A stretch of 24,000 nucleotides of DNA from Oscillospiraceae bacterium (GTDB lineage Bacteria; Bacillota; Clostridia; Oscillospirales; Ruminococcaceae). The position numbers and the translations under genes were made by a program. Below the pieces are notes generated by a model. That model was not told the origin of the DNA. It was given only the letters and a program-made list of their open reading frames with translations, and ran no database searches. Below are positions 1 through 24,000 of this stretch, one piece after another; position 1 is the stretch's first letter; each line of letters begins with the position of its first letter. Location of the stretch: positions 282 to 24,281 of the forward strand of contig JAZOOR010000050.1 in assembly GCA_045655125.1 (NCBI GenBank), in the 5' to 3' direction.

Positions 1-867
1 CGCCTTTCCGAGAGGAAGGACATTTCGCTCATCACATTACCCGAGGAAAAAAGAAAGGATATCGAGGCTCGAAAAGAGGCACTAAACAGTGCTGATATAG
101 CCTTTCTTTGTCTGCCCGATGCGGCGGCTATAGAGGCTGTCGCTCTAATAGACAATCCCGACACCGCAGTTATAGACACCTCAACAGCGCACAGAACAGA
201 TAGCGGATGGACATATGGCTTTCCTGAGCTTTCAGGTCAGCGTGAAAAAATTAAGAACTCTAAACGCATCGCAAACCCCGGCTGTCACGCAAGCGGCTTT
301 GTTGCCCTCGCGGCGCCCTTAGTTAGCGCGGGAATAATTTCTAAAGATGCAGTGCTTTCCTGCATCTCAATTACAGGCTATTCGGGCGGCGGCAAGAAAA
401 TGATTGCAGAGTATGAGGCAGAGGATAGAAATCCCCTTCTCTCAGCCCCCAGAATGTACGGCATTTCTCAGCAGCACAAGCACCTTAAAGAAATGGCGGC
501 GATAAGCTCGCTTTCCAATAAACCTATTTTCTGTCCCATAGTCGCTGACTTTTACAGCGGTATGGAGGTCAGTATTCCTCTCTCGGTAGATGAGATAAAC
601 GGAAATCTTAAAACCATTTGCGAGTGTTATCAGGATTATTATAAATTCGGTCTTGTCCACTTTGATGAGAATGCAGATGAAGAGGGATTTCTTTCGGCAT
701 CGGCGCTCAGCGGCAGAGACGATATGCAAATACAGGTTTTGGGAAATGAGGAAAGAATTGTTCTTGTAAGCCGATTTGACAATCTTGGAAAGGGTGCAAG
801 CGGCGCGGCAATTCAGAATATGAATATCCTGCTTTCAGCACCCGAGGCGGCAGGACTTAATGTATAA
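1..867 (+). CDS. argC: N-acetyl-gamma-glutamyl-phosphate reductase, 5' end outside window
   Basis: Frame 1 is open from base 1 to the TAA at 865-867, so the track start at 352 (GTG) is internal. The translation contains ...RIANPGCHASGF... (catalytic Cys region) and ...RFDNLGKGASGAAIQNMN... (typical ArgC C-terminus). It heads an argJ-argB-argD-argF cluster. Confidence 0.9.
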   Translation, partial: RLSERKDISLITLPEEKRKDIEARKEALNSADIAFLCLPDAAAIEAVALIDNPDTAVIDTSTAHRTDSGWTYGFPELSGQREKIKNSKRIANPGCHASGFVALAAPLVSAGIISKDAVLSCISITGYSGGGKKMIAEYEAEDRNPLLSAPRMYGISQQHKHLKEMAAISSLSNKPIFCPIVADFYSGMEVSIPLSVDEINGNLKTICECYQDYYKFGLVHFDENADEEGFLSASALSGRDDMQIQVLGNEERIVLVSRFDNLGKGASGAAIQNMNILLSAPEAAGLNV

Positions 868-883
868 AACGGAGGAACTTTTA

Positions 884-2098
884 ATGAAACAGATACAGGG
901 CGGCATTTGCGCCGCAAAAGGCTTTACCGCAAACGGTATTCACTGTGGAATTCGGAAAAACCGCACAAAGAGGGATCTTTCGCTCATTTATAGCAGTACC
1001 CCTTGCACTGCGGCAGCGGTTTATACCCAAAATCTTGTTAAGGGTGCGCCTCTTTTAGTTACAAAAAAACATCTTGAAAACGGCAAGGCTCAGGCTGTTA
1101 TCTGCAACAGCGGAAATGCCAATACCTGCAATGCAAACGGAATTGAAATTGCAGAAAAAATGAGCAGCATACTTGCAGAAAAGCTTTCGATAAATACTGA
1201 TGATGTTGTCGTTGCTTCAACGGGAGTTATCGGTCAGCCTCTTGACATTACCCCTATTGAAAACGGCATACCCGCTCTAATTGAGGGTCTTTCCAAGAAT
1301 GGAGGCACAGCCGCCGCAGAGGGAATTATGACCACCGACACAGTAGAAAAAGAGATAGCAGTTGAGTTTACTGTCGGCGGCAAGACCTGCCGTATCGGCG
1401 GAATTGCAAAGGGCAGCGGTATGATTCATCCCAATATGGCAACAATGCTTGTATTTATCACAACCGATGTTGCAATATCCGCGCCCATGCTTAAAAAAGC
1501 ACTATCATCAGATATTTCAGATACCTTCAATATGATAAGTGTTGACGGTGACACCTCAACAAACGATATGGTAACTGTTCTTGCAAACGGTCAGGCAGAA
1601 AATTACGAGATTTGCGAGGAAAATGAGGATTTCAAGACCTTTATGAAGGCGCTTAACACCGTAAACGTTTATCTTTGCAAAAAGATAGCGGCTGACGGTG
1701 AGGGAGCTAGTAAGCTGCTCGAATGCTCTGTTAGCGGGGCCGCCAGCACTCTTGATGCCAAGGCGGTTGCTAAAAGTGTTGTCTGCTCAAGTCTTTTAAA
1801 GGCAGCAATGTTCGGCGCTGATGCAAACTGGGGCAGAGTTCTCTGTGCTATAGGTTACAGCAGAGCAAACCTTGATATAAACAAAGTTAGCGTTGCCTTT
1901 AAGAGCGCAAAGGGTAGTATTTTAGTCTGCGAAAACGGCGCAGGTGTTGACTTTTCCGAGGAAAAGGCAAAGGAAATTCTTTTGGAGAAAGAAATTGAAA
2001 TTGCAGTCGCCTTAGGTGACGGTGAGGCGGCAGCTACCGCTTGGGGCTGTGACCTTACATATGATTATGTTAAAATAAACGGCGATTACCGCACCTAA
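884..2098 (+). CDS. argJ: Bifunctional ornithine acetyltransferase / N-acetylglutamate synthase
   Basis: The self-cleavage region KGSGMIHPNMATMLVFITTD and the C-terminal CDLTYDYVKINGDYRT are typical of ArgJ. I prefer the ATG at 884, preceded by GGAGG at 871-875, over the track start at 860, which overlaps the argC stop. Confidence 0.9.
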   Translation: MKQIQGGICAAKGFTANGIHCGIRKNRTKRDLSLIYSSTPCTAAAVYTQNLVKGAPLLVTKKHLENGKAQAVICNSGNANTCNANGIEIAEKMSSILAEKLSINTDDVVVASTGVIGQPLDITPIENGIPALIEGLSKNGGTAAAEGIMTTDTVEKEIAVEFTVGGKTCRIGGIAKGSGMIHPNMATMLVFITTDVAISAPMLKKALSSDISDTFNMISVDGDTSTNDMVTVLANGQAENYEICEENEDFKTFMKALNTVNVYLCKKIAADGEGASKLLECSVSGAASTLDAKAVAKSVVCSSLLKAAMFGADANWGRVLCAIGYSRANLDINKVSVAFKSAKGSILVCENGAGVDFSEEKAKEILLEKEIEIAVALGDGEAAATAWGCDLTYDYVKINGDYRT

Positions 2099-2119
2099 AA
2101 GGAAAGAGAGGCTTTTAAT

Positions 2120-2992
2120 ATGGAAAACCATTTTTCTAATGCGCAGCGTGCCGAGGTGCTCACTCAGGCTCTGCCTCACATAAAGCGCTACAACGGCAAG
2201 GTTGTTGTGGTTAAATACGGCGGAAACGCTATGATTGATGAGGAAATCAAGCAGCAGGTTATGGAAGACATCGTGCTGCTCTGGCTCATCGGTGTTAAGA
2301 TTGTCTTGGTTCACGGCGGGGGTCCCGAGATTAGCGATATTATGCAAAAGCTCGGCAAACAGCCTCAGTTTGTGGATGGACTCAGAGTAACCGACAAGGA
2401 AACTGTAGATATAGTTCAGATGGTGCTTGCGGGAAAGGTTAACAAAAGCCTTGTAAATCTGCTTGAAATGAACGGCGGTAAAGCAATGGGCATCTCGGGT
2501 ATGGACGGCGGACTTATTGAGGCTGAGCCTAAGGACCCTCGTCTCGGATATGTCGGCTCTATCAAGAAAATTCATATTGACCCTGTTATCGACCTTCTTG
2601 AAAAGAACTATATCCCTGTAATTTCCACCGTCGGCTGCGACCGTGACGGTAACACATATAACATAAACGGCGACACCGCCGCCGCCTATATAGCAGGTGC
2701 TCTCGGCGCGGAAAGACTTATTATGATGACTGATATTGCAGGTATTCTTATGGATAAGGATGACCCCAAAACTCTTATTTCGGAAATCACCATCGACGAG
2801 GCTAAAAAACTGTTTAATGACAGCGTAATTTCAGGCGGAATGATTCCAAAGGTGCAGTGCTGTATTGATGCAATCTCTGAGGGAGTTAAAAATGTAATTA
2901 TAATGGATGGCAGAGTGCCTCATTCTATTCTTATGGAGCTTCTCACCGATGAGGGTGCAGGTACAATGGTAACCGGAGGAAAAAATGAATAA
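2120..2992 (+). CDS. argB: Acetylglutamate kinase
   Basis: Amino-acid-kinase family motifs are present: VVVKYGGNAM, VLVHGGGPEI and NINGDTAA. It sits between argJ and argD. Confidence 0.92.
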   Translation: MENHFSNAQRAEVLTQALPHIKRYNGKVVVVKYGGNAMIDEEIKQQVMEDIVLLWLIGVKIVLVHGGGPEISDIMQKLGKQPQFVDGLRVTDKETVDIVQMVLAGKVNKSLVNLLEMNGGKAMGISGMDGGLIEAEPKDPRLGYVGSIKKIHIDPVIDLLEKNYIPVISTVGCDRDGNTYNINGDTAAAYIAGALGAERLIMMTDIAGILMDKDDPKTLISEITIDEAKKLFNDSVISGGMIPKVQCCIDAISEGVKNVIIMDGRVPHSILMELLTDEGAGTMVTGGKNE

Positions 2993-4151
2993 TACTTTTG
3001 AACTTGACAAGTCTTATATTGCGGGAACATATGGTAGATTTCCAGTAGAGCTTGAGAGCGGAATGGGCAGCGAAATTTTTGCTCCCGATGGAAAGCGCTA
3101 TATTGATATGGGCTCAGGAATAGGTGTTACCGCGTTCGGCATTGCAGACAGTCAGTGGGTAGCCGCAGTGACAAGTCAGCTTTCACGGCTTCAGCACACA
3201 TCAAACCTCTACTACACCGAGCCTTGCGCCCGTCTTGCAAAGCTTCTTTGCGAGAGAACGGGTATGAAAAAGGTGTTTTTTGCAAACTCGGGAGCAGAGG
3301 CTAACGAATGTGCTATAAAAACTGCAAGAAAATATGCCGCTGAGAAAAAAGGCGCGGAGTATACTACTATTATAACTCTTGAAAACAGCTTTCATGGCAG
3401 AACAATAACCACCCTTGCTGCAACAGGTCAGGAGCATTATCACGAGCTGTTTCAGCCTTTGACTTCTGGCTTTGCTCACACCCCTGCAAATGATTTTGAG
3501 GCACTTAAAACACTTGCGGAGCAGAACAAAACCGCCGCTATAATGATAGAGTGCGTTCAGGGCGAGGGCGGAGTTATCGCGCTAAATGAGGATTTTGTAA
3601 AGAAAACTGCAGAGTATGCAAAGGAAAATGACATTCTTTTAATTGTTGACGAGGTGCAGACAGGAAACGGCAGAACAGGCAAGCTTTATGCCTATATGAA
3701 TTATGGCATTACCCCCGACATTGTTTCCACTGCAAAGGGAATAGGCGGCGGCCTTCCCCTCGGCGCTTGCCTACTTGGAGAAAAGGTTGAATTTACATTA
3801 GGAAAAGGCGACCACGGCTCTACCTTTGGCGGAAACCCCGTTTGCTGCGCGGGTGCGCTCAGCGTCCTTGAGAGAATTGATGAAAAGCTTCTTTCAGAGG
3901 TGGAGGATAAGAGCAAATATATTTTCGATAGATTAAACGGCGCAGAGGGAATTGAAAGCGTCAGCGGTCTGGGACTTATGATAGGCATTAAAACCGTAAA
4001 GCCTGCTTCCGAGGTTGTAAATGCCTGCATTGAAAAAGGCGTTCTCTGCCTTACTGCTAAGGATAAGGTCAGACTTCTGCCTGCGCTTAATATTCCTATG
4101 GATATTCTCGCCGAGGCTATTGAGATAATCTGTGGTATTTGCAAAGAGTAA
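2985..4151 (+). CDS. argD: Acetylornithine aminotransferase (class III PLP aminotransferase)
   Basis: Motifs seen are SGAEANE, DEVQTGNGRTGK, STAKGIGGG (PLP lysine) and STFGGNP. The start overlaps the argB stop by 8 nt, with GGAGGA at 2974-2979. Confidence 0.9.
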   Translation: MNNTFELDKSYIAGTYGRFPVELESGMGSEIFAPDGKRYIDMGSGIGVTAFGIADSQWVAAVTSQLSRLQHTSNLYYTEPCARLAKLLCERTGMKKVFFANSGAEANECAIKTARKYAAEKKGAEYTTIITLENSFHGRTITTLAATGQEHYHELFQPLTSGFAHTPANDFEALKTLAEQNKTAAIMIECVQGEGGVIALNEDFVKKTAEYAKENDILLIVDEVQTGNGRTGKLYAYMNYGITPDIVSTAKGIGGGLPLGACLLGEKVEFTLGKGDHGSTFGGNPVCCAGALSVLERIDEKLLSEVEDKSKYIFDRLNGAEGIESVSGLGLMIGIKTVKPASEVVNACIEKGVLCLTAKDKVRLLPALNIPMDILAEAIEIICGICKE

Positions 4152-4163
4152 GGAGAAAAGGAT

Positions 4164-5153
4164 ATGGAACTTAATTTAAAGGGTAAAAGCTTTTTAAAGC
4201 TATTAGATTTCACTCCGTCAGAGATAGAGGGGCTTATAAAGCTTGCTGCTGACCTTAAAAAGCAGAAAAAGGCAGGCATTTCCCACCGTATGTGCGAGGG
4301 AAAAAGCGTTGCTCTGCTTTTTGAAAAGGACAGCACCCGTACACGCTGCGCCTTTGAGGTTGCGGCGGCTGACCTCGGTATGCACCCCGTTTATCTCGGA
4401 CCCTCAGGCTCTCAGATGGGCAAAAAGGAAAGCATTGCCGACACCGCAAGGGTGCTTGGTAGAATGTTTGATGGTATTGAGTACCGCGGATATGGTCAGG
4501 AGATTGTTGAGGAGCTTGCAAGCTGCGCAGGTGTCCCCGTCTGGAACGGACTTACAAATGAATTTCACCCCACACAAATTCTTGCTGATTTCTTAACCAT
4601 TATAGAGCATTTTGGCACTCTCAAGGGTAAAAAACTCGTTTATATGGGTGATGCCCGCTATAATATGGGAAATTCTCTTATGGTCGGTTGCGCCAAAATG
4701 GGTATGCACTTTGTTGCTTGCGCTCCCAAAGAATATTTCCCGGGAAAAGAGCTTATAGAGGAGTGTAAGAAGGTAGCGGCTGAAACAGGCGCAGTTTTAG
4801 AGTTTATTGAAGAGCCGGAAAAAGCGGTTATCGGCGCCGATGTTATTTACACAGATGTGTGGGTTTCCATGGGCGAGGCAGACGAGGTTTGGGCAGAGCG
4901 TATCCGCCTGCTTTCACCCTATCAGGTAACCCGCAAGCTTATGGACATAGCAGGTAAACAGTGCCGCTTTATGCACTGTCTGCCCGCATTTCACGACCTT
5001 AAAACCAAAATCGGCAGAGAGGTTTATGAAAAATTCGGTATGGAGTGCTTAGAGGTCACCGATGAGGTGTTTGAGAGCGAGCAATCAATAGTTTTTGATG
5101 AGGCTGAAAATCGACTGCACACTATTAAAGCTGTAATGGCGGCAACACTGTAA
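4164..5153 (+). CDS. argF: Ornithine carbamoyltransferase
   Basis: It has the STRTR carbamoyl-phosphate motif, [12 protein letters not shown] and HCLPAF (the ornithine-type signature). AAGGAG lies upstream. Confidence 0.92.
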
Positions 5154-5168
5154 ATTTTAAAAAAACTG

Positions 5169-5197
5169 TTGACAAGGCAGTTTGCGTGTGCTATAAT
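5169..5197 (+). promoter_or_regulatory. Sigma-A type promoter P1: -35 TTGACA 5169-5174, 17-nt spacer, extended -10 TGcTATAAT 5189-5197
   Basis: Both hexamers match consensus exactly, the spacing is 17 nt and a TGn extension is present. The promoter lies directly upstream of T-box leader 1. Confidence 0.8.
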
Positions 5198-5204
5198 GCA
5201 CTTA

Positions 5205-5482
5205 AATTTTTAAAAGGCTATGACGAAGACGGTTTGGTGCTTTAATGCTTTACAGAGAGTCGATGGCAGGTGAAAATCGGCAGCAGAGTTCCAAAAACCT
5301 ATCACTTCTGAGCCGGAAGCCCGAAAGCCGTAATGGTTAGTAGACGTTTCCCGTGATTGCTGCGTAAAGGCATAGGAGTTGATAGACTCTAAGAGTGGTA
5401 GCTTAGGCTGCAATTTGAGTGGTACCGCGGATGTTTTTAACACCCGTCTCAAAGAATTTCTTTGAGACGGGTTCTTTATTTT
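5205..5482 (+). promoter_or_regulatory. T-box riboswitch leader 1, specifier read as AUC (Ile) at 5301-5303
   Basis: Stem I elements seen are the GA/K-turn TGACGAAG (5221-5228) paired with CTTC-TGA (5305-5311), the AG bulge AGAGAG (5254-5259) and the distal loop GGTGAAA (5269-5275). The T-box sequence is TTTGAGTGGTACCGCGG (5414-5430). A terminator hairpin follows at 5442-5472 with a T-rich tail. The 5' boundary is approximate. Confidence 0.88.
5442..5482 (+). terminator. Intrinsic terminator of T-box leader 1
   Basis: A 13-bp perfect stem pairs ACCCGTCTCAAAG with CTTTGAGACGGGT, followed by TCTTTATTTT. Its 5' arm lies 11 nt downstream of the T-box sequence (5414-5430), so the intervening segment plus this arm could form the competing antiterminator. 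Confidence 0.85.
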
Positions 5483-5504
5483 AACTTTTTAAGGAGGAAT
5501 TAAA

Positions 5505-7772
5505 ATGTCAACTGTTGCAAACGACAAGATGTACGAGGTGGCGATGCGAATTCGCGAGATGCGACTGATTGCAGGCTACAGTGAAAAAGAAATGGCTGAA
5601 AAAACCGAAACCGCGCTCGATACATACATAAAGCTTGAAGCAGGAGAATTAGACTTTCCTTTTTCTTTTATCCATAAATGCGCTCAGGTGTTTTCTATCG
5701 GTATGTCCGATCTTTTGGAGGGTGCAACTAGCGCCCGACTTACATCATACACCGTAACAAGACGCGGAAAAGGTCAGCAGACCGCAAAAGAGGACGGTAT
5801 CAATATCGCCAACCTCGCTCCCAAATTCAGAAATAAAATTGCTGAGCCTTACTGGGTAAAATATGATTTCGACCCCGCTCAGCAGAATAAACCTATTCAT
5901 TTAGCTACCCACAGCGGTCAGGAATTTGACCTTGTTATCAGCGGAAAGCTCAAGGTTCAGATAGGTGACCATATCGAAGTGCTTGAGGAGGGTGACAGCA
6001 TCTATTATGACTCCTCAACACCCCACGGTATGATAGCCGTAGACGGTCAGCAGTGTGTTTTTTGTGCAGTTGTTCTTCCCGGTGAAGACACCAAGGAAGA
6101 AACTGTTCGTCAGAGCATTGTTACTGCAAAAAAATCCGAGCCTCTTGTCTGCGAAAAATTTGTAAAAACTCAGGAAAACGAAAAGGGCGCCCTTGAGAAA
6201 ATTGAATTTACCAATACAGACACCTTTAACTTTGGCTTTGATATTGTAGATGAGATTGCAAATAAGTATCCAGACAAGCTTGCAATGCTGCATCTTGATA
6301 AAAATAAAAACGAGCGCCGCTTTACATTCAGAGATATCAAGCACTATTCAAGTCAGTGCGCTAACTACTTTACCTCGCTCGGAATTGGGCGCGGCGACAA
6401 GGTGATGCTTGTCTTAAAGCGCCACTACCAATTCTGGTTTGCGATGGTAGCTCTTCATAAAATCGGTGCCGTTGCAATTCCTGCAACCAATCAGCTTAAA
6501 GAGCATGATTTTGAATACCGCTTTAATGCCGCAGGCGTATCTGCAATCGTCTGCACTGCTGATGGTGACACCGCCGATATTGCCGCAGCTGCAGCTGAGA
6601 AATGTCCTCAGGTTAAGGCTAAGGTGCTTGTAGGCGGGAAAAAAGAGGGCTGGCATAACTTTGATGAGGAATACAGGCTTTTCTCTCGCAAATTTGAAAG
6701 ACCTGAAAATGCATCAGCAGGCGATGAAACCGCCCTCATGTTCTTTACTTCGGGTACAACGGGTAATCCCAAAATGGCTGCCCACAAGCACACCTATGCT
6801 CTGGGACATTTTGTAACCGCTAAGTACTGGCACTGCTGCGAGCGTGACGGACTGCACCTCACTATCTCCGATACGGGCTGGGGCAAGAGCCTTTGGGGTA
6901 AACTGTACGGTCAGTGGCTGTGCGAGGGCGCAGTGTTTGTCTATGACTTTGACCGCTTTGATGAAAATGACATTTTGCCGATGTTTGCAAAATACGGCAT
7001 CACCACCTTCTGCGCGCCGCCTACTATGCTGCGTATGCTCATTCGCGGTGATTTAAGCAAGTATGATTTAAGCTCTATCCATCATATGACAACTGCAGGT
7101 GAGGCATTAAACCCTGAGGTACACAAGCAGTTTAAAGCCGCAACGGGACTTGAGATTATGGAAGGCTTCGGACAGACCGAAACCACTCTTGCTATTGCAA
7201 ACCTTGTCGGCACAACTCCTAAAATCGGCTCAATGGGTAAGGCTTCTCCCCAGTTTGACCTTGATATTGTTGACCCCGATGGCAACAGTGTTCCGACGGG
7301 CGAGGTTGGCGAAATTGTTATCCACACAGATAAAGAAGTTTCTTGCGGACTCTTTAAGGAATATTATCTTGACGATGAAAAAACCTCTGATGCTTGGCAC
7401 GATGGACTTTATCACACAGGCGACACCGCTTGGCGCGATGAGGACGGATATTTCTGGTATGTTAGTCGTATTGACGATGTTATCAAGTCCTCAGGATACC
7501 GTATAGGACCTTTCGAGATTGAAAGCGTTATTATGGAGCTTCCCTATGTTGTTGAGTGCGGTGTTTCTGCTGCTCCCGATGAGGTTCGCGGTCAGGTTGT
7601 TAAGGCAAGCATAGTCTTAACAAAGGGTACCGAGGGAACTGAAGAGCTTAAAAAAGAAATTCAGCAGTATGTAAAGGAGCACACCGCTCCCTATAAGTAT
7701 CCCCGTGTTGTTGTATTCCGTGATAGCCTGCCCAAGACAATCAGCGGAAAAATTCAGAGGAATAAACTGTAA
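5505..7772 (+). CDS. Fusion protein: N-terminal XRE-type HTH + cupin domain, C-terminal AMP-forming medium/short-chain acyl-CoA synthetase (ACSM/MACS-like)
   Basis: AGGAGG lies at 5492-5497. The N-terminus has an HTH-like AMRIREMRLIAGYSEKEMAEKTE and a cupin core THSGQEFDLVISGKLKV...GDSIYYDSSTPHGM. The ligase motifs are FFTSGTTGNPKM, GFGQTE, YHTGDTAWRDEDGYFWYVSRIDDVIKSSGYRIGPFEIES and PKTISGKIQR. Confidence 0.85.
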   Translation: MSTVANDKMYEVAMRIREMRLIAGYSEKEMAEKTETALDTYIKLEAGELDFPFSFIHKCAQVFSIGMSDLLEGATSARLTSYTVTRRGKGQQTAKEDGINIANLAPKFRNKIAEPYWVKYDFDPAQQNKPIHLATHSGQEFDLVISGKLKVQIGDHIEVLEEGDSIYYDSSTPHGMIAVDGQQCVFCAVVLPGEDTKEETVRQSIVTAKKSEPLVCEKFVKTQENEKGALEKIEFTNTDTFNFGFDIVDEIANKYPDKLAMLHLDKNKNERRFTFRDIKHYSSQCANYFTSLGIGRGDKVMLVLKRHYQFWFAMVALHKIGAVAIPATNQLKEHDFEYRFNAAGVSAIVCTADGDTADIAAAAAEKCPQVKAKVLVGGKKEGWHNFDEEYRLFSRKFERPENASAGDETALMFFTSGTTGNPKMAAHKHTYALGHFVTAKYWHCCERDGLHLTISDTGWGKSLWGKLYGQWLCEGAVFVYDFDRFDENDILPMFAKYGITTFCAPPTMLRMLIRGDLSKYDLSSIHHMTTAGEALNPEVHKQFKAATGLEIMEGFGQTETTLAIANLVGTTPKIGSMGKASPQFDLDIVDPDGNSVPTGEVGEIVIHTDKEVSCGLFKEYYLDDEKTSDAWHDGLYHTGDTAWRDEDGYFWYVSRIDDVIKSSGYRIGPFEIESVIMELPYVVECGVSAAPDEVRGQVVKASIVLTKGTEGTEELKKEIQQYVKEHTAPYKYPRVVVFRDSLPKTISGKIQRNKL

Positions 7773-7787
7773 AATTTGTTATTTCTA

Positions 7788-7817
7788 TTGACAAATTTCC
7801 CTAAACTGTGATATACT
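7788..7817 (+). promoter_or_regulatory. Sigma-A type promoter P2: -35 TTGACA 7788-7793, 18-nt spacer, extended -10 TGaTATACT 7809-7817
   Basis: The -35 is consensus and the -10 is near-consensus with a TGn extension. It starts 16 nt after the stop of the upstream ligase gene and directly precedes T-box leader 2. Confidence 0.7.
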
Positions 7818-7824
7818 TATTTAT

Positions 7825-8098
7825 ATATTGAAAGGCATTGACGAAGAGTACACAAAGGAATGTCCCACAGAGAGATGGCGGCGGGTGAAAGTCCATCGGA
7901 AACAGCTTTTGTGTTTGTAGCTTCTGAGCCGAAAGGAAGAAAGCGTGCGCGTGAGTAGAACCTTTCCGTGACTGCTGCGTAAATGCATAGGAGTTGTTAG
8001 ACTCTAAGAGTGGCGGCGAGAGCTGCAATTTGAGTGGTACCGCGGGTGTATTTTACAGCACTCGTCTCAAAGTCATAGCTTTGGGGCGGGTGTTTTTT
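7825..8098 (+). promoter_or_regulatory. T-box riboswitch leader 2, specifier read as GUA (Val) at 7917-7919
   Basis: Elements seen are TGACGAAG (7839-7846) paired with CTTC-TGA (7921-7927), helix ACACAAA/TTTGTGT, AG bulge AGAGAG (7869-7874), distal loop GGTGAAA (7884-7890), T-box sequence TTTGAGTGGTACCGCGG (8029-8045) and a terminator at 8059-8098. The 3' half is close to identical to leader 1. Confidence 0.88.
8059..8098 (+). terminator. Intrinsic terminator of T-box leader 2
   Basis: A 14-bp stem pairs CACTCGTCTCAAAG with CTTTGGGGCGGGTG (three G-U pairs), with a 6-nt loop, followed by TTTTTT at 8093-8098. Confidence 0.82.
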
Positions 8099-8124
8099 CG
8101 TCCCGACAGAACGGAGAGAATGAA

Positions 8125-10413
8125 ATGAAACAGATTACAGGGCTTGATTTTAAAATTCAGGAAATGGCAGGGCGTATCCGCGAGCTTCGTGAGATTGTCG
8201 GTCTTTCTGCCGAGCAGATGGCAGAGAAGACAGATGTTTCAGTAGAGGAATATCTTCTTTGCGAGGAGGGCAAAAGTGACCTAAACTTTGCCTTCATCTA
8301 TCGTTGTGCTCTGGCTTTCGGTGTTAACGTTACCGATATTATCGAGGGTTACAGCCCTAAGCTACGCTCTTATACCGTTACAAGAAACGGCGCAGGTCAG
8401 CAGATAGCCAATGCCCACGGTATGACCTATTATAACCTTGCATATGCTTTTCAGAACAGAATTGCTGAGCCTCTTTATGTCCGCAGCGCATATGACGAGT
8501 CAGCACAGGGAAAGGATATAGAGCTTACCACCCATTCGGGACAGGAGTGCGATATAGTAATAGAGGGTAACCTTATGGTGCAGATAGGTGAGCATCGTGA
8601 GGTGCTTTCTGCAGGTGACAGCATTTATTTTGACAGCTCCACCCCCCACGGCATGATTGCTGTAAATGGTAAGGACTGTGTTTTCTATGCCATAGTTCTA
8701 AACCCGACGGGTGAGCCTATCCCTGAGTTTGCGGCTAAGCCTAAAATCCCCGAAACCGTTAAAATCCCCGATGATACACGCGAGAGAATTTACCGTAACT
8801 ATACCACCGTTAAAAAGAATGAAAACGGAACCCCCGTTTCCATTGAATTTAAAAATACCGAGAAATTCAATTTCGCCTTTGACCTTGTCGACGCTCTCGC
8901 AGAGCGTGAGCCCGAAAAGCTTGCTATGCTACATATCGACAAAGAGGGAAAGGAGCGCCGCTTTACCTTCTCGGATATCAGCCGCGCCTCAAGTCAGTGC
9001 GCTAACTACTTTAAGTCACTCGGCATAAAGAAGGGCGACCGCGTTATGCTGGTCTTGAAGCGTCACTACCAGTTCTGGTTTGCGACCATTGGCTTAAACA
9101 AGCTTGGCGCTATTGCAATCCCCGCAACAAATCAGCTTCTTGAACACGATTTTGAGTATCGCTTTAAGGCGGCAGGAGTAAACACAATTATCTGCACCGC
9201 TGACGGTGATACTGCTAGAGAGGTAGAGGCGGCCGCCGAGAAGTACGGAAAAATTAAAAACAAGCTTATTGTTAACGGCAAAAGAGAGGGCTGGCGCAGC
9301 TTTGATGAGGAGTACACCCTCTTTAATAACTCCTTTGAGCGCACAGAGGATTCTCCCTGCGGTGATGACCTGCTTCTTATGTTCTTTACTTCGGGAACAA
9401 CAGGGTATCCCAAAATTGCGGCTCATAACCACAAATATCCCCTCGGCCATTTTCACACTGCTAAATACTGGCATAATGTTGATCCCGACGGTCTGCACTT
9501 TACCATTTCCGATACAGGCTGGGCAAAATCTATGTGGGGCAAGCTCTATGGTCAGTGGCTGTGCGAGGCGGCAATATTTGTCTATGACTTTGATAGGTTT
9601 GATGCCGCTGAAATCCTGCCTATGTTTGCAAAGCATAATATAACAACCTTCTGTGCACCCCCCACAATGCTTAGAATGATGGTTAAGCAGGATATTTCTA
9701 AATATGACCTTTCTTCCGTAAAGCATATGACAACCGCTGGTGAAGCACTCAATCCTGAGGTTTACCGTCAATTTGAAAAAGCAACGGGACTTCAGATTTT
9801 AGAGGGCTTTGGACAGACAGAAAGTACAATGATAATAGGAAATATGCGCGGTGCCGCGCATAAGATTGGCTCAATGGGCAAGCCTGCGCCTATTTATGAT
9901 GTAGAGCTTGTAGATGCCGATGGAAACCCTGTGCCCACAGGTGAGCCGGGCGAAATCGTTATCAATGTCAAAAACGGTATGCCCTGCGGTTTATTTACCG
10001 GCTACTATGGTGATGAGGAGAAAACACGCGAAGTTCTGCACGATGGATATTACCATACCGGCGACACCGCCTGGCGCGATGAGGATGGATATTTCTGGTA
10101 TGTCGGCAGGGTTGATGATGTTATCAAGTCCTCGGGCTACCGCATAGGACCCTTTGAGATTGAAAGCGTTATTATGGAGCTTCCCTATGTTCTTGAGTGT
10201 GGTGTATCCGCCGTTCCTGATGAGGTCAGGGGACAGATAGTCAAGGCAAGCATAGTCTTAACAAAAGGCACAGAGGGAACCGAGGAGCTTAAAAAGGAAA
10301 TTCAGAATTATGTTAAGGAGCACACCGCTCCCTATAAATACCCTCGTGTTGTTGTTTTTCGCGATAGCCTCCCCAAAACAGTCAGCGGAAAAATTCAGCG
10401 TAATAAGCTATAA
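8125..10413 (+). CDS. Paralogous fusion protein: XRE-type HTH + cupin + AMP-forming acyl-CoA synthetase (ACSM/MACS-like)
   Basis: The architecture and motifs match 5505-7772: THSGQECDIVIEGNLMV...GDSIYFDSSTPHGM, FFTSGTTGYPKI, GFGQTE, YHTGDTAWRDEDGYFWYVGRVDDVIKSSGYRIGPFEIES and PKTVSGKIQR. GGAGAG lies at 8113-8118. Confidence 0.85.
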   Translation: MKQITGLDFKIQEMAGRIRELREIVGLSAEQMAEKTDVSVEEYLLCEEGKSDLNFAFIYRCALAFGVNVTDIIEGYSPKLRSYTVTRNGAGQQIANAHGMTYYNLAYAFQNRIAEPLYVRSAYDESAQGKDIELTTHSGQECDIVIEGNLMVQIGEHREVLSAGDSIYFDSSTPHGMIAVNGKDCVFYAIVLNPTGEPIPEFAAKPKIPETVKIPDDTRERIYRNYTTVKKNENGTPVSIEFKNTEKFNFAFDLVDALAEREPEKLAMLHIDKEGKERRFTFSDISRASSQCANYFKSLGIKKGDRVMLVLKRHYQFWFATIGLNKLGAIAIPATNQLLEHDFEYRFKAAGVNTIICTADGDTAREVEAAAEKYGKIKNKLIVNGKREGWRSFDEEYTLFNNSFERTEDSPCGDDLLLMFFTSGTTGYPKIAAHNHKYPLGHFHTAKYWHNVDPDGLHFTISDTGWAKSMWGKLYGQWLCEAAIFVYDFDRFDAAEILPMFAKHNITTFCAPPTMLRMMVKQDISKYDLSSVKHMTTAGEALNPEVYRQFEKATGLQILEGFGQTESTMIIGNMRGAAHKIGSMGKPAPIYDVELVDADGNPVPTGEPGEIVINVKNGMPCGLFTGYYGDEEKTREVLHDGYYHTGDTAWRDEDGYFWYVGRVDDVIKSSGYRIGPFEIESVIMELPYVLECGVSAVPDEVRGQIVKASIVLTKGTEGTEELKKEIQNYVKEHTAPYKYPRVVVFRDSLPKTVSGKIQRNKL

Positions 10414-10422
10414 GGTGATATA

Positions 10423-11088
10423 ATGGATTTTAAAAGAATCACTATGCTTTGCGGTCATTATGGCAGCGGAAAAACCAATGTTGCCGTAAATCTCGCACTT
10501 AAAATGGCAGAGAGCCGCGAAAACGTTGTGGCGCTCGATCTTGATATCGTAAACCCCTATTTCAGAACAAAGGATAGTATAAAGGAGCTGAAAGAGGCGG
10601 GAATTCGCCTTATTGCATCCTCTTATGCTAATACCAATGTTGATATTCCCGCGCTACCGCAGGAAATGTATGCAGTAACCGATGATAAGAGTATAACCGC
10701 GGTTTTAGATGTCGGTGGAGATGACAGAGGCGCACTTGCATTAGGCCGCCTTGCCCCCGCCATACTATCCGAAAACGATTATGAAATGCTTATGGTCATA
10801 AACTGCTACAGACCGCTTACAAAAACCGCCAAAGAGACCATTAAGGTTATGCGCGAGATAGAAACCGCCTGCGGCATTAAGTTTACGGGACTTGTCAACA
10901 ACTCAAATCTCGGCGCAATCACAACGCAGGAGGATATAATCGCCTCGCTGCCGTATGCGCAGGAGATTTCCGAAAAAACGGGGCTTCCCCTCGTTTACAC
11001 AAGTGTTCGTGAGGACATTTCTGAGGGACTTATGGAAAAAGTACCAAATCTTTTCCCATTATCCTTGCAGAAAAACCTCTTGATATAA
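10423..11088 (+). CDS. P-loop NTPase of unknown role (SIMIBI-like; Walker A GHYGSGKT)
   Basis: Motifs seen are Walker A GHYGSGKTN, then ALDLDIVNPYF and LDVGGDDRG (Walker B/switch-like). It lies 9 nt after the ligase stop and 31 nt before the ferredoxin gene. The family assignment is tentative. Confidence 0.6.
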   Translation: MDFKRITMLCGHYGSGKTNVAVNLALKMAESRENVVALDLDIVNPYFRTKDSIKELKEAGIRLIASSYANTNVDIPALPQEMYAVTDDKSITAVLDVGGDDRGALALGRLAPAILSENDYEMLMVINCYRPLTKTAKETIKVMREIETACGIKFTGLVNNSNLGAITTQEDIIASLPYAQEISEKTGLPLVYTSVREDISEGLMEKVPNLFPLSLQKNLLI

Positions 11089-11119
11089 CTTTTCGATTTT
11101 ATGAAAGGGAGTAATACAT

Positions 11120-11326
11120 ATGGCAAAACTCACATTTAAAACCGACAACTGTAAGGGCTGCGGACTTTGTATTGATGCCTGCCCCAAGAAGCTCTTGAGA
11201 CTTGCAGCAGACAAAATCAATTTAAAGGGACACCACCCCGCAGAAATTATTGATGAGGCTGCGTGCGTTGGATGTGCATCCTGTGCAATGATGTGTCCCG
11301 ACTGCATTATTAAGGTAGAAAGGTAG
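11120..11326 (+). CDS. 2x[4Fe-4S] ferredoxin, delta-type subunit of 2-oxoacid:ferredoxin oxidoreductase
   Basis: It is 68 aa with two CxxCxxCxxxCP motifs (CKGCGLCIDACP and CVGCASCAMMCP). It sits immediately upstream of the alpha subunit. Confidence 0.85.
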   Translation: MAKLTFKTDNCKGCGLCIDACPKKLLRLAADKINLKGHHPAEIIDEAACVGCASCAMMCPDCIIKVER

Positions 11327-11335
11327 TGAAATAAT

Positions 11336-12403
11336 ATGGCAGATAAAGTTTTGATGAAAGGAAACGAAGCGATAGCAGAGGCTGCAATTTTAGCAGGCTG
11401 CCGCCATTACTTCGGATATCCTATCACTCCGCAAACCGAAATTGCCGCATATATGGCAAAGAAAATGCCTAAAATCGGCGGCTGCTTTTTGCAGGCTGAG
11501 AGTGAAATTGCCGCTATCAATATGGTATACGGTGTTTCCTCTACAGGTAAAAGAGTTATGACCTCGTCGTCATCTCCCGGAATTTCCTTAAAGGGTGAGG
11601 GACTTTCGTATCTCGCAGGTGCTGACCTGCCCGCGCTTATTGTTAATGTTCAGCGCGGCGGACCCGGACTTGGCGGTATTCAGCCCTCGCAGTCTGACTA
11701 TTTCCAGGCTACAAGAGCCGCAGGCCACGGCGACTTTCATATGATAGTCCTCGCTCCCGCATCTGTTCAGGAGATGGCAGAGCTTACTGTAAAAGGCTTC
11801 GAGCTTGCAGATACATACAGAATGACAGCTATGATTTTGGCAGACGGAACTATGGGACAAATGATGGAGCCTGTTTCTCTTGATTTTGATGTTAAGCCTA
11901 TGCCCGCAAAGCCCTGGGCAACTGTTGGAACTAAGATGGAAAGAGAGCACAATATTACAAACTCCCTCTTCCTCGTTCCTGAAGACCTTGAAAAGATAAA
12001 CTTTGAGCGCTATGAGCGCTATAAAAAGATTGAGGAAACCGAAGTTATGTACGAGGAGTATATGATGGAGGATGCCGAAATCTGCATTGCAGCCTTTGGT
12101 ATTGCCGCAAGAGTTTCCAAAAATGCCGTTAATGAGGCAAGAAAAATGGGAATTAAGGTAGGTCTTATCCGCCCTATCACCCTCTGGCCTTTCCCCAAGG
12201 CTCCTTTCAAGAAGGCCGCAGAAAAAGTAAAGCAGATTATCTCTGTTGAACTTTCTATGGGACAGATGATTGAGGATGTCAAGATGGCATCTGAGTGCAA
12301 GGTTCCCGTAACATTAGTAAACCGCGTCGGCGGAATGATTCCCTCGCCCGAGCAGGTTTTAGAGGCAATAGTCGAGGCGGCTAAAAACGGAGGTGCAAAA
12401 TAA
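11336..12403 (+). CDS. 2-oxoacid:ferredoxin oxidoreductase alpha subunit (context suggests branched-chain 2-oxoacid, VOR-like)
   Basis: The N-terminus MKGNEAIAEAAILAGCRHYFGYPITPQTEI and QAESEIAAINMVYG...SSPGISL are typical of OFOR alpha subunits. Substrate cannot be read from the sequence by eye. Confidence 0.85.
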   Translation: MADKVLMKGNEAIAEAAILAGCRHYFGYPITPQTEIAAYMAKKMPKIGGCFLQAESEIAAINMVYGVSSTGKRVMTSSSSPGISLKGEGLSYLAGADLPALIVNVQRGGPGLGGIQPSQSDYFQATRAAGHGDFHMIVLAPASVQEMAELTVKGFELADTYRMTAMILADGTMGQMMEPVSLDFDVKPMPAKPWATVGTKMEREHNITNSLFLVPEDLEKINFERYERYKKIEETEVMYEEYMMEDAEICIAAFGIAARVSKNAVNEARKMGIKVGLIRPITLWPFPKAPFKKAAEKVKQIISVELSMGQMIEDVKMASECKVPVTLVNRVGGMIPSPEQVLEAIVEAAKNGGAK

Positions 12404-13161
12404 TGGCAGTTGTATTTGATAAACCCCATGCATTAACCGATGCTCCTATGCATTACTGCCCCGGCTGTACACACGGTATAGTTCACCGCCTTGTTGCCGA
12501 GGTTATTGATGAATTGGGCATCGAGGGCAGAACTATAGGTATTGCTCCCGTTGGCTGCTCTGTTATGGCTTATAACTATTTTGCCTGTGATATGATTGAG
12601 GCTGCACACGGCAGAGCTCCCGCAGTTGCAACAGGTGTTAAGCGTGCCGACCCCGAAAACCACATTGTTTTCACCTATCAGGGCGATGGCGACCTCGCTT
12701 CAATCGGTATGGCTGAAACTGTTCATGCTGCCGCAAGAAATGAGAATATTACCGTTATCTTTATAAATAATGCTATTTACGGTATGACAGGCGGCCAAAT
12801 GGCTCCCACCTCGCTTCCCGGTCAGGTTACACAGACTTCACCCTACGGCAGAGATACAAGCCACTGCGGTTTTCCCGTTAAGGTTTGCGAAATGCTTTCG
12901 CAGCTTGATGGACCCGAGTACTTAGAAAGAGTCACCGTTAATAATGTTAAGAATATCCGCGCTGCTAAAAAGGCTATTAAAAAAGCTTTTCAGAATCAGG
13001 TAGAGGGCAAAGGCTTCTCACTTATTGAAGTTGTTTCTTCCTGCCCTACAAACTGGGGTATGACACCGGGGGCGGCTCTTAAGTGGATTGACGATAATAT
13101 GCTTCCTTACTACCCTCTCGGTGTGTATAAGGACAGAAGCGCAAAAAAGGAGGAAGAATAA
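12403..13161 (+). CDS. 2-oxoacid:ferredoxin oxidoreductase beta (TPP-binding) subunit
   Basis: Motifs seen are YCPGCTHGIV, the TPP motif GDGDLASIG...NNAIYGMTGGQ, and a [4Fe-4S] cysteine pattern. It overlaps the alpha stop by 1 nt. Confidence 0.88.
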   Translation: MAVVFDKPHALTDAPMHYCPGCTHGIVHRLVAEVIDELGIEGRTIGIAPVGCSVMAYNYFACDMIEAAHGRAPAVATGVKRADPENHIVFTYQGDGDLASIGMAETVHAAARNENITVIFINNAIYGMTGGQMAPTSLPGQVTQTSPYGRDTSHCGFPVKVCEMLSQLDGPEYLERVTVNNVKNIRAAKKAIKKAFQNQVEGKGFSLIEVVSSCPTNWGMTPGAALKWIDDNMLPYYPLGVYKDRSAKKEEE

Positions 13162-13694
13162 TGGCTACAAAACAGTACCTGTTTTCAGGCTTCGGCGGTC
13201 AGGGAATTTTGTTTTCGGGTAAATTCTTAGCCTATAAGGGTCTGACTGAAGGCAAAAATGTAAGCTGGCTCCCCTCATATGGCCCCGAAATGCGCGGAGG
13301 AACTGCAAGCTGTAGCGTTATCATAAGTGATGAGGCTGTAGGCTCTCCTATCGTTTCAAATCCCGATGTTCTTGTTGCTATGAACCTGCCCTCCCTTGAT
13401 AAGTTTGAGGATAGCGTTGCAAAGGGCGGCATTATCATCGCAGATTCCACCCTCATTGAAAGAAAAGTTAAGCGCGATGATGTAACAGTTTACTATGTTC
13501 CCGCCACCCGCCTTGCAAGTGAGAATGACATTCCCACCCTCGCCAATATGATTATTATCGGCAAGCTTATGCAGGCAACAGGCGAGTATAGCGAAGAGGG
13601 CGTAAACACCGCTCTCTCCAAGGTTATTTCGGCAAAACGCGCCAATATGCTTGAAGCAAACTTCAAGGCAATCAAAATCGGCGCAGAGTATTAA
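13161..13694 (+). CDS. 2-oxoacid:ferredoxin oxidoreductase gamma subunit
   Basis: FSGFGGQGILFSGKFLA...SYGPEMRGGTASCSV is the OFOR gamma signature. It overlaps the beta stop by 1 nt. Confidence 0.88.
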   Translation: MATKQYLFSGFGGQGILFSGKFLAYKGLTEGKNVSWLPSYGPEMRGGTASCSVIISDEAVGSPIVSNPDVLVAMNLPSLDKFEDSVAKGGIIIADSTLIERKVKRDDVTVYYVPATRLASENDIPTLANMIIIGKLMQATGEYSEEGVNTALSKVISAKRANMLEANFKAIKIGAEY

Positions 13695-13711
13695 GTCAGG
13701 AGGAAAAGGAA

Positions 13712-14776
13712 ATGCAGATTTCTTTTACAAAAACCACTTGTCCTAAGGAAAAACCCGATAGCAGCAATCTCGGATTTGGTAAAATCTTTACCGACCATAT
13801 GTTTATGATGGATTATTCAAGAGAGAAAGGCTCTTGGTACAATGCAAGAATAGTTCCCTTTGAGAACATTTCTCTGCACCCTGCATCAACAGTTCTTCAC
13901 TACGGCTCTGAGATTTTTGAAGGACTTAAAGCTTATAGAAGAGCCGATGGCAAGGTTCAGCTTTTCCGTCCTATCGAGAATATCCGCAGAATGAACAGCT
14001 CCGCAGAGCGCCTCTGCCTGCCTCAGATTCCCGAGGAGGATGCGCTGCAGGTTCTCACCGAGTTTGTAAAAATTGAGCAGGACTGGACTCCGTCTGCTTC
14101 GGGCACATCCCTCTACCTGCGCCCCTTTATGTTCGGAAATGATGAATCACTCGGAGTTCACGCCGTTCATAATGCTACCTTTGTTATCATAGCTTCACCC
14201 GTTGGCAGCTATTATAAAGAAGGCATCAACCCCGTTAAGATTATGATTGAGGATGAGGATGTCAGAGCTGTCCGCGGCGGCACAGGCTATGCAAAATGCG
14301 GCGGTAATTACGCTGCAAGTAACCGTGCAGGCGAGAGAGCAGAGCAGAAAGGCTATTCTCAGGTTCTCTGGCTCGATGGCGTTGAGAGAAAATATATTGA
14401 GGAAGTCGGCGCTATGAATGTTATGTTCAAAATCGCAGGCGAAATCGTAACCCCCGCACTTAGCGGTTCAATTCTCCCAGGCATCACAAGAAAATCAATT
14501 ATTGAGCTTTTAAATAGCGAAGGCTATAAGGTAAGTGAGAGACTTCTCTCTATCGATGAGCTCGAAAAAGCTCTTGAAAACGGAACACTTGAAGAGGCTT
14601 GGGGCTGCGGCACCGCCGCTGTTGTTTCCCCCATCGGTGAGCTTTGCTACAAGGATAAAAAGTACACCGTTTCGGGCGGCAAAATCGGAGAGGTCACTCA
14701 GCACCTTTACGATACTTTAACAGGTATCCAGTGGGGTAAATTAAAGGATAACTTCGGCTGGACAGTAGAACTCTAA
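13712..14776 (+). CDS. ilvE: Branched-chain amino acid aminotransferase (class IV, long form)
   Basis: Motifs seen are FTDHMF, LHYGSEIFEGLKAYR, YLRPFMFG, GGTGYAKCGGNYAAS, PGITRKS and GCGTAAVVSPI. AGGAGG lies upstream. Confidence 0.9.
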   Translation: MQISFTKTTCPKEKPDSSNLGFGKIFTDHMFMMDYSREKGSWYNARIVPFENISLHPASTVLHYGSEIFEGLKAYRRADGKVQLFRPIENIRRMNSSAERLCLPQIPEEDALQVLTEFVKIEQDWTPSASGTSLYLRPFMFGNDESLGVHAVHNATFVIIASPVGSYYKEGINPVKIMIEDEDVRAVRGGTGYAKCGGNYAASNRAGERAEQKGYSQVLWLDGVERKYIEEVGAMNVMFKIAGEIVTPALSGSILPGITRKSIIELLNSEGYKVSERLLSIDELEKALENGTLEEAWGCGTAAVVSPIGELCYKDKKYTVSGGKIGEVTQHLYDTLTGIQWGKLKDNFGWTVEL

Positions 14777-14780
14777 ATTA

Positions 14781-14813
14781 TAAAAAAGAGAGGGCAGATG
14801 CCCTCTCTTTTTT
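14781..14813. terminator. Intrinsic terminator, potentially bidirectional
   Basis: A 9-bp GC-rich stem AGAGAGGGC (14787-14795) / GCCCTCTCT (14800-14808) has a 4-nt loop. It is flanked by AAAAAA upstream and TTTTT downstream, and sits between convergent ilvE and the minus-strand HTH gene. Confidence 0.85.
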
Positions 14814-14859
14814 AGTGAATAATGAATAATTCTAGTGGCGATTTATGAGTTGCCCGTTT

Positions 14860-15066
14860 TTATTTGTTTATTTGTGGATTATCGGTTCTTTCAAGCAAAT
14901 AATCTATCGAAATGTTAAAATAATCCGCAATTTGTATAAGCTCTTTTATTCCAGGCTCATGCTTACTATTTTCGTATCTACTGATAGTATTTTGAGTTGT
15001 ATTTAAGTCAATAGCCAGTTTTAATTGTGAAATTCCTTTTGATTTTCTGATTTCTTTTAATCTCAT
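14860..15066 (-). CDS. Small XRE/Cro-C1-type helix-turn-helix DNA-binding protein
   Basis: It is 68 aa. RLKEIRKSKGISQLKLAIDLNTTQNTISRYENSKHEP...IADYFNISIDYLL is a textbook HTH_3 pattern. Confidence 0.85.
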   Translation of the reverse strand: MRLKEIRKSKGISQLKLAIDLNTTQNTISRYENSKHEPGIKELIQIADYFNISIDYLLERTDNPQINK

Positions 15067-15083
15067 AAAATTACCTTTTGAGC

Positions 15084-15257
15084 CTATTTGTCTTGCTCTA
15101 AGTCTTCAAGTGCACTCTTAACTGCGGCAACAACAAAGGCTGAAAAAGTACATTCTTTACCAACAATCGCCTTTTCAACCGCCTCTATAACATCATCGGG
15201 AAAACGAATGGATTTATTTGTGGTTGTAGGATTATGCGGAATTTTAAAATTGCCCAT
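15084..15257 (-). CDS. Ribbon-helix-helix (Arc/CopG-like) small protein, 57 aa, absent from the ORF track
   Basis: I translated the minus strand by hand: MGNFKIPHNPTTTNKSIRFPDDVIEAVEKAIVGKECTFSAFVVAAVKSALEDLEQDK. GGAGG lies 8 nt upstream of the ATG (complement of 15266-15270). The KSIRFPDDVIEAVEKA beta-strand/helix pattern looks RHH-like. The gene ends 17 nt before the HTH gene start. Confidence 0.6.
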   Translation of the reverse strand: MGNFKIPHNPTTTNKSIRFPDDVIEAVEKAIVGKECTFSAFVVAAVKSALEDLEQDK

Positions 15258-15271
15258 ACATATTACCTCCG

Positions 15272-15334
15272 TTACAATTTGTAATTATATTGTATTACTA
15301 AATGTGCAATAAATAACTATTGCATTTGTAATGC
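15272..15334. promoter_or_regulatory. Divergent control region with three inverted repeats (candidate operators)
   Basis: The repeats are TTACAA-t-TTGTAA (15272-15284), TGCAATA-n6-TATTGCA (15305-15324) and GCATT-tgt-AATGC (15322-15334). ATTTGTAAT occurs twice (15277-15285 and 15324-15332). A possible + strand promoter is TTGCAT 15320-15325 / TACAAT 15343-15348 with a 17-nt spacer. Confidence 0.5.
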
Positions 15335-15365
15335 GTTAGTGCTACAATAAAGTGGAGGTGAGAAA

Positions 15366-15530
15366 ATGGACGAGTATAAAAAGCCGTGCCTTATATTGTT
15401 TAATGCATTTACCGATGCCAAGAAGAGCCTGATGGAAAACGATATGCTAAGAGCAATAGAAATTCTTGATACTGCACAGATGAAATCTGAGGAAGCATTT
15501 ATTTGCTTTGATGAGCAGCAAAAGGGATAA
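15366..15530 (+). CDS. Hypothetical small protein, 54 aa, absent from the ORF track
   Basis: Hand translation gives MDEYKKPCLILFNAFTDAKKSLMENDMLRAIEILDTAQMKSEEAFICFDEQQKG. A strong RBS GGAGGTG (15354-15360) lies 5 nt upstream of the ATG. I recognise no family. Confidence 0.45.
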   Translation: MDEYKKPCLILFNAFTDAKKSLMENDMLRAIEILDTAQMKSEEAFICFDEQQKG

Positions 15531-15586
15531 CAATAAAAAGAGAGGTTTCTATCTTTGTTTTTACCTTTTGAAATTTTAAAAAACTG

Positions 15587-15615
15587 TTGACAAGGCACAG
15601 ATGCGGTGATATAAT
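15587..15615 (+). promoter_or_regulatory. Sigma-A type promoter P3: -35 TTGACA 15587-15592, 17-nt spacer, extended -10 TGaTATAAT 15607-15615
   Basis: Both hexamers are consensus with a TGn extension. The -35 and about 20 nt upstream are near-identical to P1. Confidence 0.8.
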
Positions 15616-15622
15616 AGGTGCA

Positions 15623-15892
15623 TATTTCAAATGCGATGATGGAATTATTTCTTATTAGGTCTTTCATCAAAGAGAGCCGCCGATGGTGTGAATGCGGTAT
15701 GAAAGTGATAGGGAAGTCTCGTTCCGGAGCAGAGCGGCTGAAATTTTTAAGTAAGCGGCTTCGGCTTGCCCCGTTACCTTGGCAGAAGGCTTGATAGAGC
15801 CTTACAAAGTGGCTGTGTTTTCGCAGCAATCAGGGTGGTACCGCGAAATATTTCGTCCCTGAGACCGAAATTGTCGGTCTCAGGGTTTTTTT
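15623..15892 (+). promoter_or_regulatory. T-box riboswitch leader 3, specifier probably CUC (Leu) at 15718-15720 (alternative GUC, Val, 15716-15718)
   Basis: Elements seen are K-turn GCGATGA-GGAA (15633-15644) paired with TTCC-GGAGC (15722-15730), helix CTTTCAT/ATGAAAG, AG bulge AGAGAG (15671-15676), distal loop GGTGTGAA (15686-15693), T-box sequence AGGGTGGTACCGCG (15832-15845) and a terminator at 15857-15892. Confidence 0.85.
15857..15892 (+). terminator. Intrinsic terminator of T-box leader 3
   Basis: An 11-bp perfect stem pairs CCCTGAGACCG with CGGTCTCAGGG, with a 7-nt loop, followed by 7 T (15886-15892). Confidence 0.88.
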
Positions 15893-15928
15893 ATTGCCCG
15901 AGACGGCATAATGAAAGGAAAGAAAGCA

Positions 15929-17308
15929 ATGAAACAAATCAAAATCGCAGACACAACGCTTTGCAGAAAAGAGGGCGCATTTTCTTTTAAAGAGAAAATC
16001 GAAATTGCAAGACAGTTAGAGCGCCTTTGCGTTGACACTATTGAGCTTCCCGAAATTGAAAACGCAAAAACCGACATCTTGCTTGTAAAAACTATATCCT
16101 CTTTTGTTAAAAAGAGCATCATCTCGGTTGCCGCAGGCAGCAGCCTTAAGAGTATTGAAAATGCCGCTGTAGCTCTCTGTAATGCCGCAAAGGCAAGAAT
16201 TCGCATTGAGCTTCCCATTTCACCCGTCGGAATGGAATATACCTGCCGCAAAAAAGCTCCCAAAATGCTCGAATACATAAAAGAGTGCGTAAAATGTGCG
16301 CGTGAAAAGTGCGATGACGTTGAGTTTTGCGCAGTTGATGCCACCCGCGCTGATAAAGGATACTTAAAAGAGGCTATGGACGCTGCTATCAGCGCAGGAG
16401 CTACCTCTGTTACTATTTGCGACAGCGCCGACGAAATGATGCCCGATGATTTTGCGGCATACATTAAAGAAAATGCTAAGGATATTGCCGTTCCCGTCGC
16501 AGTTTCCTGTGAGAATAAAAACGGGCTTGCGGTTGCAACCGCAATTCTCTCTGTAAGAGCGGGAGCAGACTGTGTTAAAACTTCTGTAAACGGCGAAGGT
16601 GTGCCTCTTGACACCTTTGCAACTATGATTCGCAACTGCGGAAACAACTATGGCTTTGAAACTAAAATCCGCAGCACCGAGCTTCACAGAATTGTAAAGC
16701 AGATAAACTGGATAGTTGGTGCTAACGAAAATGATAAGTCTGTTGTTACCGTTTCTTCAAACGACGAAATGGGAATTCACCTTGATGTTAACGATAGTAA
16801 AGATGATGTCTGCGCTGCAACACAAAAGCTTGGCTATGACCTTTCACAAGAGGACAAGGCAAGAGTTTACGAGGAATTTCTGCGCGTTGCAGATAAAAAG
16901 ACTGTCGGAGCAAAGGAGCTTGATGCAATTGTTGCAAGCGTTGCTTTGCAGGTGCCCGCAACCTATCAGCTTGTAAGCTATGTTATAAATAACGGAAACA
17001 TTATTTCCGCCACCGCACAGATAACCGTAAATAAAAACGGAGAGCATATGCAGGGCTTCTCACTCGGTGACGGACCTATCGATGCCGCATTTTTAGCCAT
17101 CGACCAGATAATCGGTCACCACTATGAGCTTGATGATTTCCAGATTCAGTCGGTAACCGAGGGCAAGGAGGCTATGGGCTCGGCTTTAGTTAAGCTTCGC
17201 GCAGGCGGAAAGCTCTATAGCGGAAACGGAATTTCAACCGATATTATAGGCGCATCTATTCGCGCATATCTTAATGCCGTTAACAAAATTGTTTATGAGG
17301 AGGCATAA
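15929..17308 (+). CDS. 2-isopropylmalate synthase-like protein (HMGL-like TIM barrel + LeuA-type C-terminal domain) with substituted catalytic motifs
   Basis: The layout is LeuA-like: IKIADTTL... at the N-terminus, and GDGPIDAAFLAI and GNGISTDIIGASIRAYLNAVNKI at the C-terminus. Canonical DTTLRDGEQ is DTTLCRKEG, HxHNDxG is SCENKNG and GERAGN is GEGVPL. I prefer the ATG at 15929 (MKQIKIADTTL, preceded by AAAGGAAAG) over 15911. Confidence 0.7.
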   Translation: MKQIKIADTTLCRKEGAFSFKEKIEIARQLERLCVDTIELPEIENAKTDILLVKTISSFVKKSIISVAAGSSLKSIENAAVALCNAAKARIRIELPISPVGMEYTCRKKAPKMLEYIKECVKCAREKCDDVEFCAVDATRADKGYLKEAMDAAISAGATSVTICDSADEMMPDDFAAYIKENAKDIAVPVAVSCENKNGLAVATAILSVRAGADCVKTSVNGEGVPLDTFATMIRNCGNNYGFETKIRSTELHRIVKQINWIVGANENDKSVVTVSSNDEMGIHLDVNDSKDDVCAATQKLGYDLSQEDKARVYEEFLRVADKKTVGAKELDAIVASVALQVPATYQLVSYVINNGNIISATAQITVNKNGEHMQGFSLGDGPIDAAFLAIDQIIGHHYELDDFQIQSVTEGKEAMGSALVKLRAGGKLYSGNGISTDIIGASIRAYLNAVNKIVYEEA

Positions 17309-17310
17309 AA

Positions 17311-19830
17311 ATGAAACTTTCCTTTTCAACAAAGGGATGGCATAACAACACCTTTTCCGAGTTTTGCGATATAGCAGTTGACTTGGGGTTTAAAGGAATA
17401 GAGCTTCATAATATTGGCGGCCGCCTGTTTACAGAGCGCGACGGCGCGTTTTATGACTATGCCGCCGCCGCAACAATGCGCCGCCTTTATGAAAAAGGTC
17501 TCACCATTCCCTGTATTGATACAATCTGCGATATTGCAGACGAGAGCCAAAGAGACACAGCAAAAGAGGAAATCGAAAAGTGCCTTTCTATTGCAGAAAA
17601 TCTGCATATTCAGAATATTCGTCTGCGCGCATTTGCAAAAGAGGATAGCGAGGGCGCGCTGAAAACAGTTTCAGCACTGCTTTCAGAAATGATGCCCAAA
17701 GCGGAGGAAAAGGGTGTTGCCTTAGCGCTCGAGACCTCCGGACTTTTTGCAAGCACCGAGATTCTCCGCGATATGCTCGACTCTTTTGCCTGCGATAATT
17801 TAGGCGCACTGTGGAACTTTTCTGCCGCCTATTTTGAGAGCGGCGAGGAGCCTGAGACTGTTATTAAAAACCTCGGCGCATATGTCCGCCACGTGCATTT
17901 TAATGATGCGCAGAAAACCAAAAACGGTATGGAATACTGCCTTGCGGGTGAGGGTGAGCTTCCCATAAAAGAGCTTATGCTCGCTCTGCGCTCTGTAAAT
18001 TATGACGGATTTATCTCTCTCGTCTGGGACCCTACATGGTGCTTAGAAATTGACGATATGGAGATTATCTTTTCACAGTTTACAAACTTTATGAAGCAGT
18101 TTAAGGCAGTTTCCCGAAACGAGAAACAACTATACTACAACCGCGCACATACAGGCAAATTTGTATGGGAAAAGGACAAGATAATTGACCTTACATTCTC
18201 GCAGGTTTTAGACAGAATGGTAGAGGAATTTCCCGACCAGTATGCCTTTAAATACACAACCCTTGACTATACGCGCACATACAGCGAGTTTCGCGATGAC
18301 GTTGACACCTTTGCCCGCGCCCTTATTTCAATGGGAGTAAAGGCAGGCAGCAAGGTTGCTGTATGGGCATCAAATGTGCCGCAGTGGTATATTGCGTTCT
18401 GGGCAACAGTAAAAATCGGCGCGGTCTTGGTTACTGTTAACACCGCCTATAAAATTCACGAGGCAGAGTATTTGCTACGTCAGTCCGACACACATACCCT
18501 TGTTTTAACCGAGGGTGCAAAGGACACTCACTATGGTAAAATAATTTCCGAGCTTTGCCCTGAGCTTGAATGTAAAGAGGCTTCAAAACCTCTTCACAGT
18601 AAGCGTCTTCCGTTCCTTAGGAATGTTATCACAGTAGGATTTAAGCAGAAAGGCTGTATGACTTGGAACGAGGCTATCGAGCGCGCCGCTCAGGTTTCGC
18701 CTGAAGAGGTCAGAAGAATGGCAGCCGCCGTTGATAAGGATGATGTCTGCAATATGCAGTACACCTCAGGCACAACAGGCTTCCCCAAGGGAGTTATGCT
18801 CACCCACTATAACGTTGTTAATAACGGAAAATATATCGGCGACCATATGGATTTGTCAACTGCAGACCGTATGATGATTCAGGTTCCTATGTTCCACTGC
18901 TTTGGAATGGTGCTTTCTATGACCGCTTCAATGACGCACGGAACTACAATGTATCCTCTGCCTTATTTTTCTCCCAAACCCGCGCTCGCTTGCGTTCACA
19001 ATGAGCATATTACCACCTTTAACGGTGTTCCTACTATGTTTATCGCTATGATGGAGCATCCCGACTTTGCCAAGACGGATTTTTCATATATCAGAACGGG
19101 AATTATGGCGGGCGCAAACTGCCCTGCCGACCTTATGAAAAAGGCAACGGAAGTTATGAATATGAAAGAGATAGTTTCTGTTTACGGACAGACCGAGGCA
19201 AGCCCCGGCTGCACTATGAGCAGTTACTATGACACACTCGAGGTTCGCACAGAGACTGTCGGCAGTGCCTTTGCAAATGTCGAGTGCAAAATCATCGACC
19301 CCGAAACGGGCGAGGACTGCCCCGACGGAGTTGACGGTGAGTTTGTTGCACGCGGCTACAATATTATGAAAGGCTATTACAAAATGCCTGCTGCAACCGC
19401 CGCCGCTATTGATAAGGATGGCTGGCTTCATACAGGTGACCTTGCCTGCCGCGCTCCTGACGGTACTTATCGCATTACAGGCAGACTTAAGGATATGATT
19501 ATCCGCGGCGGTGAGAACATTTATCCTAAGGAAATTGAGGAGTTTATTTACACCAATCCCAAGGTCAGCGATGTTCAGGTTATTGGAGTTCCCGACAAGC
19601 AGTATGGTGAAGAAATTATGGCATGTATCATACTTAAAGAGGGAGAGAGCATGACTGCTGACGAGATGAAAGCCTATATCGGAGCAAGTATGGCTCGTCA
19701 TAAGGTTCCGAGGTATATTGACTTTGTAGATAGCTTCCCGATGAATGCCGCGGGGAAAATCCTTAAATACAAAATGCGCGAGGATGCGGCTAAAAAACTC
19801 GGTCTTGATAAGGCGGGGAACAAAAAATGA
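17311..19830 (+). CDS. Fusion protein: N-terminal xylose-isomerase-like (AP endonuclease 2 family) TIM barrel + C-terminal AMP-forming acyl-CoA ligase (FadD/YngI-like)
   Basis: Residues 1 to about 265 have the pattern FKGIELHN...LALETSG...VRHVHFNDA...DGFISLVWDP, typical of sugar-phosphate isomerase/epimerase-like barrels. The rest carries MQYTSGTTGFPKGVMLTH, VYGQTE, GWLHTGDL, GRLKDMIIRGGENIYPKEIE and MNAAGKILK. GAGGAGG lies upstream, and there is a 2-nt gap from the previous gene. Confidence 0.8.
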   Translation: MKLSFSTKGWHNNTFSEFCDIAVDLGFKGIELHNIGGRLFTERDGAFYDYAAAATMRRLYEKGLTIPCIDTICDIADESQRDTAKEEIEKCLSIAENLHIQNIRLRAFAKEDSEGALKTVSALLSEMMPKAEEKGVALALETSGLFASTEILRDMLDSFACDNLGALWNFSAAYFESGEEPETVIKNLGAYVRHVHFNDAQKTKNGMEYCLAGEGELPIKELMLALRSVNYDGFISLVWDPTWCLEIDDMEIIFSQFTNFMKQFKAVSRNEKQLYYNRAHTGKFVWEKDKIIDLTFSQVLDRMVEEFPDQYAFKYTTLDYTRTYSEFRDDVDTFARALISMGVKAGSKVAVWASNVPQWYIAFWATVKIGAVLVTVNTAYKIHEAEYLLRQSDTHTLVLTEGAKDTHYGKIISELCPELECKEASKPLHSKRLPFLRNVITVGFKQKGCMTWNEAIERAAQVSPEEVRRMAAAVDKDDVCNMQYTSGTTGFPKGVMLTHYNVVNNGKYIGDHMDLSTADRMMIQVPMFHCFGMVLSMTASMTHGTTMYPLPYFSPKPALACVHNEHITTFNGVPTMFIAMMEHPDFAKTDFSYIRTGIMAGANCPADLMKKATEVMNMKEIVSVYGQTEASPGCTMSSYYDTLEVRTETVGSAFANVECKIIDPETGEDCPDGVDGEFVARGYNIMKGYYKMPAATAAAIDKDGWLHTGDLACRAPDGTYRITGRLKDMIIRGGENIYPKEIEEFIYTNPKVSDVQVIGVPDKQYGEEIMACIILKEGESMTADEMKAYIGASMARHKVPRYIDFVDSFPMNAAGKILKYKMREDAAKKLGLDKAGNKK

Positions 19831-20642
19831 TAGCAAACTACAAGGTTATTGACGCGCATTGTCACGTCTACCCCGAAAAAATTGCCGCAGCAGCAGTAAA
19901 TGCAACAGATAAATTTTATGATACTGTTTCAGCATTTGACGGCAGCACTGACGCTCTGCTTTCACAGTGTCAGCGCGAGGGAGTTGACCACGCGATTATT
20001 CAGTCTGTCGCAACAACCCCGAAGCAAGTTTCAAGCATAAACCAATTTATTGCAAAAACCGTAGAGGATAGCGGCGGAAAATTTACAGGTCTCGGAACAC
20101 TTCATCCCGACAGCTCAGATATCGCTGCTGACGTGCGTGAAATAATTGAGTTAGGACTCCACGGAGTCAAGCTTCACCCAGATATTCAAAGGTTTAAGAT
20201 AGACGATTACCGCTGCCTTAAAATCTATGAGCTGTGCGAAAGAGAGGGCCTTCCCATTTTAATGCACACGGGTGATAACAGATATGATTTTTCAAATCCC
20301 AACCGTCTGCTGCCTATTTTAGACATCTACACCGAGCTTGTTGTAGTTGGCGCGCATCTGGGCGGCTGGTCTATATGGGAAGAGGCGGGAGAGGTTTACC
20401 CGAGCCATAAAAACTTTTATGTTGACACCTCATCAACGCTGCACTTTTGTGGCATAGAAATTATGAAAAGAACTATAGAAAAATACGGGGCGGATAAGGT
20501 AATGTTTGCAACCGACTATCCTATGGGAGAGCAAAAGCGGGAGATTGATGCCCTGCTTTCTATGAATTTTTCAGACGAGGATTACAAAAAAATCTTCTCT
20601 GAAAACGCAAAAAAGGTCTTTAAAATTAAAGCAAATATTTAA
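19827..20642 (+). CDS. Amidohydrolase-2 family (TIM-barrel metal-dependent hydrolase/decarboxylase-like) protein
   Basis: VIDAHCHVYP (HxH), GVKLHPD, LMHTGD and FATDYPM (Asp on the last strand) match the metal-ligand pattern of this family. The ATGA start overlaps the upstream stop by 4 nt. Confidence 0.7.
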   Translation: MIANYKVIDAHCHVYPEKIAAAAVNATDKFYDTVSAFDGSTDALLSQCQREGVDHAIIQSVATTPKQVSSINQFIAKTVEDSGGKFTGLGTLHPDSSDIAADVREIIELGLHGVKLHPDIQRFKIDDYRCLKIYELCEREGLPILMHTGDNRYDFSNPNRLLPILDIYTELVVVGAHLGGWSIWEEAGEVYPSHKNFYVDTSSTLHFCGIEIMKRTIEKYGADKVMFATDYPMGEQKREIDALLSMNFSDEDYKKIFSENAKKVFKIKANI

Positions 20643-20646
20643 AATT

Positions 20647-20680
20647 ACCTTTGCGGCGGCACAAAAGCCGCCGCAAAGGT
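20647..20680. terminator. Long perfect hairpin after the amidohydrolase gene (probable terminator, no clean T tract)
   Basis: A 14-bp perfect stem pairs ACCTTTGCGGCGGC with GCCGCCGCAAAGGT around the loop ACAAAA. The downstream sequence is ATAAAAAC, so the U-tract is missing. Confidence 0.6.
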
Positions 20681-20700
20681 ATAAAAACTTGCATTTTCTA

Positions 20701-20729
20701 TTGACTTTTGAAAAAAAAGGGAGTAAAAT
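20701..20729 (+). promoter_or_regulatory. Sigma-A type promoter P4: -35 TTGACT 20701-20706, 17-nt spacer, -10 TAAAAT 20724-20729
   Basis: Both hexamers are near-consensus with 17-nt spacing, in an A/T-rich context about 40 nt upstream of the leader ORF. Confidence 0.65.
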
Positions 20730-20767
20730 TTTTTTATTAAGTTTATTAAAAGAAAGGAGTGGCAGAA

Positions 20768-20836
20768 ATGTTCTTTTTTGGATATCGATATTATTTTACT
20801 AAGGGCTGCCCGCTTTCTTTTAAGTGTGAAAAGTAA
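20768..20836 (+). CDS. Candidate regulatory leader peptide, 22 aa: MFFFGYRYYFTKGCPLSFKCEK
   Basis: GGAG (20757-20760) lies 7 nt upstream of the ATG. Seven of codons 2-10 are Phe (TTC TTT TTT ... TTT) or Tyr (TAT x3). An intrinsic terminator follows, then aromatic amino acid genes. The ORF is too short for the track. Confidence 0.6.
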   Translation: MFFFGYRYYFTKGCPLSFKCEK

Positions 20837-20863
20837 TTTTTCCGCTAAAATTAAGAGGACAGT

Positions 20864-20913
20864 CCGCAGCCGTTTATGCCGCTTTGCGCGCCATAGGTGG
20901 ATGCGGTTTTTTT
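20864..20913 (+). terminator. Intrinsic terminator (attenuator) between the leader ORF and the aminotransferase gene
   Basis: An extended imperfect hairpin spans 20864-20906. The outer arms are CCGCAGCCGTT / GGTGGATGCGG, and the inner stem is TATGCCGC / GCGCCATA with one C-C mismatch. It is followed by 7 T (20907-20913), 27 nt before the ATG at 20941. Confidence 0.75.
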
Positions 20914-20940
20914 ATTGATTTTTTAAAGGAGACAGTAAAA

Positions 20941-22125
20941 ATGATAAACTCTAATATGCTCGCACTCGGCAAAAAAAGCTCGGTCATCAGAGAAATTTTT
21001 GAGTATTCCAAAAAGAGAAAGCTTGAAATCGGCGATGAAAATGTTTTTGATTTCAGCCTTGGAAACCCAAGTATTCCTGCTCCCGAGATTGTAACAGAAA
21101 CAATGAAGCGCCAAATGGCTGAAAAAGACCCCGTTGCTCTGCACGGCTACACCTCCGCACCAGGTGACTTAAAGGTCAGAAAAACTATTGCTAATAATAT
21201 AAACGAGCGTTTTGGCTTTGAGGCTCAGACTAATCTTATTTATATGACCTGTGGAGCTGCCGCTTCTCTCACCATAACCCTTAAAGCTATCATTGAGGAA
21301 GGTGACGAGGTTATCCTTTTGGCTCCCTTTTTCCCCGAGTATCAGGTTTTTGCCGCAAACGCGGGAGCAAAAACAAGGGTAGTTAAAGGCGTGGGCGAGC
21401 AGTTTGAGATAGACGAAAAGGCACTCTCAGAGGCAGTAAACAAACACACACGCGCCATAATCGTAAACTCCCCTAATAATCCCACAGGCGCGGTACTTAG
21501 CGAAGATAGCATTAAAACCTTAGCTCGTATACTCAGTGAAAAGCAAGAGGAGTATGGCAGAGCCATTACCATTATTGCAGACGAGCCTTACCGCGAGCTT
21601 GTATATAACGGTGCAGTTGTACCTTATATCCCCAATTACTACGATAACACAGTAGTATGCTATTCCTATAGTAAATCTCTTTCGCTCCCCGGTGAGAGAA
21701 TTGGCTACATATCTGTTTCTCCTAAGATTGAGAATGCGGGGGATGTCTTTGCAGCAGTTTGCGGAGCGGGCAGAAGTATGGGATACGTATGCGCCCCGAG
21801 TCTCCTGCAGTACACCGCCGCCGCTTGCGACGGTGCCGCCCCCGACATTTCGGCATATGACAAAAACAGAACTCTTTTATACAACTCTCTTTGTGAAATG
21901 GGATATAGCGCTACTCGTCCCGACGGTGCATTTTATCTCTTTGTAAAGTCACTTGAGCCTGATGCAAATGCATTTTGCGAGAGAGCCAAGAAATATGAGC
22001 TACTGCTTGTCCCGAGCGACGATTTCGGTGTAGAGGGATATGTAAGAATAGCCTACTGCGTAGGCTATGAGCAGATTGAGCGCTCACTTCCCGCCTTTAA
22101 AAAGCTTTATGAGGAATATAAATAA
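20941..22125 (+). CDS. Class I/II PLP-dependent aminotransferase (aspartate/aromatic aminotransferase family)
   Basis: Motifs seen are FSLGNP, NSPNNPTG and SYSKSLSLPGERIGY (PLP lysine). I prefer the ATG at 20941, with AGGAG at 20928-20932. The track start at 20884 (TTG) lies inside the terminator hairpin. Confidence 0.85.
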   Translation: MINSNMLALGKKSSVIREIFEYSKKRKLEIGDENVFDFSLGNPSIPAPEIVTETMKRQMAEKDPVALHGYTSAPGDLKVRKTIANNINERFGFEAQTNLIYMTCGAAASLTITLKAIIEEGDEVILLAPFFPEYQVFAANAGAKTRVVKGVGEQFEIDEKALSEAVNKHTRAIIVNSPNNPTGAVLSEDSIKTLARILSEKQEEYGRAITIIADEPYRELVYNGAVVPYIPNYYDNTVVCYSYSKSLSLPGERIGYISVSPKIENAGDVFAAVCGAGRSMGYVCAPSLLQYTAAACDGAAPDISAYDKNRTLLYNSLCEMGYSATRPDGAFYLFVKSLEPDANAFCERAKKYELLLVPSDDFGVEGYVRIAYCVGYEQIERSLPAFKKLYEEYK

Positions 22126-22136
22126 GGAGTAAAATA

Positions 22137-23225
22137 ATGGCTGACTTAAAAGAGGCAAGGCAGATTATAAATGAAACTGACAAGGCTATGGCAGAGCTTT
22201 TTAAAAAGAGAATGGATGCCGCACGTTTTGTCGCCGAATATAAGAGGCTGCACGGTCTGCCTGTTGAGGATTTAGCGCGCGAGGAGGAAATTGTTGCTCG
22301 CAATTCGCAGTACATAGAGGACGAGGATTACCGCTCATATTATGTAAATTTTCTTCGCAACAATATCGAGCTTTCAAAACAGTTTCAGCACCGCCTTTTA
22401 GACGGAATGAGGGTTGCCTACAGCGGAGTGGAGGGTGCTTTTGCAAATATCGTTGCTGAGCGCATTTTCCCCGATGCCAAGGCAGTTGCCCATAGTGATT
22501 TTAAGGTAGCGTATGATGCTGTTGTTTCGGGCGAGTGTGACTGCGCGCTTTTGCCTATTGAAAACAGCTTTAACGGCGATGTCAGCAAGGTTTTAGACTT
22601 AGCATTCTTCGGCCCTTTGTATGTAAACGGAATTTATGAGGCTGAAATAGTTCAGAACCTTCTGGCAGTTAAGGGCACTACTCTTGACGAGATAAAAACC
22701 GTCATCAGTCACCCTCAGGCGCTCGGACAGTGCGCCTCATATATAGAAAAGCACGGCTTTGAAACGCAGGAGGCTGTAAACACTGCGGTTGCCGCAAAGC
22801 AGGTTGCCGAAATGGCAAGACACGACATAGCCGCCATAGGCTCAAGCGAGGCGGCAGAAAAATTCGGTCTTAAAGAGCTTGCCTCTCACATAAATGAAAG
22901 CAGCACCAACACTACACGCTTTGCCGTTTTTTCAAGGGCGCAGAAAAAGGAAAGCCCTAATGATGCGCGTTTTATAATGCTTTTTACCGTTAAAAATGCC
23001 GCAGGCTCACTGGGCCGCGCCATTTCGGTTATCGGAGAGCATGGCTTTAACCTTTTGGCACTAAAAAGCCGTCCCACAAAAGAGCTTGTATGGGATTACT
23101 ATTTCTATGTCGAGGGCGAGGGCAATATAAACAGCCCCGAGGGCAGAGAAATGCTAAAGGACCTTAAAGGCTGCTGCAGTAACCTGAAAGTTGTTGGCAG
23201 CTTTGAGAAAGAGGTCCGAATTTAA
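22137..23225 (+). CDS. pheA: Bifunctional chorismate mutase / prephenate dehydratase (P-protein) with C-terminal ACT domain
   Basis: The N-terminal CM_2-like helices are LKEARQIINETDKAMAELFKKRMDAARFVAEYK. The PDT core is RVAYSGVEGAFANI...LLPIENSFNGDV...HPQALGQC...NTTRFAVFS. The ACT region is FTVKNAAGSLGRAISVIGEHGFNLLALKSRP. Confidence 0.9.
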   Translation: MADLKEARQIINETDKAMAELFKKRMDAARFVAEYKRLHGLPVEDLAREEEIVARNSQYIEDEDYRSYYVNFLRNNIELSKQFQHRLLDGMRVAYSGVEGAFANIVAERIFPDAKAVAHSDFKVAYDAVVSGECDCALLPIENSFNGDVSKVLDLAFFGPLYVNGIYEAEIVQNLLAVKGTTLDEIKTVISHPQALGQCASYIEKHGFETQEAVNTAVAAKQVAEMARHDIAAIGSSEAAEKFGLKELASHINESSTNTTRFAVFSRAQKKESPNDARFIMLFTVKNAAGSLGRAISVIGEHGFNLLALKSRPTKELVWDYYFYVEGEGNINSPEGREMLKDLKGCCSNLKVVGSFEKEVRI

Positions 23226-23243
23226 GGAAGAAGGATTTTTTGT

Positions 23244-24000
23244 ATGGTAATTCCCGTTAAAACTACTCAGGGGTCATATGATATTATTTTAGAGCGAGGC
23301 GCACTTTTAAAGGCAGGAGAATACTTGAATCTAAACAGACGCACCCTTATCGTAACCGATAGCGGTGTTCCAGAGGAGTACGCAAAAACAGTTGCCGCCG
23401 CCTCAAAGTTCCCGAGTATTGTTACTATAAAAGAGGGAGAAGCCTCAAAGCAGATGGATACACTTAGGATTCTGCTCGAGACTCTTGTGAATGGCTCCTT
23501 TACCCGCACCGACTGTGTTGTGGCGGTCGGTGGCGGAGTGGTGGGTGACCTTGCAGGGTTTGCCGCCAGCATTTTTATGCGAGGAATTGATTTTTATAAT
23601 ATACCCACAACAGTTCTTTCTCAGGTGGACTCTTCAATAGGCGGCAAAACCGCCATTGACTTTATGGGAATTAAAAATATAGTCGGTGCCTTTTATCCGC
23701 CAAAAAGGGTAATAATTGATGCCGACACACTCGAAACGCTCCCGCCCCGCCAGATTTCCAATGGACTTTCTGAGGCATTAAAAATGGCGGTGACAAGTGA
23801 TAGTGAGCTTTTTGAGATTTTTGAAAAAAAGGATGCAATAGAAAATATAGATACAATTATTGAACGCTCACTCAGAATAAAAAAACAGGTTGTAGAAGAA
23901 GACGAGAGGGAAACAGGACTTCGCAAGATTTTAAATTTCGGTCACACCCTTGCACATGCGATAGAGAGCGCCAATGAGATGCAGGGGCTTTATCACGGAG
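23244..24000 (+). CDS. aroB: 3-dehydroquinate synthase, 3' end outside window (absent from the ORF track because no stop is reached)
   Basis: Hand translation from the ATG at 23244 is open to the window end: MVIPVKTTQGSYDIILERG...LIVTDSGVPEEY...VAVGGGVVGDLAGFAASIFMRGIDFYNIPTTVLSQVDSSIGGKTAID...NFGHTLAHAIE. These are the classic AroB motifs. Confidence 0.88.
   Translation, partial: MVIPVKTTQGSYDIILERGALLKAGEYLNLNRRTLIVTDSGVPEEYAKTVAAASKFPSIVTIKEGEASKQMDTLRILLETLVNGSFTRTDCVVAVGGGVVGDLAGFAASIFMRGIDFYNIPTTVLSQVDSSIGGKTAIDFMGIKNIVGAFYPPKRVIIDADTLETLPPRQISNGLSEALKMAVTSDSELFEIFEKKDAIENIDTIIERSLRIKKQVVEEDERETGLRKILNFGHTLAHAIESANEMQGLYHG

Follow-up and report, generated by a model that had tools for sequence, protein, structure and literature searches.

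Organization of the locus

The window, by which we mean the whole 24,000-nucleotide stretch that was analysed, belongs to a 31-kb MAG contig, and the ilvBCD and leuBCD content of the host and any further VOR or BCAT copies lie outside its view. The features are listed in Table 1. Everything that an earlier note had placed here is present at its position, including two promoter and T-box units upstream of two paralogous AMP-forming ligases, which are 66% identical to one another. The genes from ligase 2 to ilvE are closely packed, with spacings of 9, 31, 9, −1, −1 and 17 nt that agree with the gaps of 9–31 nt and 1-nt overlaps given previously. The strong terminator expected at the end of this operon was not picked up by a pattern scan, and we read it directly from the sequence as the hairpin GAGAGGGC-AGAT-GCCCTCTC followed by T6.

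Table 1. Positions of the promoters, leaders, genes and terminators in the window.
Feature	Position	Strand	Details
Promoter P1	5169–5197	+	TTGACA-17-TATAAT, 12/12; extended −10, A-rich upstream element
T-box leader 1	5211–5454	+	RF00230 88.2 bits, E 6e-20; specifier AUC (Ile) 5301–5303, then A5304; T-box sequence ~5412–5430
Terminator hairpin, T-box 1	5442–5472	+	−22.9 kcal/mol, z −8.1; 5' arm overlaps antiterminator
Ligase 1	5505–7772	+	755 aa; degenerate HTH, cupin, Macs/MbcS-type AMP-forming acyl-CoA synthetase; proposed 2-methylbutyrate-CoA ligase
Promoter P2	7788–7817	+	TTGACA-18-TATACT, 11/12; TG extended −10
T-box leader 2	7829–8072	+	RF00230 84.1 bits, E 6e-19; specifier GUA (Val) 7917–7919, then G7920; T-box sequence 8027–8045
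Terminator hairpin, T-box 2	8057–8094	+	−24.2 kcal/mol, z −6.8
Ligase 2	8125–10413	+	762 aa; XRE-type HTH, cupin, Macs/MbcS-type acyl-CoA synthetase; proposed isobutyrate-CoA ligase
P-loop NTPase	10423–11088	+	221 aa, SIMIBI-class, conserved; weak CbiA/ParA Pfam matches; role unassigned
2x[4Fe-4S] protein	11120–11326	+	68 aa; Pfam Fer4 families; most likely OFOR delta
OFOR alpha, VorB-type	11336–12403	+	NF005507 VorB model passed
OFOR beta	12403–13161	+	Thiamine diphosphate-binding; Pfam TPP_enzyme_C
OFOR gamma	13161–13694	+	Pfam POR 9e-38
Branched-chain aminotransferase IlvE	13712–14776	+	Fold type IV; NF009897 and TIGR01123 passed
Intrinsic terminator, Val operon end	14787–14813	+	−23.1 kcal/mol, z −6.5
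Promoter P3	15587–15615	+	TTGACA-17-TATAAT
T-box leader 3	15627–15885	+	RF00230 123.9 bits; specifier CUC (Leu) 15718–15720, then G15721; terminator 15857–15885, −23.3 kcal/mol
LeuA-like pseudo-enzyme	15911–17308	+	Pfam HMGL-like and LeuA_dimer; under all IPMS cutoffs
Ligase 3	17311–19830	+	839 aa; Pfam AP_endonuc_2 and AMP-binding; xylose-isomerase-like TIM barrel fused to acyl-CoA ligase
Amidohydro_2-family protein	19827–20642	+	Pfam; closing gene of Leu operon; role unassigned
Hairpin after amidohydrolase gene	20646–20681		

At least 595 stretches of DNA from Clostridia of the gut and rumen carry the locus. Among these, 80 loci were sampled, and most keep the order ligase 1, ligase 2, P-loop gene, delta, alpha, beta, gamma, ilvE; the Val-gated ligase occurs without an adjoining OFOR in about 15 species. 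A literature search found no published account of the locus. P1 and P2 rank among the best promoter matches of the region, and similarly strong promoters precede 38 orthologous leaders. We looked for a conserved operator in the promoters and found none.

T-box leaders and their specifier codons

Leaders 1 and 2 match the RF00230 model over its full length and contain every T-box hallmark. In the RF00230 search that the earlier note had suggested, the matches run end to end with E-values near 1e-19, but they fall 5–9 bits short of the Rfam gathering score of 93, and for that reason the two leaders go unlisted in a default scan of the whole window. This doubt is removed by comparison of the leaders, since AAUUUGAGUGGUACCGCGG, the T-box sequence, never varies, compensatory changes occur at 27 of 46 predicted pairs across 45 species, and the specifiers are conserved in position. 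Leader 3 scores above the gathering threshold.

Specifier codons were surveyed by gene class in about 80 species. Leaders of the upstream ligase (ligase 1) read ATC in all 41 orthologues, leaders of the ligase-VOR-BCAT operon were called as GTA, GTC or GTG in 71 of 74, and those of the LeuA-like gene as CTC or CTG in 16 of 18, with one more recognized by eye. Leader L080 is an exception, with CTG at the specifier position. No T-box was found upstream of internal genes. On sequence and covariation evidence, leaders 1 and 2 are T-box leaders with Ile and Val specificity; that their read-through depends on tRNA is an inference.

Ligases 1 and 2

Both ligases are of the AMP-forming type, as previously noted, but each also carries a fused HTH-cupin module of about 240 aa, overlooked in the earlier note, on the N-terminal side of the AMP-binding domain (Pfam HTH_19, Cupin_2 and AMP-binding in ligase 2). 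The role of the module can only be inferred. By homology, the closest characterised relatives are the branched-acid specialists MacsMa and MbcS. Ligase 1 is 51% identical to MacsMa (3ETC) across the whole catalytic domain, ligase 2 matches 3ETC with 620.8 bits, and MbcS is the best NCBIfam model for both (437–444 bits, 437 for ligase 1, against a cutoff of 850). The ligases share with MacsMa an EGFGQTE motif, in which Gly replaces the Acs tryptophan, and the tryptophan of an AKYW motif.

MacsMa prefers 2-methylbutyrate; it adenylates C3–C8 acids, and 2-methylbutyrate is the one acid that it carries through to the CoA ester. MbcS acts on 2-methylbutyrate and isobutyrate and only poorly on isovalerate, a preference that mirrors the Ile and Val pairing of ligases 1 and 2. 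Substrates of the present ligases are inferred from these relatives, without assay data. Across some 760 aligned columns, a single catalytic-domain position separates the paralogues. This residue, directly after a GW motif, is Gly460 in ligase 1 and Gly in 45 of 45 Ile-type orthologues, as also in MacsMa; it is Ala467 in ligase 2 and Ala in 68 of 69 Val-type orthologues. In acetyl-CoA synthetase, the equivalent residue lines the acyl pocket. Unlike MacsMa and MbcS, the ligases carry the HTH-cupin module and are duplicated into Gly-type and Ala-type forms. They are also controlled by T-boxes, and their link is to VOR and IlvE instead of fatty-acid synthesis.

Oxidoreductase, P-loop protein and aminotransferase

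OFOR alpha passes a single curated model, NF005507 VorB (533.7 bits, cutoff 399; positions 2–350 of 352), and NCBI gives a near-identical protein the same name. NF005507 is a homology-named subfamily, and its name comes from a methanogen enzyme. In the profile comparison advised earlier, beta, gamma and delta pass no curated NCBIfam cutoff. The supposed separate ferredoxin does have two [4Fe-4S] clusters, but its best NCBIfam matches (OorD, OGOR delta and PorD/KorD, all below cutoff) make it most likely the delta subunit of a four-subunit enzyme. The class-IV branched-chain aminotransferase is confirmed as IlvE by NF009897 (484 bits, cutoff 307) and TIGR01123 (408 bits, cutoff 250).

The P-loop gene adjoins the OFOR in nearly all loci. 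A predicted structure of its product (pLDDT 86) best matches SRP GTPases and ATPase-type HypB among solved structures, with TM-scores of about 0.55. Our best guess, inferred only, is that it assists the assembly or maturation of the OFOR.

A third, Leu-specific operon

The earlier note ended the locus at 14813. The Val operon terminator does stand there, but the system runs on to a third T-box operon at 15587–20681. Its first gene encodes a LeuA-like protein in which the catalytic motifs of 3RMJ, 3EWB and 3EEG are changed from RDGEQ to CRKEG and from HCHND to SCENK, and the HxH motif is absent from all 25 aligned sequences (the window and 24 orthologues). These substitutions predict a catalytically dead protein; its regulatory, Leu-binding domain is retained. 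The gene for ligase 3 invariably follows. Its AMP-forming domain is of a different family from ligases 1 and 2 (658 bits against PRK12583, under the cutoff of 832), which fits with the poor use of isovalerate by MbcS; ligase 3 is probably an isovalerate-CoA ligase, its substrate being inferred. Among solved structures, the Amidohydro_2-family protein comes closest to 3IRS, itself uncharacterised. The Leu unit and the fused HTH-cupin modules, both overlooked earlier, enlarge the salvage reading developed below without contradicting it.

A proposed salvage route to branched-chain amino acids

We infer, with a probability of about 0.75, that the regulon is biosynthetic and of a salvage type, in which branched short-chain fatty acids, abundant in the fluid of the gut and rumen, serve as starting material for branched-chain amino acids. 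An AMP-forming ligase would first spend ATP to convert an acid to its acyl-CoA, with 2-methylbutyrate as the substrate of ligase 1, isobutyrate of ligase 2 and, probably, isovalerate of ligase 3. The four-subunit VOR-type enzyme would then use reduced ferredoxin and CO2 to form the 2-oxoacid, which IlvE would transaminate to Ile, Val or Leu. Each unit is predicted to have a strong constitutive promoter, with transcription stopped by default at the T-box terminator. The matching uncharged tRNA would stabilise the antiterminator and permit read-through: tRNA-Ile for ligase 1, tRNA-Val for ligase 2 with VOR and IlvE, and tRNA-Leu for the third unit. It is not obvious that a shortage of just Ile or just Leu would induce VOR and IlvE, because the Val leader is the only one that governs them.

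The ligase, OFOR and BCAT route to Ile and Val had been put forward before; the T-boxes, VorB, IlvE and the ligase relatives support it, and all of the computational checks that were run point the same way. AMP-forming chemistry fixes the first step in the direction of acyl-CoA, and induction by uncharged tRNA fits biosynthesis and not catabolism. The reductive direction of the OFOR is inferred.

An unlikely alternative is that the ligases take up external branched acids into acyl-CoA primers for branched-chain membrane fatty acids and are induced when amino-acid-derived primers are scarce, VOR and IlvE being co-expressed only because IlvE is biosynthetic. Primer supply is the demonstrated role of MbcS in S. 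aureus, and MbcS is the best NCBIfam match; the species with a Val-gated ligase and no adjoining OFOR also suit this view. However, T-boxes respond to tRNA charging and not to lipid status, the close packing of ligase, VOR and IlvE is kept in most loci, and the Ile, Val and Leu leaders pair one-to-one with the three precursor acids. A VOR run oxidatively alongside would, moreover, destroy the scarce amino acid.

It is quite improbable that the OFOR is a general or other 2-oxoacid synthase (for instance for 2-oxoglutarate, pyruvate or 2-oxobutyrate), with ligases for other short acids such as propionate or butyrate and a coincidental branched-chain link. Alpha does also match a generic 2-oxoacid oxidoreductase model (317 bits) and KorA (243 bits), the other subunits pass no specific cutoff, and adenylation by MacsMa is broad. 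Against this, VorB is passed at full length and alone, MacsMa finishes the CoA step only with 2-methylbutyrate, IlvE closes the operon, the specifiers are limited to Ile, Val and Leu, and the Gly/Ala pocket switch follows Ile versus Val. A catabolic role like that of the Blautia hydrogenotrophica cluster, with IlvE and VOR gaining energy from the oxidation of branched-chain amino acids to acyl-CoAs, is barely credible, given that a ptb-buk pair and an ADP-forming synthetase for ATP harvest are absent from the cluster, as are amino-acid transporters, that AMP-forming ligases work from acid to CoA-ester, and that a cluster switched on by uncharged tRNA would break down the very amino acid in short supply.

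Comparison with known systems

Rumen bacteria and methanogens have been known since the 1960s to convert isobutyrate, 2-methylbutyrate and isovalerate to Val, Ile and Leu by reductive carboxylation, and Methanothermobacter has an anabolic VOR. For rumen methanogens, 2-methylbutyrate and isovalerate are documented sources of Ile and Leu (PMC10658910). The salvage route proposed here has the same three steps and the same habitat, and its nearest characterised ligase relative, MacsMa, is from a methanogen (Methanosarcina acetivorans). The classical work is physiological and enzymological and defines no locus, whereas we describe a conserved bacterial cluster in which each amino acid has a dedicated ligase, control is by tRNA sensing, and further modules are present (the P-loop protein, the HTH-cupin fusions and the dead LeuA). 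If correct, the salvage reading would give the branched-acid nutritional habit of rumen bacteria a testable genetic basis.

The branched-chain amino acid fermentation cluster of B. hydrogenotrophica (RUMHYD_00546-00556) is catabolic, is induced for energy and comprises ilvE, a four-subunit OFOR (gamma, beta, alpha, 4Fe-4S), ptb-buk, BCAA transporters and a GntR regulator (PMC6378601). Its OFOR annotation agrees with ours in every subunit, and an adjacent 'hypothetical protein' holds the position of our P-loop gene, although homology is not established. An OFOR of this same architecture is oxidative in Blautia, so the enzyme itself does not dictate direction. ATP-spending ligases and T-boxes in place of ptb-buk, transporters and GntR are what the opposite direction would lead one to expect.

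T-box regulons of Firmicutes include ilv-leu operons, leuA and BCAA transporters (PMC2494555). There, as here, genes for supplying Ile, Val or Leu lie behind a leader with the matching specifier, but the gated function here would be fatty-acid salvage and not the acetolactate or isopropylmalate pathway or transport. The published T-box surveys that we compared do not mention acyl-CoA ligases or oxidoreductases as T-box-gated genes. The ligases also resemble BirA, the biotin protein ligase and repressor, which is likewise adenylate-forming with an N-terminal HTH. BirA is of another fold and family, and a cupin sits between HTH and enzyme only in the ligases; the likeness is best regarded as an architectural analogy, and we claim no membership.

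Organization of the locus

The genes of interest all lie on the + strand and fall into three units that share one plan: a near-consensus sigma-A promoter, a T-box leader with a strong hairpin and U-tract, and then the genes themselves. Positions are collected in the table below. The promoters of the three units are three of the four best matches in a promoter scan of 16 kb, and the four unit hairpins have folding energies of −22.9 to −24.2 kcal/mol and z values of −6.5 to −8.1. The gene spacings read in the earlier note (9, 31, 9, −1, −1 and 17 nt) agree with the gene calls, and its coordinates enclose units 1 and 2; the Leu unit lies outside them and had been missed. The 20-mer AAAAAACTGTTGACAAGGCA is common to P1 and P3, the promoters of units 1 and 3, suggesting an operator for the HTH domain carried by the ligases of units 1 and 2. 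We reject this idea, since an alignment of approximately 130 orthologous promoters brings out only TTGACA, an extended −10 and a generic A-rich element upstream, and no conserved palindrome.

Features of the locus and its surroundings, in window positions
Feature	Position	Strand	Remarks
arg operon (argC end, argJ, argB, argD, argF)	352-5153		upstream of ligase 1 unit; ends at 5153
Promoter, unit 1	5169-5197	+	
Leader 1	5211-5454	+	specifier AUC (Ile), 5301-5303; T-box sequence ~5412-5430
Ligase 1	5505-7772	+	HTH-cupin module 5505-6240
Promoter, unit 2	7788-7817	+	
Leader 2	7829-8072	+	specifier GUA (Val), 7917-7919; T-box sequence 8027-8045
Ligase 2	8125-10413	+	HTH-cupin module 8125-8844
Remainder of unit 2	to 14776	+	six tightly packed genes
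P-loop protein	10423-11088	+	221 aa
Terminator, unit 2	14787-14813	+	
Spacer before unit 3	14845-15560		
XRE-type HTH ORF	14860-15066	-	68 aa; in spacer
ORF	15084-15257	-	57 aa; in spacer
ORF	15366-15530	+	54 aa; in spacer
Unit 3 (Leu unit)	15587-20681	+	three genes, to 20642
Promoter, unit 3	15587-15615	+	
Leader 3	15627-15885	+	specifier CUC (Leu), 15718-15720
LeuA-like ORF	15911-17308	+	first gene of unit 3
Class I/II aminotransferase and chorismate mutase/prephenate dehydratase (pheA)	20884-23225		downstream of Leu unit

The arrangement is widespread. A scan of species-representative genomes returned at least 595 stretches with relatives of ligase 2, from which 80 loci were kept. All 80 come from metagenome-derived genomes of Acutalibacteraceae, Oscillospiraceae, Ruminococcus and Christensenellaceae, and the guts sampled were those of ruminants, horses, pigs and humans. 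The window belongs to a 31-kb NCBI contig, and an Oscillospiraceae MAG has a near-identical annotated protein. Most of the 80 loci keep the genes in the sequence ligase 1, ligase 2, P-loop protein, oxidoreductase delta, alpha, beta and gamma subunits, and IlvE, with IlvE ahead of the P-loop gene in a minority. In approximately 15 species, including many Christensenellales, the Val-gated ligase stands by itself with no adjacent oxidoreductase or IlvE (L016, L028, L030, L034, L042, L049-L054, L056 and others). The partner genes of these species are either elsewhere, or the ligase has another purpose.

T-box leaders and their specifier codons

Leader 3 scores 123.9 bits against the Rfam T-box model RF00230, above its gathering score of 93 bits, and is the only leader returned by a default Rfam scan. 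Leaders 1 and 2 were recovered with permissive settings at 88.2 and 84.1 bits (E values of 6e-20 and 6e-19). The covariance-model check proposed in the earlier note is therefore strictly borderline: both matches run the full length of the model, covering all 219 positions, but sit just under the gathering score. We settled the matter with comparative data from 45 orthologous leaders taken from the 80 loci. The T-box sequence AAUUUGAGUGGUACCGCGG is invariant across them, the AGAGA, GGUGNNA and AGUAGA motifs are kept, and 27 of 46 predicted pairs show compensatory double changes, distributed over stems I, II and III and the terminator. The bulge of the T-box sequence meets the UGGN criterion, reading UGGU in leaders 1 and 2, which we take to match an A73 discriminator base. 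Direct reading of stem I identifies a GA/K-turn base, the distal AGAGA and GGUGNNA motifs, and a specifier followed by a purine. The terminators of leaders 1 and 2 fold at −22.9 and −24.2 kcal/mol, respectively. Their 5' arm (CGUCUCAAAG) complements the UUUGAG stretch within the T-box sequence, and folding together with sequence reading indicates that terminator and antiterminator are mutually exclusive. Judged by this invariance and covariation, the leaders are true T-boxes from a lineage that diverges slightly; that read-through depends on tRNA is inferred.

The specifier loop was read as codon, purine, 3' strand of the basal helix and GAGC. Leaders were then aligned by class across species (41 Ile, 74 Val and 18 Leu) and the specifier column was read for each. 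Leaders of the upstream ligase have ATC in 41 of 41 cases, as do five further copies that lie upstream but were labelled ligase 2 by BLAST. For the ligase adjacent to the oxidoreductase, GTA, GTC or GTG was called in 71 of 74 leaders, two more are GTA by eye, and the last, from locus L080, has CTG. CTC or CTG was called in 16 of the 18 leaders of the LeuA-like gene, and one further case was assigned by eye. Internal genes have no preceding T-box motif, with one or two chance motif hits among approximately 50 examined. The match between codon and gene thus belongs to the conserved features of the system.

Two details of the specifier region are recorded here. The L080 leader lies upstream of position 10001 of that locus and is of the ligase-2 type, with a Leu codon in place of a Val codon; this is either a switch in specificity or a misalignment. 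The base 3' of the AUC specifier (window 5290-5310 and orthologues) is C rather than the usual purine in 18 of the 41 Ile leaders.

Ligases 1 and 2 are related to branched short-chain acyl-CoA synthetases

Pfam places AMP-binding and AMP-binding_C domains in both ligases. Among NCBIfam models MbcS scores best, with 437.5 and 444.5 bits against an equivalog cutoff of 850, which on family scores makes them relatives of MbcS rather than equivalogs. The best solved relative by far is 3ETC, with 618-621 bits and 51% identity over 525 aa. This structure is MacsMa of Methanosarcina acetivorans, an enzyme that prefers 2-methylbutyrate and completes the CoA step only with that acid (PMC10455477). MacsMa and the two ligases have in common the EGFGQTE motif, in which Gly replaces the pocket tryptophan of Acs, and the tryptophan of AKYW (Trp259 of MacsMa); the roles of both residues have been described (PMC10455477). 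MbcS itself activates 2-methylbutyrate and isobutyrate, with isovalerate a very poor substrate (PMC10026030). We assign ligases 1 and 2 as putative branched short-chain acyl-CoA synthetases of the Macs/MbcS type, and their activity on 2-methylbutyrate and isobutyrate is inferred.

To compare the paralogues, 45 Ile-gated and 69 Val-gated ligases were grouped by the specifier of their own leader, and a column was called discriminating if it was at least 90% conserved inside each group and differed between groups. Ten of approximately 760 columns qualify. Exactly one lies in the catalytic domain, at the residue after the GW motif, which is Gly in 45 of 45 Ile-type ligases (DTGWGKS) and Ala in 68 of 69 Val-type ligases (DTGWAKS); in the window these are Gly460 of ligase 1 and Ala467 of ligase 2. 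We take this residue to be the Val310 position of the acyl pocket in acetyl-CoA synthetase structures. MacsMa has Gly after GW (SGWGKC), as in the Ile-type enzymes. Sub-functionalization into 2-methylbutyrate and isobutyrate ligases would predict such a pattern, with the smaller residue accompanying the C5 acid and the larger the C4 acid, although the substrates remain inferred.

The other nine discriminating positions (LIG2 residues 11, 59, 60, 73, 78, 97, 100, 102 and 117) fall in the N-terminal region of approximately 240 aa, which Pfam resolves in both ligases as an XRE-type HTH fused to a cupin. The earlier note had described plain AMP-forming ligases and overlooked this module. Apart from the fusions, its closest relatives are regulators of approximately 185 aa that stand alone and share 35-45% identity, and its only solved relatives are uncharacterised regulators. 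With nine of ten discriminating positions inside it, the module appears to have some role specific to Ile versus Val.

The oxidoreductase, IlvE and P-loop protein

The alpha, beta (TPP) and gamma subunits proposed from the sequence are present, and the branched-chain aminotransferase is likewise borne out. OFOR alpha passes the VorB model NF005507 over its full length (533.7 bits against a cutoff of 399). The adjacent genes encode beta, gamma and 68-aa delta-type subunits with TPP_enzyme_C, POR and Fer4 domains, all under their NCBIfam cutoffs. We interpret these as a predicted four-subunit 2-oxoacid:ferredoxin oxidoreductase of the VOR (2-oxoisovalerate) type; specificity for branched 2-oxoacids and the reductive direction are inferred. 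IlvE passes both equivalog models, NF009897 (484.1 against 307) and TIGR01123 (408.5 against 250).

Conserved within the cluster, the P-loop protein carries the motifs GHYGSGKT, DLDIVNPYFR, DVGGDDRGA and NNSNLG. The few sources naming it call it 'hypothetical', and its database relatives number more than 8000. Its structural model, a confident one (pLDDT 86), has a SIMIBI fold without a close solved relative and matches SRP GTPases and ATPase-type HypB with TM scores of approximately 0.55. A NifH-like Fe-S ATP-driven electron pump is unsupported, as the fold is only generically SIMIBI and no cysteine is invariant among 22 homologues. By analogy with other SIMIBI proteins, our guess would be a factor for assembly or maturation. 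In the catabolic cluster of Blautia, the 4Fe-4S subunit has as its neighbour a 'hypothetical protein', RUMHYD_00553, which may be the counterpart of the P-loop protein, but this homology is unconfirmed.

The Leu unit

Unit 3 is a Leu-gated operon of a LeuA-like protein, a TIM-barrel/acyl-CoA-ligase fusion (ligase 3) and an Amidohydro_2 protein. The unit adjoins the Val operon in many species and is sometimes divergently upstream. The LeuA-like gene is always followed by ligase 3 and then by the Amidohydro_2 protein. Only the IPMS fold and the LeuA_dimer regulatory domain are kept in the LeuA-like ORF. It cannot be taken for a 2-isopropylmalate synthase: compared with three solved IPMS structures, the catalytic, metal-binding motifs RDGEQ and HCHND have become CRKEG and SCENK, the HxH motif is absent from all 25 LeuA-like sequences aligned (window and 24 orthologues), and the best IPMS model gives 289 bits against a cutoff of 532.

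Ligase 3 (839 aa) joins a xylose-isomerase-like TIM barrel to an acyl-CoA ligase that belongs to another family (PRK12583-type; 658 bits, with a cutoff of 832). On the simplest reading its substrate is isovalerate, a poor one for enzymes of the Macs/MbcS type; this assignment is again inferred. Two orthologous loci have a free-standing xylose-isomerase-like TIM-barrel gene (303 aa) directly 3' of ligase 1 (L081 6435-7346, L082 6436-7347). A role for the barrel as a common ligase partner is a weak link, given only 23% identity between the free-standing and fused barrels.

Direction of the pathway and its implications

We argue that the cluster runs biosynthetically, from branched acid through acyl-CoA and 2-oxoacid to Val, Ile or Leu. 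The argument is made without flux measurement, all substrate assignments are inferred, and the ilv and leu content of the carriers is undetermined. It rests on the following points. With AMP-forming ligases the acid is committed to becoming its CoA ester, T-boxes turn genes on with uncharged cognate tRNA, and the last gene of the operon encodes the final enzyme of branched-chain amino acid (BCAA) synthesis. The known catabolic counterpart differs in make-up: the ilvE and four-subunit OFOR genes of Blautia hydrogenotrophica are accompanied by a GntR regulator, BCAA transporters and, for ATP gain, ptb-buk, and the cluster is induced during BCAA fermentation (PMC6378601). Finally, rumen methanogens are documented as assimilating 2-methylbutyrate and isovalerate to form Ile and Leu (PMC10658910).

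VOR and IlvE stand under the Val leader only. In starvation for Ile alone or Leu alone, they could possibly be supplied by basal read-through, by other genomic copies, or through the usual co-limitation.

The kinds of parts are already known, and the chemistry has long been known physiologically. Branched-acid assimilation into amino acids has also been documented in ruminococci and other rumen bacteria since the 1960s. Full-text searching found no literature linking T-boxes to branched-acid ligases or VOR, and two surveys of T-box regulons do not mention either. As far as these searches and surveys show, what appears to be new is the defined, widespread locus, its T-box wiring with one ligase per amino acid, and the fused or degenerate sensor-like modules. 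The locus would extend T-box control to a salvage pathway.

Many fibre-degrading rumen and gut Clostridia require or respond to branched-chain volatile fatty acids, which serve as feed additives. To our knowledge, the genes behind this requirement have not been pinned down in these bacteria. The locus is a concrete and widespread candidate, with its at least 595 stretches in species-representative genomes, and it carries predictions on the acid handled by each ligase and on the amino acid whose shortage induces each operon. Branched-chain fatty acids are usually regarded only as markers of protein fermentation; the locus would allow their consumption by gut bacteria to be predicted from genomes and would explain cross-feeding with amino-acid fermenters such as Blautia. 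The HTH-cupin modules, the dead LeuA and the P-loop protein could reveal new mechanisms of regulation or assembly for ligases and ferredoxin oxidoreductases.

A possible second layer of sensing

A more speculative reading, which we regard as rather unlikely but worth stating, is that every branched-acid ligase has its own end-product sensor, so that control would operate in an RNA layer (tRNA charging) and a protein layer (allosteric feedback). For ligases 1 and 2 the role of sensor would fall to the fused XRE-HTH/cupin module, which holds nine of the ten discriminating residues. The sensor of the Leu unit would be the catalytically dead LeuA, which retains only the leucine-binding regulatory domain and is always encoded 5' of ligase 3. 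In a variant drawn by analogy with BirA, the HTH-cupin module may turn the ligase into a bifunctional enzyme and repressor. If end-product sensing of this kind were true, it would represent a type of regulatory module not described before for adenylate-forming enzymes, and the biosynthetic enzyme LeuA would have been reused as a sensor subunit.

Surroundings of the locus

The neighbourhood is one of amino-acid biosynthesis, with argCJBDF upstream and an aminotransferase and pheA downstream. No credible regulatory RNA was detected ahead of the downstream aminotransferase-pheA pair. IlvE and the Leu unit are separated by approximately 1.1 kb in the window, compared with approximately 120-470 nt in other loci. 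This spacer contains three small ORFs, one of them of XRE-type HTH, and looks like a small inserted cassette.

Follow-up and report, generated by a model that had tools for sequence, protein, structure and literature searches.

A fused HTH-like and cupin module in Clostridia of the gut and rumen: a candidate accessory domain of Macs-type acyl-CoA synthetases

In an Oscillospiraceae bacterium, two acyl-CoA synthetase genes on a 24,000-nt stretch of contig JAZOOR010000050.1 (hereafter the window) each start with about 200 codons resembling a complete transcription factor of the XRE-cupin kind. Does this N-terminal module read DNA, or does it act on the enzyme to which it is attached?

The two genes (ligase 1, 5505..7772, 755 aa; ligase 2, 8125..10413, 762 aa; these and the domains, promoters, leaders and operon genes mapped below are on the + strand) were each one unbroken frame with a good ribosome-binding site. 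Both encoded a five-helix domain of the XRE type that led into a Cupin_2 barrel, which a short linker joined to a complete AMP-forming ligase. In ligase 1 the XRE-like domain comprised residues 10–73 (5532..5723) and was followed by an inter-domain segment (residues 74–109, 5724..5831), the cupin barrel (110–192, 5832..6080), a flexible acidic linker (193–210, 6081..6134, pLDDT 30–42) and the Macs-type synthetase domain (211–755, 6135..7769); in ligase 2 the XRE-like domain comprised residues 12–75 (8158..8349) and the barrel residues 111–193 (8455..8703). By Pfam, Cupin_2 exceeded its curated cut-off in both proteins (residues 128–189 of ligase 1, E 4e-11; residues 128–190 of ligase 2, E 1e-12), and AMP-binding and then AMP-binding_C were found downstream of the module (E 7e-68 and 2e-22). 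HTH_19 (32.0 bits) and HTH_3 (24.1 bits) were above cut-off at residues 17–77 of ligase 2; the HTH_19 score of ligase 1, 16.5 bits, fell below the cut-off of 30.2. With a profile built from the family's first ~200 residues, matches were obtained to XRE HTH structures (PbsX-family 9k3w, E 4e-5; SinR; 434 repressor) as well as to the XRE-cupin protein 1y9q (E 2e-5). The AlphaFold model of the module had helices at residues 2–23, 27–33, 38–45, 53–63 and 67–71 (pLDDT 80–96 for the five helices of the domain in ligase 1), then a beta-barrel, and its two-domain Foldseek matches in the PDB included HppE (E 9e-10) and 1y9q (E 6e-9). The preliminary description had proposed an HTH plus cupin layout for both ligases and had named profile searches as its check; both folds were borne out by Pfam, profile search, AlphaFold and Foldseek, with HTH_19 below cut-off in ligase 1, and the cupin motifs that it had pointed out were present (THSGQEFD...GDSIYYDSSTPHGM and THSGQECD...GDSIYFDSSTPHGM). 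A small XRE protein was also encoded elsewhere in the window (14860–15066), with a net charge of +2 and an HTH_3 score of 57.8 bits.

The inter-domain segment of ligase 1 was near-invariant among homologs (L79, Y82, T85, R86, G88, G90, G98, L104, A105 and F108) and was modelled with low confidence (pLDDT below 50 at residues 73–81 and 88–105). A linker of 40–50 residues had been described. Because homology to Macs (3ETC residue 21 onward) started near residue 209 of the fusion, and low confidence at the module/ligase junction was confined to residues 194–210, the true linker was set at about 17 residues. In the full-length AlphaFold model, made from a shallow alignment of 36 sequences mostly 82–95% identical, the linker was disordered and the module was not confidently docked on the ligase (pTM 0.61).

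The ligase domains were 51–52% identical to MacsMa (PDB 3ETC), the medium-chain acyl-CoA synthetase of Methanosarcina acetivorans, over ~520 residues (E 7e-185), a close kinship with a characterised 2-methylbutyrate/isobutyrate enzyme. Their AMP-binding and AMP-binding_C domains and the A10 lysine in an SGKIQR motif (K749 in ligase 1, K756 in ligase 2) placed them in the ANL superfamily. MbcS was the best NCBIfam model, at 437 and 444 bits; since its equivalog cut-off is 850, the window ligases are not MbcS equivalogs. MacsMa and MbcS share the catalytic part but, unlike the window ligases, have been characterised as ~525–580-aa proteins without HTH-cupin. According to the published reports (PMC10455477; PMC10026030), MacsMa and S. 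aureus MbcS favour acids of the 2-methylbutyrate/isobutyrate type. On its own, recombinant MacsMa has activity but performs poorly, with a Km for CoA of 4.09 mM and a kcat of 2.15 per second, compared with 0.19 mM and 81.6 per second for an Acs; it adenylates many acids that it cannot thioesterify, and forms and then releases or hydrolyses the non-cognate acyl-adenylates (PMC10455477).

Upstream of ligase 1 were promoter P1 (5169..5197; TTGACA, 17 nt, TATAAT, TG-extended -10; 12/12 consensus matches), an Ile T-box leader with an AUC specifier (5211..5454) and a terminator hairpin (5442–5472). Ligase 2 was likewise preceded by promoter P2 (7788..7817; TTGACA, 18 nt, TATACT, TG-extended -10; 11/12 consensus matches), a Val T-box leader with a GUA specifier (7829..8072) and a terminator hairpin (8057–8094). 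The leaders scored 88.2 bits (E 6e-20) and 84.1 bits against Rfam RF00230, both (E about 1e-18 to 1e-20) slightly under the gathering score of 93, and the T-box layer of control claimed earlier was confirmed for both genes. Specifiers were retained among orthologs, as ATC in 72 of 75 ligase 1 leaders and as GTA or GTC in 54 of 56 ligase 2 leaders. After ligase 2, the Val-T-box operon encoded a P-loop protein, VOR alpha/beta/gamma and a branched-chain aminotransferase (BCAT) (10423..14776; Pfam and NCBIfam, VorB 534 bits against a cut-off of 399 and BCAT 484 bits against 307), in a gene order kept in related loci. Further on, a Leu T-box operon has its promoter (P3 of the preliminary description) upstream of 15627. 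The cluster looks like a route from branched acids to Val and Ile. A preference for branched short-chain acids is predicted by the specifiers of the two T-boxes, Ile and Val, and by the presence of VOR and BCAT genes nearby, and the most likely substrates, predicted from sequence and context, would be 2-methylbutyrate for ligase 1 (Ile T-box) and isobutyrate for ligase 2 (Val T-box).

Among species-representative genomes, at least 591 from Clostridia of the gut and rumen (the related genomes being MAGs) matched the HTH-cupin-ligase fusion, mostly with two copies in tandem as in the window, and fused sequences ran to thousands (8000 scored hits). The earlier remark that enzyme/regulator fusions are uncommon therefore needs qualifying, since this one is abundant in those Clostridia. 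In all 80 loci fetched the module was fused to a ligase of ~545 aa, rather than being a free-standing protein of ~180–200 aa; the ligase-less ORFs among them were only contig-end cuts or, in one locus (L002), an apparent frameshift split. The closest stand-alone relatives (182–185 aa, E down to 1e-62) were encoded in Bacteroidales, a spirochaete, Christensenellales and the archaeon Methanocella. At ~74–77 of the 78 loci with enough downstream sequence (~95%), the stand-alone module lay directly upstream of a Macs ortholog on the same strand, a ligase of ~551–556 aa often just 5–25 nt away. These ligases were 58–67% identical to MacsMa (3ETC), which, with the 51–52% identity of the window ligases, made fused and split ligases one enzyme family. 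In many Bacteroidales loci the stand-alone gene followed proC by 25–60 nt; in another locus (L168) it overlapped the preceding gene by 11 nt, and in a third (L167) the module was fused to cytidylate kinase with the ligase still next. The pairs in Bacteroidales and Methanocella persisted without a nearby VOR gene; Parabacteroides and Tannerella, like Methanocella, are split-pair organisms. That some genomes encode the module separately and others as part of the ligase suggests that it is tied to the enzyme, and from this distribution it looks like a conserved partner of the Macs-type ligase family, whether encoded by its own gene upstream or within the ligase gene. Two interleaved pairs in L168 had been considered as a sign of one-to-one specificity; the argument was weakened, as the first pair consisted of a distant HTH-cupin protein (27% identity, net charge +1) and a ligase of a different family. 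Full-text literature searches turned up no publication that describes the fusion or the gene pair.

The preliminary description had proposed that the fused proteins may bind DNA and regulate their own genes. BirA, a group II biotin protein ligase that is also the bio repressor, has an N-terminal HTH on an adenylate-forming enzyme, and further enzyme-regulator fusions exist (PutA and NadR). By Pfam, the window ligases matched the BirA order of domains on one chain, though with an HTH of doubtful DNA-binding competence, and BirA is a natural model of a regulating ligase. A bifunctional enzyme/repressor of this type would bind an operator through the HTH, with the cupin and/or the acyl-adenylate co-repressing its own or other BCAA genes on top of the T-box. 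In its favour are the recognisable XRE HTH (Pfam in ligase 2; the SinR, 434 and PbsX-family profile matches), the purifying selection on that domain, and the precedent of such fusions and of FadD1, an acyl-CoA ligase reported as a transcription factor (PMC12754631). The XRE-cupin proteins that have been characterised act as dimers and repress neighbouring targets (PMC7901475), so the split arrangement alone would fit a local repressor.

The composition of the domain argued against this. The HTH domain was acidic in 190 of 190 sequences, with net charges of -3 to -11 (never above -3) and family means of -6.4 (n=81, ligase 1 orthologs), -5.7 (n=50, ligase 2 orthologs) and -4.4 (n=59, the remaining family); the values in the window were -5 for ligase 1 and -6 for ligase 2. 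By the same measure the reference binders were basic (434 repressor +3, 1y9q +3, SinR +1 and 9k3w +1), and the small XRE protein of the window, at +2, also contrasted with the module. The 434-repressor contacts Q28, Q29, S30, Q33, K40, R41 and R43 aligned to L, D, T, K, D, F and F in ligase 1 and to V, E, E, L, D, L and F in ligase 2. The family consensus at contact positions was E-E-E; the canonical base and phosphate contact positions were occupied by Glu, Asp or hydrophobic residues and varied among orthologs. The ligase 1 HTH, moreover, evolved at about the speed of the linker (mean identity 57% against 55%).

Nor was an operator detected. No conserved or enriched palindrome was found in the aligned upstream regions of P1 and P2 (~75 for ligase 1 and 56 for ligase 2); the best inverted-repeat arms averaged 5.50 nt at P1 and 5.35 nt at P2, against 5.18 and 5.20 nt in shuffles (~50 loci each). 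Only the -35/-10 hexamers and the T-box were conserved in these alignments, promoter spacers not being so, and the distance from the upstream stop codon to each T-box was only ~57 nt, filled by the consensus promoter elements. A palindromic operator at the promoter, as in XRE-cupin repressors, or one in the promoter of the own operon, as in BirA, was thus absent from ~100 P1/P2 regions by this indirect sequence test. By eye, 45 non-redundant regions upstream of stand-alone homologs had no shared palindrome either, and these homologs were often placed inside operons without room for a promoter or operator. BirA also differs in having a winged helix, no cupin, and established DNA binding and operator. 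DNA binding is not strictly incompatible with an acidic domain, and the operator scan covered the genes' own promoters; the charge, contact positions and own-promoter scans gave DNA binding by the HTH-like domain no support. The earlier proposal of DNA binding with auto-regulation was not supported by these tests, the DNA-binding competence of the HTH is doubtful given its acidity, and we regard a bifunctional enzyme/repressor as unlikely.

How, then, does the module compare with true XRE-cupin transcription factors (1Y9Q of Vibrio cholerae, PuuR, ErfA, PauR and PsdR)? It has the same N-terminal five-helix Cro/C1 fold (Pfam in ligase 2, profiles and model) and C-terminal cupin beta-barrel (Cupin_2 and modelled strands), the sensor role of the latter being putative, and in both cases the genes adjoin related genes. 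The cupin of that family is a ligand pocket, with D-methionine bound in 1Y9Q (PMC7901475). Unlike these factors, the module goes with a single enzyme family, either covalently fused to it or encoded beside it, and has no detectable operator; polar or basic contact residues are missing from its helical domain, which is strongly acidic.

The cupin carried a candidate metal site. A His-Glu-His triad lay at barrel positions H136 (5910–5912), E140 (5922–5924) and H174 (6024–6026) of ligase 1 and H137 (8533–8535), E141 (8545–8547) and H175 (8647–8649) of ligase 2, and was invariant across the fused and split families together with Gln139, Asp164, Tyr167, Met176 and Arg86; the polar pocket residues counted as invariant were Q139, D164, S165, Y167 and R86. 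Several barrel positions were fixed differently between the two paralogs (120 Y/S, 132 H/E, 141 F/C and 187 C/Y), which would fit a ligand varying with the acyl or amino-acid series.

The same site raised the possibility that the cupin is catalytic, as an HppE-type second enzyme working with the ligase on the acid, acyl-adenylate or acyl-CoA by editing/hydrolysis or isomerisation. HppE, HEPD and MPnS, the best two-domain structural matches (E 1e-9 to 1e-7), outranked 1y9q and share the two-domain layout of the module; their own HTH-like alpha-domain does not bind DNA and their cupin carries a 2-His-1-Glu site, which means that an HTH-cupin architecture does not imply a transcription factor. 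His136, Glu140 and His174 aligned opposite HppE residues 138, 142 and 180 (alignment coordinates), which we take to be its iron ligands. N-N bond-forming enzymes reportedly have catalytic cupins fused to adenylate-forming domains, and an editing partner is conceivable for an enzyme that, like MacsMa, makes and discards non-cognate acyl-adenylates. However, identity to HppE was just ~15–16%, and TM-scores were 0.3–0.35, low because the domain orientation is uncertain. Regulator 1y9q aligned with at least the Glu and second His of the triad, so the metal site cannot tell an enzyme from a sensor. Phosphonate substrates, oxidative chemistry or a phosphonate cluster found no counterpart in the neighbourhood (arg, VOR, BCAT and leuA-like genes), unlike the context and oxidant-dependent phosphonate chemistry of HppE, HEPD and MPnS, and the hosts are presumably strict anaerobes. 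An HppE-like oxygenase function was judged unlikely on these grounds. The BCFA-to-BCAA route, moreover, needs no added chemical step, and isobutyrate has no stereocentre. A catalytic cupin of whatever chemistry is, in our estimate, slightly less probable than a BirA-like repressor.

Divergence between the paralogs was uneven: identity was 44% in the HTH, 64% in the cupin, 69% in the ligase N-domain and 93% in the ligase C-domain, and just 27% across residues 193–240 in the linker region. The HTH regions were therefore the most diverged structured parts, in agreement with what had been noted before. Recent gene conversion was rejected as the source of the 93% identity, the DNA there being merely ~80% identical. 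With dN/dS ~0.2 or lower in every domain (dS saturated) and the module in every complete gene, a decaying fusion relic was rejected too. F53, F55 and C59 of helix 4 were invariant in both fused paralog families and not in the split family, which suggests a fusion-specific interface. This invariance, the flexible linker suited to a tethered assembly domain and the dimeric function of XRE-cupin proteins (PMC7901475) would suit a pure scaffold that only oligomerises the ligase or tethers VOR or other partners, with a structural metal and no ligand sensing, but the invariant polar pocket and paralog-specific barrel positions resemble a binding site more than a structural core and the pairing holds without nearby VOR, making this the least probable of the alternatives.

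Sensing of a small molecule by the cupin, with an effect on the ligase, agrees better with the evidence than does DNA binding, and the conserved module/ligase partnership strengthens this reading. On balance, the module is probably an accessory or regulatory domain that binds a metal and a ligand and acts on the ligase itself; that it binds a ligand, which ligand this is and that catalysis is affected, we infer. The N-terminal ~200 residues would be the fused form of an accessory protein of Macs-type short/branched-chain acyl-CoA synthetases, made of an XRE-like helical domain and a metal-binding cupin and tethered by the ~17-residue flexible linker. The cupin would bind a metal through His136, Glu140 and His174, plus a small carboxylate-type ligand, and the module would exert protein-level control over the enzyme that carries it, by allostery, gating of the thioester half-reaction or control of assembly. 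The acidic HTH-like domain would serve as a packing or dimerisation surface and not as a DNA reader. The acyl-CoA products would feed VOR-dependent reductive carboxylation and then transamination to Ile and Val.

Partners of adenylating enzymes have parallels. MbtH-like proteins are small conserved partners of NRPS A-domains, and like the cupins joined to MetRS-like enzymes in hydrazine synthetases they adjoin, or are fused to, an adenylating enzyme that they modulate or extend. MbtH-like folds and partners are unrelated to those here, the chemistry of the N-N bond cupins differs, and the partner role of the module is putative.

A wider proposal is more tentative, and we hold it as possible though rather improbable as a whole: the module may be an unrecognised, widespread subunit that regulates or activates the Macs-type synthetases of anaerobic Bacteria and of Methanocella. 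It would derive from a transcription-factor fold that lost DNA binding, and a metal-bound ligand would gate the thioester step or substrate choice. The weak kinetics and loose adenylation of lone MacsMa leave room for a missing modulator; since MacsMa works partnerless in vitro, catalysis as such does not require the module, and a tie between these kinetics and the module is speculation. If true, the proposal would explain the 4 mM Km for CoA of lone MacsMa and its waste of ATP on non-cognate acids, and would let Clostridia of the gut and rumen check BCFA-to-BCAA assimilation by end product or substrate, in addition to the T-boxes. A natural partner may have been missing when MacsMa, the model enzyme, was characterised.

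Names such as 'XRE family transcriptional regulator' or 'cupin domain-containing protein' call for caution next to a ligase gene: of the proteins so annotated there, thousands may be something other than transcription factors. Bacteria that degrade fibre in the rumen and gut use isobutyrate, 2-methylbutyrate and isovalerate as growth factors. Should the module control the first, ATP-consuming step, it would be a new control point and, for the large ANL superfamily, a new type of accessory domain.

The domain layout given in the preliminary description, a helix-turn-helix (HTH) and a cupin followed by a full ligase, was recovered in both ligase 1 (5505–7772, + strand, 755 aa) and ligase 2 (8125–10413, + strand, 762 aa) by Pfam, profile, AlphaFold and Foldseek analyses. 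Cupin_2 exceeded the Pfam cut-off in both proteins, as did HTH_19 and HTH_3 in ligase 2, while in ligase 1 HTH_19 reached only 16.5 bits. A profile of this N-terminal part (ca. 200 residues, the module) matched XRE HTH structures and the XRE-cupin protein 1y9q, its AlphaFold model comprised five helices and then a barrel, and two-domain structural matches (HppE and 1y9q) were detected with Foldseek. The catalytic part was a complete ANL enzyme carrying the A10 lysine, belonged to the Macs branch of these ligases and did not qualify for the MbcS equivalog. It was 51–52% identical to the Methanosarcina acetivorans acyl-CoA synthetase MacsMa (PDB 3ETC), whose preferred acid is 2-methylbutyrate (PMC10455477). 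The linker, supposed to be 40–50 residues long, shrank to ~17 (194–210, pLDDT below 50), since the N-terminus of stand-alone Macs already aligned from about residue 209. In a full-length AlphaFold model (pTM 0.61) the docking of module and ligase was not placed with confidence. Residues 74–109 of ligase 1 (5724–5831), between the HTH and the barrel, were almost invariant within each paralog family (e.g. YTVTR.G.GQ and NLAP.F, the ligase 2 equivalent included) and had a predicted pLDDT below 50 despite this conservation; the segment may become ordered only upon binding of a ligand or partner.

The ligase genes lay directly downstream of argC (partial)-J-B-D-F (352–5153, + strand) and were followed by genes for a P-loop protein, a three-subunit ferredoxin oxidoreductase of the 2-oxoisovalerate type (VOR) and a branched-chain aminotransferase (BCAT) (10423–14776, + strand). 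Each ligase had its own consensus promoter, P1 (5169–5197, TTGACA-17-TATAAT) for ligase 1 and P2 (7788–7817, TTGACA-18-TATACT) for ligase 2, and its own T-box leader, at 5211–5454 (88 bits, specifier AUC, Ile) and 7829–8072 (84 bits, specifier GUA, Val), specifiers being taken from Rfam alignments. Both leaders scored slightly below the Rfam gathering score (E ~1e-18 to 1e-20) and would thus be overlooked by a default Rfam scan. Upstream of the ligase-1 type the specifier was Ile in 72 of 75 related loci, and upstream of the ligase-2 type Val in 54 of 56. A third T-box (15627–15863, 124 bits, specifier CUC, Leu) preceded an operon (15911–20642) encoding a short, 465-aa LeuA-like synthase, an 839-aa protein in which a xylose-isomerase-like TIM barrel (AP_endonuc_2) is joined to an AMP-forming ligase from another family, and an Amidohydro_2 protein; three adjacent transcription units were thus headed by Ile, Val and Leu T-boxes. 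This trio of genes stood beside HTH-cupin ligases in many related loci. An aminotransferase gene and pheA occupied the far end of the window. The P-loop protein (10423–11088, 221 aa) had weak Pfam matches to CbiA, ParA and Zeta-toxin and no match in NCBIfam, and most related loci kept its gene between ligase 2 (or BCAT) and VOR. The low-GC stretch (~0.38) from the BCAT gene to the Leu T-box (14777–15626) carried two minus-strand ORFs, a canonical 68-aa XRE HTH protein (14860–15066, HTH_3 57.8 bits) and a 57-aa product without a Pfam match (15084–15257), and resembles a small insertion, either a regulator or a toxin-antitoxin-type cassette.

In a scan restricted to one genome per species, at least 591 loci with the fusion were detected. 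The best 80 of these all came from gut and rumen MAGs of Oscillospirales and Christensenellales, and every complete module-bearing ORF among them included the ligase; the top match among the listed loci was 77% identical. In most loci fetched, the tandem pair was followed by the P-loop, VOR and BCAT genes in the same order. Full-length members were numerous in public databases, the closest being 82–95% identical to ligase 1, under names (where given) such as “AMP-binding protein”, “cupin domain-containing protein” and “acetyl-CoA synthetase”. Thus the architecture was not new to databases, but it had no functional name, and no paper on the fusion or on a module-ligase pair was found in the literature searched.

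An exhaustive profile search detected many stand-alone proteins of ~184 aa, from Bacteroidales, a spirochaete, Christensenellales and Methanocella, that matched the module end to end and shared its His-Glu-His triad and acidic helix 3. A ~554-aa AMP-binding gene lay immediately 3′ of the module, on the same strand, in Methanocella and in one MAG each of Christensenellales and Tannerella. Across 85 stand-alone loci, mainly from a metagenome scan and skewed to Bacteroidales-like sequences by search patterns drawn from alignment A4, a same-strand ligase followed the module in ~74–77 of the 78 whose downstream sequence was long enough. Gaps ranged from 5 nt to ~560 nt (many just 10–25 nt), and these ligases were Macs orthologs, 58–67% identical to 3ETC. 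Module and ligase, adjacent but separate proteins in some lineages and a single chain in others, fitted the classic pattern of cooperating proteins. It is the enzyme that the module tracks, rather than the pathway context. The pair came directly after proC in many Bacteroidales-like loci, in some of which an argD-like aminotransferase gene was also present; like the position of the arg operon upstream of ligase 1, this may be coincidental or may reflect a connection with Arg and Pro metabolism. Nucleotide or CoA kinases adjoined the module repeatedly: in a MAG locus, L167 (5001–7898), a cytidylate kinase was fused to it (P0374, 401 aa) with a Macs-type ligase 22 nt later, and in L086 the gene 20 nt upstream of the stand-alone module encoded a dephospho-CoA kinase (CoaE). 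A spirochaete MAG contig (L168, 1–10555) had the order Fer4, VOR alpha/beta/gamma, HTH-cupin, ligase, HTH-cupin, ligase, FabH, ACP, FabK, FabD; in the first pair the HTH-cupin was a distant one (net charge +1) and the ligase came from an unrelated family. This first pair suggests that XRE-cupin proteins and acyl-CoA ligases are linked more broadly, a link tied in L168 to branched-chain fatty-acid priming. The stand-alone module gene of this contig overlapped the preceding gene by 11 nt.

By fold the module grouped with XRE-cupin proteins, and it had been proposed to bind DNA; an enzyme-repressor like BirA, an analogy for this reading only, would do so. Four indirect tests (charge, contact positions, promoters and operon position) went against DNA binding. 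The mean net charge of the HTH domain was −6.4 in the ligase-1 family (n = 81), −5.7 in the ligase-2 family (n = 50) and −4.4 in the stand-alone (split) family (n = 59), with −3 the highest in any member, against +3 for 434 repressor and 1y9q and +1 for SinR and 9k3w; the XRE protein at 14860–15066 (minus strand, net charge +2) provided an internal contrast. At the 434 repressor contact positions (Q28, Q29, S30, Q33, K40, R41 and R43, from a HMMER alignment), ligase 1 had L, D, T, K, D, F and F and ligase 2 had V, E, E, L, D, L and F. These positions differed among orthologs, and helix 3 began with a consensus E-E-E. Charge and contact residues, as read from sequence, lower the odds of DNA binding by the module without reducing them to nil, and sites elsewhere in the genome are conceivable targets. 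In ~100 orthologous P1 and P2 regions conservation was limited to the −35 and −10 hexamers, and inverted repeats were no better than in shuffled sequences (5.50 vs 5.18 nt and 5.35 vs 5.20 nt). Many stand-alone homologs began 25–60 nt behind proC or overlapped the preceding gene, leaving no space for their own promoter and operator. Since the module failed these tests and was not free-standing in the ligases, it was not filed as a transcription factor, and a BirA-like role is unlikely.

The strong divergence described for the two HTH regions was borne out: ligases 1 and 2 were 44% identical there, against 64% in the cupin, 69% in the ligase N-domain and 93% in the ligase C-domain; the linker was 27% identical. 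The C-domains (7455–7769 and 10096–10410) were encoded by DNA of which the matching repeat (7344–7643 and 9985–10284) was only ~80% identical, which speaks for strong purifying selection and against recent gene conversion. The ligase-1 HTH was the fastest-evolving structured part (57% mean identity, near that of the linker). Decay of the HTH domain was rejected by a dN/dS of ~0.2 or lower, with dS saturated. Helix 4 (F53, F55 and C59) was invariant across both fused families, though not across the split one, a hint of a fusion-specific interface.

The metal triad (His136, Glu140 and His174; His137, Glu141 and His175 in ligase 2) was invariant in fused and split families, as were Arg86, Gln139, Asp164, Tyr167 and Met176. 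In alignment coordinates the triad lay opposite HppE residues 138, 142 and 180, which we take to be the HppE iron ligands. At least the Glu and second His also aligned with 1y9q, which binds D-methionine in its cupin pocket (PMC7901475). The metal site therefore cannot separate a sensor, such as the regulator 1y9q, from an enzyme; a catalytic cupin, performing editing or isomerisation, is considered marginally less likely than a BirA-like repressor. Barrel positions 120 (Y/S), 132 (H/E), 141 (F/C) and 187 (C/Y) were fixed differently in the Ile- and Val-linked paralogs, and such residues would suit a ligand differing between the two series.

The module is somewhat more probably than not an accessory or regulatory domain that acts on the ligase in cis. 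We infer a ligand, a metal, an interaction and an effect on catalysis: the cupin would bind a metal together with a small ligand of the carboxylate type (the acid substrate, the 2-oxoacid, the amino acid formed as end product and a CoA species being candidates), and the ligand-binding module would modulate the attached enzyme. The acidic helical domain might serve in packing or dimerisation, by analogy with the HTH-like domain of HppE; a pure assembly scaffold is the least probable reading. A cis-acting domain would find its closest analogies in the accessory proteins of adenylating enzymes and in HppE, whose helical domain does not bind DNA. MacsMa alone has a Km(CoA) of 4.09 mM and a kcat of 2.15 per second (an Acs has 0.19 mM and 81.6 per second), and adenylates many acids without being able to make thioesters of them (PMC10455477). 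A connection of these kinetics with the module is suggestive but unproven; a partner gating the second half-reaction or substrate choice would make physiological sense. The module, in a fusion that is widespread yet unstudied in the literature searched, was rated as a transcription-factor fold that has been co-opted as the dedicated partner or domain of an enzyme.

Follow-up and report, generated by a model that had tools for sequence, protein, structure and literature searches.

A T-box with a leucine specifier precedes an operon encoding a LeuA-derived pseudoenzyme and a TIM-barrel::acyl-CoA ligase fusion in uncultured Clostridia

Introduction

T-box leaders with a CUC specifier precede leucine genes, such as the ilv-leu operon and leuS of Bacillus subtilis. 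In earlier genome-wide surveys of T-boxes, whenever a downstream gene had a known function, the specifier agreed with it (PMC2494555). The locus described here raises the question of what a leucine-specific T-box controls when, in contrast to the known cases, it is followed by no aminoacyl-tRNA synthetase, ilv-leu or transporter gene, but by genes for a LeuA pseudoenzyme, a TIM-barrel::acyl-CoA ligase fusion and an amidohydrolase. The locus lies within a stretch of 24,000 nucleotides from an Oscillospiraceae genome (hereafter, the window), for which a previous sequence-only reading had proposed a leucine arm, with isovaleryl-CoA fed to a 2-oxoacid:ferredoxin oxidoreductase and an IlvE encoded at 11120-14776. 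All features discussed below are on the forward strand, except for a terminal palindrome to which no strand is assigned.

Leader RNA and specifier identity

The operon is preceded by a sigma-70 type promoter (15587..15615) in which TTGACA and TATAAT, separated by a 17-nt spacer, match the consensus at 12 of 12 positions, with a TG located 5' of the -10 hexamer. The T-box leader that follows (15627..15863; Stem I, 15629-15730) is supported by Rfam RF00230, by covariation and by a census of orthologous leaders, and obtains 123.9 bits in a covariance-model search (E=1.9e-27, model positions 1-219 covered), against a Rfam gathering score of 93. In the framing helix of Stem I, GGAA (15641-15644) pairs with UUCC (15722-15725); pairing in this helix reaches 98.6% over 37 orthologous leaders, with compensatory changes at three of its four pairs. 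The specifier is CUC (15718-15720), followed by a purine (G15721) immediately 5' of the UUCC strand. The T-box sequence, GGGUGGUACCGCG, spans 15833-15845 and contains the UGGU acceptor bulge (15836-15839), which is present in all 45 orthologous leaders scanned. An intrinsic terminator (15857..15892) is composed of a 12-bp stem (CCCUGAGACCG...CGGUCUCAGGG, 15857-15885) and a U7 run. The antiterminator's 3' strand and the 5' arm of this stem overlap, with CCCU common to both. The two structures are hence mutually exclusive, and tRNA-dependent antitermination is inferred from sequence and comparison. Known leucine T-boxes and this leader have the full transcriptional architecture in common, including a K-turn within Stem I, a purine 3' of the specifier codon, a bulge of the UGGN type and antiterminator and terminator helices that compete with each other, and they also share the CUC codon itself. 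The sequence-only reading had reported a consensus promoter, a complete T-box, a hand fold with the GGAA/TTCC helix and two inner helices (CTTAT 15651-15655 with ATAGG 15708-15712, and CTTTCAT with ATGAAAG), and a UGGU acceptor bulge. These claims held, as did all its other sequence-level statements, with one correction, to the probable start codon of the LeuA-like gene.

The T-box precedes the same operon in 51 of the 65 testable loci of related genomes, and was not found before it in the other 14. When the specifier column is fixed by the framing helix, 48 orthologous leaders carry CUC and two carry CUG, both codons for leucine, while one further leader yields a weak, partial match in which the codon remains unresolved. 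The earlier assignment of a leucine specifier had come with its own refutation test, the demonstration that the specifier was GUC (valine) or another codon, and it passes this test: the GUC frame is not conserved, and the bases needed for it vary among orthologous leaders (GCC, AUC, UUC and others). As an internal control, the same RNA model gives AUC or GUA for T-boxes upstream of cupin-ligases. Sequence and comparison thus show that the specifier is the leucine codon CUC.

A LeuA-derived pseudoenzyme with a constrained regulatory domain

The first gene (15929..17308) encodes a 459-aa protein, of a family annotated by NCBI as hypothetical protein, that combines an HMGL-like TIM barrel with a LeuA_dimer regulatory domain. 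Its start is likely the ATG at 15929, and not that of the longest open reading frame at 15911, because 459 aa is also the length of an NCBI protein with 100% identity and of the genes as called in close relatives. The two-domain fold is that of LeuA, a DRE-TIM metallolyase with a leucine-binding regulatory domain (PDB 1sr9, 3fig, 3rmj). In the structure model, the barrel is predicted at high confidence and superposes on the catalytic domains of isopropylmalate synthases (IPMS) at 1.7-1.8 Å rmsd, the regulatory domain displays two beta-beta-beta-alpha units, and Foldseek aligns the model to full-length Mycobacterium tuberculosis LeuA over more than 530 columns. The regulatory domain matches PF08502 (LeuA_dimer) with 104.6 bits (E=5e-30) over 4-130 of 131 positions; no PDB sequence match was found for this domain alone.

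Unlike LeuA, however, the protein lacks the Arg-Asp pair of RDGxQ and both metal-binding histidines of the HxH motif in every orthologue (52 of 52), RDGEQ and HCHND being replaced in the window protein by CRKEG and SCENK. Its best score against a LeuA equivalog is 289 bits, for a cut-off of 532 (NF002086), and it falls far below all LeuA equivalog cut-offs. The possibility that it is a functional 2-isopropylmalate synthase was rejected on the grounds of these missing motifs and scores. Among orthologues, the regulatory domain is 76% identical, with invariant family motifs (GDGPIDA and STDII...AY...A.NK), versus 48% for the barrel, where conservation is lowest in the whole system. The description of this protein as a degenerate IPMS therefore holds only in part: the catalytic motifs are gone, yet there is no decay, and the protein is better regarded as a conserved pseudoenzyme with a strongly constrained regulatory domain.

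The fusion protein and the amidohydrolase

The second gene, separated from the first by a 2-nt gap (17308/17311), encodes an 839-aa fusion protein. Its N-terminal domain (17311..18120) is a xylose-isomerase-like TIM barrel, as indicated by a PF01261 (AP_endonuc_2) match of 88 bits and by a structure model (pLDDT 90.5) with a TM of ~0.75 to SCO6571, AsbF, IolI and Art22. A profile alignment with Art22, AsbF and MJ1311 places E141-N169-H196-V238 at the positions of the canonical Glu-Asp-His-Glu metal tetrad, so that two of four ligands are replaced in the window. The tetrad is intact in 42 of 80 fusion orthologues and broken in the other 38, the window's copy included, and the domain itself is never lost. 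The additional TIM-barrel chemistry envisaged by the sequence-only reading is hence doubtful in the window, given the two replaced ligands, and we read the domain as structural or regulatory in this lineage, where the metal site has been lost.

The C-terminal domain (18196..19830) is an ANL acyl-CoA ligase (AMP-binding, 309 bits; AMP-binding_C, 62 bits) with intact core motifs, putatively an isovalerate-CoA ligase. No other part of the system is conserved as well as this domain (82% mean identity). At least 85% of the 80 orthologues retain its motifs (YTSGTTGxPKG, YGQTE, TGD, GRxKD and a C-terminal GK), and most motif residues are present in at least 97%. The best NCBIfam match of the fusion ligase is PRK12583 (658 bits, cut-off 832). 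Assignment to the MbcS type was rejected, since the best family match is not NF047394 and the domain is only ~25% identical to the MbcS-like paralogues of the window. Unfused homologues align over 99% of the domain length with 42-48% identity. In Paracoccus, Methylobacterium and Bacillus such homologues occur in operons with isovaleryl-CoA dehydrogenase, methylcrotonyl-CoA carboxylase (MCCase) and HMG-CoA lyase genes, and three of the six homologues inspected lie outside such leucine/isovalerate catabolic operons. Sequence cannot reveal the specificity of the ligase, and a preference for isovalerate is inferred from context only, with no enzymatic data. It may be observed that the substrate of the homologous ligase in liu/yng operons could be acetoacetate instead of isovalerate.

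The third gene (19827..20642) overlaps the fusion gene by 4 nt (ATGA, 19827-19830) and encodes a 271-aa Amidohydrolase_2 protein matching PF04909, which comprises ACMSD/LigW-type metal-dependent hydrolases and decarboxylases, with 106 bits. Residues D9, H11, H13, H117, H147, H177 and D230, which include the HxH, H, H, H, D pattern, are invariant in 32 orthologues, and the enzyme accordingly appears to be catalytically competent, although this is an inference from conserved residues and both substrate and reaction remain unassigned. The closest solved structure, 3irs (BB4693), is uncharacterized, and the rest are weak matches to aromatic-acid decarboxylases. A GC-rich palindromic hairpin of 15 bp (20646..20681) closes the operon.

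Synteny, distribution and the upstream T-box units

The tight coupling of the three genes previously noted is thus confirmed, and their synteny holds fully for the first two: in each of the 69 testable loci, the TIM::ligase gene is immediately preceded by the LeuA-like gene. Synteny holds partly for the amidohydrolase, which is present in 45 of 70 testable loci and absent in 25, and which we consider an accessory rather than a core member, dispensable in a third of genomes. The operon is conserved across uncultured Clostridia of rumen and gut: the 80 related loci all belong to uncultured genomes, metagenome-assembled or otherwise, and, for the many whose record title names a source, this is a rumen or gut sample. 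A Vor-type oxidoreductase or IlvE is encoded within 6 kb of the operon in 38 of 80 loci. Recurrent neighbors are a P-loop protein, Vor subunits and IlvE, with cupin-ligases in a few loci; every other gene family is found in eight loci at most, and none of the 80 loci contains ivd, MCCase or HMG-CoA lyase genes.

Two further T-box units, proposed earlier to be isoleucine and valine units, are confirmed upstream in the window, with AUC and GUA specifiers and each controlling an MbcS-like ligase. In the first (5211..7772), the AUC T-box (5211-5454) precedes a gene for a cupin::MbcS-like acyl-CoA ligase. In the second (7829..14776), the GUA T-box (7829-8072) is followed by genes for an HTH-cupin::MbcS-like ligase, a P-loop protein, a ferredoxin, a VorB-type 2-oxoacid:ferredoxin oxidoreductase of three subunits and IlvE. 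Both T-boxes score below the Rfam gathering score for RF00230 (88.2 and 84.1 bits, respectively; E ~1e-17 to 1e-18), and each is accompanied by a promoter and a terminator. VorB and IlvE exceed their NCBIfam cut-offs, and the two ligases obtain 437-445 bits against NF047394 (MbcS), below its 850-bit cut-off.

A putative leucine arm of isoacid salvage

On balance, we favor the view that the operon constitutes the leucine arm of a regulon for the salvage of branched-chain volatile fatty acids (isoacids), a reading supported by sequence and context in the absence of enzymatic, binding or expression data. In this model, uncharged tRNA-Leu(GAG), on accumulating, would pair with the CUC specifier and the UGGU bulge, RNA elements that are shown by sequence and comparison, and its binding would favor the antiterminator over the terminator, allowing transcription to run into the operon. 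The ligase domain would convert isovalerate, ATP and CoA to isovaleryl-CoA, the Vor-type oxidoreductase encoded upstream would yield 2-oxoisocaproate by reductive carboxylation, and IlvE would transaminate this to leucine. All three steps are inferred, including the ligase activity on which the original proposal rested. The leucine-arm reading gains support from the fact that the upstream AUC and GUA T-boxes control MbcS-like ligases. MbcS accepts 2-methylbutyrate and isobutyrate, with isovalerate a poor substrate (PMC10026030). Given the MbcS-like nature of the isoleucine and valine ligases, this lends further support to the leucine-arm reading, as does the proximity of unfused ligase relatives to isovaleryl-CoA catabolic genes in three genera.

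The LeuA-like pseudoenzyme would not be an enzyme of this route, and is inferred to retain the leucine-binding regulatory domain of LeuA. Support for leucine binding is indirect, resting on the domain being better conserved than the rest of the protein, with no binding data. The role we favor for the pseudoenzyme is that of a trans-acting leucine sensor or a regulatory subunit of the ligase, through which free leucine would exert feedback in addition to control at the tRNA level, but we put this forward tentatively and hold it less likely than not; a complex between pseudo-LeuA and the fusion protein is inferred from adjacency only.

Alternative explanations must also be considered. The operon could encode an undescribed multi-step route to a leucine precursor, in which catalysis extends to the amidohydrolase, the TIM barrel and perhaps, through non-canonical residues, the barrel of the LeuA-like protein, and the substrate of the ligase is not isovalerate. 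The invariant HxH/H/H/D residues of the amidohydrolase, the persistence of the TIM domain, with its E-D-H-E tetrad kept in 42 of 80 orthologues, and the translational coupling of the three genes speak for it, and further chemistry in the operon remains possible because about half of the orthologues keep the tetrad and the amidohydrolase its catalytic residues. Such a route is nonetheless unlikely: the amidohydrolase is missing from 25 of 70 loci, 38 of 80 orthologues, the window's among them, have a broken tetrad, the poorly conserved LeuA-like barrel is devoid of RD and HxH throughout, no further enzyme genes are conserved nearby, and the ligase, Vor and IlvE suffice to explain the synteny.

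It is likewise improbable, in our view, that the ligase is an isovalerate-CoA ligase but the LeuA-like protein is no leucine sensor, serving instead as a structural partner, a scaffold, a channeling subunit that binds, for instance, acyl-CoA or 2-oxoisocaproate, or a relic whose sole remaining use is translational coupling. Strict pairing across a 2-nt gap, a barrel fold preserved at high model confidence and the lack of direct evidence for leucine binding are compatible with this notion, but the constraint sits in the regulatory domain (76%) and its invariant motifs rather than in the barrel (48%), a pattern that a pure scaffold or relic does not predict. Least plausible of all is that the operon provides isovaleryl-CoA as a primer for iso-odd branched-chain membrane fatty acids, or that it is catabolic like liu/yng, and does not serve leucine synthesis. 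MbcS-type ligases do serve lipid synthesis in Staphylococcus aureus (PMC10026030), and homologues of the ligase domain do occur in liu/yng catabolic operons, but induction by uncharged tRNA-Leu would be senseless for either purpose, ivd, MCCase and HMG-CoA lyase genes are found in 0 of 80 loci, and the conserved neighbors, Vor and IlvE, connect an acyl-CoA to an amino acid.

Relation to known systems

No description of the operon was found in the literature searched, and acyl-CoA and oxidoreductase genes go unmentioned in two T-box regulon surveys; as far as this search extends, the view that the gene combination under a T-box is undescribed holds. The leucine-arm reading does connect with classical rumen physiology, in which bacteria form leucine through the reductive carboxylation of isovalerate (cited in PMC7356843), the same overall conversion in the same habitat. 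That physiology came without genes or regulation, and the locus offers candidates for the former and a regulatory logic for the latter. The closest unfused relatives of the ligase found, YngI-type AMP-binding proteins (yngJIHGFE in Bacillus, liu clusters in Alphaproteobacteria), are also tied to the metabolism of the isovaleryl skeleton, but they are catabolic, lack the TIM domain, the LeuA-like partner and the T-box, and to our knowledge have no established substrate. MbcS of S. aureus, which ligates short branched-chain acids to CoA and so salvages isoacids from the surroundings (PMC10026030), acts in a way that resembles the role proposed here. The ligase under the leucine T-box nevertheless belongs to another ANL clade and carries a TIM-barrel N-domain, whereas the MbcS-like ligases upstream carry a cupin, and its proposed product would enter amino-acid synthesis, while that of MbcS enters lipid synthesis.

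The Leucine T-Box Leader and Its Specifier

A leucine-specific transcriptional T-box attenuator precedes a conserved operon encoding a LeuA-like protein, a TIM barrel::acyl-CoA ligase fusion and an amidohydrolase, as shown by sequence and comparison; its response to tRNA is inferred. The leader (15627-15863, plus strand) matches the Rfam T-box model RF00230 over all 219 model positions with 123.9 bits (gathering score 93; E=1.9e-27), just downstream of a perfect sigma-70 promoter (15587-15615) that combines TTGACA, a 17-nt spacer and TATAAT, with a TG before the -10 hexamer. The T-box sequence GGGUGGUACCGCG (15833-15845) is borne on the antiterminator helix, and the leader ends in a terminator (15857-15892), a GC-rich hairpin of 12 bp with U7 behind it. 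CCCU, the opening four bases of the terminator hairpin, doubles as the 3' strand of the antiterminator helix, and the two structures are therefore mutually exclusive, like those of classical transcriptional T-boxes. A pattern scan of 45 leaders recovered the UGGU element, which is compatible with A73 of tRNA-Leu, in every one. As an RNA, the leader in the window is typical of the T-box family.

In the specifier loop, the 3' strand has the sequence GAAGU-CUC-G-UUCC, in which CUC (15718-15720) adjoins the conserved purine and closing helix. When a Stem I covariance model with 37 leaders as input was run over the window and 80 related loci, 51 of the 65 testable loci proved to have a leader no more than 450 nt upstream of the LeuA-like gene. 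A first RNA model (R1), taken from an RNAalifold consensus, had imposed a spurious hairpin over the specifier and was replaced by one with a hand-set Stem I structure (R2). The specifier columns read CUC in 48 of the 51 leaders and CUG in two (loci L014 and L059), the remaining one being a weak partial match that is left unresolved. The bases 5' of the codon differ among leaders (GU, GC, AU, CU, UU), so that a GUC (Val) frame is not conserved, and pairing is 98.6% in the frame-fixing helix, with compensatory changes in three of its four pairs, values that no shuffle or slid register matches. As an internal control, the same columns read AUC or GUA in the T-boxes of the cupin-ligases (MbcS-like acyl-CoA ligases) of the window and eight loci. 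Specifier readings of GUC (Val) or UCU are ruled out, because the only conserved frame beside the covarying helix is CUC/CUG, and the specifier of this third T-box is Leu. The sequence-only reading had proposed a T-box leader and consensus promoter upstream of a three-gene operon, a hand-drawn Stem I and a CUC specifier with GUC (Val) as the alternative. The leader and promoter held in the RF00230 scan and promoter match; so did the Stem I pairs, the covariance model using GGAA (15641-15644) with UUCC (15722-15725) plus the inner helices, and the leucine codon, the valine alternative failing across related leaders.

The Ile, Val and Leu units of the window have separate near-consensus promoters and separate terminators. 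The Ile T-box (5211-5454; specifier AUC; promoter 5169-5197; terminator 5442-5472) and the Val T-box (7829-8072; specifier GUA; promoter 7788-7817; terminator 8057-8094) score 88.2 and 84.1 bits against RF00230, below the gathering score of 93, and default Rfam annotation would therefore miss both.

Operon Layout and Distribution

The stop codon of the LeuA-like gene (17308) lies directly before the start of the fusion gene (17311), which in turn overlaps the amidohydrolase gene in an ATGA (19827-19830). A perfect 15-bp palindrome 3' of the amidohydrolase stop codon (20646-20681) may close the operon, although termination there is uncertain, since the scan reports the hairpin on the minus strand and no clear U-run is seen on the plus strand. 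The system is broadly distributed, with relatives of the fusion protein in at least 597 matching stretches of a one-genome-per-species collection, from which the 80 loci analyzed share 64-84% identity with it. All 80 come from metagenome-assembled or other uncultured genomes assigned to the Acutalibacteraceae, the Oscillospiraceae or simply "Clostridia," and many of their records are titled as rumen or gut samples.

All 69 loci with enough upstream sequence have the LeuA-like gene immediately 5' of the fusion gene, whereas the amidohydrolase is found in 45 of the 70 loci with enough downstream sequence (directly adjacent in 42). The core of the system is therefore the LeuA-like protein and the fusion, with the amidohydrolase as an accessory. 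ORF clustering across the 80 loci recovers as recurrent neighbors a P-loop protein, subunits of a VorB-type 2-oxoacid:ferredoxin oxidoreductase (Vor), the aminotransferase IlvE and, at a handful of loci, cupin-ligases; other gene families appear in eight loci at most, and no conserved transporter or further enzyme emerges. Vor or IlvE is encoded within 6 kb in 38 of the 80 loci. In two loci (L027, L028) the LeuA-like/fusion pair is fused behind ilvE, and in five others (L051, L065, L068, L072, L075) the order is LeuA-like, fusion, ilvE, P-loop, Vor, without T-box or amidohydrolase. An Rfam scan upstream of the LeuA-like gene of L068 (start near 4570-4600) found no known leader, and regulation in this group must therefore differ.

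The LeuA-Like Protein

The LeuA-like gene (15929-17308) probably starts at ATG 15929: a length of 459 aa is shared by an NCBI protein of 100% identity and by the products called in close relatives. Its product comprises an HMGL-like barrel followed by a LeuA_dimer domain, reaches 289 bits where the LeuA cut-off is 532, and belongs to a family that NCBI names "hypothetical protein." Relative to solved isopropylmalate synthase (IPMS) structures, the substrate and metal motif DTTLRDGEQ has become DTTLCRKEG and the metal motif HCHNDLG has become SCENKNG; neither the Arg-Asp pair nor HxH is retained in any of 52 LeuA-like orthologs. In the AlphaFold model, the barrel is confidently folded (pLDDT about 90), and two beta-beta-beta-alpha units make up the C-terminal domain. 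Foldseek matches this model best to IPMS and MAM synthase; the alignment with full-length M. tuberculosis LeuA exceeds 530 columns, and IPMS catalytic domains superpose at 1.7-1.8 Å. The LeuA regulatory domain on its own gave no matches when searched by sequence against the PDB. Across the same 51 genomes, identity to the window is 76% in the regulatory domain and only 48% in the barrel. We conclude that this protein is a LeuA-derived pseudoenzyme that is not decaying and in which selection acts on the allosteric domain; leucine binding is inferred.

The Fusion Protein and the Amidohydrolase

The fusion protein (17311-19830, 839 aa) joins a xylose-isomerase-like TIM barrel (aa 1-270) to an ANL acyl-CoA ligase (aa about 296-839). 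The ligase domain retains its core motifs, which hardly vary; with 82% mean identity it is the most conserved element of the system, and its best family match is PRK12583 and not MbcS. The TIM domain model (pLDDT 90.5) resembles SCO6571, AsbF, IolI and Art22 (TM about 0.75), and many family members equally; the fold search returned generic members and no specific function. By profile alignment with Art22, AsbF and MJ1311, the Glu-Asp-His-Glu metal tetrad of this family falls at positions 141, 169, 196 and 238, which read E-N-H-V in the window, while among 80 orthologs the tetrad is EDHE in 42 and broken in 38 (mostly ENHV). The domain is never deleted among fusion orthologs, and a search for a stand-alone close relative gave only fragments of fusion proteins.

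Unfused homologs of the ligase domain were found at 42-50% identity by tblastn of plasmid records. Those of Paracoccus yeei, Methylobacterium and Bacillus velezensis (42-48%) lie within leucine/isovalerate catabolic operons that encode isovaleryl-CoA or acyl-CoA dehydrogenase, methylcrotonyl-CoA carboxylase subunits and HMG-CoA lyase; three others occur in unrelated contexts. An apparent TIM-ligase link in Paracoccus was rejected: the overlapping "sugar phosphate isomerase" gene is convergent, belongs to another operon and is unrelated to the fusion TIM domain (E=9.6).

The amidohydrolase gene (19827-20642) encodes an Amidohydrolase_2 protein with invariant D9, H11, H13, H117, H147, H177 and D230. 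Its best solved relative is the uncharacterized BB4693 (3irs), on which the literature searched held nothing relevant; ACMSD/LigW-type decarboxylases match more weakly. Judging from its conserved residues, the protein appears to be active; it is nonetheless dispensable, and no reaction is assigned to it.

A Putative Route From Isovalerate to Leucine

Four lines of evidence converge on isovalerate as the likely substrate of the ligase, although specificity is inferred in the absence of activity data. The T-box points to leucine, and in earlier surveys T-box specifiers agreed with downstream gene function wherever it was known (PMC2494555). The VorB-type oxidoreductase and IlvE encoded upstream of the Leu T-box score above their NCBIfam cut-offs, and their presence supports isovalerate, since this pair is needed to convert a branched acyl-CoA to a branched-chain amino acid; isovalerate carboxylation to leucine is established rumen physiology (PMC7356843). 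Furthermore, the Ile and Val T-boxes precede MbcS-like ligases, and purified MbcS accepts 2-methylbutyrate and isobutyrate but acts poorly on isovalerate (PMC10026030), so that a third, different ligase would be expected for isovalerate. Finally, unfused homologs of the ligase domain lie within leucine/isovalerate catabolic operons in the three genera named above. Under leucine limitation, the ligase domain would make isovaleryl-CoA, which Vor would reductively carboxylate to 2-oxoisocaproate for amination to leucine by IlvE.

The role of the pseudo-LeuA is less certain. An inactive catalytic site, strong conservation of the regulatory domain and obligate pairing with the ligase are best explained by a trans-acting, leucine-binding regulatory subunit, but without binding data this explanation falls short of being probable. 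Its main alternative is a scaffold or channeling role. For the TIM domain, a structural or regulatory function in the window is favored and essential chemistry disfavored, because the domain is retained everywhere while its metal site is lost in about half of lineages, the window included. Compensation for a dead TIM domain by the amidohydrolase was also considered, but the association is weak (24/7 vs. 21/18, Fisher p=0.048) and was discounted as evidence. A bolder version of the leucine-sensor reading, which is possible but depends on inferred leucine binding and docking, holds that a catalysis-free LeuA derivative with its allosteric leucine-binding domain serves as a trans leucine sensor for an unrelated isovalerate-CoA ligase, docking on its partly degenerate TIM barrel. 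If so, the pathway would be under double control, with the T-box responding to tRNA-Leu charging and the pseudoenzyme to free leucine, and the feedback module of a lost biosynthetic pathway would have moved onto the salvage pathway that replaced it, the loss of leuABCD in carriers being itself inferred. The LeuA-like protein offers a clean case of a pseudoenzyme keeping only its allosteric domain.

Of the proposals made before any search, tight coupling of the three genes held as stated, and so did the TIM-barrel::acyl-CoA ligase fusion, a catalytic TIM function being disfavored in the window. Synteny across genomes held for the LeuA-like/fusion pair and partly for the amidohydrolase; "degenerate IPMS-like protein" was right about the loss of catalytic motifs, but its confident fold and conserved regulatory domain do not support decay. 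A leucine arm running through isovaleryl-CoA, the oxidoreductase and IlvE is supported by context only, and enzyme activity remains inferred. The claim that this gene combination under a T-box is undescribed held within the literature searched, which describes neither the operon nor a LeuA pseudoenzyme nor a bacterial isovalerate-CoA ligase; two T-box regulon surveys searched do not mention acyl-CoA or oxidoreductase genes. The locus is hence a T-box-controlled amino-acid supply operon with undescribed content, out of the ordinary for a T-box regulon, and widens known regulon content beyond aminoacyl-tRNA synthetase, biosynthesis and transport genes. The need for and use of isoacids by fiber-degrading Clostridia of the rumen and gut have been known for decades, and ruminant feeding employs isoacid supplements; to our knowledge, no defined genes or regulation have been assigned to isovalerate-to-leucine conversion. 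Here, each of three T-boxes, specific for Ile, Val and Leu, marks a candidate isoacid-CoA ligase beside Vor and IlvE, and ligase specificity and regulation are therefore directly testable.

Neighboring Loci

A mir-22 match (13879-13956) was dismissed as chance (22 bits vs. 48). At locus L067, a T-box of 119.9 bits (1880-2123, minus strand) precedes an unfused AMP-binding ligase gene that is transcribed divergently; this T-box aligns poorly to the Stem I model, and its specifier, apparently ACG, is unresolved. The MbcS-like ligases of the window (5505-7772, 8125-10413) carry an N-terminal cupin or XRE-HTH+cupin, one thus being an enzyme::DNA-binding domain fusion, and in Parabacteroides distasonis a YngI-type ligase is immediately preceded by a separate XRE-family gene (L088 6389-8632). 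These arrangements suggest that XRE/cupin regulators are recurrently linked to short-chain acyl-CoA ligases in gut bacteria. The P-loop protein (10423-11088, 221 aa), with weak CbiA, ParA and Zeta-toxin matches and no NCBIfam match, is encoded upstream of ferredoxin-VorBAC in the window and in every related locus with both (a cluster of 25 loci), and might be an unrecognized accessory factor of the oxidoreductase.

The stretch from ilvE to the Leu T-box (14780-15580) is a variable insertion site, the T-box directly following ilvE in most loci. It holds two small minus-strand genes in the window, an XRE HTH gene (14860-15066) and a 57-aa ORF (15084-15257), a GNAT acetyltransferase in a 93%-identical relative, and a dockerin protein with an ECF sigma factor in another (L081 8723-9271, L089 2035-5563). 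The salvage cluster as a whole sits inside an amino-acid biosynthesis block, with argC, argJ, argB, argD and argF upstream (352-5153) and an aminotransferase and pheA (CM-PDT) downstream (20884-23225), followed in close relatives by aroB, aroC, aroE/aroK, aroQ and aroA (L081 15012-21380).

Follow-up and report, generated by a model that had tools for sequence, protein, structure and literature searches.

2-Isopropylmalate synthase (LeuA; EC 2.3.3.13; structures 1sr9/3fig and 3rmj) is a DRE-TIM metallolyase made up of a (beta/alpha)8 barrel, a helical subdomain II and a regulatory domain of (beta-beta-beta-alpha)x2 architecture. The enzyme is a domain-swapped dimer, and in M. tuberculosis LeuA the post-catalytic subdomain I (PF22617) bears His and Tyr residues that are required for both catalysis and allostery. 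Control by a Leu T-box is typical of leuA operons in Firmicutes. For the M. tuberculosis enzyme, a secondary account describes Gly-rich motifs that grip the leucine carboxylate between the N-termini of two helices at the dimer interface (PMC11057210). CimA and NifV/HCS share the HMGL-like barrel with the protein described here, and CimA also shares its LeuA_dimer regulatory domain, which in Leptospira CimA binds Ile (3f6g); however, these are enzymes with a full D-R-E/HxH active site, which the family described here does not have.

A different kind of precedent is HisZ, a catalytically dead paralogue of histidyl-tRNA synthetase that is the regulatory subunit of the short-form ATP phosphoribosyltransferase HisG (PMC9734150). 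HisZ is encoded with HisG, the first enzyme of the histidine pathway, which requires it, and both the complex and its allosteric response to histidine have been demonstrated.

On the metabolic side, rumen bacteria (ruminococci) are said, from the work of Allison and Bryant in the 1960s, to carboxylate branched-chain fatty acids reductively to branched-chain amino acids. The locus described here resembles that process in its order of activities, from acid-CoA ligase to 2-oxoacid:ferredoxin oxidoreductase to IlvE, and in the rumen and hindgut habitat of the Oscillospirales. The nearest named family for its two cupin-fused ligases is MbcS, the methylbutyryl-CoA synthetase of Staphylococcus aureus, an enzyme that activates externally supplied 2-methylbutyrate and isobutyrate, the fatty acids that correspond to Ile and Val, and uses isovalerate poorly (PMC10026030). 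MbcS feeds lipid synthesis rather than amino-acid synthesis, and it has no HTH or cupin extension.

Here we describe a LeuA-like gene within a 24,000-nt stretch of DNA (the window). Judged by its sequence, the encoded protein is most likely a non-catalytic paralogue of 2-isopropylmalate synthase. We put the probability at about one half that this dead LeuA acts as a leucine-sensing, HisZ-like accessory subunit of an isovalerate-type ligase, in the Leu arm of a salvage regulon. We know of no description of the genes for rumen reductive carboxylation, of their partition among three T-boxes or of a LeuA-derived accessory protein, and a literature search found no description of the LeuA-like family or of a route from fatty acids to amino acids under T-box control.

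The LeuA-like gene and its leucine T-box

The gene is the first of a three-gene operon, which has the following features.

15587..15615, forward strand: sigma-70-type promoter (TTGACA, 17 nt spacer, TATAAT, extended TG; 12/12 consensus match)
15627..15863, forward strand: T-box leader (RF00230, covariance model) with a CUC (Leu) specifier at 15718-15720
15857..15892, forward strand: intrinsic terminator belonging to the T-box switch (12-bp stem, then a T run)
15911/15929..17308, forward strand: LeuA-like ORF, 459 aa from the ATG at 15929
17311..19830, forward strand: TIM-barrel/acyl-CoA-ligase fusion, 839 aa, starting 2 nt past the LeuA-like stop
Residues 1-~280 of the fusion, forward strand: xylose-isomerase-like TIM barrel (AP_endonuc_2)
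Residues ~290-839 of the fusion, forward strand: ANL acyl-CoA ligase, PRK12583-like
19827..20642, forward strand: Amidohydro_2 protein, metal-dependent hydrolase/decarboxylase-type, overlapping the ligase stop by 4 nt
20646..20681, strand unassigned: 15-bp GC-rich hairpin closing the three-gene operon

The ATG at 15929 (MKQIKI...) has the ribosome-binding site AAGGAAAG on its 5′ side and agrees with the start of every homologue. The original prediction had placed the gene under a Leu-type T-box, and this assignment holds: the leader scores 123.9 bits, above the gathering score of 93, covers model positions 1-219, has stem I and a terminator (15857-15885), and carries a UGGU bulge, pairing with the ACCA 3′ end. 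With specifier codons assigned by a position rule, CUC, with a purine and the stem after it, is found in approximately 70 of 73 close leaders, while the neighbouring bases vary, and in all four of the distant loci L081 and L083-L085; L069 has CUG, which is also a Leu codon. The surrounding context AAG(U/C)CUC(R)UUCC is kept in the alignment of L001-L080 as well as in those four distant loci. A Leu T-box precedes the LeuA-like gene even where family members are only ~30% identical.

Loss of the catalytic site and retention of the regulatory domain

The domains of the LeuA-like protein and the motifs on which the argument rests are these.

15929-16714, forward strand: barrel, residues 1-262
16715-16918, forward strand: linker/subdomain II, residues 263-330
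16919-17305, forward strand: LeuA_dimer regulatory domain, residues 331-459
15950..15976, forward strand: DTTLCRKEG replacing DTTLRDGEQ in the alignment, with the catalytic Arg and the metal-binding Asp gone
16505..16525, forward strand: SCENKNG replacing HxHNDxG (HCHNDLG) in the alignment, with both His metal ligands gone
17066..17092, forward strand: GDGPIDAAF, Gly-rich loop and helix N-terminus, residues 380-388
17222..17290, forward strand: GNGISTDIIGASIRAYLNAVNKI, second Gly-rich loop and helix, residues 432-454

Pfam recognizes an HMGL-like barrel (PF00682; 125 bits, residues 15-255) and a nearly complete LeuA_dimer domain (PF08502; 105 bits, residues 328-454, 127 of 131 profile positions). 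Compared with LeuA, the protein is shorter by about 50 aa, and it falls far under all LeuA equivalog cutoffs of NCBIfam, including those of the top-scoring NF002086 (288 bits against 532) and of TIGR00973 (249 bits against 599).

Motifs were compared through HMMER alignments to the solved LeuA structures 3rmj, 3ewb and 3eeg. The LeuA motif DTTLRDGEQSPG becomes DTTLCRKE---G, with 3-4 residues deleted, so that Cys-Arg stands where LeuA has the Arg-Asp of xRDGxQ. NGLGERAGN becomes NGEGVPL, with loss of the GERAGN Glu, and about 20 residues of the post-catalytic subdomain (GxNAFxHESGIHQDG) are missing, a deletion that the original prediction had overlooked. PF22617, which is present in the LeuA/CimA sequences that were matched, has no match in members of the LeuA-like family. 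The proposal that the protein is co-linear with LeuA is therefore correct for its overall organization and fails at accessory subdomain I. The catalytic substitutions that had been read from the sequence recur in all of these alignments, and no shifted register, the possibility named beforehand as decisive, restores the metal triad or the catalytic Arg. Catalysis of the carboxyltransferase type (the pyruvate carboxylase/oxaloacetate decarboxylase branch) was dropped as a candidate, as it, too, requires the Asp-His-His metal site.

The predicted structure has the LeuA fold. The AlphaFold model (pLDDT 85.4) has full-length M. tuberculosis LeuA, including the Leu-bound 3fig, as its closest fold match; its barrel superimposes on 3rmj/3ewb with an rmsd of 1.7 A (Foldseek), and its LeuA_dimer domain has the beta-beta-beta-alpha x2 architecture.

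Both Gly-rich loop/helix motifs of the LeuA regulatory domain are present. GDGPIDAAF corresponds in the alignment to GNGPLAA in M. tuberculosis LeuA and to GDGGYDA in the citramalate synthase of Leptospira, and G380, G382 and P383 are invariant across the family; GNGISTDIIGASIRAYLNAVNKI aligns with the matching stretch of M. tuberculosis LeuA, and its G432, G434, S436, T437 and D438 show little or no variation. At the level of whole domains the relationship is more distant: a phmmer search of PDB sequences with the C-terminal 173 aa matched nothing meaningful, and the family profile aligned weakly (E 0.08-8) with the solved regulatory domains of LiCMS and M. tuberculosis LeuA. The motifs make leucine a candidate ligand of the regulatory domain; given the weak match at the domain level, its specificity may also be for another ligand.

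Conservation across the family

Relatives of the LeuA-like protein are widespread, and the pattern of their conservation is unusual for a LeuA. Among 103 family representatives, the regulatory domains have a mean pairwise identity of 0.58 and the barrels one of 0.33, as against 0.54 and 0.52, respectively, in a comparison set of 32 LeuA/CimA sequences. Conservation is thus inverted relative to LeuA, with the regulatory domain well above the barrel, and the gene is under strong purifying selection that is focused on the regulatory domain. The original prediction that this domain has been kept is borne out: no other part of the protein is as well conserved, and both of its Gly-rich motifs are nearly invariant.

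The motif losses, by comparison, extend throughout the 103 representatives. The metal-binding Asp is kept in 9 and the RD-motif Arg in 33; the first HxH position is E, Q, S, C or R and the second is S in 57, with His not among the commonest residues at either; and the column of the GERAGN Glu is a gap in 95. The nearest outgroups of the family are partially eroded LeuA paralogues.

With every hallmark catalytic motif destroyed, the gene might be taken for a decaying leuA pseudogene without function. Conservation rules this reading out, and we give it virtually no weight: relatives from at least 589 species genomes have an intact frame of constant length (~459 aa), the family comprises more than 100 divergent clusters at 50% identity with a nearly invariant C-terminal domain, and both the operon position and the T-box control are conserved.

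A more substantial alternative is that the barrel has taken up another task. It might bind an acyl-CoA or 2-oxoacid (isovaleryl-CoA, ketoisocaproate), for metal-independent chemistry or for channelling from ligase to oxidoreductase, with the regulatory domain serving solely for dimerization. Six barrel residues (D8, T10, S98, D137, R140 and D165) are indeed kept family-wide, the Arg of the RD motif remains in about a third of the clusters, and HMGL-like barrels are able to channel with CoA-dependent partners, as in the DmpG-type aldolases that are among the fold matches. However, the six residues are conserved also in true LeuA, where they occupy second-shell or structural positions; no new invariant constellation of His, Cys or Lys appears in the barrel in the family alignment; the subdomain capping the active site in LeuA has been lost; and conservation within the protein is lowest in the barrel (33% versus 58%). 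We consider this alternative unlikely.

Pairing with the ligase fusion

The LeuA-like gene and the ligase fusion form an obligate, translationally coupled pair. In essentially all of 80 loci the order is LeuA-like gene, TIM-ligase and, usually, amidohydrolase; the first two genes are separated by a median of 2 nt, and they overlap as ATGA in 14 of 69 loci. Among distant members, a TIM-ligase-type gene lies directly downstream in eight of eight look-ups, which span Victivallales and Synergistaceae; seven of these neighbours have a Pfam hit, and the downstream gene of L084 is unannotated. Relatives thus share both the substitutions and the neighbours, a point that the original prediction had proposed to check, and its suggestion that the protein is a candidate partner of the ligase fusion receives strong support from the invariant adjacency and translational coupling. 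A physical complex between the two proteins would be in keeping with this arrangement.

No fusion of the LeuA-like protein to the ligase was found among matches of up to ~520 aa. Apparent "stand-alone" TIM proteins proved to be the fusion in split or truncated form, with the LeuA-like gene still in front. The distances of the dead barrel track those of the ligase TIM domain (r 0.75, partial r 0.56), a correlation that is confounded by phylogeny and similar rates and so gives a weak hint of co-evolution. Such covariation, like the presence of the pair within one operon with IlvE, the P-loop protein, ferredoxin and VorABC in L083 and L085, would also suit a barrel that handles substrates.

The core motifs of the ligase (TSGTTGFPKG, YGQTE, TGD, GRLKD and AAGK) are all intact. 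Its TIM domain has the canonical E-D-H-E tetrad in approximately half of the family, distant members included, and has lost two of the four ligands in the window's own clade. The HxH...H...H...D ligands of the amidohydrolase are conserved. We note that a simple isovalerate-to-leucine scheme leaves the TIM domain and the amidohydrolase without a role.

Because LeuA is a domain-swapped dimer, the dead paralogue could instead heterodimerize with a canonical LeuA encoded elsewhere and adjust de novo leucine synthesis in the manner of a dominant-negative or sensitizing subunit, in which case its adjacency to the ligase would be secondary. The barrel and LeuA_dimer domain that form the LeuA dimer are both retained, the closest outgroups are themselves eroded LeuA paralogues, and in L082 (Victivallales) the gene comes immediately after ilvB-ilvN-ilvC, a common leuA site. 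On the other hand, the constant companion is the translationally coupled TIM-ligase fusion and never leuBCD, with no canonical leuA, leuB, leuC or leuD in any of the 88 loci examined (+/-10 kb), and induction by a T-box on leucine starvation is ill-suited to an inhibitor of LeuA. We regard such a role as very unlikely.

Isoleucine and valine arms in the same window

In a wider context than the original prediction had considered, the Leu arm belongs to a regulon with three T-boxes, for Ile, Val and Leu. The remaining genes of the regulon lie upstream.

5211..5454, forward strand: T-box leader with an AUC (Ile) specifier, before cupin-ligase 1
5505..7772, forward strand: Cupin_2 and AMP-binding fusion, top NCBIfam match MbcS (2-methylbutyrate/isobutyrate-CoA synthetase)
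7829..8072, forward strand: T-box leader with a GUA (Val) specifier, before HTH-cupin-ligase 2
8125..10413, forward strand: HTH, Cupin_2 and AMP-binding fusion, MbcS-like
10423-11088, forward strand: P-loop CbiA/ParA-like protein
11120-11326, forward strand: 68-aa 2x[4Fe-4S] ferredoxin
11336..13694, forward strand: 2-oxoacid:ferredoxin oxidoreductase alpha, beta and gamma
13712..14776, forward strand: branched-chain amino acid aminotransferase IlvE

The Ile leader scores 88.2 bits (E 8e-19), slightly below the gathering score, and the Val leader 84.1 bits (E 9e-18), with GUA kept in nine loci. The alpha subunit of the oxidoreductase scores 534 bits with the NCBIfam VorB model, above its cutoff of 399, and IlvE likewise passes its NCBIfam equivalog (484 against 307). 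The pair of P-loop protein and ferredoxin recurs in L081, L083, L085 and L086. Acid-activating ligases, a VOR-type oxidoreductase and IlvE are therefore encoded together, as salvage of branched-chain fatty acids to branched-chain amino acids needs, and the presence of Ile, Val and Leu T-boxes around a ketoisovalerate:ferredoxin oxidoreductase and IlvE points to a salvage of isovalerate to leucine.

Three ANL ligases are encoded in the window. The one paired with the LeuA-like protein is only ~25% identical to the cupin-ligases and, being PRK12583-like, belongs to another ANL subfamily than MbcS. The poor use of isovalerate by MbcS would explain why the Leu arm employs another type of ligase; this and the Leu T-box together suggest isovalerate as the probable substrate.

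The operon may, however, have another leucine-related purpose, for example if the TIM barrel and the amidohydrolase recover leucine, or the corresponding keto acid, from a conjugate or a hydroxy/keto-acid precursor, with the LeuA-like protein as an accessory of an unspecified kind. The amidohydrolase keeps all of its metal ligands; retention of the TIM tetrad in about half of the family suggests a real chemistry that would be superfluous to a simple salvage; and the ligase comes from a different ANL subfamily than the MbcS-like ligases. This must be set against the loss of two tetrad ligands in the window's clade, the dispensable or displaced amidohydrolase of L083 and L085, where the pair lies within the IlvE-VOR operon, and the arrangement of three T-boxes around one VOR and one IlvE, which suits a salvage of three acids. 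Overall, we judge this possibility, including the accessory role that goes with it, to be unlikely.

Discussion

The catalytic residues have been lost, the LeuA-type regulatory domain has been kept, the protein is paired with a ligase and the operon is under a Leu T-box; in combination, these properties make a leucine sensor the most likely role for the LeuA-like protein. The wide distribution, intact reading frame, preserved C-terminal domain, operon position and T-box indicate likewise that the gene is not decaying. The LeuA barrel would be a scaffold, and the regulatory domain, with a presumed capacity to bind leucine and form the dimer, would be the working part.

A possible sequence of events is as follows. 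Uncharged tRNA-Leu would turn on the operon through the CUC T-box, and the ligase would convert isovalerate or a near analogue to its CoA thioester. The adjacent ferredoxin-dependent VOR would carboxylate the thioester reductively to 2-ketoisocaproate, from which IlvE would form leucine by transamination. The dead LeuA would dimerize through its regulatory domains, with leucine sitting in pockets at the interface, and would dock on the ligase fusion and, once leucine is plentiful, hold back the first step, which consumes ATP. Feedback by leucine would then constitute a fast layer of control above the T-box, as HisZ provides for HisG, and it is by this analogy that we suppose the effect of the protein on the ligase to be inhibitory.

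The parallel with HisZ lies in a dead paralogue whose amino-acid-binding part is kept (for leucine, a presumed property) and which is encoded with the first enzyme of the pathway. The folds and partners of the two systems are unrelated, and whereas complex formation and allostery are demonstrated for HisZ, for the LeuA-like protein they are suggested by synteny and conservation.

A broader scheme, which we advance tentatively and hold to be a little less than evenly probable, is a three-armed salvage that makes Ile, Val and Leu from 2-methylbutyrate, isobutyrate and isovalerate, with one T-box per arm and one sensor per ligase: HTH-cupin modules for Ile and Val, and for Leu a LeuA-derived, HisZ-like pseudoenzyme that shuts the ligase. 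The scheme would apply to Oscillospirales of the gut and rumen and, by transfer, to some Synergistaceae and Victivallales, and the dead barrel would possibly dock on the TIM barrel of the ligase itself. If it is correct, this would be the first LeuA regulatory domain to act in trans on an unrelated enzyme.

The findings have a practical consequence for annotation. In its carriers the protein is labelled "hypothetical" or, wrongly, "2-isopropylmalate synthase", and a metabolic reconstruction in which it is taken for LeuA would mistakenly credit many Clostridia of the gut and rumen with de novo leucine synthesis. Should the sensor role be confirmed, an allosteric domain would have survived the loss of its own enzyme and taken on the control of another, and biosensor design would gain a natural module that binds leucine and stands by itself.

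Finally, ruminococci have long been known to depend on branched-chain volatile fatty acids, and the locus provides a set of genes with which this dependence can be tested; its three T-boxes, three ligases, VOR and IlvE are possible markers of cross-feeding on isovalerate, isobutyrate and 2-methylbutyrate.

Loss of the catalytic site

15929-17308, plus strand: LeuA-like protein, 459 aa; HMGL-like barrel (PF00682, 125 bits) and LeuA_dimer domain (PF08502, 105 bits)

This protein falls far short of every curated LeuA model, the best of them giving 288 bits where 532 are required. The original prediction held that the catalytic motifs are substituted. Aligning the protein by HMMER with the barrels of three solved LeuA structures confirms this: DTTLCRKE---G stands opposite DTTLRDGEQSPG, SCENKNG is aligned with HCHNDLG and NGEGVPL with NGLGERAGN, and no shifted register recovers the Arg, the Asp or either His. 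The metal-dependent LeuA mechanism is not usable by this protein. About 20 residues matching GxNAFxHESGIHQDG, the post-catalytic accessory subdomain, are also deleted, a feature that had been overlooked; PF22617, which is present in true LeuA and CimA, has no match in members of the family.

Co-linearity with LeuA was borne out by an AlphaFold2 model (118 homologues as input, pLDDT 85.4), whose best PDB match is full-length M. tuberculosis LeuA, the leucine-bound 3fig included, and whose barrel can be superposed on those of 3rmj and 3ewb with an rmsd of 1.7 Å. The start codon at 15929 is the same in all homologues, and a ribosome-binding site is present.

Conservation and origin of the family

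Relatives form more than 120 90%-identity clusters (66-93% identity, each about 459 aa), and in a scan limited to one genome per species at least 589 genomes carry one. Among the matches listed, the carriers are nearly all Acutalibacteraceae, Ruminococcus, Oscillospiraceae or Clostridia MAGs, and the source is animal guts. When 1.84 billion representatives were searched exhaustively with HMMER, more than 100 50%-identity clusters emerged; their members are 455-475 aa long and as little as 33% identical. Orthologues with the same pattern of substitutions exist, and the neighbours are conserved in the loci examined. Source databases label the proteins "hypothetical protein" and occasionally "2-isopropylmalate synthase". 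That the ORF is a wreck or a gene not under selection is contradicted by its constant length, its spread over these genomes and its conserved regulatory domain.

Across 103 representatives of the 50%-identity clusters, the metal-binding Asp is kept in 9 and the Arg in 33, the Glu of GERAGN is deleted in 95, and His is absent from the commonest residues at both His positions. Mean pairwise identity in the same set is 0.58 for the regulatory domain, 0.33 for the barrel and 0.29 for the linker, whereas 32 LeuA/CimA sequences give 0.54, 0.52 and 0.50, respectively. The pattern is inverted relative to real enzymes, and selection acts chiefly on the regulatory domain. The C-terminal strings noted at the outset belong to two motifs, each a Gly-rich loop and helix N-terminus, in which the invariant residues are grouped: G380-D-G-P-x-D-A-x-F and G432-x-G-I-S-T-D-I. 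In the alignment with M. tuberculosis LeuA they fall on GNGPLAA and GVGIAPSI; in that enzyme the leucine carboxylate lies between two helix N-termini and the leucine pockets are at the regulatory-domain dimer interface (PMC11057210).

The nearest outgroup clusters (P0254, P0257, P0259 and P0266, about 500 aa) are LeuA paralogues in which the active site is partly eroded: one reads DSTLCEGERS and HSQND, another DTTLCDGEQS and RAYND. The accessory subdomain and GERAGN-like motifs are still present in them. Their sequences suggest a stepwise loss of the active site, of which these proteins may represent intermediate stages.

A three-gene operon with a Leu-type T-box

15587-15615: perfect sigma-70 promoter
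15627-15863: T-box leader (123.9 bits)
15857-15885: T-box terminator
17311-19830: TIM-ligase, 839 aa, 2 nt past the LeuA-like stop; xylose-isomerase-like TIM barrel and ANL ligase (PRK12583-like)
19827-20642: Amidohydro_2 protein, metal ligands intact; 4-nt overlap with the TIM-ligase gene

The specifier loop reads GAAGU-CUC-G-UUCC, which makes the Leu codon CUC the specifier. This upholds the proposed Leu-type T-box, with CUC fixed among related leaders while flanking bases vary; one locus has CUG, also a Leu codon. Of 76 related loci, 73 have a T-box core no more than 400 nt upstream, and all four distant loci with a detected T-box (L081, L083, L084 and L085) specify CUC. The LeuA-like protein and the ligase fusion, in which every ligase core motif is intact, are co-produced when tRNA-Leu is uncharged.

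The order LeuA-like gene, TIM-ligase, amidohydrolase, which in the window ends at a strong hairpin, recurs in essentially all of the 80 loci where the contig is long enough, the median distance from the LeuA-like stop to the ligase start being 2 nt (range -4 to 25, n=69). Among distant members (29-37% identity among themselves), all 8 loci looked up have the LeuA-like gene directly before a gene of the TIM-ligase type; the downstream gene has a Pfam match in seven, and the L084 copy is cut at the contig end and unannotated. These loci include one Synergistaceae MAG and one Victivallales MAG (L082, 592-7291), and in the latter the pair directly follows ilvB-ilvN-ilvC, a common leuA position, with no T-box at the locus. 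This suggests horizontal spread beyond Firmicutes and insertion into an ilv operon.

Three T-box arms

352-5153: argC(partial)-argJ-argB-argD-argF, upstream flank
5211-5454: T-box leader, AUC (Ile) specifier, 88 bits
5505-7772: XRE-type HTH, Cupin_2 and AMP-binding ligase fusion, 755 aa
7829-8072: T-box leader, GUA (Val) specifier, 84 bits
8125-10413: second such fusion, 762 aa
10423-11326: CbiA/ParA/NUBPL-like P-loop protein and 68-aa 2x[4Fe-4S] ferredoxin
14860-15530: small insertion between ilvE and the Leu T-box promoter
14860-15066, minus strand: XRE-type HTH protein, 68 aa
15084-15257, minus strand: 57-aa protein
15366-15530, plus strand: 54-aa ORF
20941-23225: PRK06836-type aminotransferase and chorismate mutase/prephenate dehydratase, downstream flank

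The Ile and Val leaders narrowly miss the Rfam gathering threshold of 93; their specifiers were assigned by the positional rule used for CUC, and GUA is seen again in nine loci and AUC in L074 and L081. Each precedes one of two unusual three-part HTH/cupin and AMP-binding fusions, for which MbcS is the best-matching named family. Their HTH-cupin module could serve either as a sensor of amino acids or as a DNA-binding regulator fused to an enzyme; in L085 a stand-alone cupin of 183 aa lies beside its ligase, much as the LeuA-like protein stands beside the TIM-ligase. After the Val arm come the P-loop protein and ferredoxin, conserved between ligase and oxidoreductase genes in many loci and possibly an Fe-S delivery factor and a delta subunit of VOR, the 2-oxoacid:ferredoxin oxidoreductase. 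They are followed by its alpha (which passes the VorB model), beta and gamma subunits, and by IlvE, which passes its own equivalog model. A single operon holds the LeuA-like/TIM-ligase pair together with IlvE, VorABC, ferredoxin and the P-loop protein in L083 and L085. Unlike the window with its insertion, most related loci have the T-box within about 400 nt after IlvE. The flanks are other amino-acid biosynthesis genes; behind the amidohydrolase, other loci have metB-like and homoserine O-succinyltransferase genes in their place.

The three T-boxes would split a salvage regulon by amino acid, and the simplest reading is salvage of branched-chain fatty acids to branched-chain amino acids: a ligase would activate the acid, VOR would carboxylate it reductively and IlvE would transaminate the product, each arm being switched by its cognate uncharged tRNA. 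MbcS activates 2-methylbutyrate and isobutyrate and uses isovalerate very poorly (PMC10026030), which would account for the different ligase type in the Leu arm.

The TIM domain and the amidohydrolase

Two components fit this route less well. Roughly half of the family retains the canonical E-D-H-E metal tetrad in the ligase TIM domain: the alignment of this domain shows the tetrad whole in one state (ALWD/HIKD/SLEW, distant members included), and in the window's clade (ALWN(H)/HFND/SLVW) two ligands are gone, their losses covarying (ALWD to ALWN/H with SLEW to SLVW). Judged by these motifs, the window may carry a second degenerate barrel (17311-18150). The amidohydrolase looks active from its sequence, yet some operons lack it or have it in another place; its closest solved relative is the uncharacterised Bordetella BB4693 (3irs, E 9e-17). 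Because a plain isovalerate-to-leucine route needs neither component, the true substrate may be a precursor of isovalerate, or both may have auxiliary roles.

Proposed role of the LeuA-like protein

A literature search found no published description of the LeuA-like family, and we rate the regulon around it as not described so far at the gene level. Since five of the defining features tested are lacking, the protein falls functionally outside the LeuA enzyme family. We infer that it would dimerise via its regulatory domains, that the dimer would bind leucine, and that, in complex with the ligase fusion, it would restrain ATP-consuming activation once leucine returns. HisZ is a precedent for such an arrangement (PMC9734150). 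In a mirror-tree comparison of 54 loci, distances of the dead barrel follow the ligase TIM domain best (r 0.75; partial r 0.56 with ligase and amidohydrolase distances removed), and the partial r with the ligase domain proper is -0.06, which hints weakly at contact between the two barrels. On this reading the LeuA-like protein would act as a regulatory pseudoenzyme descended from an allosteric one.

Follow-up and report, generated by a model that had tools for sequence, protein, structure and literature searches.

Probable leader-peptide attenuator family with Phe/Tyr codons upstream of the aminotransferase–pheA–aroB operon in Oscillospiraceae and Acutalibacteraceae

We identified a conserved leader that, on the comparative sequence evidence, very likely acts as a ribosome-mediated (leader-peptide) attenuator, sensing charged tRNA-Phe and tRNA-Tyr and controlling an operon that contains an aminotransferase gene, pheA, and aroB. 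Attenuation as a mechanism is already known and not new; for Proteobacteria, the control of amino-acid operons by leader peptides is standard textbook knowledge, whereas in Bacillota, in which control by T-boxes and RNA-binding proteins prevails, reports of it have been only sporadic (PMC2965389, PMC9413887). The leader described here would add a well-conserved, uncurated family with a predicted dual specificity for Phe and Tyr, carried by abundant, mostly uncultured gut Oscillospiraceae and Acutalibacteraceae; it would supply a regulatory annotation for the aromatic amino-acid operon in these genomes and is a candidate entry for RNA-family databases.

The leader and the operon in the window

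The leader was analyzed in a stretch of 24,000 nucleotides from an Oscillospiraceae bacterium (assembly GCA_045655125.1, contig JAZOOR010000050.1), referred to here as the window. Its four RNA segments are designated R1 to R4, R4 being the 3′ arm of the terminator. The features of the leader and its surroundings are as follows.

20646–20681, no strand assigned (minus strand in the scan output, but the sequence is palindromic): G+C-rich palindromic hairpin with a 15-bp stem
20701–20729, + strand: σ70-type promoter (TTGACT at 20701–20706, 17-nt spacer, TAAAAT at 20724–20729)
20747–20775, + strand: R1, the anti-antiterminator 5′ strand, which pairs with R2 (from MFE folds and partner-swap covariation)
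20768–20836, + strand: leader ORF of 22 codons plus TAA, encoding the peptide MFFFGYRYYFTKGCPLSFKCEK
20771–20797, + strand: regulatory codon block, TTC TTT TTT GGA TAT CGA TAT TAT TTT
20801–20822, + strand: R2, inside the ORF and directly 3′ of the aromatic codons
20823–20846, + strand: P2, a hairpin between R2 and R3 with the stop codon TAA (20834–20836) in its loop
20853–20865, + strand: R3, the antiterminator 3′ strand, containing GGACAGUCC
20864–20913, + strand: intrinsic terminator (imperfect hairpin at 20864–20906 and U7 tract at 20907–20913)
20941–22125, + strand: class I/II PLP-dependent aminotransferase (NF005305), the first gene under the predicted control
22137–23225, + strand: pheA (chorismate mutase, prephenate dehydratase, and ACT domains)
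23244–24000, + strand: aroB, 3-dehydroquinate synthase (TIGR01357, 282 bits over the available 252 residues)

A sequence-only reading of this region had proposed a leader-peptide attenuator composed of a promoter-like TTGACT-17-TAAAAT, a Shine–Dalgarno sequence (SD), a 22-codon ORF with four Phe and three Tyr codons among codons 2–10, and a hairpin followed by a T7 tract, and each of these elements was found where it had been placed. The promoter matches the consensus at 10 of 12 positions, the SD (AAAGGAG, 20753–20759) lies 8 nt upstream of the leader ATG at 20768, the terminator hairpin has a predicted energy of −20.7 kcal/mol, and 27 nt separate the end of the T7 tract from the aminotransferase ATG at 20941. 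The regulatory block, which encodes F F F G Y R Y Y F, occupies the loop between R1 and R2. R1 spans the leader SD, the start codon (20768–20770), and the next two codons; it pairs with the whole of R2, including a CU-rich, anti-SD-like 3′ half, and the 5′ half of R2 (GGGCUGCCCGC, 20803–20813) is able to build the antiterminator by pairing with R3. The last nucleotides of R3 (two in the window, two to six across the family) belong to the terminator as well, forming the base of its 5′ arm, so that antiterminator and terminator overlap there. An A/T hairpin noted previously at 20834–20853 is present and represents one of two alternative folds of the conserved stop-codon hairpin (P2) region.

The G+C-rich hairpin at 20646–20681 terminates the upstream operon, whose amidohydrolase ORF occupies 19827–20642, and parts that transcription unit from the leader. 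Downstream, the aminotransferase encoded by the first gene is presumed to act on aromatic amino acids; aroB is incomplete, as the edge of the window truncates the gene at position 24000.

Conservation of the leader and its regulatory codons

Of 80 related Oscillospiraceae and Acutalibacteraceae genomes, 32 carry the leader 5′ of the orthologous operon. All 32 leader-positive loci present the order aminotransferase–pheA–aroB, while 37 of the 48 leader-negative loci have no downstream pheA. A metagenome pattern scan yielded 14 true leaders, each on a contig where it precedes the same operon, and six chance matches within coding DNA; this single scan, with its narrow and biased pattern, gave no evidence for a wider regulon. 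A scan for aromatic-rich small ORFs on both strands of the window and of all 80 loci did not find a second copy of the leader, and no earlier description of a Phe/Tyr leader family was found in the literature, our coverage of which was incomplete.

The 33 leaders that were compared represent different species (species-level genomes). All 33 have an SD located 6–12 nt upstream of an ATG, GTG, or TTG start codon, and a terminator consisting of a hairpin and a U tract (−14 to −31 kcal/mol); 32 of the 33 are preceded by a promoter with at least 9 of 12 consensus matches, with the end of the −10 element 29–38 nt upstream of the leader start. The ORFs contain 20–27 codons, and their 767 residues include 129 Phe, 114 Tyr, and no Trp, Phe and Tyr together accounting for 31.7%. 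Each of the last four codons of the regulatory block specifies Phe or Tyr in 28–33 of the 33 leaders, and the substitutions observed in these four core codons exchange Phe and Tyr for each other or one synonymous codon for another. Frame 0 alone is open, with 23 stops in the +1 frame and 55 in the +2 frame of the 33 leaders. The conservation of an ORF with SD, start codon, and aromatic run, together with a terminator in every leader, supports the attenuator reading that had been proposed from the window.

CGA, a rare-looking Arg codon, stands 5′ of the aromatic run in 14 of the 33 leaders. This conserved codon could point to an attenuator reporting general translation speed or stress (starvation for any amino acid, or antibiotics) rather than Phe/Tyr supply specifically, like the erm, vmlR, and hflX-type leaders, and the combination of a uORF, a terminator, and alternative helices is also the architecture of antibiotic-sensing leaders in Firmicutes (PMC8632094, PMC11602163). 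Such a function appears unlikely, however, as what is conserved in the peptide is a Phe/Tyr run in which the two residues interchange freely, rather than a fixed arrest peptide, and as the leader element is strictly tied to the aromatic amino-acid operon.

Alternative helices and proposed mechanism

The pairing of R1 to R4 was analyzed with anchored segments, per-sequence folding, and partner-swap tests instead of a whole-leader alignment; MAFFT and RNAalifold applied to 23 full leaders misaligned the variable parts and for this reason recovered no more than the seven lowest pairs of the terminator. The partner-swap test compared the pairing of a segment with its own partner to that with a partner exchanged between species, using 10,000 permutations, the counts of which are not true probabilities since the sequences are related. 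For R1:R2, own partners gave −21.0 kcal/mol as compared to −16.4 kcal/mol for swapped partners, a difference reached by 0 of 10,000 permutations, and the own partner was better in 21 of 21 clade representatives. The terminator arms presented a similar pattern (−23.3 versus −16.0 kcal/mol; 0/10,000), and R2:R3 gave −16.2 versus −14.5 kcal/mol (9/10,000); the control pairs R1:R3 and R1:R4 showed no significance in this test. Covariation is thus strong for R1:R2 and the terminator, and moderate and much weaker for R2:R3, because the R2:R3 sequence is conserved on both strands. Within R2:R3, 74.7% of cells are paired in the fixed register as compared to 24–41% when the partner is slid, both-side changes occur at 8 of 14 pairs, and the covariation score (0.211) exceeds that of shuffles (0.165) and was reached by none of 500. 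One leader (L060) presents a compensatory change from GGAC/GUCC to GAAC/GUUC. Two internal positions of R2:R3 are frequently mismatched: among 28 distinct rows, one has an A·C mismatch in 13, and the other is unpaired in 21.

The earlier reading had regarded its alternative structures as unproven. Covariation across leaders now supports both R2:R3 and R1:R2, as well as the terminator helix, alongside the conserved aromatic codons; the R1:R2 helix, which sequesters the SD, had been missed. The antiterminator register conserved in the family corresponds in the window to GGGCUG (20803–20808) paired with CAGUCC (20860–20865). The pairing suggested previously, GGCTGC (20804–20809) with GCAGCC (20866–20871), is complementary and represents a possible alternative, but it is not the conserved pairing and is 2.6 kcal/mol less favorable than the family register; it was therefore rejected as the main antiterminator.

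The high conservation of the R2 and R3 elements may also be viewed as the signature of an RNA-binding regulator that reads GGAC(A/U)G-type repeats and selects between terminator and antiterminator, with the ORF being secondary or irrelevant. Both R2 and R3 contain a motif of this type, and many relatives have it beside the start codon as well; R2 (ACGGACUGYC) and R3 (ACGGACAGYC) resemble each other as direct as well as inverted repeats, and position 7 shifts in step in the two copies (U/U or C/C), which creates the A·C mismatches in the helix. Pairing of R2 with R3 is nevertheless maintained by compensatory double changes in divergent leaders (L060, the L007 clade, and L037), and the register test favors a helix, with at most 41% of cells paired once the partner is slid. 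Regulation by a protein would also leave unexplained the conserved SD, start codon, and open frame, the restriction of codon substitutions to Phe and Tyr, and the placement of the stop codon within P2, and the operon has no linked gene for a candidate regulator within the window. We thus consider protein-mediated control to be quite improbable.

As aromatic genes in Bacillota are usually controlled by T-boxes (PMC2494555), we also considered a metabolite- or tRNA-binding riboswitch, either T-box-like or with a new aptamer, in which the ORF would be incidental to a U/A-rich sequence. The genome does contain a T-box of its own (RF00230, 123.9 bits in an Rfam search) elsewhere in the window, at 15627–15863, in agreement with the background on Bacillota given in the sequence-only reading; none is located at the aromatic operon. 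With Rfam 15, cmscan of positions 20600–21000 listed no amino-acid leader family at E ≤ 10, and neither a T-box nor any other family matched the leader at this threshold, which bears out the previous statement that the operon has no T-box, and no Rfam match on the leader was obtained in 18 leader-positive loci at the gathering threshold; these scans rule out a T-box or any curated RNA family at the leader. The ORF and three helices predicted to exclude one another account for every conserved block, and P2 varies in sequence between leaders, so that no space remains for the conserved core of an aptamer; a riboswitch is very unlikely. Chance, i.e., an ordinary 5′ UTR in which the terminator is weak and the ORF an accident of T-rich sequence, would agree with the window taken alone (z-scores of −1.4 for the terminator hairpin and −1.9 for the whole-leader fold, and promoter and terminator scans no better than shuffle level), but is effectively refuted by the covariation and by the fixed positions that all parts keep in 14 metagenome contigs and 33 species-level genomes, the signal beyond chance coming from this conserved arrangement (32 of 80 orthologous loci plus the 14 contigs).

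Folding of the 33 leaders under different ribosome positions is consistent with leader-peptide attenuation. The terminator formed in 29 and R1:R2 in 28 of the free RNAs. With a ribosome stalled at the regulatory codons and the terminator 3′ arm still unmade, R2:R3 formed in all 33 leaders, always overlapping the terminator 5′ arm; with the ribosome at the stop codon, the terminator was present in 27 of 33 folds. For a stalled ribosome at equilibrium, the terminator base was lost in 13 leaders and the terminator still won in 20, so the switch must act kinetically. The bottom two terminator pairs of the window had probabilities of 0.61 and 0.77 in the free RNA, 0.76 and 0.96 with the ribosome at the stop codon, and 0.13 and 0.22 with a stalled ribosome. 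P2 encloses the leader stop codon in 32 of the 33 leaders, and in 20 of 33 the stop codon falls in its terminal loop, as compared to an expected 14%.

These folds suggest a model with three states. Transcription would start approximately 25–30 nt 5′ of the ORF. When no ribosome loads, R1:R2 would close, leaving R3 free, and the R3:R4 terminator would form, so that the default state is off. A ribosome that initiates before R2 is synthesized may stall at the Phe/Tyr codons within the R1–R2 loop; R1:R2 would then be blocked, R2 could pair with the emerging R3, and this helix would occupy the terminator base, allowing RNA polymerase to read through. When Phe and Tyr are both plentiful, the ribosome would proceed to the stop codon, where R2:R3 could not close because the stop codon lies within P2, between R2 and R3; the terminator would form and transcription would end. 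The mixture of Phe and Tyr codons implies multivalent control, which fits an operon comprising aroB (common pathway), a presumably shared aminotransferase, and pheA (Phe branch).

Because the SD lies inside R1, the ribosome would have to load ahead of R2 transcription, which requires either prompt coupling or a polymerase pause. Transcription is runaway in B. subtilis, the model member of the same phylum (PMC13323073), and the mechanism proposed here needs a ribosome that keeps up with RNA polymerase; the leader may thus provide a concrete test of coupling or pause synchronization in Clostridia. A NusG-type pause motif, TTNTTT (PMC11602163), was a candidate for the pause that would synchronize the two: by eye, the aromatic block of the window contains it (as TTCTTT and TTATTT); likewise by eye, it is missing from the commonest sequence of the family, TTTTATTACTTT. 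More tentatively, the leaders may form an independently evolved, Oscillospirales-specific attenuator family that reads the position of the ribosome between two loops, although we regard this as somewhat doubtful. A ribosome would reside either in the R1–R2 loop, at the Phe/Tyr codons, or in the R2–R3 loop, at the stop codon, and the helix enclosing it would stay open; as R1 would sequester the SD of the leader, a transcript could be switched on only if a ribosome had loaded on it within about 60 nt of its synthesis. If so, tight transcription–translation coupling or a programmed polymerase pause would operate at this leader, and gut Clostridia would offer in this family a natural probe of coupling.

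Comparison with known systems

The T-box (RF00230) performs the task predicted for this leader, controlling, through tRNA charging, a terminator 5′ of amino-acid genes in Bacillota. It differs in reading uncharged tRNA directly, without translation, and neither a T-box sequence, nor a Stem I, nor an RF00230 match was found in the leader, even at E ≤ 10. The Lactococcus leu/phe leader of Rfam, also from Bacillota, carries Leu or Phe codons in a short ORF 5′ of amino-acid genes, but its model does not match the leader, and both lineage and operon differ.

Among other proposed leaders, the uORFC-13-1 motif 5′ of aroF in Acholeplasma, reported by the Breaker laboratory, is a candidate Phe-sensing uORF adjacent to an intrinsic terminator (PMC8632094). 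It shares with our leader a downstream aromatic-pathway gene and a lineage allied to Firmicutes; its description sets it apart, as the gene (aroF) and the taxon are different, and it encodes at least one Phe from a run of U rather than a conserved Phe/Tyr block (PMC8632094). His leader-peptide attenuators have been predicted in the B. cereus group, Peptostreptococcaceae, and Erysipelotrichales, and the papers on them contain no aromatic leader from Oscillospiraceae or Acutalibacteraceae (PMC2965389, PMC9413887). Like the attenuators proposed here, the predicted His leaders replace the usual T-box or repressor control and were found by comparative analysis, but they concern another amino acid, other operons, and other lineages, and the sequences are unrelated.

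The enterobacterial pheA (pheL; Rfam Phe_leader) and pheST leaders combine a Phe-codon ORF, an intrinsic terminator, and a competing antiterminator (PMC3082878), precede operons for Phe biosynthesis or charging, and follow the ribosome-stalling logic that is predicted for the present leader; the enterobacterial pheA leader also controls pheA (chorismate mutase/prephenate dehydratase), a predicted target here. The two groups show no homology in sequence or structure (no Rfam match at E ≤ 10). In the leader described here, whose host belongs to Clostridia and not to γ-proteobacteria, Tyr and Phe codons are mixed at approximately 1:1, R1 holds the SD of the leader itself, the regulatory codons are located in the R1–R2 loop, and the operon begins with an aminotransferase gene and includes aroB.

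The proposed four-segment stalling logic follows the one known from the classical trp, phe, and his attenuators (PMC9413887, PMC1183508). As in the E. coli trp attenuator, four segments are predicted to form the alternatives 1:2, 2:3, and 3:4; an untranslated leader would lead to termination, and a stalled ribosome would free segment 2 for the antiterminator. In E. coli trp, however, the regulatory codons lie inside region 1 and region 3 is wholly common to antiterminator and terminator, whereas in the Clostridia leader the codons lie in a loop, the overlap is limited to those 2–6 nt, and the stop codon has a hairpin of its own, placed between segments 2 and 3.

Leader and operon in the window

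Every leader element named in the sequence-only reading, which had proposed a Phe/Tyr leader-peptide attenuator, was found in place by sequence inspection, promoter scan, and folding, and domain content confirmed the downstream genes as aminotransferase, pheA, and aroB.

Features of the window (strand in brackets)
15911–17308 (+): leuA-like ORF with HMGL-like and LeuA_dimer domains
20701–20729 (+): promoter-like TTGACT-17-TAAAAT, from the promoter scan
20753–20759 (+): leader Shine-Dalgarno (SD) sequence, AAAGGAG
20768–20836 (+): leader ORF MFFFGYRYYFTKGCPLSFKCEK, 4 Phe and 3 Tyr within codons 2–10
20864–20906 (+): imperfect terminator hairpin (−20.7 kcal/mol), then T7
20941–22125 (+): class I/II PLP aminotransferase gene
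22137–23225 (+): pheA, with chorismate mutase, prephenate dehydratase, and ACT domains
from 23244, continuing beyond the window end (+): aroB

The T7 tract ends 27 nt before the aminotransferase ATG (20941). By itself the window is statistically unremarkable (fold z-scores of −1.4 and −1.9; promoter and terminator scans at shuffle level); the case depends on cross-genome comparison. Rfam gave zero family matches to the leader, even at E ≤ 10, which bears out the earlier statement that no T-box is present there. The same library detected a full-length T-box (RF00230, 123.9 bits) at 15627–15863 (+), upstream of the leuA-like ORF; the genome thus employs T-boxes, but not for the aminotransferase-pheA-aroB operon. 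Read by eye, the specifier region of this T-box (...GAAGUCUCG...) suggests a CUC (Leu) specifier. An 839-aa ORF (17311–19830, +), flanked by the leuA-like gene and an Amidohydro_2 gene, encodes a xylose-isomerase-like TIM barrel (AP_endonuc_2) fused to an AMP-binding (acyl-CoA ligase-type) enzyme, an unusual domain combination, and apparently belongs to the T-box-controlled operon.

Conservation and gene context of the leader

The comparison set, retrieved with the window's aminotransferase, comprised 80 orthologous loci from species-level genomes, nearly all of them MAGs carrying the label Acutalibacteraceae, Oscillospiraceae, Ruminococcus, or Clostridia. A homologous short ORF was present in 32 of these loci, 151–222 nt upstream of the aminotransferase. 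With the window included, all 33 leaders carry a purine-rich SD 6–12 nt before an ATG, GTG, or TTG start as well as a terminator hairpin with a U tract, and 32 carry a near-consensus TTGACA-17-TAAAAT promoter at constant distance. The ORFs span 20–27 codons, free of in-frame stops in frame 0 (vs. 23 and 55 stops in frames +1 and +2), and total 129 Phe, 114 Tyr, and 0 Trp among 767 residues. Comparison also showed conserved aromatic codons, the final four of the aromatic block being Phe or Tyr in 28–33 of 33 leaders; between-species changes in the block are TTT/TTC, TAT/TAC, and Phe/Tyr swaps, a pattern expected if selection acts on codon identity rather than on peptide or RNA sequence. A leader sensing translation stress in general is unlikely, given that substitutions are restricted to Phe/Tyr and that the gene context is an aromatic operon. 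A CGA (Arg) codon directly precedes the core F-Y-Y-F run in 14/33 leaders (20786–20788 in the window); it could be a slowly decoded stalling aid or could be kept for RNA reasons.

All 32 leader-positive loci have the aminotransferase-pheA-aroB arrangement, while downstream pheA is missing from 37 of the 48 loci that lack the leader; these 37 carry the aminotransferase in a different context. A single metagenome scan for a pattern internal to the leader yielded 20 loci, including 14 true leaders, every one before aminotransferase-pheA(-aroB), and six chance matches within coding DNA; the element is thus tied to this operon. In several close relatives (orthologous loci L015, L017, L021, L024, and L026), the aminotransferase lacks both leader and downstream pheA and begins 8–12 nt past another ORF's stop codon, so the attenuator follows the aminotransferase-pheA-aroB arrangement and not the aminotransferase alone.

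Related loci totalling 537 kb contain 11 copies of a near-palindromic DNA motif, TTTAAAYCGYTAAA (in L011, L018, L025, L029, L030, L031, L042, L051, L063, and L064); every copy is at the aminotransferase-pheA-aroB promoter, 76–262 nt upstream of the aminotransferase start, and the window has none. Positioned upstream of the −35 element where the leader is present and shortly after the −10 element where it is absent, the motif looks like an operator for a DNA-binding regulator acting on this operon. In three leader-negative aminotransferase-pheA-aroB loci (L047, L056, and L077), promoter and aminotransferase are separated by a second palindrome, GTTAACNNTGTTAAC, 21–43 nt upstream of the aminotransferase start, which may be another operator in place of the attenuator.

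RNA architecture and folding

Per-sequence folding and anchored comparison resolved the leader RNA into four interacting segments, which are predicted to form an anti-antiterminator (R1:R2), an antiterminator (R2:R3), and a terminator (R3:R4), and one intervening hairpin (P2).

Segments of the leader RNA
20747–20775 (+): R1, covering the SD and start codon of the leader and the codons that follow first
20771–20797 (+): aromatic codons, within the loop joining R1 and R2
20801–20822 (+): R2, inside the leader ORF
20823–20846 (+): P2, a hairpin of variable sequence separating R2 from R3
20853–20865 (+): R3, a conserved ACGGACAGYCC-type element
within the terminator, 20864–20913 (+): R4, terminator 3′ arm and U tract

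The 5′ half of R2 is a conserved ACGGACUGYCUGU-type element and its 3′ half is CU-rich and varies among lineages; the 3′ end of R3 is the base of the terminator 5′ arm. Most leaders share an N-terminal Met-Phe-(Gly), AUGUUCGG (20768–20775 in the window), whose codons pair with R2 in folding (GUUCG with CGGAC; in the window, GUUCUU with AAGGGC); conservation of these residues and of a post-aromatic T-D-C-L-C is thus partly due to RNA pairing, not peptide function.

Covarying stems were recovered by a partner-swap test comparing duplex energies with own partners and with partners from other species: own pairings were favoured for R1:R2 (−21.0 vs. −16.4 kcal/mol; 0/10000 permutations as good), the terminator arms (−23.3 vs. 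−16.0; 0/10000), and R2:R3 (−16.2 vs. −14.5; 9/10000), with the leaders being mutually related, so that permutation and shuffle counts are not true probabilities. Control helices R1:R3 and R1:R4 were not significant in this test, and the own R1:R2 partner was superior in 21/21 clade representatives. R2:R3 holds a single fixed register (74.7% of cells paired vs. 24–41% with the partner slid 1–3 columns), with 8 of 14 pairs changed on both sides and a covariation score of 0.211 (0.165 in shuffles, matched by 0/500). Compensation is seen in L060 (GGAC/GUCC to GAAC/GUUC), the L007 clade (GCGGACC/GGUCCGC), and L037 (CUGCCU/AGGUAG); mismatches are frequent at two positions, and R2:R3 is the weakest of the three helices. 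P2 encloses the stop codon in 32/33 leaders and places it in the terminal loop in 20/33 (~14% expected), its sequences being otherwise unrelated across lineages. That a protein instead binds the repeated GGAC(A/U)G elements is unlikely; this would leave both the coding features and the compensatory changes unexplained. A T-box or riboswitch is ruled out by Rfam, with no conserved sequence remaining beyond that explained by ORF and helices, and chance is excluded by conservation.

Free RNA folded with the terminator intact in 29/33 leaders and R1:R2 in 28/33. With a stalled ribosome (5′ part masked to 12 nt beyond the stalled A site) on transcripts that ended short of the terminator 3′ arm, R2:R3 formed in 33/33, always taking up 2–6 nt of the terminator 5′ arm; a footprint on the stop codon gave the terminator in 27/33. 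At equilibrium on full-length RNA, stalling removed the terminator base in only 13/33, so the switch must be kinetic, a property shared by many attenuators. For the window, the two lowest pairs of the terminator had probabilities of 0.61 and 0.77 in free RNA, 0.76 and 0.96 with a ribosome at the stop codon, and 0.13 and 0.22 under the stalled mask. The antiterminator originally proposed, GGCUGC:GCAGCC, is feasible, but the family register (GGGCUG, 20803–20808, with CAGUCC, 20860–20865) is more favourable by 2.6 kcal/mol.

Predicted mechanism and known systems

The conserved ORF, terminator, and covarying helices support the initial interpretation of a ribosome-mediated Phe/Tyr attenuator, with a mechanism that we infer from sequence and folding models. 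An untranslated leader would form R1:R2 and the terminator, a default off state. A ribosome stalled on Phe/Tyr codons would occupy the R1-R2 loop and prevent R1:R2, leaving R2 to capture R3, keep the terminator base open, and allow operon transcription; a ribosome at the stop codon would melt P2 and occupy the R2-R3 loop, preventing R2:R3 and letting the terminator form. Mixed Phe and Tyr codons would give multivalent control, in keeping with an operon that brings together an enzyme of the common pathway, an aminotransferase presumed to be shared, and the Phe branch. Since the SD is part of R1, the ribosome would have to load before R2 is transcribed, which calls for coupling or for pausing by the polymerase. 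This clean, conserved, uncurated leader family of abundant gut Clostridia bears on how ribosome-dependent attenuation can operate in a phylum from which runaway transcription has been reported (PMC13323073).

Rfam scans place the leader in none of the curated leader families, and we found no published description of it in a literature coverage that is incomplete. Predictions for Firmicutes and allies include leader-peptide attenuators of his genes (PMC2965389, PMC9413887) and, in Acholeplasma, a Phe-type uORF ahead of aroF (PMC8632094); leader peptides of amino-acid operons are thus rare in the phylum, not unprecedented. The predicted attenuation is classical in mechanism and shares its logic with the trp, phe, and his attenuators (PMC3082878, PMC1183508). 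Unlike in textbook attenuators, however, Phe and Tyr codons are mixed, the regulatory codons sit in the R1-R2 loop, R1:R2 sequesters the SD, the stop codon lies within a dedicated hairpin, and the antiterminator/terminator overlap is short.
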